From Hormiphora californensis (Eukaryota; Animalia; Ctenophora), in assembly GCA_020137815.1 (NCBI GenBank), contig CM035360.1, positions 496,001 through 560,000 on the forward strand: a DNA stretch of 64,000 nt, given 5' to 3'. Numbering within the stretch: position 1 is the stretch's first letter; the number at the start of each line of letters is the position of its first letter. Shown here one piece after another: positions 1 through 64,000 of the stretch. The translations under genes and the position numbers were made by a program. The notes beneath the pieces were generated by a model, which did no database searches, had not been told where the DNA came from, and saw nothing but the letters and a program-made list of their open reading frames with translations.

Positions 1-5
1 TCCAG

Positions 6-1029
6 ATGATCACACGGGCAGACAGATCAGACATAGAGCTGCGGAACTAAAGGATTACCTTCACTCTCTTCTAGGTGAGTTCCCAGCTCAGTGACAATAC
101 ATCCCCTCCCTGATTCTAGTATTATCAGACCTATAGCTGAGCAGTCGGCCTCTTACAACTACCCTTTTCGACACCCCCTCTCACATCACAACTCCCCTGT
201 CCCCTCTGATACACCCCCTCTCTCACATCACAACTCCCCTCTGATACACCACCTCTCTCAGACGCAGAGCTGGATGATGATTTTGCCAAGTTGTGTGAAG
301 ACATGAAGGAGGCAAGGGAGGCTCGAGGGAGGAGTGAGGCAGGGGACGATGATCAGCAGGATACTAGGAGCAGATCTAGTAGTGCTAGGACTACCAGCAG
401 AGGGAGGTCTTCTGTTGCCAGCAATAACGAGGTACGGGTAATACTGGGGGGGGGGGGGTAGTTCCTGAGTTCTGGTTTAATTACCACTAATTAACCCTTA
501 TAACAGCACCCTAACACCCTATTAATGATATTTCAGAGTCTCCCAGCTGCTACCCTTGAGAATGGTGTGTCTGGTGAGGGGGATCAGGATCCGGCTGAGG
601 ATGTCCTCAATCAGATAGTGAAATGTGTTAGTGGAGCAGACCAGGACACCATCCTCCGCCTTCACACCCGCCTCTCACAGGTATAGACAGTTATACAGTG
701 TATCACCCCCTGATGTTTGGGAATTGCATCAAGACGACCCTGTCAGGCCAATGCTCTGACAACAGTTCTCGCTCGCTCCTATTTGAAAGAAATGAGAATA
801 GGGTCAGGCTTGTCTCATATAAGACCGTACTCTTCGCACCGCGTGTGCGGCGTGCGCCGTGTACACTGTCAGTGCCAGACAAGGTCAGGCCAATGCTCTG
901 TCAAAGACGACCATACTCATCAACAACATGCCCCCCTTTCAGGAGATATATCAGAGACGAGGAAAGACAGAGCGGGGAACCCTTCTACAGGATATAATCC
1001 TCCCTATTGTACGAGAGTTTAGTAAATAA
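6..1029 (+). CDS. ATAD2: ATAD2-family AAA+/bromodomain protein, last four exons (6-74, 262-431, 537-680, 943-1029)
   Basis: GT-AG exons splice in frame to ...GRQIRHRAAELKDYLHSLLDAELDDDFAKLCEDMKEAR...IVKCVSGADQDTILRLHTRLSQEIYQRRGKTERGTLLQDIILPIVREFSK*. This matches the end of the ATAD2 bromodomain (IRHRA.L.D...ELDEDFEQLCEEI) and its C-terminal helical domain. Confidence 0.85.
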
Positions 1030-1399
1030 GTTGTACCAGTTTACTAGCCAACCTGGGAGCCTCTGAGATGTACTCTAGCTTGCAGCTGTGGGAGGGTAGG
1101 AGCTACCCACCTCTCATTCAACAGTCTGTGGGAGGATTGAGCAAGACAGCAAGAGCCTTTAGGGGGTGATATCAATGCAATCTCTTACTCTCTAAAAACT
1201 GTCGTACGAGACACTGAAAACTGTGAAGGTTGTATTTCTATTCAATACCCAATAGATAGATAAATTAGGTTAATCTTCTCTATTTGTGAAAACCTGTTAT
1301 ATTTTAAAAAGTCACGATCTGGACTCCAGACTGGAGTTGCAGTATTTTTAAATGTAATTATTTTCTGCTCACGTTTGATCCCATAATATGTGGTGTTGT

Positions 1400-3110
1400 C
1401 AGATCGGGCCGCCGCCAGAAAGTTATTGGTGATTCATACAAACAATTTAATTAATTTTTACCCAGAAAATGACAGATCGATTTATAGTATTAATTGAATG
1501 AGATTAGGGTGCCCGCGAGTGAACTTGTGTAGTTCATTCTGTGCTGTCTGGTGGCGCCGGCCCGATCTGAGCGCACTATTGAGAATCAAGGTCTTGCGCC
1601 GCCAGACAGGGTTTTTTCCTGAGTTTTGATAGTTAAAAAGAGGATACGCAGCGGGTTTATGAGGGGTTTATGAGTATGGCTGTGATCAGGCCAGTGCTCT
1701 GCCAGGTTTATGATTATTTGTAAGTGATATTTAAACTTATATTTTTGCAGTTGACCTGCCCAAATTAATATCTTGAGTTTCGTTTCGTTACACTTACAGT
1801 TACACCGCCGTCTCTGGCTTATATTGACCATTGACCAACCTACAAAAAGTACCCTGGTATCCCTGGCTTATTTGCCATGCTACGCAGTCTGTTTGTCACT
1901 TTGAGCGCCTCGGGCCCTGTGTGAGAGCTGACAGACAAGGAACATGTCATTATGTCAATGTTTCTCGTCCATGATGAGATATCCATGTACTCAGATCGAG
2001 TCTGTGCACTGTGCACAGCTGTGAAAGATGTCATATTTGGTGGCTCTGTACAATGTATGCCGCATACTGTAGGTGCAGCTGTAAGTGTATGTGCATGTGA
2101 TGCCCTCCTAAACCTCCAGCACAACAAAACATGGCACTGTCCTGTTAATTGCACTGCAATTTGCGGTATTAGGCTAACTTCCAGGCCCGTACTATCCAGG
2201 ATAGCACTTTTACTAAAACCTGTAGAAACTGTGTAGTTGAACAGGTGTAAAAGTTTTAGAATTGTTCTACACCTGTTATACAACTACACAGTTTCTACAA
2301 GGTTCATATCACCGCTGTATATCGTACAGGCCCTGTCCCGAGGCATCACCGACCCGATCTTACCTTGGTGACATAGACACCGTGCGCGACCAAGATTGAG
2401 CTCGATCTCGCACGCATGTCAATGTCACCAAGATCTTACCCTGCCAGCTCGCTGTCTGACCACTCTACCCCGACCTGCTCAGCTCGCTGTCTGACCACGC
2501 GCAGCTGTAAGTGTTTTTGCATGTGATGCAGGTCTTGCCCTCCTAAACCTCCAGCACAACAAAACATGGCACTGTCCTGTTAATTGAACTGCAATTTGCG
2601 GTATTGGGCTAACTTCCAGGCCCGTTCTCGATACTAAGCTATCAGGATAGCACTTTTACTAAAACCCTGTCAGGCCAATGCTCTGACCTCAGTTCTCGCC
2701 TGTATGGCGGCGCCATACCCTTGCCATGCTACGCAGTCTGTCTATCGGCACTTAAGCGTAAGCTCGCACCGGGCCTTCGGCCCGGTGTGAGAGCTGACAG
2801 ACAAGGAACATGTCAGCCATACCCCATTTGATGGGTCGCGGCGCCAGACAGGTTCTCGCGCGCTCCGCGTGCAGAACACTATTTGAGAGAATGGGTCAGG
2901 CCAATGCTCTGACAGCTAAAACCTGTAGAATTTCTACTAGAAACTGTGTAGTTCCAGGAGTTCTACACCTGTACAACTAGACAGTTTCTACAGGTTCATA
3001 TCACCGCTGTCTATCGTACAGGCCCTGTCCCGAGGCATCACCGACCCGATCTTACCCTGTCAGCTCGCTGTCTGACCACTCTACCCAGACCTGCTCAGCC
3101 CGTCTATCAA
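1400..3110. repeat. mosaic/tandemly duplicated interspersed repeat region
   Basis: Blocks at about 1870-2360 recur rearranged at about 2500-3100. The motifs GGCGCCAGACAG and GTCAGGCCAATGCTCTGAC also occur at about 740, 885, 30255, 35390 and 50720. Confidence 0.7.
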
Positions 3111-4270
3111 TGGTCCTTTCCCAGTAAATCTTGCCGCACTGCCCAAACGGGATTGGCGCCTCGAGCCGGGATTCCATTATCAAAACATGATGCTTAGTTA
3201 GAGAGACAGAGAGAGATGACAGCACCATGTTTTACCGGGGGGTATACAACTGAAACAAGGTGGTTTTGTAGTTGAAAACTAAACATCATCATTCTCGATA
3301 TCTCGCACTTAAAAAAACACAACAAATACGACACACACAAACACTGCGCAAGATTTCACCAAGATGCACCGCCATCATCATCAGAAGCAGAAGATATCTC
3401 TCAAATTATTCCAAATATATATCCCAATCCAAATTATACACCTCTCCTGTGAAATATCATACACGCTTCTAACGGTCCGACTGTACATCTCGAGATGTAC
3501 AGTCGGACCCCGATAACGAGATACATATCTCAAATGATAACATATATCTGGATTATTGATCTGCACAGCTTCAAGCAGTATACCCTAACATAGAATTTTA
3601 GAGAAACATAGTTCCACTTTTTCTCTCGTGCTATTTTACAATTTTACACACACATACACAAACTCTTTCTCTCTTCTTTTCCGACATTTTGCAGCACAAG
3701 TGTTACTCCAAGCTCTCTACCACACACAACTTCCTTCTCCTCCTGCATGTTGTAGACGCTAAAAAAGGGCACAATCCAATTACCAATAAGTTAAGTTTTG
3801 TCCTTCCTCTCTTCTCCCACAAAAAGACACATCTGCAGCAAAAAAAGGGGGAAAATAATTCCTAAAATAACACCCTGTATTTGTTGAGTAACTCAACAAC
3901 CCTGTACAATTAGCAGCCTTCCACACGCACACAATACATGTTCCTGATTTCCAGTTACATATGATGATTCTCATGATATCCTATTATCTCTTTCTCTTTC
4001 TCTCTCAGATATCTCCAGAATTTGACAGGTTATAAGTAAAAATATAAAAACACCCTTATTAGTTCAGTCCTTGTCCACGTTTTGTAGAAAAAATAAAATC
4101 AATCTTCTCTTTCTTTCCTCTCTCTCGCTTGAAACAATGCTGTTCTTTCAATCATACAAGTTCGCGTGAAACACACACCATTTAGCCCCTCACGAGATCA
4201 TTGCCACAAGATCTGTACAAGATATATAATCAAGAGATATCTCTCTCTATAGAGAGAAGATAATATCTTC

Positions 4271-7200
4271 TCATCTTTTTGTCCTGCTTGAGGCGCCTCT
4301 TGCGCCCCCTGACCTGCTACCTCTCCTCTCACTAGGGGGACTAAACATCTTGACACTGGCTGAACTGGAGCTCCGCGATGTTGATGGAGATGCTCCCTTA
4401 CCACTCCCAGGGTTGATGCTGTTCTCTCGGATCACCTTGTCAGGCCGCACAAAGGTGCCGTGTTTAGCTTTACACTTGAAATAACGGTGACCTCCCACAT
4501 TGCCGTCGTGCTTACCTGGAGAGGGGGAGAGATTGTTACATTAACTAGGGAGAGAGAGGGAGAGTGAGAGAGGGTGGTTATTTTGGGACTGCAAAGACAG
4601 CTAATTTAGTGCGGTGCAAATTGAATTTTGGGACACTCACACACACCACAAAACAAGTGAGCTAGGTTTAAAGATAGTTTGTATCGGAACTACACTGGGA
4701 CAAGAGAGGAAGAGAAATAGTGGGGCGACAGAACAATTAGTGTATCTCTCACAGAACCACTCACAGTATTAGTACACACACAGTACAGTATGAGTACACT
4801 GGACAAACAGTACAGACACAACAACAGCAAATGAGTGAAGGTACAATGTACTCATAATGTACCATACATAACTCAAGGTACAATGTACCCATTATAACTG
4901 TCGCCACATTCACATATTTCTGATACCATGAAATGATCGCAACACTGTACTTTAAGCTGTGTGCGCAGTACCGCGCGTTACCAACCTTGAGCTCCATCAA
5001 GTGCTATTCCAATCCAAACGCCATCTGAAAACTTCGTCTCTCCCACATATTTCACTGTCCCCATTTTGTAACCTGGTGTCACCAGCACCGTATCCCCAAC
5101 ATAGATATCAGGGAGGACCAGGGGTTCGGGGGCAGGGGGAGGGGTAACAGGGGCGACCTCTTTAGCTACAGCCACCAGAGGCTCAGCAGGTAGCACCTCA
5201 GGTTCACGGATACTCTCAGCACTCTCAACACCTGAATCACTCCTGAATTCCTCAACTGATTGTTTCGAGTTGTCGCTCTCTCCACTCACTATGACAGCAC
5301 CGGGAGAGGAGGAGAAATCAAGGACTTTTGTTAGATCCTTGTCACTAAATTTGTCCATTTTATCCTCAATTGAAATATTGTTTATGTTGTTGTTAGTCAG
5401 GCATCTTGTCACCAGACGATATTTCAATGTTGGGGATCGAGAGGACTGGTTCAGGGATATTATCTACTGGTGTCTCATTGTCATTGTTAACATTATTGTT
5501 ATCACTGTTAACATTATCAGTAACCCCTCCAGTTACATATCAGGTTAACCCTCCAGTTACATTATCACTAACATTATTCTGTTTGACCTCTGAGTAGTCC
5601 CCAGTTAGGTCCATTGCTGTGTTCACTATTCGTCGTGATCACGATATCATCCATTATCAGTGGATCTGCTGACCGAGAGAGGCTGGGTGTGGCATCGCTC
5701 TCTTCCTCCTGCACAGAATCAGTTAGAAGATCAGAGAAGTTCTGGGATTTCCGTCGTGGGTCAAGGTCCTGTAGGGTTGATCTGGATCGGGACTTGTCCC
5801 TGAAGTTGGGTATCAAGTTATCCTAGCCCATCCGGCATGGAACCACCTCTGTGTAGGAAGCCGTGTGTGTTAGCATTCAATGGATCGGTGAACCCTGTCA
5901 GACCAGTTTTCTGTTCGAATATCAACTCATTTCTACTTGATGTCAGAGATCTGTTCAGTGCGAGCTGGCTGAGAGATTTAGCCTTACTTAGCCTTTCCCG
6001 CAGTAGACAATCTCTCCTTTAACGCAATATCCTGCCTCATCTTCTCCAACTCCAAGATACTCTCAACAGAACTGATACCCTGGGTGTACTGCTCCAGGAC
6101 ATTCTCATTCTCCTCCTCTTCGTCTGCTTGAGGTTCCTTCCTCTCCCGCTACCTTGGGGATACTCGACACTATCTCATACATCACCCCTGTCCGGCTGGT
6201 CAGATCATGGTACGTGCTCCAGTCATCTTTCTCATAAGAGTATTGAAATGTGGACACCTTTTTGTAAACGTGGCACACAGATTCCGTTTCCTGAGGGTGA
6301 CTTGGACGCCCTGCAGGGAACCCTAAGCAACACAGACACCTTGATGACCATGTAGATTACGATCCTGTGCATGCAGTTTGGCAGTTAGATCTACAGAGTT
6401 GTGGATTGAACTGTCCCAGGAGGCGTGTGCACGAACCTGATTCTCTGAGTGGTCAATGTGAAGTGCCTTCATCAGGGCATCATTCTCCAGGGGTAGAGTT
6501 AGGGCAGGCCCCCACTTGGGAATCCTTCTCTATGGTAGAAGGGTTCATATAGTTGGTGGTACCGGCATCTTTATCCAGGAAGAGTGTGACGGGTCTCTGT
6601 TCCATACCCGGTGGGACACCTTTAGATGAGGGAGCACCAGGGAGACCACTATCAACTTGGGGCACTAGAACGGCATTTCCTCTCATTCACTAACATCACC
6701 CATTCATCGACCAGCATAGTCTGTAACTCACTAGTCACTCTTTACTCTTGTCCTGTTTATCGATGATGCTGTGGAGTCCTATCATCCCAGAGTCTCCCTT
6801 CTCTTCATCAATCTCTCACTCCACGCAGTCCGCAGCCTCTTCAGGTCCTCATCAATGAAACTATCCAGTCCCTGCATGACCTTCACTATCCTACCAACAC
6901 TCCCAATACTAATCCCTGTGATCCTCTCACATACAACTGGATAGGTCCCAAAACCCTCAATTGGTGCGACAGTAACACACAACCTCCTTGATTGTCCCTG
7001 TCTCAACTGGTAGACACCCCCACAGCTAACATCAGGACGATCGTGAACCTCCACTGGCACATACTGCCCACTATCATCTAACTCCCTGATCTCCACCCAC
7101 ATTTGAAGGGTACACATCAACTCACTCCATCTCTGGACGAGAGCTTGGGGAATATTGCTGTCCTTGTTTTTCTCCTTCTCCTGTTTCCTACTGTTGATCC

Positions 7201-9994
7201 GGTCCTCGAACCCGCTGCTTAGATGACCCCAAACTTCAAAAGCGAGGGACCCCGTGGTGATGTAATGTGTAAAGTTATCAGTTATATCTGGGTTGAAGAT
7301 ATGCTTGTGCTCGAACCGTGCCGTTCCAACTGGTAACCCTGTGACATCATGACCTGGCAGGAGAGTCTCAGGGTTCTCCCAAAACTTGTACTGACAAAAC
7401 ACAAAGTTACAGAGGGCGGGAGGGAGGCCGTACGCATCCTGAACAGTCACCTCACAGAGCGCTTTACCGTAGGTAACAGGCTCATTAATGTCAGATCCAC
7501 TGCCCCACGCTTCACTGTCATCACTGTCATCATTATCGGCCACCCTTCTCAGACCCACTGTAATGTGGCCCACTATCTGGCCCTGTCTGTTGATGATTGG
7601 AGGCGAGTAGGTCAGCTTTATATCTGGGTAGTTGAGAGGTTCGAGGTACATGTTGGCGATACCGAGAAGGGTGTGAGACTTCTCCATCTCATAAAACGGA
7701 TCATTCACTACGTTAGAGTTGAGTTTCTTGAACAACGTCCCCTCCTCCCTCCTCGACTCGTACATTTCTCTCATCAGGAAGATGCGGTGTTGAAGCTTGT
7801 ATAGTGTCCACACTGTCTGTGTTCCCCGAGCCTGGTGAGTGACCTCAATAGCTACTTCACTGGTTATGATCTGACTCTTTTTGTTAGCATCTAGATTAGC
7901 TTTAGGAATCTGGAGGATAACCCTGAACTTGGTTTCCTTGTACATCTCATCGCCCAGGGTGTTGGCCTCTCTAACCAGGGTGTTTGCTAGCACCACTTGA
8001 TCCCTCAGTTTCTGTCTTTCAGCTGCACGTGCAGCCTCCAACTCTTCATCATATTGGTCATCGTTCTCACCCCTGGGCAGCTGGGAATCCTCGCTGTCGG
8101 GCGAGAAGGCCCCACCTGCCGGCATGCTGCTCAACTTGTCCATCAACTCTGCAAACTTCTGCTCGTAGATCTTCTTCTGATCCTCGAGGGCACCCACTTT
8201 TTCCTCGAGATATTTCTTTTCCAATTTCTTCAGCTCGATCTCAGTAGACTCGGAGTGGAGTTCGTGGGCAGCTAGCTCCTTTTGGGCGAGATCAAAGTCA
8301 ACAGTCATGGACTGCTGTCTGTCTCCTGGGCGGGCACAGTTTATCCGGAAAAAGTAGTTATTACCCATTACAATTCTATCACCATGTTTCAATTTCAACC
8401 GCTCCCCCTCCCCCAGTAACTTCCCGTTGATGTACGTTTTAGATGTCTTGATGGGTGAGATGTGGACCCAACCATCCACCACCTCGATAACACAATGTTC
8501 AGGTTGTACCCCCGCCCCATTTAGTTGGATATCCTGGGGGAGGTCAGCGTTACCCCTCCCCACCTTGGTTAGAGGTTTCAGATAGTACACCAGCATCTCA
8601 TTCAGCGCTGGATCTGCATTCAGATTGATTAGATAGAACTTGCTGGCATCTACTTGGATACCGGTAGATTTGATCGAGATACCCATCTCTTCCAGGAATT
8701 TGTGTCGCTCCTTGTGAGTCTCCTCTGTCTTCTTCAGCTTGTCCTCCCACGTGGTACTCAGTTCACTGATGAGACTCTCACTCTGAGCTAATTGTTCCTT
8801 CAACTTGCTCACGTCCACTACTTCTCCACTGGCGGTGGTAGCAGCAGCAGACGACATGGAAGCTGATCCAGGACCTTTGTTACTCAGTTCAGCCCTCAAT
8901 TTCTCAACCTCCTCCCTGAGCTCCCTGATCACCTTGGCATTCGCATCCTCGTTAATAACAGCGTTATTGATGATCCTCTTGGCTCTGTCAGCGTACCGGA
9001 GGGTACTGAGCGTCTCCTCAAAGTTGTCGTCAGCTGGGGAAATTGTGGCAATCATGATAGTTTTAGAGTTTCCACCGAGGTTATCTTTCAATAACCATGT
9101 CAGAGTTGAATCTCGGTAGGGAACAAAGGATCCCTTACCCTTTTTACCGGCTGCTATGTCAGCTAGAGTGGAAATAACCATCCCGAGAGTGGTCAGGGAT
9201 TTGTTGATATTGCTACCCTCCTTCATCCTGTCCCCGCTGGCTCCAGTCTTACTAAACCGCTCACTACCCGCCAAATCCACCAAACTGAGCTTGCTAACTT
9301 TCTCAGTGTCTAGATTAGTCAAGGTGTCATGGAATATCTGGGTGACAATGATATTGAATACAGCGTGGGAGCGGGAGCTCTCAGAATTCATGTTGGTAGA
9401 TGCCACAGTTCGTGATTGGTTCCCCTCCTCAATCAGAACATTGATGTCATTAAAAGACTTCACCATTAGCTTGGATAAACCCTCTACATAGGGACCTAGC
9501 ACTTTGTGTTCTCTCACTTTCAACTGGCTCTGACCTCCCAGAAGATCTCGGACCCTCTCATTGTAGATCTCCATGTAAGAGACCTCAACCTTGAAGGTGA
9601 CCTGATCTGTAACGGCAGATATTTTATCGAACAGTTCAGTACATAACCGCGGGATAAGCCCAGGTTCACTCCCCCCTCCCATCATGGAGTAGGATTTCCC
9701 GCTCCCAGTCTGCCCATAAGCGAAGATGCACGCGTTATAACCCTCCATAGCGTTCTCCAATACATCACGACCTAGTTTCTCATACACCATCTCCTGGCTG
9801 GCATACTGAGGCTTCTTCTTATCCATCGACCAGAAACTGTGGTCGAAGTTGAATTGTTTGGGTGGCCGGGCACCCTTGGGGTCCTCCAGGAAGGTACTAT
9901 CGTCCTTCATTTTCACGATCACTTTGGCGTTGAGGACCTTCTCCCTCTCGTTGAGGGGTCTCATCCTCACCGCAACCTTGACAGCACTAGCCAT
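4271..9994 (-). CDS. KIF13B: Kinesin-3 motor KIF13A/B-like with C-terminal CAP-Gly domain (exons 9994-4986 and 4515-4271; apparent frameshifts about 5430-6790)
   Basis: Motor domain (GQTGSGKS, NSESSRSH, LVDLAGSE), FHA region (LINLNADPALNEMLVYYLK) and QLRQGQSRR. Across frameshifts: ERNAVLVP..SGLPGAP, ASWDSSIH, VTLRKRIC, EQYTQGISSVESILELEKMRQDIALKE. CAP-Gly G|GKHDGNVGGHRYFKC is split by a GT-AG intron at 4985-4516. Confidence 0.92.
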
Positions 9995-10789
9995 TCTCGA
10001 GCGTGACCTGAGGGGGGAGGAAATGGGTGTTAGAGAGGGTGTTAGGGGATCTGGAGGGAGAGGAGAAGGGGTGTTATAGAGAGAGGGATATGTGTGTGTA
10101 GGGATGATTATTAGAGAGAGGACCTGGGGAAAAGAAGGGTGTTAGGGTGCCGCTCCTAACACGGGCTGGAAAGTGGGAATGGCCACACTGCTATAACACA
10201 CGTCTATACTATACTACTAGCTAGGATTTCTATATTGGAGACAGGATCATGAGCGGGGAGGGGAGGGGGGCAATAAAGAGGGCTGGATTAACTTGTGAGG
10301 GGGCTGGATTAACTTGTGAGGGGGCTGGATTAAATTGTGAGGGGCTGAATGATAGACACACAGACAAATCTACACACACATCGTGACACGCTAAAAGTAA
10401 TGAAATGAAACACGCACACTTGCAGGTATTACATCTATAGCTCATACCCCCCTCATTTCTCTCTATCTCTATTTCTATCTCGCTACCCATCTCTATACCT
10501 CTCCTTCGCTCTTTATCCTTTCTCTATCTCCCTCTAGTCTATACCTCCCCCTCTCTCTATTGATCATGATCACGCTGCCCCAACACACAAAACAGCACAG
10601 AGATCTAGTAATGATTGTGTATTCGTACAAGCTATACACACCTCTAGTACACGCAACTATACACTTTTGCTCTAGTACACGCAACTATACATCTGCACTG
10701 TTTAAACTCTCACAATATAATACGGCAAGCTTTGAAGAAAAAAGGTAGCATAAAATCAGGAAACGTGCATACATGGTTTCATTCGGGCA

Positions 10790-12520
10790 AAAAAAAGAAA
10801 GAAAGAGGGGAAAGAGAAAAGAGGACAAAAGAAAGAATAGAGAGGAGAAAAGAGTTTTGGGGGGGGTTTTTTTGGGGGGGGTTTTTTTTAAAACCCCCCC
10901 CCCCCCCCCCCCCCCGGGGGGGGGGCCCCCCCCCCCTTTTTTTTCCCCCTTTTCCCCCCCTTTTTTTAAATTTTGGGGGGCCCATAAAAAAATGTATTCG
11001 GAAATATTGCGGAAAAAATGTATAAAGTTGTGTAGATGTCACTGTCCATGCTGCTGCTGCTCAGGCTGCTACGACCCAAAAAATGATGACTTTCATAGAC
11101 AATTGGGGGGGAATGCAGTAGACCCTTTTTTCTTAATCGATGTTCAGAAATGATTTATGTGTTGATTTTTGAACTCAGAACTACCCCGGTAGTAAAAAAA
11201 AATCTATCGATAAATTCCCTGTGTCTTTTGTGACCTTCCCCCCCCCCCCCGAGCTCCCCCAATTTTCAGGAAAGGGAAATAGAAAAAGAGTTTTATGGCG
11301 TTTCATTTGTTTTTTCGTTTTTTCCAAAAATTTTCAGAAAAAATTGCGAATAAACCCAAAGGGTTGGCTGGTTTCTCATTTACTGCAATAAAATATAAAC
11401 TTTTAACTATCTTTAGTGAAAAAACGGTTTCCCCTTTTCAAGGTTTTAAAATAGGCCCAAAACATCAGTGCGGGTTTAAATTGCGGGACAGGGGTCCATT
11501 TTTGTAAATTGTGATTAAAATTTTGAAATTTAGGAAATTAAAAAACTTTTTTGTTCAAAGGATTTGCAGTTTTTAAAAAATTTAAATCATTTGTGCGGAA
11601 AAAACCCCATTTCCCAAACCGAAAAACTTACTCCAAGGGAAAAAAGAGAAAATTATTTAAATTTTTCACTCCCTTTTGAACCCTTTTTATAATTTTTTTG
11701 GCTCGGGCTCTCATTTCTCTTTTTTCTTTTCCCAACCCTAAAAATTTTGGGGGTTTTTTAAACCGAACAAAACCCCTTTTTGGTCAGTTAAAAAGGTGTA
11801 TTTATTTGGGGCATTTCGTACAACTACTTTCAAAAGTTAATTTTTTCGGTGTGCGGGGAAGTTTTTTTTTTTGGAACAATTTGAGTTTTTTTTATTTTTT
11901 TTTTAAATTTTTTTTATTTTTTTTTTTGTATTTTTTACTCATAAATGGAAAAAGGGGGGTTTTGCAATTTAAAAAAAACAAAAAACCCAAATTTTAACCG
12001 AAATATTTTTCCTTTCTCCTAGTATGAAAAAATTGTAATTTTTTTTTTTTCACAAAATTTGACAAAAATTTTACCTCTGTTTATTTTGGGCCACTTTACA
12101 AAACCCCAACCCATTTAGTGGGCCCTTGTACAAAAGGGAAAAAAGACCTTTTATATGGTTGGAAATTTAACGACAGTAATGGGCCCCATTTTTTTTAGTA
12201 AAGAAAACTGTCAGAAAAATTTAAGCAATTATAAAAGCCATATAACTTTTCCAACCCCCCCTAAAGTCACTCTCCCGTTGATCATTAAAAAAGGGAAAAA
12301 AGGGTTTTAAAAAACTTTTAAAAAACCCAATCGTTTTAATGTTTTTTGTAGTTTAAGGGGGAAATTTTTTTTAGTAGAGGACCCTTTGGTTTTTGGGGGG
12401 GACCAGAGGGGTCTTTTTTTGGGCCCCCCAAAAAAACCCATTTAAAAATTTCCCCCAAGGGTAATTTGCAAAATTTTAAAATTCCCCTTAACACCTTAAA
12501 ATTTAATTCACCCTTTTTTT
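10790..12520. other. low-quality, homopolymer-smeared sequence
   Basis: Runs of A/C/G/T homopolymers. The ORFs here are K/F/G/P low-complexity. Confidence 0.8.
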
Positions 12521-12689
12521 GGCACACGGAGAAGGTGGGAGAGGAGACACAACCGAGTGGCTTCACAATCCCCACATACTGGTACAACCCGCCGTCCCAT
12601 GCGACTTATAAACTAATAAGAATAATAAATAAATAGTAACTAAAACTTATCATTTTACGGGTTAAAAAGTTCAACTTCGTGCGATAGAT

Positions 12690-13260
12690 GGGGCACGATC
12701 GTCCTCCTGTTTCCCTCTGAGGGCGCTCAGACAGGCCCTCAAAAAAGTCCGAATCTCACCTTGTTCTGAAAGTGGCTGATAACTTCAGCATAGGGTTCTT
12801 GTCTTGTCCTGAAACCCTCTTCGATAATTTCCTTGAGGAATTTCTCAACTCATCTCCCATGGCCGCCAAAGGTGCTCATGACGAGAGGGTGAATGTTCCT
12901 CCTCTACCTCTCTGAACCCTTTGCCCGTACGCTTGCTTCTTCGCCTGCTTCTTTCGATCTGTAATAAGCTGCCCATGCGACTGAGTTACCGTGTTGGGGC
13001 GTTTTGGATGGAAGACCCTACATCAAGAAAATAACTCAAACTGCATATCCTCAAGTCCGTACATACCACGTAGGGGGATGAATGGTGGGGGGGAATCCAC
13101 GTCCATTCTGGCATCGGTTGTGTGTTGGCAGCAAAATGGAGTTGATGGTTGTTACATGGTTGTAGTAGTTTCTCTTTCTCCACTGCTTTCAATCCACCAT
13201 AGACACACATTAATTTGAGATATGTCCTCAGGATGTTGAGACCGCCCGTAGGGGCAGGCA
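12690..13260 (-). mobile_element. degenerate 3' end of a CRE-like non-LTR retrotransposon (restriction-like endonuclease domain)
   Basis: Frameshifted translation LLQPC..ANTQPDARMDV...FSDV....NAPT...GTFTPLVMSTFGG...EPYAEVISHFQNKVRFGLFLRACLSALRG matches the ARLD/FFDVR/FTPLVFSTTGG/LRG pattern of CRE-clade C-termini. Confidence 0.7.
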
Positions 13261-13266
13261 GAAGTT

Positions 13267-14455
13267 ATGACGGAGAAACTTAATACCTCTGATGCAGATG
13301 CCGATCCACTGGAATGCTGGGAATTGTCGATGATGGGAAAACTTCGTTGTGCAGTAGAAGACGTTTTTTATATCAAGAACGGGCTCAAACAACCAAGTGA
13401 ACAAGAGGTTGATGGAGTATTGTCCAAGTTATTGGATTCTAGTTTGTATGATGATCCTGAGCAGTATATTGAGGACGCACTGCCGAAAGACTCCGAAATG
13501 AAAAAGTATAATGTTGATCGTTTCATGGCTTTCACCGAGAACCTCTCTCGTCATATTTTTCGGATAGTGAGAGAAATAGGACCAGTTATGAAGGATCAGA
13601 AACGTCTGTATGCAACTGCCCGAATGAAAGAACGCCTGGAACTAGTGGAGTGTAATCAGAAGCTCAAGGAGTACAAAAGAGCTTGGCACTTTTAAGGAAG
13701 AAATCGACAAACATCGGGTATCAAGGATTGAACTGCAAGAGAAGCTGATTGAAGCACAAAATACTTTGATGAAGTACAAGGTCGGAAACTTAGTTCAGTG
13801 TCAGAGTCTGTTCAGAAGCATTTGCAGGGCTACTCCAAGGTGCTTGTACAGAATTGCTCTGCAGCTATTGCACCATCCCGCCTCCAAGCAGCATTGAAGA
13901 AAGCGACTGTACCCCATCCAAGTACAACAGCGGAAGAAGCAACTCTTGATCGCAAGTTGAATTTGGTTATATTTGGGCTGCCAGAAACTACGGCAAGGGC
14001 TACTGAGCATGAAGTTCAGGATATCTGTGAGAGCTCAATGAAAAACCAGTCATATCTTCTACAAAGCGTATTGGCGAAAAGACTGATAACCGACCGAGAC
14101 CAGTAATTGTTACACTGAAAGGAGGGAAACTTTGTTCAACTTCTAAGAAAAGCAAAACAGCTCCGAGATTCAGAGAAATTCTCCTCGGTGTTTCTCTCCC
14201 CCGACCTAACACCGGAGGAGCAGCGAGAGCGGAAAACTCTCGTTGATACAGTGAAAGGACTGAGGCGAGACAATCCGAATGGACGATACTGGGTTAGCAG
14301 GGGGGTAATTAAATGTGGCTGACCTGCTACATGTAATTTGTACTCTAAAGAGACTTCAAAAGGAACCTTATGACTATCAATTTAGCCCACAAAAAGGGGC
14401 AGTATATGTTGTATTTTATCCAATGTATACATTTTAGATTTAATAATAATAATAA
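13267..14455 (+). mobile_element. LINE ORF1-like (coiled-coil + RRM-type) element, frameshifted, ending in a (TAA)n tail
   Basis: RKLNLVIFGLPE ... KRIGEKTDNRPRPVIVTL ... SPDLTPEEQRERKTLV ... YWVSRGVIKCG* (stop 14322) is typical CR1/L2-group ORF1. (TAA)5 lies at 14441-14455. Confidence 0.7.
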
Positions 14456-14744
14456 AACACATTCGGGGCTCGGACAAAAAATTGCAACTTCTGCAGCAAA
14501 TTTTTTTCCCTCAGAAATTTAAAAACGATATCAAGCCGCGCGGCTCTTTATAATTTCATTTGCGCTGCCAAAATATCGCAAATACGTAACGCGCTTGTTT
14601 TGGATAAAATACACTGTAAAAGTTGGAGCTCTTCGAATTTTCGAGAAACCCCGATCCGATTTTTCATCCGGATTTTTTAACTTGTCCATCGGTGTTGGCC
14701 AGCGTTAAAATCTGGGTGTTTTGGGAGTGCTGACAAACGGTTTT

Positions 14745-14796
14745 TTAGGGTTAGGGCTAAAGTAGGGTTAGGGTTGGGGTTTGGGTTAGGGTTAGG
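14745..14796 (+). repeat. short degenerate interstitial (TTAGGG)n-like tract
   Basis: TTAGGGTTAGGGCTAAAGTAGGGTTAGGGTTGGGGTTTGGGTTAGGGTTAGG. Confidence 0.7.
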
Positions 14797-14797
14797 C

Positions 14798-15125
14798 CTT
14801 GACATTCCTTGACTTGTCCCACAATCACTCAAAAGTCAGTCGCAACGAAGTACCACAACTCGTTCATCTGTAGAGCGACGCGACTATGGAATACATTACC
14901 CAGGGAAGTGAACTTAGCGGAAGACCTACCGTCGTTCAAGGTACTTCTGGGGAAATGGATGACGAGATTTCCGGATCGGCCACCGGTACTCGGATACCCA
15001 AAACAAAACAACAATTCAATCTTGGACTGGATACGAGTAGTTTCCAGGGAGGGGAGGCTCTGTGAGGAACTGACACCTGTGTAGTTTGTACACGAAGACG
15101 ATAACAAGATAACAAGATAACAAGA
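14798..15125 (+). mobile_element. 5'-truncated CR1-like LINE (ORF2 C-terminus + 8-nt tandem tail)
   Basis: NSFICRATRLWNTLP...LPSFKVLLGKWMTRFPDRPPVLGY..NNNSILDW, followed by a (GATAACAA)3 tail at 15100-15125. Confidence 0.85.
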
Positions 15126-15449
15126 TTCCCTACCAGATAAACTTTGAATCAGCCAAAACGGTTGAGTGGTTTGGCGCTTAGAGCCATTTTTGTGAATCAA
15201 CTTTTTTGGCAGCGTGCACCTGTAAACAGGCCTCCAAACACCCAGATCGTAACGGCGCCCATCGGTGTTGGGGTTCGTGAATCTGGGTGCCTTGCAGCCT
15301 GTTAATCATTAATGCTATCGAATATCTTTCAGATACCATTTAGTTTATTCAAATTGGCCATATATATCTTTTAAAAATAACATCCATTATTGATTATCAC
15401 TTCACTGAACAGACAAATACAAATTACAAATAACTCAAGCGTTTTCAAT

Positions 15450-18400
15450 TTACTGATAAGATTGTCTTTCCAATGCAACAGGATTATAAACAGTTTTAAA
15501 TTGCATCGGGATAAACTCATACCCCGCAGCTAAATTGTCCAGATCTTTGCAAGGTTTTGAAACCATGTACCCTGCTGCAAGATCCATCACCATGCACTGG
15601 TACCTACTGATATCCGTTATCGCCTGAAATATATTACAGCTGCAGTTAGCATCAACTCGTACAAGACTGGGGTGTCACGTGATTCTTTTTTTGTAATATC
15701 TGATCAAACTCACGTCTAATGAGGTGATCATCACTACAACGGCCGTGGACGGACCTACCACAAAAGTGTTCAACAATATATACCTTTAGCTCTGGATTAT
15801 AAAATGTCCCCTGATTCCCTTGTTCGTAATGACACCCAAAATAAGCCAATCCCCCCTCTGCACCCCAGTCCAGACACTGTCTGTCGTACAATCGGAGGTC
15901 GGTCCAGATCGTTAGTCTTGCTGAGTCACGTATTGGTCGGAGTGACAGCCCATAGCATGTTTCCAAGACAACTCTCAGTTTTCCATCAACAGACTTTCTA
16001 GAGAGACACATCTTTCCTTCAAGATCACTGAGCTGAATAATATATCCGTCACTTTCAGTTGTTTACGGTTTGGATGCATTTGAAATAGGTGTCACACCAA
16101 CACAATCGGACCCCGATTTACCGGGAAAATCCTTTCCCCTGAGGATAACTTTACCTCTTTCGCTATTATCGTCTCGCCATCATACGAGTCAACATTGGTC
16201 ATCACATTCTGCCTCATCCATCTGAACGATGTTGATTGTTTAGTACTCCCAGATCAATTTGCCTCAACTCTCAACTAATATTAGGGTGATCCATAAAGAT
16301 TTGCACTTGGCCCTTCCTGGTCGCATGTGATGTTGGGGACCAAAAATTTTTACAGGATCTTTTAGATTGGACTATTTTGGATTCCTAAGACCATACATGA
16401 AGTTCAGAACGGGTTTCACTGGTTGGGTGAGCGACCATGTCTAACCTCCAGTTGTGTTGCGATCTACGTGCCAAAAATCAGGTCGTGGTATTAGCCTTAT
16501 GCAAGCCGTTAAATGATTCCGGTAGGCCCAAGACTCTTTGTGGGTGAATAATGACCCCTTCTAAAGACATTTGAGCAAAAATTATGTCTAATCGGTTTTC
16601 GCACTCGATTTTGGGGGCTATTTTTAGAATTCGGTCAAAAACCCATTTTTTCACTTTGAAAGGCTGTCGCCATGGACCCGATGGGTAGTTTGTCATTATT
16701 TGAGGCTTAAATTGAGGTTTAGACTCTGCTCAACACGATCCTAAAGTTATCTGATGGTTTTGAACATCTTAGGTGACCTGAAATTCGAGTTTGAAAAAAT
16801 CGCTCAAAAACGGGCGATTTTTCATGGATTTTTGTGTCATAATTGTTGCGATTTGTTGTCCTCCACTGAAATTCTGACACTTTTTCTGCAAAAAAACGAT
16901 TGTTTGAGATGTCAACTGATACAGTGGACTACTTCAGGACCAAAAAAATTCGTTTGCTTATCTTTGTGGTTGCTTTTCGACCACTTTTTGGGTAAGTGAG
17001 ACGGCACCATGACCTATGACCATAAAATTCTTTACAGCGTTAGCACAAAATTTTTCCAGATCGCTAAAATGGTCGTTATGAGACCCAATTTCCATCAGGA
17101 ACAAGGTCCTGTAAAAATTATATGGCTCCGATGAGCACAAAGCTTTAAAAAATGCTAGTGCAAATCATTATGGATCACCCTAATATCTCACTAATATCTC
17201 ACTAATATCTCACTATTCCAGCTTACGTGAAATCTTTATCACACTGCAGCTCTCGAAGACGTGCTTTTGTTGCGTTGATTAAACTCATCTTCTCCTGTAT
17301 ATCCACATCAAATAGATAGAGTTTATTGACATCCCAGTACATTTCATCCGTGAAGTAGGTCTGAAAAGTTAATGGAACTGTAAAAATTTGGAACAATTAG
17401 AAAAATGTTTAGTTACCTTAGCAACAACTAGAAAAGTGTTACTAGTTACCTTAGCAACAACTAGAAAAGTGTTACTCGTTACCTTAGCAACGATTAGAAA
17501 AGTGTTAATTATTACCTTGGCAACAATCCCGGTGTTCAAGTTGAGGTTTCTAGGCTTCTTCCTATCTCCATGCACTATGGGCTGCCTCCGAGCGGTGTAA
17601 TGTAGAACCCTAGAGCATGGCACATACAGCACCTCTCCACCACAATACCAAGACTTTAACCCAATCTCTATATTCTCCGAGCCCCAGCCCTCCATGCCAG
17701 CACCAAAGTAGTCAACCTCATCCAGGAATTGTTTGGTGGCTAGGAACGCTCCACCTAGGATAGCAGCGGTGCGGTAAGGCACTGTGGATCTTTTTACATT
17801 GCCAAACATCCATGTAAGGTAGTAGTCGAATTGGAGGGTGTTACCATCATACGTCCAGTACTAGGAGAATGGGAGTTAGTTACAAAGATTAGTTAGTACA
17901 AACTTGATTACTTGAATTAGTTACAATAATAAGTAAAACACTTTGTTTTCAGCAACATTAGTATAATAATATATTACCGAATCTTTGAAAGTGTCCCAAA
18001 AGTCGAAGACGGGTGCAGCAATGTTTTTATAGTTCCTCTCCACTACTTCCAAAAGAGGCCCAAGAAACCCTGGCTTCACCTCAATGTGACTATCCAATAC
18101 CAACACTACCTGAATTAGGGACGGAGACAGATAATTAGCTAACATAAATTTGTCTGCAGGCGCCACTTTATCTCATTTGTCAGGACAGATAACTAGTCTT
18201 ACATTTTGGGCTTTTTTCTATTGATATGCTGGTTTTATATCGATCTACCGAACCCTCACAGAGCGCTGTGAGCTACACAAGTTTTATATTTAAATCGGTT
18301 TGTCCTCATATCTCTACTAAATATTATATCGGGTTTATCTCCCTATAACTCACATCTCCAGTAGCCTGCTGACAGCCCCACCTTCTACTGAAGATAAGCC

Positions 18401-19550
18401 CCACATTTTCCTCAAACCTGTGTTGTTTAACTGGCACCGTGAGCTGCTTTAGTAGCCCCTCTAACAACGTCAAATCATCTGAAAACAGTTGTAGTTGTTA
18501 TCTTATTATCGGCTACTGCATTGACTTTGAGTCAAGAAGATAATTCGGGCAGGGAAGACTATTGTTAACATTTCAAATCTCTCCCTAAATCCCACTCTAT
18601 CTGTATTCAAACAATTTCTTACAGTGTGCGGTGAGGTTGGAGGCATCATCAATGAGAATCATCTCGTGGAAGTTGTCAGGTGGTATGGACCTTATCACAG
18701 TGTAGATGGACCGGAGCAGAAGGGAGAGCAGCTCATTGTGGTAATTCATTACCACTGATACTTTTAGAGGACTCTTCTTATACACGATATCTTTACATCT
18801 GTAGGTATATTGTGGTCACTATTATAATATCAGCGCTTACTTTACCAATATCAATATCACTAGAACTCACTAGAGGCAAGTCAATAACTGATCTAAAATG
18901 GTAAAACTTTTCTTCTCTTACCAGGAACCGACCGAATCAGGAAATACTGGTCCCTGATTGGCTGATAACCAGTCACGTGACCTAAATAACGAGCTCTGAT
19001 TGGTTGTTTACTTGGTTCGGTCGGTTCCTGGCTCTTACCCCTTCTTCCCAAAGTCTTTAATGTCATCTCTGATTATAGGTAGGGAGTCCAGGTACGATTC
19101 ATAGTACCCTTCCCTCGCATTAAAAGCGCTATCGTGCATCTTCTTTAACGCCGCACCATACTGAAGGCTCTCCTGTATCTGCAGTCTTGCCCGGTACCCC
19201 GCATACGTCTCACTGAAACAAGGCAGGCAGAGAATAGGCATTGATCAGGGAAGAGGTAATCAAAGGGAGCAGTGATTTCATCGATCTGGAGTTAATTAAC
19301 TAATTAATTAATTAAGCTATCTAATTTATTATCTAACTAAATCTAAACTATCTCACAAGTAAAGTGCTCCAGATGAATGATCCTCCTCCTGCACCTCCCC
19401 TTCATTGATCGATGCAGCAGCTGGGTGGACCTCATTTCCCAGAGACTCTACTAGACGGCTCCTGTTTAGTTCCCGTAGCTCCACTAGTACTACAATAACA
19501 AATGAGGCGTATACCAGAACCACCAGCTTCTTTAGTATCGGGTACATCAT
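15450..19550 (-). CDS. GALNT: polypeptide N-acetylgalactosaminyltransferase (GT27) with ricin-B lectin domain, about 10 exons
   Basis: N-terminal TM, then VSVVMNYHNELLSLLLRSIYTV, EMILIDDAS, GLIFSRRWG, DxH motif LDSHIE, ILGGAF, WGSENIEIGLKSWYCGG, PCSRVLH. Ricin-like QCLD...GCHYEQGNQ. Last exon 15623-15450. Confidence 0.9.
16281..17183. mobile_element. Tc1/mariner-like non-autonomous element in a GALNT intron
   Basis: TIRs TTAGGGTGATCCATAA.GATTTGCACT / AGTGCAAATC.TTATGGATCACCCTAA, with TA on both sides. Confidence 0.85.
18922..19030. mobile_element. 109-bp hAT-like MITE
   Basis: TIRs CAGGAACCGACCGAA / TTCGGTCGGTTCCTG and an 8-bp TSD (TCTCTTAC/GCTCTTAC). Partial copies at about 20810-20900 and 39460-39527. 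Confidence 0.85.
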
Positions 19551-20451
19551 ATCAATATCATAGACTGACTGGAAATGTGTAGCTATATTATCGGGGTTTG
19601 GAGGTTATAATTTTAACACAACATCAACTTAAAACTATAACTACTTGTTAACAATATCTGTTATGGGGTGATATGACGCATTGATTTCAAAAAATTAGGG
19701 TAAATTATCGTGTACAAATTAGGATAATATTATCAGACCCTCAACCTATCTTATAGGCTACATCTTGGAGCGCTCTAGGACTAAACTGTTTCAACAGGCA
19801 TGCTGTGAGGTGCCTATGTTATCATGATAGTATTTGCAGTAGACTAAGCTGGAAAAAGGGAGATAGAGAAAAAAAGAGAGAGAGAGAGTGTGTGTGTGTG
19901 AGAGAGAGAAAGAGATTTATATATCTCGCTCTTTCTCAACGGATTAAAACAATAGTTGGACCGATTGGAAAGATGTGCCTTCTATTTTTTTTAGTTTCTC
20001 ATACTAGTGTCTCACCTCGTAAATGAAGTGTGAGCGACAGAGCACCCAAGCAGAAAGAACTCTTCCCCTACTGTCCAGGTGAAAACACACTAACCCGTGG
20101 GTGATATCTGTTTAGCACGTGTCGTGTGCTTAAGAGTTCATACAGGTGCAGTGAGTGGGGATGTGGTGGATGGATCTTAAATCTTCATGATGAGGTGTTA
20201 GTTCTCATCATGGATTACAACTGCTTGGTTGGTTGAATATAAATTTTTGTACTCATCAAAAAATCTCAATGAGCCATGTTTCCCAATCCTAACTATGTAC
20301 CACCTCATATAATACCAGATAACAACACATTTCCTTATAGCAATATACCATGGCCCATCCCTAAAGACCACTCAATACTATGTAAGGATCTCTAAGGAGA
20401 GGATTCCTCTACCACCAAGATAGTGCACCTCTATACAGGGAAGCTGAAACC

Positions 20452-33534
<13,083 letters not shown>

Positions 33535-33923
33535 ACAATAGATAGACTCTAGTAGACAGTAGATAGAGTTGTACATATATTGAAAAGTCTCAATCCATTC
33601 TGAAATCAAATACAGAATACAGTTAATATTCTTTTTTTCAATTTTAGTTTATGTAAAGTAGATAGTCTGTTGAAAATGTATTGCATATTTTATGAAGTTG
33701 TTACAGCTGTGTGTGTTACAACTGTGTAGTTTTTAGGGAAAAGACCGAATTGATTGATCAGTGATCAGTGTAAAATATCTCTGGTTGGATTATGACTTTT
33801 GTTGAGCAGTTATTTAAAGAAAAGTGAAATGTTAATTGTGATTAGGTTTTAACTTTGTTTTATAACAACGTTTTTCCATTTGAACCTTGTTGGGGGTCGG
33901 ATCGGGGTCAAACAAACATATTA

Positions 33924-34677
33924 GGGCGCGCACAGACTGTTCATGCGTGATCATGTCCATAAGTGGGCAAGATTTTGATCAAGTCACGCAGACTGATCAA
34001 GCTTGATCATCTGATCAAGCTTGGACAGTAAAAACTGAAACTTATTCATACCTACGCGAAAACCACTGTACCCGACTAATTTTGATGCTCTAAATCACGT
34101 AAGCTAGTTTTCAAATCCTTCGGAGGTCGGGAATGTGTCCTAATTGGGCATAATTGGGTCTAATTGACCCCACTTACAACTTGTTACCTGGAAATGACGT
34201 GAGCGCACTTTTCCGACTAATTTTGATACGCTGAATCACATAAGCAAGCCCCCAGAGGTCGGGAAATGCCCTAATTGAGCAATTAAGGCCAATTAGATCC
34301 AATTATACTCAATTAGGACACTTTCCCGACCTCTGGGGGCGTGGAAAAGTTGTTTATGTGATTCAGCGTATCAAAATTAGTCGGAAAATTGCCCTCACAT
34401 AAGCGTCTATTATTTCCAGTTTTAAGTGGGGTCAATTAGACCCAATTATGCCCAATTAGAACACTTTCCTGACCTCTGACGGATTTGAAAACTAGCTTAC
34501 GTGATTTAGAGTATCAAAATTAGTCGGGTACTGCAGTGTTTTTCGCTTTGATATGAATAAGTTTCAGTTTTACTGTTCAAGCTTGATCAGATGATCAAGC
34601 TTGATCAGTCTGCGTGACTTGATCAAAATCTTGCCCACTTATGGACATGATCACGCATGAACAGTCTGTGCGCGCCC
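33924..34677. mobile_element. foldback MITE, Harbinger-like termini
   Basis: GGGCGCGCACAGACTGTTCATGCG...CGCATGAACAGTCTGTGCGCGCCC is palindromic over most of its length. Flanks are TTA/TCA. Confidence 0.85.
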
Positions 34678-35893
34678 TCACTGCAGAGTGCAGCTGTTTG
34701 GTTGGTTGGTTGGTTGGTTGGTGAGAGCGGCTGGTGAGAGCGGCTGGTACAGTTTGGAGCCTTTGGAGCACGTTCTAAACTGTTTTGTTGGGTGAATCAC
34801 TAGCCTGATCTCCTTACTAAGTGAGTATACCCATGGCAAAACGCCAAAACAATTATCATACCGTCTGCCTAGCATCATACGTCTAATTCTAGGCTATTGT
34901 TTGGCCATGAGTATGAATAATGACACATTTATAGCCTAAAATCTACAATATGGCCCCATCTCAAGAGATAGAAAACCACTAGAGATCCTAAGCCCGTTTT
35001 GTCTGAGTCTGCAGGCAGCTTGGTTTATCATCTGTCCAGAGTCAATTGACTCAAGACAAGATCAAACAAAGCACGGCCCTTTAATCATCTCAGATTTTGT
35101 CTTTGAGGCATGGTCATTACTCATTATATGGGGCATCCAGGTACAAACAGCTGGCTGCATTCGGTGCTTTTAGAACTGCATAAATGATAAAATAATAATA
35201 ATAGCAGCATTTCCAACTTTCTGTATAAAATACCACTTGTATCATTGGATAGAGGATGCACCTGTCTTTTCTATCTTTTCTATTTCTATCTCTTCGCGAC
35301 AGCTCGCATGTCGATCGTTGTTGGTAGAGTGCCGCAGAGAGTTGATATATCTGTTCTTGACTGACAAGTCACCAGTCCCCCCTCTTCCCCCTGTCTGGCG
35401 CCGCGACCCATACAGCCTGCACCTGGTCCTTGTATCACTTTTTTTTGACTTTTAAATAGTTGACAATCTCGTCCCCCTCGATTTCTGATCCAGCTCCTAG
35501 GAGGAGGGACTACATGGGGGCCCTGACCTGGCCCCTTAATCTGTGAGGGGGGCGGGTCAAGCTGCGATTAGAGAGTGAGCTGGGGCTCTATTCAGTGACT
35601 CCGCCCCCTCTCTGTGATCACCACATGGGGCCTTTTAAGCCATAATATACGGTTTCTTAATCATTGGTCTTGCATTAGTCCCTTTCTCTCCCTTATTATA
35701 CCTCTCAACTCATCTCTCCCTCTTCTATAGAAGATAGAATTCTATCCTTCTTTGACTCTGACCTCCCTAATCATCGCTCTTTCTTCTAGGGGGTATATTG
35801 TGCAATCCCTCAGATCATGATCGAAGCCCCTTCGGCCTTCGACAGTCGACAGCTAACCCACTCTAGTAGCGTTCGACCCTCTGTTTGAGTAAA

Positions 35894-38211
35894 ATGTTGG
35901 TATTGATTCTTGTTCTGCAGTTGATCTTAACTTGGGACTCCGTGTTTTGTCAAGGTAAGTAACAGGTGATCATTCCCTGGTTTGACATTTAGTTGTAAAA
36001 CTCGTGTTTTAATCCCCACATTTTGTATCACTGATTCTCCCTCAGTAATGCAAATGAGTTATTCTCTCCCTCCTCCTAGGAGACTACATCTCGGAGTATC
36101 GTGTTGAGTTCCCAATAAACAGCGACGATTACCTGTACATTGATTGTGGAAATCTTGCCAGCGCTACCCCTTTCCAGAGCTTCTACCTGTTGGACGCTGG
36201 TTGGGCGTGTTATGCAACGAATGGTGATTACCTGTTAGATCCGGTTAAACAGGGCCAGATTGATGAACTCACTACTACGAAGTTCAAGACATATTGTAGA
36301 ACTAAACAGAATGGTTGTGAGATCTGGAAGACGGATTTGGAGGCCATTAAAAGTTCGGCTGGGAGCTGTGCTGACAATGATGTTTTTTCTGTTGCAGTTG
36401 TGAGGTATTTCTGTGGAGAGAAATTCAATCAAACAGGTAAGAGTCACATGACACAGTACAAATATTATCTTGATTAAGGTAAGAGACAGACATGATCTTG
36501 ATTCAACTAACTGAAATTCAGTTCTGCAGAACTTACAGAACTTACAGAATTTTGTTATTATCTTAGTTAGGGGGATAAATACCCTAATTTAGTCACGCCG
36601 CGACCCTTTTTGTGTTCACGGCAAGACCCGCAACCCAGCTCTAATATTTTATTTCACGCTCTGTGAGGGTTTGGTAAATCAATACAACCCAGTTTTGACA
36701 TGAGTTCAATTTCCAGAACTATTTGAAAGCAAGATGATGTATGGTGTTGATTCTCAGCCCTCTATCGACACCCCACTACCAAATGCGGCGGAGACTATCC
36801 TCGTGTTCAAACAAGACGATCTCAAGGGAACTTTAACGTTTAAATTTGCAACCACCTCAACATATGAAGGTAGAGTTTGAATCCATTGGGCCATTGTTCA
36901 TAACTACTAGAAACTATTTTGTAGGCCACTCCCTCGCTTCTCCCTTTTCGAAAACAACATGTTTCTCTCCCCAATTATTATACTGATCCTGCATGCACTA
37001 CTCAAAAAGTTTTTTCTCCAATACAGTATTGGCGAGTTGGAACACTAATGTTTCTCTCTCCAATACAGTCTTGGCGAGTTGGAATACTAATGTTTCTCTC
37101 TCCAATACAGTCCTGGTCAGCTGGGATACAAAATCGGGAAAGATATACATTGAACGAGAATCTACTGGATTGACGGGAGTTGTTGAAACATGTCATGAAC
37201 ACTATGTTGATGGGGGTACTGAACTATTGTACTTAGTGTTTGTACTGGTAACTACCAGTGGCGCTCCATATCTGGGTCTTTACTCTGAAACAGGTACGAA
37301 TATTATTGTGGCAGATTTTTCGGCACTTTTTCTTTTACGGGCACTATGTAATTTTCTCGTTGATCCTCGGGAGTGACGTGCTATAAGTCTTTGTTCTCTT
37401 AGTTAAAGTAACAAACTCTCCCTGCATTGTCCGCATGTTTCAAGGCATATTAGGGGGGAGACACACTGAGGTTGGTCGCGCGCGTTCAACTCTCATTGAG
37501 AGTCTCTCAACCGCGTGAAACACACTGAAGTTTCGCGGTTTGAAGTTTCGCGGAAAAGTTCGAAGTTTCGCGAAACCCCATTTTCGGCTGAGAAATCATT
37601 TGTAAGGTGCTAACTTATTTACTGGTACATCTCTCGAGGTGTCCTTTGTCCATACCGAGTCAATTTCACCGTTTTTAAAATTTTTGGTGAATTGGGACAA
37701 CTGTGACCGGATTAGCCAAAAATTTCAAAAACGGTGAAATTGACTCGGTATGGATAAAGAACACCTCGAGAAATGTACCGGTAAGTAAGTTAGCATCTTA
37801 CAAATGATTTCTCAGCCGAAAATTGGTTTTCGCGAAACTTCGAACTTCGAACTTCAGTGTGTGTCGCGAGGTTGAGATTTGAACGAGCGCGCTCAACTTC
37901 AGTGTGTCTCCCCCCCTACCCTTGGTATCGAAGACACACTCTGTTTAGGCTCAGGTCGCCGGGCGACCTTCGCGCGCGCTGGCAAAGGGTAACTTCGTAA
38001 CCAAATATTACCCCTACAGGTGATCAACTTTGGTCAGGTGTGTGTGACAGTGGTCCTCTAGCTGCACAAATAACTGGATTAGTGGTGGAATTGGGAGATT
38101 TGACAGATACTAATATGAATGCCGTGAAAGTTTTCTACCCACAACAAACAACTGTCCCTACTTCACAGCCACCGGACCCAATACCGCCTGATCCTATAAC
38201 ACCTCCTACAG
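35894..38211 (+). CDS. secreted protein with SUEL/galactose-lectin-like Cys domain and Pro/Thr-rich linker (exons 35894-35954, 36080-36436, 36717-36869, 37111-37293, 38020-38211); may continue into the 43.7-50.2 kb exons
   Basis: Signal peptide MLVLILVLQLILTWDSVFCQG. All introns are phase 1 and in frame. Cys spacing IDCG...KTYCRTKQNGCEIW...GSC...VVRYFC resembles SUEL lectins (domain call tentative). Confidence 0.7.
37451..37918. mobile_element. foldback MITE in intron
   Basis: TAGGGGGGAGACACACTGA ... TCAGTGTGTCTCCCCCCCTA with long internal inverted arms. Confidence 0.85.
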
Positions 38212-39678
38212 GTTATTAAATTGTTTTATTAATTAACAACTGCAACTAATTAACGATTGATTAATAATTATGTAATTAATAGTTAAGAAATTCTTAATAA
38301 GAATGCTGCATGAAAACCTGTGCTGGTAAATTTATAATTTTTGGTAATCGGTACTACCCTGTCTGGATCAAAACGGGGTCTGGAACCGCCAAACAGATCC
38401 TCTATTATGGGTTAAATTCTGGGATAATGCCTGTCAAACATCATCAAATTATTAATCAAGATATCAGAATCCCAACTCTCACCCACCCCGATCCTATGTG
38501 TGTGTGTCAAGTTCCGCTAATGTTTCAGATCTCTCACAGTTTGTCCAGTATAGTTTCAGGTGTGTGATCCGGTCCCCACCCTGATAATATCCCTGATGTT
38601 ATCTAGCTACCTTGAGATAACACTGATACATGATCTACTGAACATGCAGCAGCTCTCTGTAGCAGTTAGTTATTGTAGCGTGCTGCAGTGTGTGTGATTT
38701 CCTTGTATCTTGATCGCAGCTAGTCTGTTTAGGAAGTGTTGTGTGAATCTGCCTCAAATTGCAACAATTGTTGTTTCGTAACTATATGAGCTCACTGGTA
38801 GTGTGTAGGGTTCCTTCACAGGTTCTTTCACAGTCTCCACTCGAACTAAGTCTAAATCTATAATAGTCGACATATAAATAATAGTCGACATACCTATATA
38901 TAATAAGTGAACTAATGTAACGACAGACGGGCCGGATATGAGAATACTTGGCACTCTCAAACTGACAATGTCTACAAGCTGTCACCTGCATTGAGCGAGG
39001 GTGACTGCAGCCCTCTTTAGGCCCATTGATCAGTTATGATAGAGGAGATCAGAGATATCACTAGCTAAACGGTGTCCAGACTATTAGCTATAATATATAT
39101 CACTGATCAGTGACTGTAAACTCCAGACTATTCAGTGGGCCTGGTTTATCTAAGTCTAATCTACATATCTAAGTCTAATAGTCGACTAATGTAACGACGT
39201 GCAGGCCGGATATGAAAATACTTGGTTAATTGTATGAACCAAGTCTGGACTGTTCTCTTTAGCCCATTGAGCGAGGGAGGGGATCAGAGATATCACTAAC
39301 TAAACGGTGTCCAGACTATTCATGATTAGGGTTGTCGAGTAAGGGGTCAACAAGATTAAATGGGAGGGTTTACAAGCTGTGAGCTGCATGTCTCGACTAT
39401 TGTCAACAATAATAATGACACGAAGATCTGTACACAGACCTGCAATCACCCCTTGTAGGAACAACAACCAATCAGAACTCGTTATTTAGGTCACGTGACT
39501 GGTTATCAGCCAATCAGGGACCAGTATTCTGTACACAGACCTGCAATCAGACTAATCCAGCCCTTTCAATGAGTTGTTAGACCTAGACTGACACAGCTTC
39601 TTCAATATCTTGTAGGTTGTTAGACCTAGACTGACAGTAGTTGTTGGATCTAGTCTAAATAACACCTCAGTAAATAAT

Positions 39679-39717
<39 letters not shown>

Positions 39718-40076
39718 GGTCTGTTCTCCCATATCTCATTGACATTTATTTCTCTTTGATTCTCTGCCTACAGCTTGTTAATATCATCATACGCCATAAT
39801 TCAGGTTCATTTCCATCACAAAATTTTTGACATGACATATTTCCTTGATCTATAGATCATCAGTCAATATATTCCGTGACTGCGTTTGGCTTTGTGGCAA
39901 TATCGAGTTAAGAATTAACCTACAATATAATGTCCATTCTTTTACTTGATCCATCTTTTATTATTTCTGTTTCTCTCCCCTTAGTTAAAGTAACAAACTC
40001 TCCCCTTGGTTGTCTCACTTTCAGCCCGCCAGATTTGATTCAATGACTCGTCGTCTGCATGATCATGTGCAGCTAG

Positions 40077-40199
<123 letters not shown>

Positions 40200-40314
40200 T
40201 CTCTCCCCTCTCTCTCTCCTTCCGTCTTCATTTCTCGACCTATTAAATTATCTAACAATTCTAATTAAGTTACAATTACAATTTGATGTCCCTGTCTGTA
40301 ACATGCTGAATAGT

Positions 40315-40712
40315 CCGCCGACTCCATCTCTCATACAACAGCACTATTTTTCATACTCCTAGAAGTCTGATCTGTACCATGTCCGCCGACTCGATCTCTA
40401 CTACGGCTCACTATTTTTCATACTCCTAGAAGTCTGATCCGCCGACTCGATCTCTACTACAGCTCACTATTTTTCATACTCCTAGAGGTCTGATCTGTCC
40501 GACTCGATCTCTACTACAGCTCACTATTTTTCATACTCCTCCGCCGACTCCATCTCTTATACAACAGCACTATTTTTCATACTCCTAGAGGTCTGATCCG
40601 CCGACTCCATCTCTACTACAGCTCACTATTTTTCATACTCCTAGAGGTCTGATCTGTCCGACTCGATCTCTACTACAGCTCACTATTTTTCATACTCCTA
40701 GAGCTGTCTGAT
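40315..40712 (+). repeat. about 55-60-bp minisatellite, about 7 copies
   Basis: Unit about CCGACTCGATCTCTACTACAGCTCACTATTTTTCATACTCCTAGAGGTCTGAT. Confidence 0.85.
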
Positions 40713-41894
40713 CTGTAGCTCTGTATTCGGCTAGGCAGCTCGAATGAATCTGAGAGAGGATTCGGGGGTCTGAGATAGCCCCTTAATTCTAGGTCTCGAC
40801 TCTCGAATAAATCTGAGAGAGGATATAAGTATGGTTTCCCCCAACAATGTTCACCTTGTTTTTACGTGCGTAAAATTTACGCAATAAATAAAACACTGCT
40901 GCAGAACTGTACTGCAGCACTCAAAGACTTCCTGCAAAATTGTTGTGCTCAATATTTAGTTTCCAGACCCCCCTACGTGGGTGGGGCATAGCGTGGTATT
41001 AATCATGCTCGTGCAGAATAGAAATCATACATATAAGGTCAGTTAGTTTTATTCTTCAAAGATATTTTCCACGCCTAATTATTTTCTTAATCATCCACCC
41101 AAATAGTCTTTGAAGTTGCAGTTGAACAGTCTAATTGAAGTTGCAGGAATTTGTGCAGCAGATGGAGCTTAAAAAGAAACCAAAATCAGTGCGAATCTTT
41201 AGTTTTGTGTTTCAAGCTTGACAAGATAGTAAGGAATTTTCTCTTTCAAAGTTCTTAAATTTTAAGAGACATTTGTCATTTTGCTTGTTTGGATTCTACA
41301 TGTACCCTGATCTTGTCATGTTCTAACCCTCCTTTACATGTGTAAACAGATCAGTCCAGCTAGGCAACCCTGATCAGGGCCTGATCCTGACTGTTTCTAA
41401 TTCACCCTTCCTGTTAGAAAGAACTTCAAGTTTACTCTACCCTGATTCCTGCAGAATTCAGAATTGATGTTTAGGGTGAAGTCGTCAAGAGATTTTATTA
41501 ATAGTCCTCCACTCAACATATTTGAGTCAATGCAAGGTAGTTTAGTGCTAAAAATAAAGGTAGGGGGGTTGTTAAGCAAGGGGCAGGGAGGGGGGTTGGG
41601 GGGGGGGGGCTGTTAAGCAAGGGGCAGGGGGGTGCTAGAAGCAGCTCTGCGGAAGAGATCGGTAGAAGGATAGACCTCACACCCCACTCAACATAGTTGA
41701 GTCAACGCAAGGCCTAGACCAGGTCCAGTCGGCGGTGCGGCAACGATCGGTGTGAAAGCTTTGCCGCCCTAACAATTGGGAGAGAACTAAGAGACGAGAG
41801 ATGAGTGAGGAGACAAAGACGAGGAGAGAAGGAGAGGAGAGAATGGGAGCGAATAGAGAAAGAGACGAGAAGAGAGAGCAGCCATGAAATAATA

Positions 41895-43710
41895 GGGGGT
41901 TTTAAAAAAAAAAAACCCCCAAAAGGGGGGTTTTTTTAAAAAAAAAAACCCCAAAAAAAAAAAAAAAAAAGGGGGAAGGCAAAAAAAAAGGGGGGAAAAG
42001 AAAAAAAAAAAAATTTTTTTTTGGGGGGGAAAAAAAGGGGGTTTAAAAAAGGGGGGGGGGGGGGGGAAAAAAAGGGGGGGAAAAAAAAAAGGGGGGAAAA
42101 ATTTTTTTAAAATTTTGACCCCTTTTTTTTTTCCCCCTTTTTTTTTAAAAAATTTAAAAAAAACCCCCTTTTGGGGGGGTTTTTTTAAAAAATTTTGGGG
42201 GAATTAAAAAATTTTTTAAAAAAAGGGGTTTGGTTTTTTTAAAATTTTTTTTTAACCTTTGGGGGGGGTTTTTTTAAATTCCTTTTGGGGGGGGGGTTTT
42301 TAAGAAAAAAGGGGGGGGTTTGGGGGGAAAGGGGGGAAAAGGGGGGGGGTTTTTTTTAAAACCCCGGGGGGGTTTTTTTTTTCCCCCCCGGGGGGGGGTT
42401 TTTCCCTTTTTTTTTGGGGGGTTTTTTTGGCCCCCCCCCCTTTTTTTTGGGGGGAAAAAAGGGCCAAAGGAAATTTTTCCCGGGGGGGCCCCCCCCCCGG
42501 GGGGGAAAAATTTTTTTTTTTTTCCCCCCCCCCCCCGGTTTTTTTTGGGTTTTGCCCCCCGGGGAAAAATTTTTTTTTGGGCCCCCCGGAAAAATTCCCG
42601 GGGGGGGGGAAAAAACCCCCCCTTTGGGGGGGGTTTTTGGGGGGTTTTTGGGGGGGGGGAAAAAAATTTTTTTTTAAACCGGGGGGGGGGAAAGGATTGG
42701 GGGGGGGGGGGGAAAAACCCGGGGGGTTTTTTGGGGGGTTTTTTTTTTTTCCCCCCCCTTTTTTAAAAGGGCAAAAAAATTTTGGGGGGGTTTTGGGAAA
42801 AGGGAGAAAGGGGGGGATAAAGGAAAAAAAAGGGGGAAAAAAAAAATTTTTTTAAAATGTTTTCCCTTTTTTTTTTTAAAAAGGGGAAGGGGGGGGGTTT
42901 TTGGGGGGGTTTTTTTTTTTTTTTTCCCCCCCTTTTTGGGCCCCCCCCCCCAAAAAGGGGGAAATTTTTTTGGGGGGGGGGGGGGGAAAAAAAAAGGGGG
43001 GGAAAAAAAAAAAAGGGGGAAAAAAAAAAGGGGGGGAAAAAGGGGGGGGGGAAAGGGGGGGGAAAATTTTAAAAAAAAATTTTTTTTTTTGGGTTTTTTT
43101 TTGGGGTTTTTTAAAAAGGGGGGGAAAAAAGGCCCCCCCAAACCCCCCAAAAAAAAAAAAAAAAAAAAAACCCCCCCCCCCCCTTTTTTTTTTGGGGGGG
43201 GGGGGGTTTTTTTTTTTCCCCCCCCCCCCTTTTTTTTTTCCCCCCCTTTTGGGGGGTTTTCCCCGGGGTTTTTTCCCCCCCCGGGTTTGGGGTTTCCCCC
43301 CAAAAAAAAAAGGGGGGGGGGGGGGGGGGGGAGGGGGGGGGGGGGGGGTTTGGGGGGGGGGGGGGGGGGGGGCCCCCCCCCCCCCTTTTTTTTTCCCCTT
43401 TTTCCCCTCTCTCCCCCCCCTTTTTCCCCCCCCCTTCTCCCCTTTCCCTATGTCATTACAAAAAATTTTTTTTAAAGGGGGGGAAACCCTCGCCCCCCGG
43501 GGGGGGGCCCCCCCCCAAAAAAAAAAAAAAATTTTTTTATTTTTTTAAAAAAAAAATTTTCCTTTTTTTTTTTTTTCCCCCCCCCCCGGGGGGGGGTTTT
43601 TAAAGTTTTTTTTAAAAAGGGGGGGGTTAAAAATTTTTTAAAAAAAATTTAATAATACCTTTTTTTTTTTGAAAAAAAATTTTTTTTTTTGGGGGGAAAA
43701 ATTTTTTTCC
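41895..43710. other. low-quality homopolymer-smeared sequence (probable assembly artefact)
   Basis: Almost entirely alternating homopolymer runs. Confidence 0.9.
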
Positions 43711-44430
43711 CAATGTGTCATCAACAAGGACTTCCGTCTCCACAGCAACAGGTAATAATAACTTTGCGGGTTTGAGCTCCCATTTTGGTAGCATATGGGT
43801 ATTAATAACTTTGCGGTTTTGAGCTCCCATTTTGGTAACACATGGGTGTTAATAACTTTGCGGTTTTGAGCTCCCATTTTGGTAGCATATATGGGTGTTA
43901 ATAACTTTGCAGTTTTGAGCTCCCATGTTTTGGTAACATGGGTATAAATAATTTTGCGCTTACTTTCGCTCTTGATCATCAGTGTCTGCTGTGACTGATT
44001 TCATTTTCTTGTCATTCGTATATATTTAGTCTCTTGCTATCTCTTGTTATGATATTGTGATATTTCGACTGTTATAGCAACTTCTGATCCTACTAGAATT
44101 ATCCTGCAAGAGGTCTATCCTCATTCCAGAAATACTTCGTGGCGCGAGGCTATTTATGGAACGCCCTCCTTGGTCCAAACAGTAATTGATTCCAAAGTAC
44201 CGGCCCTCATGCCCATTAGTTAATATATATAATCAATATTTCTATCTATATTTACTCCTTGGAGCCTATAAGATGTTAATATAAAGTTCCTTTACCCCCC
44301 CCCCCCCAATTAATTAACCCCCCCATTATTTAACCCCTCAATTAATTACCCCCTCCTCAGAGAGTAGAGTTACAGCACGATTATTACAACCCCGAGGAAC
44401 CTCAATTAATTACCCCCCCCCCCTTCTCAG

Positions 44431-47400
44431 AGAGTAGAGTTACAGCACGATTATTACAACCCCGGGGAACTTCCCAGTGTTATCCAGATCAGATCAAGAT
44501 ATTAGGGGAGTGTAGAGAACTACCCTGTAGAAACGGGTATTACCCAGTAGGGCGGAACTGCTACCGTGAGTCGTTCGATCCCTCCTTTAACCTTGTTGAA
44601 TTGACGTTATTATAAAACCACCATCTTTCTCTCTGCACAGGGTTCCCCAACCCGTTATCACCATCTCCCCTACAGGGTGCCCCTCGGGTTGTGCCCTCTG
44701 TACAGTTGATGGTATCTGTACAACCTGTAACCGGGACCTGGTTCTGCACATAGGACGATGTGTAGCAGCCTGTCCGAGGAGGTTCAAGGAAGTAATTTCT
44801 GAAGGCCTACCAATTGTTCGGTTATGCGTGAAACGAGGCACATCCGGTAAATAATACTTAGTTGTTCTCGCTCAGCTTCTTTTTTATGATAGCTTTTTCT
44901 CTCTCCGATCTCTATAATAGGAAGTAGGAACTGTTTCTCCAATGACATGTCCCTCTCTTTATACAGTGTCGACCTGCAAGATTGGATCCTGGTCAGAATG
45001 GTCCCCGTGTACGGAGGGTATCAAGTTGAAAACCAGGAGAGTAGCCCCGACACCTACCTGTGCAGGGGTAACTCCCATCTCTTATACTCGCTGTGATGCT
45101 GCTGAACCAACAACACAGACAGGTGGGTGTGATGGTGATGTGGGTGATGGTGATGTGGGTGATGGTGATGTGGGTGATGGTGATGACAACATTTGATTCA
45201 ACTTAGGTGTCATGACAACAGGTGTCATGACAAGATTTGATTCAGCTTAGCTTTAGGTCCCATGACAACAGGTGTTATTACAACATTTCTAGTTTTTGTC
45301 ATGATAACCAATAGTTGATTTAGCTATGTCGCGTCGGAGTGAGTGAGAGAGAGACTGTGATCCACGGCCGACAGGCCCAATGCTAACGACCAGAGTAGTA
45401 GTAGTCTGTTATCATGTATTCAGTATTCACTCAACTACTAAATCAATTACTGGCTGAGTACGCGCTGCATATTATTATAGGTACTAAAAGTTGTCTGCAG
45501 GATAATGAACATTATAGGGGTCTCGACCATGTCTTGAAAATTTAAGATGGCTAGACCCCTGGATCTGAAATTTTCCACTCCTCTCCCCTCTTTACCCTCC
45601 TGTCAGACCAATGCTCTGACAGTGACCCCTCATGTTACCCTCCAGCTCTGGCCCTCTCCCTCTCCCCAGGATCTAACAGTTCCCCCCCCCAGGTTCCCCA
45701 CCGTGTACTGATGAGCTATGGTCAGACTGGGAGTATGAGAACTGTGATGACTCCTGTAACTGGACAGGGAGGAGGAGAAGGAGGAGGAGGAGGCGGTTCT
45801 CTAATAACCCACTAGGATACAATAGTGGTTGTGATGGTTCAACTGAGGAGGAAGAATTGGAGCCTTGTCCCTGTGGGATGAAACGTGAGTTTTAGTAATT
45901 TAGCTTGCTCCTTTACATTCCTGATGATTTACTATTTAGTTGAGTCACCTGACACTGTGTCCGTAAAGTATGAACAATACAGCGTGATATTCTATCTTTA
46001 TACGACTGAGGGGGACCACATACAGCACCGGTGCGAACTCCAGAACGTCGCACCACATACTGTCGGTGGAAACTTCAGTACAGTGACGCTCCAGTTGCTA
46101 AATTGAAACTGACATCAGTATCTGAAACTGATGTCAGTTTCAAACTTTGTAACTGGTCCCGCTCCAGTTGCTAAATTGAAACTTACATCAGGTTTTTGAA
46201 ACTGATGTCAGTTTCAAACTTTGTAACTGGACCCTGAGTGTATGTGGTGCCTCTTACTGAACAATCAATAAAAAACCTTCAAAACAAGCTAAAAACACGT
46301 AATTTTTTGTGAAATATCTTCCTCTCACTAATACCGAACTCTCTCTACCTCCTTTTCTCTCTCTTGTTATGTTTATCTCCACTTATCTCTCTCTTATCTT
46401 TCCCGATTGCAGCACATATTTTCTCGATATGTCGGATAATCTCGCCCTTGTTCTAGGTGTGGCCCTTTCTGTCGTAGTGAGAGTGCGTGCGCCTCTTATT
46501 GGTTGCTGTGGTGTGGGTGTGTGTGTGTATTGTGAGATGCAGGTCTGTCATTGGCTAGTGCGCGCACGTGACCCCCACGTGACCTTTCAGTTCAGTACGA
46601 AGAGCACATACAGCACCGTACTGATCTTTTCTGAGCTAAGCTCACGTGAGATTGTGTACTGATAGTCCCACCGATATTTATCAGTAAGAGGCACCACATA
46701 CGGCAGTGCGTACTGGAGTTTGCACCGAAAGTGTTGTATGTGCTAGTGAGAACTGAAGTTAGAGGCACCACATACGGCGGTGCGAATTTCAGTACAGTGC
46801 TGTATGTGGTCCCCCATACGTAGAGGCTAAATTCGGATCGTGTCTGCATCCTGACCTGCCTGGTTGTGTCTGTTAAAGTAATTTTGAACTATCACGTATT
46901 ACGACATAGGAATGCGATCAGGGTAATTTCGGAACTCAAAGTGATTGATTTGTCTCGTCTTTCTATTTGTGTTCCGGATTGTAAGACCTCGATTTTATTG
47001 TCGGAACTGAAATAAAAGAAAACGGGTATTATGATTGGATCATCATTTAAAAACAAGGAATCATTAACCAACTAAACTAGACTGCACTATCAAAGATCTT
47101 TGTGTAACTGCAGAATAGACTGGGAATTCATGTTTTTAGTAAAATTGATCCCTCCCCTCGTACAAGCATCATTTTATGAATCATGGTCATATATTCCAGC
47201 CCTGATCATCTCTTTCCTTGTCTCTTAGGCAAATGTTTCATCTTGATAAGTAACTTTTTGACCCACCATCACTCACTCCCCCGTCAACAATTAGACAAGG
47301 AGGATACGTATCTGATATCGGTATCTCAATTACAGTTTCAAAATGAGTCATGGATCAGGGATCCCTGTCTGTTTCTTTCTCGGTTCTCTTACCGGTTCAG

Positions 47401-50156
47401 TTAACATATCTCTCACTCCCTCCGCACCTACCGCAGACTCAACTGACTTTTTTGCAGAGGCTCACTCACAAGAATCGCTCTGCAGAACCCCCCCCCCCCC
47501 TTGACTCACTGATCCTAATTCCTATCACTGCCAATCCCTCTCACTCAGAACCCAAATATTTGCACCAAGTATTATTTATTGACCACTCCCATATCATCCA
47601 CGACCCTATCAATCCTTGCTGTTACCCAATACGATCTAGGTTCTTGGGTGCCCCTGCCCCTGCCCTGGGAAGGGGGGACCTATAATTATCAAGCTCTTCG
47701 TTTCCCTTCCCTATAATTATAAGGCCTTACCAAGTCCTCCCTAGGCCTTAGCTGTCTCTCTCTCTCTCCCCGTTAACCCCCTCTAACCCCGTCTCTCTCT
47801 AAATTCACTCTAACCCCCTCTAACCCCCTCTTACCCTCCCGTAAACCCCCTCTCTATACCATCTCTCTAACCCCATCTCTCTCCCTCCTAACCCCTTCTA
47901 ACCCCCTCTCCCATCCCTCTAACCCCCTTCTAACCCCCTCTCACCCCCTCTTACCCTCCCGTTAACCCCCTCTCTAACCCCTCCCTCTAACCCCTCCCTC
48001 TCAAAAACCCTCCAACCCCCCTCTAACCCCCTCTCCCCTCTCTTTTTTCTCTAACCCCCACCCCTCAGCGGGGGGAACTCAGAAATGAGTTCTTCGTGCC
48101 AGCTGAGCTCTTCAAGCTCAGTCCCGTTGCCGTGGGCCTGGTTGGCTGATGGTCCAGTGATTACGGTCAAATCACACCGGCTCTCTCCCCAAGTACGGGG
48201 AGTAAACTTTGCCAGAGACCTTGCCGGACTCAATTATGGCACCGAGCTCTTGCAGTGAAACTATACCAGTTGAACTGATAATCTCACCCCCGCCAGTAAC
48301 TTTGTTACACATGGCACCGAGCTCTTGCAGTGCAACTGATCCCAGTTGAACTGATAATCTCACTTGAAATAGGGTCTATCCCTAGGTTGAGTAAACGGAA
48401 TTTATTAAATTAAATCCCAGTTACTAAGCCTACTTAATCGCGGTCGCTGATGACCATTATGAATCAGCACATAACCTCCATGATAACAATGGCTAGACTA
48501 CCGGGACATTGCCGAGAATATTCTCACTCCCGACCAAACACTCGACCTGATAAAACTCACCTAACTTACAGCCAGATGCAACCACCCCTAACCATCCTGA
48601 TCTGAAACAGGTAACAGAGTCGAGACTGTTACCTAGGAGGGACTACACACATGCACATCTACCTTAGGACCCGCGAGTAATGGGGCAGGTCTGGGACCAC
48701 TCGGCCACCCCGCCTCCTTAGGCAAGTATTAAATCCGCAAAATGCACACCACTGGGGGCTGATACTTGCGCAATGCCTCACAGTGTTACTTTAAGTGTAG
48801 ACGCTTAACCGTGCAATATAAGTCTAAGAAATTAGACTTTTCCGGACCTCCTGGCTGTATGCAGATCTGTGTACTAGCGGTATCGACCCAAGGCCTAGAG
48901 TGTGATAAGATTTGTCAACCGACACAGGCCTCACGGGCTGTGAGTTATCGCTGTGGCAAATTCGGAAGACCCACCTACTTCTACAGCTCCTTGCAGCAGT
49001 AGCAACCGAAGACCAGCCAGGGAGGCAGGTAAATTTCACCCATTGTCCCAACATACAAGACACGCTGGTCTCTATTAAGCCGTGAATCAAAACTCTTCAT
49101 GTGGTGCCGGAACAGTTCGAGGGAAATGTGGAGCTTGCTCTGCAGAACACCAGGACTGAACCGGAGAACACCAACACTGTCCCTTTGTGTGGAGGGTAGT
49201 GGCGTGGAGTGATTATAATGGAGGTCGGCTGTCGACCTATGAAGGGGCAGCACAGTGGGCGGAATGATGGGAGGTGCTAAACACACACACACACACACCC
49301 CCTCTTACCCTCCCGTTAACCCCCTCTCTAACCCCTCCCTCTAACCCCTCCCTCTAAAAAACCCTCCAACCCCCCTCTAACCCCCTCTCCCCTCTATTTT
49401 TTCTCTAACCCCACCCCTCCCCTTTCTAGGTCTGTGCATGTGGGAGGGTTGGAGTGAGTGGGGAGACTGTGATTCTTTTTGTGGGTCTGGAACCCAAACC
49501 CGGACCAGGGCCAGCTTGAACGGGGAGTGTGCTACACAGACTGAATCTAGAATCTGCGAAAACAAACCATGTACAGGTAATCGATTGAAATTAACAATAG
49601 TTAACACATGATCAACTTGGATATCAAATCCCGGAAAGGAAAAAGGTTTTGTACTACAAATTTTCAATTCATTTCAGTAAAGAAAGAACCACTAGATATA
49701 ATACTGACCACCCATCCCTTCCCTATAGATGTGTGTAATGATAAACTGTTGGGCTCATGGTCCGCCTGGTCCACGTGCTCCAAAGACACGTGCACCAGAC
49801 AGCGTGTTAGACTGGGCCTCTTTCACCGTGTTGAATTATACTGCGGAAAGGAACACCTGGTGCAGGAGAAATCTTGTCGGACTAGAAACTGCCCCCGTGA
49901 GTTTTGATGGATTTAATTAATTGAGTTGCTGATTATGTTGTGGTGAACACAAACAGTTCAGCAAATCGATAATAACAGTTATTGATTGGTGATGGTACCT
50001 AATTAACACTAATTATCTCCACTAGGTGAGTGCCGAGTAAGTGGTTGGAGTGGTTGGAGTGAGTGTAATGGCCGGTCGAAGTACCGGACACGTGATATAA
50101 TCCAAGAAGGGGACATGTGTCCAGAACTGTACGATTCAATACCATGCACCAGCTGA
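44431..50156 (+). CDS. furin-like Cys-rich + 5x thrombospondin type-1 protein, R-spondin-like core (exons 44431-44565, 44676-44846, 44967-45122, 45693-45884, 49430-49576, 49729-49896, 50026-50156; further upstream exons near 43711-43751 and 44078-44181)
   Basis: CYPDQIKILGECRELPCRNGYYPVGRNCYRCPSGCALCTVDGICTTCNRDLVLHIGRCVAACP, then WSEWSPC, WSDWEYENC, WSEWGDC, WSAWSTC, WSGWSEC repeats. All phase-1 GT-AG introns. Stop TGA at 50154-50156. Confidence 0.85.
46010..46815. mobile_element. TIR non-autonomous element in intron
   Basis: GGGGGACCACATACAGCAC / GTGCTGTATGTGGTCCCCC termini, with internal CACCACATAC repeats. Confidence 0.7.
48067..49295 (+). mobile_element. putative retroposon-like insert (hairpin-rich 5' end, (CA)n 3' end) between 125-bp direct repeats
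   Basis: 47942-48066 is repeated at 49296-49419. Several stem-loops at 48070-48230. Confidence 0.5.
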
Positions 50157-51579
50157 GAGAATAACTACTCAATGTCTCCCCCTGCGGGGCGATATTATCG
50201 AGATACGATATGATCTGGATCAAGATATGATGATGGTATGTACCTTGGCAAGAAATAACACGTGCCCAGCCAAACAGTGTGGAGCCCTAGATCACACGTG
50301 GTAATAACAATAGTTCTGGGTACGTGACATGTGGTAAAGAGGATACCGTGTAAAAACAAAGACAGAAATTCAGAAATTGTTGCCATGGAAACCTAAAGAC
50401 TCTGATCTTTCCCAGATAATACAGTGTAGATACACAGTTGCATGAAAAACCAAAATGTAGTATTACAACTCACGGAGTTACTTTAGGAACAAAACAAATA
50501 GAGTTTAGAAATACAAATAACAGATTTAATATAGTTCATGTGTTGATTTGACCATGTTAGATTTAATATATTGAGTTCTTTATTTAACTGCGATATAATT
50601 TTAACTGCACAATTAATTTACTGAAACGAACTTTCAGATGCAATAACACCGTTCCTTTTCACTTCTATTATAATTGACAACTCGTAAACTATCAAATTGT
50701 TGCACCTCTGCAAGAGTGCTGTCTGGAGATGCCGCGACCCGATCTAAGCGCACTATCAGACAGTTACAAATTGAGTGCAGGGGTGATCGCCAGACATTCA
50801 ATCACTTCCGGATTCAATGCTTCACCGCTCTCCTTCCCTTCCTCCCCGCTCTCCCTGCATTCTGTCGACAGCAGCCAAACAGATTGTCCATCATTCTCCG
50901 GAATCGACCCATGGTTTCAGCTGTCCTGCTGACCTGCTGCTATTAAGATATGAGTAAAGTTTTAAAGCTAAATTAGCGTAGCTACTAAAATAAACCATGC
51001 ATATAAAATTGAAAAAAGACACGCGGCTGGTAGAACTATGAATAGTGAAAACCCGGAACCAAACAGCAACTAGGTAGGTGTTTGTTGAATGTGTCGTACT
51101 TTCATCAACTGCCGCTGCAGATGTGTAAGTTGAATTGCTCCGGACACAGTGTCATGCGACTCGAGATGTGTAAACATGGCCCTGCTTTGTTCCGGTTTTT
51201 GCTTTCCGGAAATACTTTGTTTACACATGGTTTTAAACATGTTTATATAGTTTTACACGTGGTTTTTGATTCAACCAGTCACACAAAAGTTGCCCGGATC
51301 AATACATGACATGTTATAAGACACGGTGTTTAGTTTGAAATATTCAAAACTAATTAACTAGAATTATATACTTAGCAACAGCTACACCGTGGCGGCTAGT
51401 TTATAACGCATTCTAACTTCTGTCATTCAATCGGCTTTGGGTCCATCGCAACCTATTCTCGCACGACGTCGATCCCACTCAGGTATCAATGTGCAGGCCA
51501 ACGATCGCGGCTTTGGATTATTGATACTCCATACTGTAAGCCAGTAGAAGTCCGTAAACGAATTCTAAATATCATGATA

Positions 51580-52659
51580 TTAGATATTAGTTTCCGGTAT
51601 GTTCTTATTGTCTTCACAGCGATTCCTGACATCGACTGGCACAACAGCTGCTCTTCTCGCACTGTGTTTATCGTTTTTAAAAACAGAACCTCTACTCATA
51701 GCGATATAAATTATTGGATTCAAGAATGAGTTCAATGGCGCTAGGACATTATAAGTGAAAAATAGCAGTATCATCAGACTAAAAGATCTACTCTGCATTT
51801 CTAATTCAATAGATGCTGCACTCAATTGATCCTTGTTTTTAATAATCAGTTGATCACCCACAAGCACACAAATCATATTAAACAAACTGAGACCGTTTAT
51901 AAATAGAACTCTAAGTGTGCTACCAAGGGACCGACCACTGCTGTTTTGAACTGGGTTCAACCACCGTTGGAAAAGATGCCACACTGTCATTGCTCCACAT
52001 ACGACACCAGCGCTTAGGAACACCCAGCTTGGCACAAAATAAATATACTCCAGACTCAGAGAAGAGATATAGAACTCTGATATATGTAACCCATTCTGAG
52101 GAAAACACACTTGGCAGTAGTTTACAAACACCGACTCTTTTAAAATGTAACCTGCATAAAATGAATAAAACCCTTGTAATAATGTCATGATACCAAAACA
52201 TAGGAAAAGGGAACCGAAAAAAGTTTTTCGTGGTATCTCCCTAAAGGGGAATTTTATCTGTAAGAATCTCGCTACTGTAAGATAGCTAGTAATGATAAAC
52301 GGAGCATCATAGAGAAATTTGTATGTAAAGGAGTAAATTAAGCATCTTTGCGTAACATTTCGATTCATGTAGTAATAATATTGATCTTCACATATGTCTG
52401 ATTGCGTAATGTCGTTAAAGCAGTTTGGGTCTTTTTGTTTCCAAAGGCCGACAGCTAGTCTAGTACCGATGAAAGGACAGGCGAAGAGATCCACAGCGCC
52501 GAGCACAAGGTAAAGGTCTCGTGCGAAGGATGAGTTTTTCCAGTAGTTGTGTCGTAGTACTAGGAAATTGAGAGGAATTCCAATTACAGCTAGCAGAATG
52601 AAGAAGATCATCAGTGGAAAATCTGGAAATGAAGTTCCTCCTTCACTAAAAATTGCCAT
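51580..52659 (-). CDS. single-exon rhodopsin-like (class A) GPCR
   Basis: 359 aa with seven hydrophobic segments: GIPLNFLV (TM1), LGAVDL (TM2), TVARFLQIKFPF (DRY-like), NSFLNPIIY (NPxxY). Confidence 0.88.
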   Translation of the reverse strand: MAIFSEGGTSFPDFPLMIFFILLAVIGIPLNFLVLRHNYWKNSSFARDLYLVLGAVDLFACPFIGTRLAVGLWKQKDPNCFNDITQSDICEDQYYYYMNRNVTQRCLIYSFTYKFLYDAPFIITSYLTVARFLQIKFPFREIPRKTFFGSLFLCFGIMTLLQGFYSFYAGYILKESVFVNYCQVCFPQNGLHISEFYISSLSLEYIYFVPSWVFLSAGVVCGAMTVWHLFQRWLNPVQNSSGRSLGSTLRVLFINGLSLFNMICVLVGDQLIIKNKDQLSAASIELEMQSRSFSLMILLFFTYNVLAPLNSFLNPIIYIAMSRGSVFKNDKHSARRAAVVPVDVRNRCEDNKNIPETNI

Positions 52660-53682
52660 TTCTAAATAGCTAGTTTTTTATCACTGGGGAATAAAAATAA
52701 ATTAAACAAGAATTATTGCATTATTGTTTTCTCAGTATTACTGCAAAATAGACACAGCTCGTCCTAATTGATAATCCATTAGGACGCTGTGTTATGTCTC
52801 AGTTCACCAATTAAGCAAATATAATCCCTGGCCTATGTGTACAATCCATTGGATTATGGGTAGTGAGAAAAGGAACGGAGGGAGCACATACTGAATCAGC
52901 AGTAGAGATTGTTACTGGGAGATTGGAGAGAGCTAATGGGACTTAGCTGGCATAGCTAAGTTTAGCTTTTATACATTGGGAGAGGATATGGGAGACGTGG
53001 AACATTCTTCGGGAGAGCATACCGAATCAGCAGTGGAGAAACTAGAAATACTAGGCAAACTAGAGAGATAGAAAGCTATAGCTGTAATATTTCAGCACAC
53101 ATGACCTCCCAGTTACCTCCCCGGTATGGCCTAGTCCACTAGTTTATTGCACCATTTTGGGCCCTAGATTTTCTAATTTCTATCTGCTAGGGATGGTTGG
53201 GTGCTTGGCAGCGGGCTGAGGTACAGGTGCTGCGCCCGCCTGGATATGGCACCTCTGGTCTCTGCCCACCGGAGCGGGATGGAGAGAGAGTGTAGGGTCT
53301 GTTGGACGACATCTTTTGAGACGCATAATTGGTGGGGAAACTTGGCTTAGTTTCCCATTCCTGAGCGCCTAGCCAACAGGCCGTACTCGCGAAGGAAAAA
53401 CGTTACCTTGATCCAGACTAATTCCAAACTCAAGAATTTCTCAAAGGCAAAATGTTACACGGTCGCTTGTAGTGAGAAAACGGTAATGGAAAACGGAGAT
53501 ACAGTAAGACGACGCGTTATGCAAAGTGTGCGTCTCATTACTGTATTTCCATTACGGTAATGCGACTACAAGCAGCACTGATATGTAGTGGGACAAAGTA
53601 CAAACTCAGGATTTCTGATGTTGCACTAAAGAGGGTGACTGTTATATCACACTTCTAATAAACATGTACAAAAATTGTCAAA

Positions 53683-54604
53683 CTAAATAAAGTTATACAT
53701 CCAATCCAGGCCGCTCAAAACGAAACCGAGTGCGAGGGGCTTCAGGAGGAACCACAGCAACCCAACCCTATCGAAAACGTTAGCTTGTTCCAGATCCACC
53801 TTCTCTGCGGCACTATTATAAATAAAATAACATTAACTCTTGTGAGGAAGTTTAGTTTTCTCCTTCCGGCTGGACAAAATGAGTAGACGGGGTTTTTTTT
53901 GTAGAAGAACGCGTTCAACCGATCCTTATTCTCTATTAACTCTTGTGGTGTATGAAATTACACGATAAAGTTGTCAGTATTATACTGAGATTATTATACA
54001 AACAAACAGCTGTGGGTTCTCTCTATTTGAGTTCAGATTGCATGGTAGGTGGGGAACCTATTTGAGAGCATCTCGAGTCTTGTTAGCTGCCCTGTTTGCT
54101 TCACTCTTACAACAACTGAATAGGTTCCTCATCTTCCGCTTGAATTTATCCCACGCGGAGTTGTTGAGTAAGGGGTCAACAAACGCAGAGCCCATTTTAC
54201 TAAGAGCTGTAGTATAGTAGTCACCAGCTATATAACAAGGGAATATTATTAACAACGGTATAAATATGAAATAAAAAAAGTCAATATCACGTCTAAGTCA
54301 TGGGCCTAATTTCCTAGCTGTTAAAGGTAAAACGGGGATTACGTGGCCATGTCCGATCAAACTTTATTCGCATAGTCCGAATTGCAACACAAACAACTAT
54401 AAGTTTCTCAACTCATAAACATGATGACACATGCGCAGCCTCACCAATATTAGTAGGATGACACATGCATAGTTTATATAGCCTGACATGTATATTAGTA
54501 ATACTTACATATACTGAATGACCGGCCCAGTGTATATATAAGCTTACCAGACCATTGTCTAGTTTCCGTATTGCAGATACGCTCACACATGTCCCTTTGT
54601 TTCA
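53683..54604 (-). CDS. putative small spliced orphan gene with C-terminal hydrophobic segment (exons about 54604-54547, 54227-54058, 53813-53683)
   Basis: GT-AG-bounded coding-like blocks: MCERICNTETRQWSAGDYYTTALSKMGSAFVDPLLNNSAWDKFKRKMRNLFSCCK... and AAEKVDLEQANVFDRVGLLWFLLKPLALGFVLSGLDWMYNFI*. Joining the last two needs one indel. Confidence 0.4.
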
Positions 54605-54800
54605 CTGATATCACCATAGTAAACAATATCCGATAATGATATCACCATAGTAAACAATATCCGATGGTGATATCACCATAGTACCCAATATCCGGTGATG
54701 ATATCACCATAGCAACCAATATCCGGTGATGATATCACCATAGCAACCAATATCCGGTGATGATATCACCATAGCAACCAATATCCGGTGATGATATCAC

Positions 54801-56173
54801 CAGGAAGCGACCGAATATTCGGTTCGGTTCGGTTCGGTTCGGAAATTCGGTGTTTTTTGGGCGGTTCGGTTCGGTTCGGTTCGGTAGGAAATTTTGGCCG
54901 AACCACCGAATTTTTTGGTCAAAAAATGCCCAGAAATCGGGCTTTTTCATGCAAAATTTTTCAATTATTTCACGAAAATTGTATGGATTTCAATGTCAAT
55001 TTCGCCGTTTTAACCCTATTTCGAATCGGTGGTGCTATGTGGAAATGATTTCTCATTTCGCTATTTAGCGGGTTCGATATGGATTGATTTGATACCTGAC
55101 TTTCCGTCGAATCGTGTCCTCATGAGAGGGTCAACAAATTCAGAAACTTTTTTTTTTCAAAAAATTCATGGAGAGCACCGATCAAGGTGTTAAGAATCAT
55201 TCTCTGAAATTTTGTAAAAAAGTTTGGAAAATATTTCAAAGTCAATTTTATGGAAAATTTTCTATGTCAATTTTTGCGTACGAATCGTGTTTCGAATCGG
55301 TATTGCTAAGCGGGAGTGATGTTGCTAATTAGTGGGTCCGAGATGGATTATGCTGATACGTGATCCCCATCAAATCTAATTAGGAAGTTTAGGGGAAACG
55401 ATTCATGTTGAACAATAAATTCTGCTAATTAGCGAGAGCACTGCCGCATAGCATAACCGATTCGCAACACGATTCGTACGGCAAAATTGACATAGATTTT
55501 TTTTTCCGAAATTGACTTTGAAATATTTTACAATGTTTTTTTCACAAAATTAAATGTTTCTCTAAAAATTCATGGAGAGCATCGATCAAGGTATTGAGAA
55601 TCATTACCTGAAATTTTGTGAAATTTTTTTTGTGAAAAATATTTTAAGTAAATTATGGTATACGAATCGTGTTTCTAATCGACAATGCTAAACGGGAGTG
55701 ATGTTGGTAATTAGTGGGTCCGAGATGGATTGTGCTGATACGTGATCCCCCATCAAATCTAATTAGGAAATTTAGAGAGACACGATTCATGGTTCGTTTA
55801 ATCCTGCTAATTAGCAATACCATTCCCGTATAGCATTGCCGATTCGAAACACGATTCGAAACACGATTCGTACGCAAAAATTGACATAGAAAATTTACGA
55901 TAAAATTGACTTTGAAAATTTTTTCACAAAATTGACTTTGAAATTTTTTCAAACATTTTTTAACAAAATTTCAGAGAATGATTCTCAATACCTTGATCGA
56001 TGCTCTCCATGAATTTTTAGAGAAACATTTATACAGAAAAAGTTTTGTATGGTTCGGTTCGGTTCGGTTACCGAAATTCGGTTCGGTTCGGTTCGGTTCG
56101 GTTCGGTAAAAAAGTTTTTCAAATTCGGTTCGGTTCGGTTCGGTGAAAAAAAACCCGGTTCGGTCGTTTCCTG
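54801..56173. mobile_element. hAT-like non-autonomous DNA transposon
   Basis: TIRs CAGGAAGCGACCGAA / TTCGGTCGTTTCCTG, a perfect 8-bp TSD GATATCAC, and subterminal (TTCGG)n arrays. Confidence 0.9.
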
Positions 56174-56795
56174 GATATCACCATAGCAACCAATATCCGG
56201 TGATGATATCACCATAGCAACAAATATCCGGTAATGATATCACCATAGCAACCAATATCCGGTGATGATATCACCATAGCAACCAATATCCGGTGATGAT
56301 ATCACCATAGCAACCAATATCCGGTGATGATATCACCATAGCAACAAATATCCGGTGATGATATCACTATAGCAACCAATATCCGGTGATGATATCACCA
56401 TAGCAACCAATATTCGGTGATGATATCACCAGAGCAACCAATATCCGGTGATGATATCACCATAGCAACCAATATTCGGTGATGATATCACCATAGCAAC
56501 AAATATCCGGTGATGATATCACTATAGCAACCAATATCCGGTGATGATATCACCATAGCAACCAATATCCGGTGATGATATCACCATAGCAACCAATATC
56601 CGGTGATGATATCACCATAGCAACCAATATCCGGTGATGATATCACCATAGCAACAAATATCCGGTGATGATATCACTATAGCAACCAATATCCGGTGAT
56701 GATATCACCATAGCAACCAATATTCGGTGATGATATCACCAGAGCAACCAATATCCGGTGATGATATCACCATAGCAACCAATATTCGGTGATGA

Positions 56796-60340
<3,545 letters not shown>

Positions 60341-60987
60341 ATGATATCACCATAGCAACCAATATCCGGTGATAATATCACTATAGCAACCAATATCCGG
60401 TGATGATATCACCATAGCAACCAATATCCGATGATGATATCATCATAGCAACCAATATCCGGTGAAAAATTGAACCGATGATATTATATAATTCACTTTC
60501 ATAGCGGAGTGCTGCAGTACTCTCATAGTGGAGTGTTCTCTAGTGAGATAATACGACCACTACCGTGGATTAACTAACGACTTAATTTCAGTTTTGCCAT
60601 TGACTACAACAGGTGTTACTCAAAAGGAGTCCTTTCCAATAATCTTAGTCAAATTCCGTTTTCGTAGTTTTTTTTTGCATTAGCATATATAAAGTCGGAA
60701 CCTGATTTATTGTTACTGGAATGTGAAAGGGGTTTTGGTATATCGTGGTGCCCGGTAAGTCGGGGTAAATCGTGGTCCAAGCTTGGGTACGATGTCTTTT
60801 TGGGACGTATTAATAAGCATTAAGCGTACTGCGCGACATTATGTGAGAGGACAGCGCAGGAGGGAGAGAAATGAGGGGATATCATACCCAAGGTCCAAGC
60901 TAAATATGAAAAAGTTCCGTATCAATTTCCCTTCAAATATATTTCACCAGCAGTTTTACTAAAGACTAGCTGCTGGTGCCACCAGTG

Positions 60988-62450
60988 CACGGCGTGCCCG
61001 AAGGTAGTTTAACATTTGTTTGAGTGCACACCTCCAATTCCGGTTGTAACTGGTCGGGAAGACCTCCCTGAAGGTCGTGGTGGTGCGGGAAAAATCATGT
61101 AGACCCGCTGCGGCTTCAGAAAATTGAGAAAAAGATAGCTATCTTTTTTTTTCACTTTGAAAATGAGAAATTTTCACATATACCACCTTGTTCTACAAGA
61201 TGTGGTTGTCCCCCACCTATTTTTTGACGTAAAATCGAATGCCGTTGAAGTCAAATCTCTAAAATGTTGGAAAAATGGAGAAAATCACGTTTTTAGGTGT
61301 TTTTTGGTGAAAAAAGCGTTCAAACTGGTAGTAGATGATGAGATAGAGTCCCAAAAATATCACACATCGATTTTTTGGGTCTTTTTCGCCCTAGGAACAG
61401 AGTTTCATGAAAATATGGTACAACGCCTATTCTCCGTTTGCTTTCCAAGAAGGTGAATATTGCTCTAATTTAGCCAATTTTGAAGAAAAGGCGTCCAAAA
61501 TGATACTAGTTGACAGGATAGAGTCCCAAAAACGTGAAAATCATCAATTTTAGGCATTTTATACCCTAGAAACAAATGGACATGGTGGTCGGATGATATT
61601 TATTATCTCGGTAGGCCTCTGAAGTGTGTGGAAATAGCCACAATGTAGCGATTGTGGTAAATGACTGTGAATAAACGTTTACTAAACCCACTTTAGTGGA
61701 CTTTTGGATTATGCAAGAGCCACTCTTCAACTTAGCAGGTGCTAAAGTGGGTTTGGTAAACGTTTATTCACATTCATTTACCACAATCTCTACATTGTGG
61801 CTATTTCCACATACTTCAGAGGCCTACCGAGATAATAAATATCATCCGACCACCATGTCCATTTGTTTCTAGGGTATAAAATGCCTAAAATTGATGATTT
61901 TCACGTTTTTGGGACTCTATCCTGTCAACTAGTATCATTTTGGACGCCTTTTCTTCAAAATTGGCTAAATTAGAGCAATATTCACCTTCTTGGAAAGCAA
62001 ACGGAGAATAGGCGTTGTACCATATTTTCATGAAACTCTGTTCCTAGGGCGAAAAAGACCCAAAAAATCGATGTGTGATATTTTTGGGACTCTATCTCAT
62101 CATCTACTACCAGTTTGAACGCTTTTTTCACCAAAAAACACCTAAAAACGTGATTTTCTCCATTTTTCCAACATTTTAGAGATTTGACTTCAACGGCATT
62201 CGATTTTACGTCAAAAAATAGGTGGGGGACAACCACATCTTGTAGAACAAGGTGGTATATGTGAAAATTTCTCATTTTCAAAGTGAAAAAAAAAGATAGC
62301 TATCTTTTTCTCAATTTTCTGAAGCCGCAGCGGGTCTACATGATTTTTCCCGCACCACCACGACCTTCAGGGAGGTCTTCCCGACCAGTTACAACCGGAA
62401 TTGGAGGTGTGCACTCAAACAAATGTTAAACTACCTTCGGGCACGCCGTG
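60988..62450. mobile_element. 1.46-kb foldback element with Chapaev-like termini
   Basis: CACGGCGTGCCCGAAGG...CCTTCGGGCACGCCGTG, about 710-bp near-identical inverted arms, 4-bp TSD AGTG. Confidence 0.88.
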
Positions 62451-62747
62451 AGTGGTGGACTAAAGACTTTAGTCAGAGCATCATGAAACTACCAGGGAGA
62501 ACTAGAGATCTATCGCGCGTCGAACTAAATTTTAGTAGGGTAGAAAGGGAACCCGGGACTATCGCAGGTAACTAAAGACTTAGTTTTGTCGTTGACTGCA
62601 TCAGGTGTTACTCAAAGGGAGTCCTTTACTTTAAATTCTTTACTTTATTCTTTACTAAAGAATAGCTGCTGGCGAACTAAAGACTTTAGTCCGAGCATCA
62701 TGAAACTACTAGAGAACTAGAGATCTGTAGAACATTCTATCAGCTGC

Positions 62748-62836
62748 GAGCCAATCACAGGCCAGCATTTCTAATTCCTGGCCTCTGATTGGCTCGTTGA
62801 GAACTATGAGTTGTAGGTGCGGTGCGGCCTATATAA
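62748..62836 (+). promoter_or_regulatory. putative Pol II promoter: inverted CCAAT pair and TATA box
   Basis: AGCCAATCA (about 62750), TGATTGGCT (about 62786) and TATATAA (62830-62836), upstream of a Kozak-like ACAACCATG. Confidence 0.45.
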
Positions 62837-62870
62837 TAAGTGCCCACTGCACCTCAACTGTACCACAACC

Positions 62871-63854
62871 ATGATCTTTCTAGTTCTACTCATTGCTCTA
62901 AGTGCAGGGGATGAGGCCTCATCCTGGCCGTGTCCCGCGGGGTCATATTGCCCCACTTCAGACACAGTGAGAGAGTGCAATCCTAGATACTATTGCCCCG
63001 CTAACTCCACCCGTCAAGTCTTCTGTCCTGCTGGTAGCTTCTGCCCCGATCCTTCTGAGAAATATATATGTCCAACAGGTAACCATGGTAACCATGGTAA
63101 CCATGGTAACAATGTCTTCTTTTCAATCGGGGATCCGTAATTCTCCGTATAACAGTGCCGCGCTTGTTATTATAGTGGCGATGCCGTATTTGAAATACGG
63201 TAAGAAGACGCATACTTTACGTATCAGTGCTGCTTGCAGTCAAAATACGGTAACGCAAAATACAGTAAGGAGACGCGCACGGTGCATAACGCGCGGCAAA
63301 AAGTTCATGTGTCAGCACGTACTAGCGCCCTGATTGGTCACGGTTGCGCGTCGTCTTACTGTATCTTCGTTTTCCATTACCGTTTTCCCACTACAAGCGA
63401 CCGTGTAACGCGCAAGTGCTCATGTCAAAAAGTGCATTTTTTCAGCACTTCATAGCGCGTTGATTGGCCACGCTTGCGCGTCTTCTTACCGTAATTAAGA
63501 CCAAACATTTTTTCATTACCGTTTTCCCACTATCTACAAGCACAGTAGTAAGGTACGTGTTTTGCAGGCCACCTATAATAGCTCGAACTAGCTCCTCATA
63601 AAATCCCCCTCGCTTCGCTCGCGGAACTTCCATGTATATCTGCAGCCTGTGCGCGGCGCGTGAGCTAATGAAAGGATTTCTAATTAATATTCCCACTGCA
63701 GGTACATACTGTTATTCAGGCTCTACTGCACCAAGGAACTGCACCAATTCAAATGGTCGTGGATATTATTGCCCAGAAGGGTCAACAAGGCAGGACCGCT
63801 GTACTTCAGGATTTTATTGTCCTACTTCCTCTGAACAAATCGTGTGTCCCGCAG
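62871..63854 (+). CDS. secreted/membrane Cys-rich protein with CPxGxYCP (GCC2/GCC3, ephrin-receptor-like) repeats, first two exons, runs off window
   Basis: Signal peptide MIFLVLLIALSAG, then CPAGSYCP, YYCPANST, CPAGSFCP | YCYSGST, YYCPEGST, CTSGFYCP. Phase-1 introns. Confidence 0.8.
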
Positions 63855-64000
63855 GTAATATATAAGGGATGATAATTTTGTGTCTTGCAGTGCACCCATA
63901 GCTTCTCATAAAATCCCCCTCGCTTCGCTCGCGGAACTTCCATGTATATCTGCAGCCTGTGCGCGGCGCGTGAGCTAATGAAAGGATTTCTAATTAGTAA

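What the first reader, a model, noticed from the sequence alone, without database searches (positions are those of the whole stretch)
44431..50156. R-spondin-like FU-FU-TSP1 module in an apparently early-branching animal
Seen: splicing gives ...DQIKILGECRELPCRNGYYPVGRNCYR|CPSGCALCTVDGICTTCNRDLVLHIGRCVAACPRRF...LC..|..CKIGSWSEWSPC....KTRRV..., with each domain on its own phase-1 exon. Four more TSP1 repeats follow, one carrying nine consecutive Arg. Known: vertebrate R-spondins have this order (RQxGxC..CP.GYY...C.xC...C..C....C..C....LH.GRC...CP then C..SEWS.W..C...RTRR) plus a basic heparin-binding region, and potentiate Wnt via LGR4-6 and ZNRF3/RNF43. The two FU2 phenylalanines used for LGR binding are absent here (TVDGI) and FU1 is partial. 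Inference: an ancestral or convergent RSPO-like matrix protein, possibly LGR-independent, in a lineage where RSPO is not usually reported.
Basis: partly seen in the sequence, partly recalled or inferred. Interest (0 to 1): 0.8.

Follow-up and report, generated by a model that had tools for sequence, protein, structure and literature searches.

The report
Comb-jelly spondin with R-spondin-like head
This is a real gene shared by three comb-jelly genera, encoding a predicted secreted protein of one and a half furin-like repeats and five thrombospondin repeats; it resembles the Wnt booster R-spondin in layout but lacks its receptor-binding residues, so it likely works as a sugar-binding matrix protein instead.

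Summary
Seven exons (44431-50156, six GT-AG phase-1 introns) give half a furin-like (FU) repeat, one full FU and five spondin-type TSP1 repeats (TSRs), with nine Arg in TSR2. The window is from a Pleurobrachia-like ctenophore (88% identical to a P. bachei model). Full-length orthologues exist in Mnemiopsis and Bolinopsis (400-401 aa, hydrophobic N-terminus, all 38 window cysteines kept, 7 of 7 exons collinear). The window's own first exon was not found.

The R-spondin likeness is real: best PDB sequence and fold match (RSPO2, Z 6.9), and one intron sits where RSPO4's second intron does. Membership fails, though. The first FU1 hairpin and the long loop carrying the ZNRF3-binding Arg66/Gln71 are missing, the LGR Phe clamp is absent in all three species, and there are five TSRs and no basic tail. 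The FU part alone matches PCSK6 at least as well as RSPO.

Best reading: a ctenophore-wide matricellular spondin, probably built independently from phase-1 modules (0.6). Remote kinship with the RSPO ancestor stays open (0.3); no tree could be built. No expression evidence was obtained.

The parts
44431..44565 (+). Exon 1 of the visible gene: likely mature N-terminus plus the C-terminal half of a FU repeat (4 Cys, spacing C-x10-C-x4-C-x10-C)
   Evidence: AG acceptor, GTGAGT donor, phase 1; best match is residues 30-68 of P0006; no Pfam hit alone
44676..44846 (+). Exon 2: complete FU repeat (8 Cys, C-x3-C-x2-C-x5-C-x2-C-x10-C-x3-C-x17-C); TVDGI in place of the RSPO FSHNF clamp
   Evidence: Pfam Furin-like_2 E 1.9e-4, below cut-off; PDB best hit RSPO1 FU2, E 9.4e-6; spacing
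44967..45122 (+). Exon 3: TSR1, a 4-cysteine spondin-type repeat
   Evidence: Pfam TSP1_spondin E 3.8e-4, below cut-off; 4 Cys; joined to exons 2 and 4 in the P. bachei model P0001
45693..45884 (+). Exon 4: TSR2 with nine consecutive Arg from 45770 (five Arg plus an R-x-K-R motif in the lobate orthologues)
   Evidence: no TSP Pfam hit alone; best match is TSR2 of P0006 and P0024
49430..49576 (+). Exon 5: TSR3, the most canonical repeat
   Evidence: Pfam TSP_1 33.2 bits, above cut-off 21.6; PDB thrombospondin-1 E 2e-9
49729..49896 (+). Exon 6: TSR4
   Evidence: score 118 and 116 against TSR4 of P0006 and P0024; Pfam only E 0.57
50026..50156 (+). Exon 7: TSR5 (4 Cys) and stop; no basic tail, no anchor
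   Evidence: Pfam TSP1_spondin E 6.1e-7; C-terminus aligns with the ends of P0006 and P0024
41801..43800 (.). Homopolymer-run stretch, probably an assembly or sequencing artefact; the missing signal-peptide exon may be lost here
   Evidence: mean run length 2.1-7.4 bases in 200-base bins; no convincing ATG-hydrophobic-phase-1 exon among 23 loose candidates between 38221 and 44430

Best explanation
The gene encodes a ctenophore-wide, predicted secreted spondin-type protein (half FU, one FU, five TSRs) that likely acts as a matricellular adaptor, likely held on sulfated matrix or cell-surface glycans by the conserved Arg cluster in TSR2, and was probably assembled independently of R-spondins from phase-1 exon modules. 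Shown: the exon chain, the domain order, conservation in Pleurobrachia, Mnemiopsis and Bolinopsis, and the lack of the RSPO receptor-binding residues. Inferred: secretion (hydrophobic N-terminus of the orthologues; no later hydrophobic segment, maximum 19-residue hydropathy after residue 30 is 1.15 and 1.37), glycan binding, a protein-binding role for the FU tip, possible convertase cutting at the R-x-K-R motif or Arg run in TSR2, and independent origin. It would tether an unknown partner to the matrix rather than clear ZNRF3/RNF43.
For: Orthologues P0006 (Mnemiopsis KAL5248317.1) and P0024 (Bolinopsis XP_063691163.1, source name 'spondin-1-like') have the same 1.5 FU + 5 TSR layout. Arg cluster kept in all three genera. 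FU1 half has a 10-residue loop where RSPO1 has 18 residues holding Arg66 and Gln71; the best fold match covers RSPO2 only from residue 78. FU part alone: Atlas features rank an ERBB2 fragment 0.83, RSPO3 0.81, generic FU 0.79; by Atlas structure PCSK6 TM 0.70, a generic growth-factor-receptor cluster 0.67 and a ciliate/VSP-like cluster 0.65 equal or beat RSPO3 0.63-0.64 (all under the tool's naming bar). TSR1 alone: 3 weak PDB hits (C8 alpha, F-spondin), RSPO2 not among them. All exons are phase 1-1 modules, which shuffle readily (established knowledge). RSPOs are reported only from deuterostomes (PMC3937510 passages; PMC7239654 passage). Ctenophore mesoglea holds sulfated mannans and galactans (bioRxiv 10.64898/2026.02.02.702917 section 5).
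Against: RSPO is the top match whenever FU and TSR1 are taken together: Atlas 0.90 with 170 shared features, profile E 1.1e-5 collinear across the FU-TSR junction, Foldseek ranks 1-11, VIA Z 6.9 vs 5.0 for the next family. One intron position is shared with RSPO4. The five-residue FU2 loop has RSPO length, and a Lys sits at RSPO1 Arg70 in all three species. No binding, expression or localisation data. The TSR2 exon is net acidic overall. No tree was built.
Confidence: 0.6

Rival explanations
1. Remote homologue: the FU-FU-TSR unit existed in the last common ancestor of animals as a matrix protein. Ctenophores trimmed FU1 and added four TSRs; deuterostomes gained the ZNRF3 loop and Phe clamp and made it R-spondin. 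The ctenophore protein still would not potentiate Wnt.
For: Collinear match over RSPO2 78-181; same exon plan, FU1 | FU2 | TSR, as the five-domain, five-exon RSPO4 gene (PMC3532313 passage); phase-1 intron in the codon before the first FU2 Cys in both (RSPO4 c.268/269 and Cys91, PMC12226482 table passage; window); five-residue FU2 loop; a review calls the FU+TSR combination unique to RSPOs.
Against: Needs losses in sponges, placozoans, cnidarians and protostomes if the reported deuterostome-only range is right. Among 23 hits from 1.84 billion representatives only 1 (the Mnemiopsis orthologue) had a FU match. An intron at a module border is expected of any shuffled FU exon (own knowledge; PCSK5/6 and FRAS1 introns not checked). 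PCSK5/6 and FRAS1 FU repeats did not appear in the PDB hit lists, so RSPO's top rank there had few FU competitors.
Confidence: 0.3
2. Functional proto-R-spondin: the protein binds a ctenophore PA-TM-RING ligase through a divergent FU1 surface, is presented by sulfated glycans without LGR, and raises Frizzled levels.
For: Mnemiopsis has a near-complete Wnt pathway (PMC2959043 passages); RSPO2/3 can signal without LGR using heparan sulfate; conserved basic cluster; Lys at the Arg70 position and a conserved Gln three residues before the RSPO Gln71 position.
Against: No counterpart of Ser48, Asn51, Arg66 or Gln71; mutating the last two abolishes ZNRF3 binding and LGR-independent signalling. ZNRF3/RNF43 trace to the vertebrate base, with PLR-1 the earliest reported relative. 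Comb-jelly LGRs branch below the type A/B split (PMC4079206 passages).
Confidence: 0.07
3. In this species the FU-TSR exons are the tail of a longer gene that starts at the signal-peptide exon at 35894 and includes four further exons up to 38211, giving a lineage-specific fusion. This concerns the 5' end only and is compatible with the readings above.
For: The only strong signal-peptide-like exon upstream is 35894-35954 (hydropathy 3.23, GTAAGT donor). All upstream exons are phase 1, the last has a possible donor at 38211 after a Pro/Thr-rich linker, and no other good first exon was found.
Against: The upstream frame also closes on its own at a stop at 38217-38219, and the 38211 donor is weak (GTTATT). 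Both lobate orthologues put the signal peptide directly before the FU half, and exon 1 has about the right length ahead of its first FU Cys (15 residues vs about 13). No similarity between the 36082 exon and P0006. About 2 kb of unreadable sequence lies between.
Confidence: 0.2

Closest known systems
R-spondins RSPO1-4 (deuterostomes)
   Same: Secreted-type N-terminus (orthologues), FU repeats followed directly by a spondin-type TSR, one domain per exon, phase-1 intron before the first FU2 cysteine, five-residue FU2 loop, FU2 fold (Z 6.9, rmsd 2.2 over 65 residues, 31% identity to RSPO2), a basic cluster.
   Different: FU1 is half a repeat with a 10- not 18-residue loop; no Ser48/Asn51/Arg66/Gln71 counterparts; no Phe106/Phe110 (Thr/Ile in the window, Ile/Val in lobates); TSR1 has 4 Cys; five TSRs, not one; basic cluster inside TSR2, no basic tail.
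F-spondin (spondin-1) and other tandem-TSR matrix proteins
   Same: Tandem spondin-type TSRs (Pfam TSP1_spondin 90.5 bits over 5 stretches in P0006); the Bolinopsis record is named 'spondin-1-like'.
   Different: No reeler or spondin_N domain (none among Pfam hits; F-spondin's architecture is recalled); FU repeats instead.
FU repeats of PCSK5/6, ERBB domain IV, insulin-receptor family and ciliate/Giardia cysteine-rich proteins
   Same: Same repeat fold; PCSK6 TM 0.70 over 89 residues between predicted models; IRR Z 5.0, HER2/3 Z 4.7.
   Different: No protease, receptor or membrane domain; only 1.5 repeats, joined to TSRs.

Membership tests
R-spondin | Two complete furin-like repeats | tested here: not met
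   4 + 8 Cys in window exons 1-2; lobates have one extra N-terminal Cys only; Pfam PF15913 matches model positions 29-95 of 102, 19.2 bits vs cut-off 28
R-spondin | A TSR directly after FU2 | tested here: met
   the repeat has 4 Cys
R-spondin | Single TSR followed by a C-terminal basic region | tested here: not met
   five TSRs, stop right after TSR5 in all three species
R-spondin | FU1 ZNRF3/RNF43-binding residues (RSPO1 Ser48, Asn51, Arg66, Gln71) | tested here: not met
   first hairpin absent; loop 10 vs 18 residues; Ile at Gln71 (residues)
R-spondin | FU2 Phe106/Phe110 clamp for LGR4-6 | tested here: not met
   TVDGI in the window, IAYDV in both lobates (clamp)
R-spondin | Signal peptide, secreted | tested here: inconclusive
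   hydrophobic N-termini in P0006 and P0024; no signal-peptide predictor run; first exon not found in the window
R-spondin | Domain-per-exon gene with phase-1 introns at the same positions | tested here: inconclusive
   FU1|FU2 intron matches RSPO4 c.268/269; the FU2|TSR intron of RSPO and control FU genes were not available
R-spondin | Groups with RSPOs in a phylogeny | not testable with these tools
   no RSPO, PCSK5/6 or FRAS1 sequence was returned with an id by any search
R-spondin | Potentiates Wnt signalling | not testable with these tools
   needs a reporter assay
F-spondin / spondin-1 | Reeler and spondin_N domains before the TSRs (recalled) | tested here: not met
   full-length P0006 has only TSP and weak FU Pfam hits, and about 100 residues between signal peptide and TSR1, all FU-like
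TSR superfamily | TSP1 repeats with WxxW, Cys and Arg ladder | tested here: met
   Pfam TSP1_spondin 90.5 bits (cut-off 41) and TSP_1 53.7 bits (cut-off 21.6) for P0006

The most novel reading that the evidence does not exclude
The ctenophore protein descends from the same FU-FU-TSR gene as R-spondins, which puts the R-spondin scaffold in the last common ancestor of all animals as a glycan-bound matrix protein, long before it gained the ZNRF3 loop and LGR clamp in deuterostomes.
Probability: 0.3. Interest if true: 0.75.

Novelty: new variant of a known kind. Interest (0 to 1): 0.45.

Why it matters
R-spondins are described as the unique FU+TSR proteins and as a deuterostome invention (PMC3937510). 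A FU-TSR protein conserved across cydippid and lobate ctenophores is either an independent build of that layout or a trace of its ancestor. Either way it gives a testable handle on how a matrix module became a Wnt amplifier, and a candidate Arg-rich binder for the sulfated glycans of ctenophore mesoglea. It is not evidence that R-spondin signalling exists in ctenophores.

Tried and rejected
RNA: no RNA holder listed for 44400-50200. The one run offered (X1) laid 0 contigs on 43720-50400 and 4 short pieces at under 99% likeness on 30001-39600; uninformative. No whole genome is held, so ZNRF3/RNF43 and LGR partners could not be sought. No complex was predicted, since no partner sequence was available. 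Homologue searches: exon 2 found 1 of 3 candidates (P0001); the 36082 exon 0 of 284; P0001 5-171 against longer proteins 0 of 180. Metagenome scans: 0 of 599 pattern matches for exon 2; 21 of 117 for alignment A1, with no FU match better than E 0.05 in any of the 21 loci; frames were read for 9 of 21 and were generic TSR proteins. NCBIfam 0 of 7 proteins. Exon 1 alone gave only chance-level PDB hits. The AlphaFold2 model of P0006 is usable only for the FU region (block pLDDT 67-89 at residues 51-120; under 50 from 174), so TSR2-5 were not tested by fold. The model of the 36082 exon was too poor to search (mean pLDDT 45); my impression that it resembles a SUEL lectin domain is recalled and got no Pfam or PDB support. 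Alignments A2 and A3 misplaced exons and were not used further. Earlier findings of this scan: nothing. De Lau 2012 is not held. A possible exon at 44078-44218 has no hit and no counterpart in the orthologues; left out.
Full report
Observation. Three-frame translation and splice-site listing give seven exons between 44431 and 50156 on the + strand, joined by six GT-AG phase-1 introns into one open frame of 365 residues that ends at TGA 50154-50156. Exon 1 has 4 Cys, exon 2 has 8, and exons 3-7 each carry a WxxW TSR with 4, 6, 6, 6 and 4 Cys. Nine Arg start at 45770. Pfam gives Furin-like_2 for exon 2 (E 1.9e-4, below cut-off) and TSP1 families for exons 3, 5, 7 and weakly 6; exons 1 and 4 have no relevant hit. 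The first exon begins with an acceptor, so the gene's start is missing from the model.

Organism and orthologues. Exon 2 retrieved one protein, P0001, a Pleurobrachia bachei gene model. It is 135 of 153 identical to the window and joins exons 2, 3 and 4 in the same way; its last 59 residues match non-coding window DNA at 50705-50911, so it is the syntenic gene with a probably mispredicted end. The window is therefore a Pleurobrachia-like ctenophore, not identical to that model. A search of 1.84 billion representatives with P0001 gave 23 hits; 1 of 23 had a FU match: P0006, Mnemiopsis leidyi, 400 aa, clustered with a 401-aa Bolinopsis microptera protein named 'spondin-1-like' (10 of the 22 non-self hits were looked up). 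The window model aligns with these end to end (E 2.8e-63 and 4e-61; 38 of 38 Cys), every exon scoring best on its collinear segment and the true TSR order ranking first of 120. Both lobate proteins begin with a hydrophobic stretch placed directly before the FU half and have no later membrane segment. The architecture is thus conserved between Cydippida and Lobata. P0017 looks like a TSR1 fragment from a further genome.

The 5' end. No convincing first exon lies between 38221 and 44430; about 2 kb there is homopolymer noise. A separate five-exon frame with a good signal-peptide exon runs 35894-38219 and can either stop at 38219 or splice on from 38211. The orthologues favour a separate gene; a fusion is not excluded. 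RNA data were not obtained.

Likeness to R-spondin. Exon 2's best PDB hit is RSPO1 FU2 (E 9.4e-6). A ctenophore profile aligns with RSPO2 residues 78-181 across the FU2-TSR junction (E 1.1e-5). The ESM Atlas ranks R-spondin-3 first for P0006 25-175 (0.90, 170 shared features). The AlphaFold2 model, reliable only in the FU region, matches RSPO2 best by Foldseek (E 4e-4) and VIA-align (Z 6.9, rmsd 2.2, 65 aligned, model 54-123 on RSPO2 78-146; next family Z 5.0), a Z that the tool calls middling. RSPO4's second intron lies at c.268/269, phase 1, in the codon before Cys91 (table passage of PMC12226482), and RSPO4 has one domain per exon (PMC3532313 passage). The window's intron 44566-44675 splits the codon before the first Cys of its full FU in phase 1: the same place. 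That Cys91 is the first FU2 cysteine is my mapping from the RSPO1 alignment.

Where the likeness fails. RSPO1 has 18 residues between the two FU1 cysteines that frame Arg66 and Gln71 (alignment); the ctenophore loop has 10 in all three species, with Ile at the Gln71 position and Lys at Arg70. The preceding hairpin with Ser48 and Asn51 has no counterpart. These four residues form the ZNRF3/RNF43 interface, and R66A or Q71A abolishes binding (PMC3937510 section 16). The Phe clamp is TVDGI or IAYDV. LGR-independent RSPO3 signalling still needs the FU1 site (PMC7239654 passages). Taken alone, the FU part is generic: Atlas features put an ERBB2 fragment (0.83) ahead of RSPO3 (0.81), and Atlas structure puts PCSK6 (TM 0.70) ahead of RSPO3 (0.63-0.64). 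TSR1 alone does not list RSPO2 among its 3 weak PDB hits. There are five TSRs and no basic tail. [quoted passage not shown]

Mechanism. Most likely a secreted matricellular adaptor: the TSR rod, with the Arg cluster of TSR2 conserved in three genera, would bind sulfated glycans, as the RSPO TSP/basic region binds heparan sulfate; ctenophore mesoglea holds sulfated mannans and galactans (bioRxiv 10.64898/2026.02.02.702917, sections 5 and 6 read; supplements not seen and may list this protein). The FU tip would bind an unknown partner. The R-x-K-R motif in lobate TSR2 may be a convertase site (motif meaning recalled). All of this is inference. On origin I put 0.6 on independent assembly from phase-1 modules and 0.3 on descent from a shared FU-FU-TSR ancestor; the shared intron and collinearity keep the second alive, but module-border introns are expected under both.

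Literature. RSPO homologues are reported from vertebrates and some other deuterostomes (PMC3937510 passages; PMC7239654 passage; hemichordate r-spondin in PMC5786327 passages). The Mnemiopsis Wnt survey has 0 word-start occurrences of 'spondin' (PMC2959043, passages); the thrombospondin-superfamily paper has 0 of 'R-spondin' or 'furin' (PMC6526912, passages). Searches for R-spondin + ctenophore (9 papers), RSPO + Nematostella (9), ZNRF3 + RNF43 + ctenophor (1) and those listed no paper describing such a ctenophore protein; most were seen as listings only, the library is partial, and de Lau 2012 was not held. PMC9545775 and PMC4079206 (passages) report LGRs in early-branching animals, the comb-jelly ones below the type A/B split. 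PMC7521923 (passages) added nothing.

Verdict. Real, conserved, apparently undescribed architecture; a new variant of the TSR/spondin kind with an R-spondin-like head; not an R-spondin by five tested features (two full FU, single TSR with basic tail, ZNRF3 residues, Phe clamp failed; adjacent TSR met).

Noticed in passing
window 35894-38219 (+): Five-exon, all phase-1 frame with a clear signal-peptide exon, a 118-residue cysteine-bearing domain, beta-rich-looking exons and a Pro/Thr-rich end; no Pfam, NCBIfam, PDB or homologue hit. Separate secreted protein, or a 5' extension of the FU-TSR gene.
   Followed up: partly
window 6785-10141 (-): A 1119-codon uninterrupted frame for a kinesin-3 (motor, FHA, KIF1B domains) in an otherwise intron-rich genome; a CAP-Gly-like frame lies at 4981-5463 (-).
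   Followed up: partly
window 51583-52677 (-): Single-exon 365-codon frame with several hydrophobic segments and an NPIIY motif, probably a divergent class A GPCR (motif recalled); no Pfam hit. It lies tail to tail with the FU-TSR gene.
   Followed up: partly
window 47942-48066 and 49296-49419: A 125-base stretch is duplicated (97.6% identical) within the 3.5-kb intron 4, the second copy leading into the acceptor of exon 5; the 1.2 kb between may be an insertion.
   Followed up: no
window 44340-44400: A partial tandem copy of the acceptor and first 40 bases of exon 1 lies 70 bases upstream of the real one; a possible alternative acceptor or assembly slip.
   Followed up: no
window 30150-33540 (+): Multi-exon membrane-protein gene that looks like the C-terminal part of a TMEM63/OSCA channel (recalled, not tested); one small exon is tandemly repeated 4.7 times with a 70-base period at 31523-31854.
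   Followed up: no
window 62817-64000 (+): Start of a gene with a signal-peptide-like stretch and short CPxGxYC cysteine repeats; no significant Pfam hit.
   Followed up: no
window 10801-12400 and 41801-43800: Stretches of long homopolymer runs that look like sequencing or assembly noise.
   Followed up: partly
proteins P0007, P0009, P0010, P0020, P0023: Spondin-type TSR repeats in metagenome proteins from intron-free contigs; P0023 has them fused behind a weak phage-tail-tube Pfam match (E 2.5e-4).
   Followed up: no
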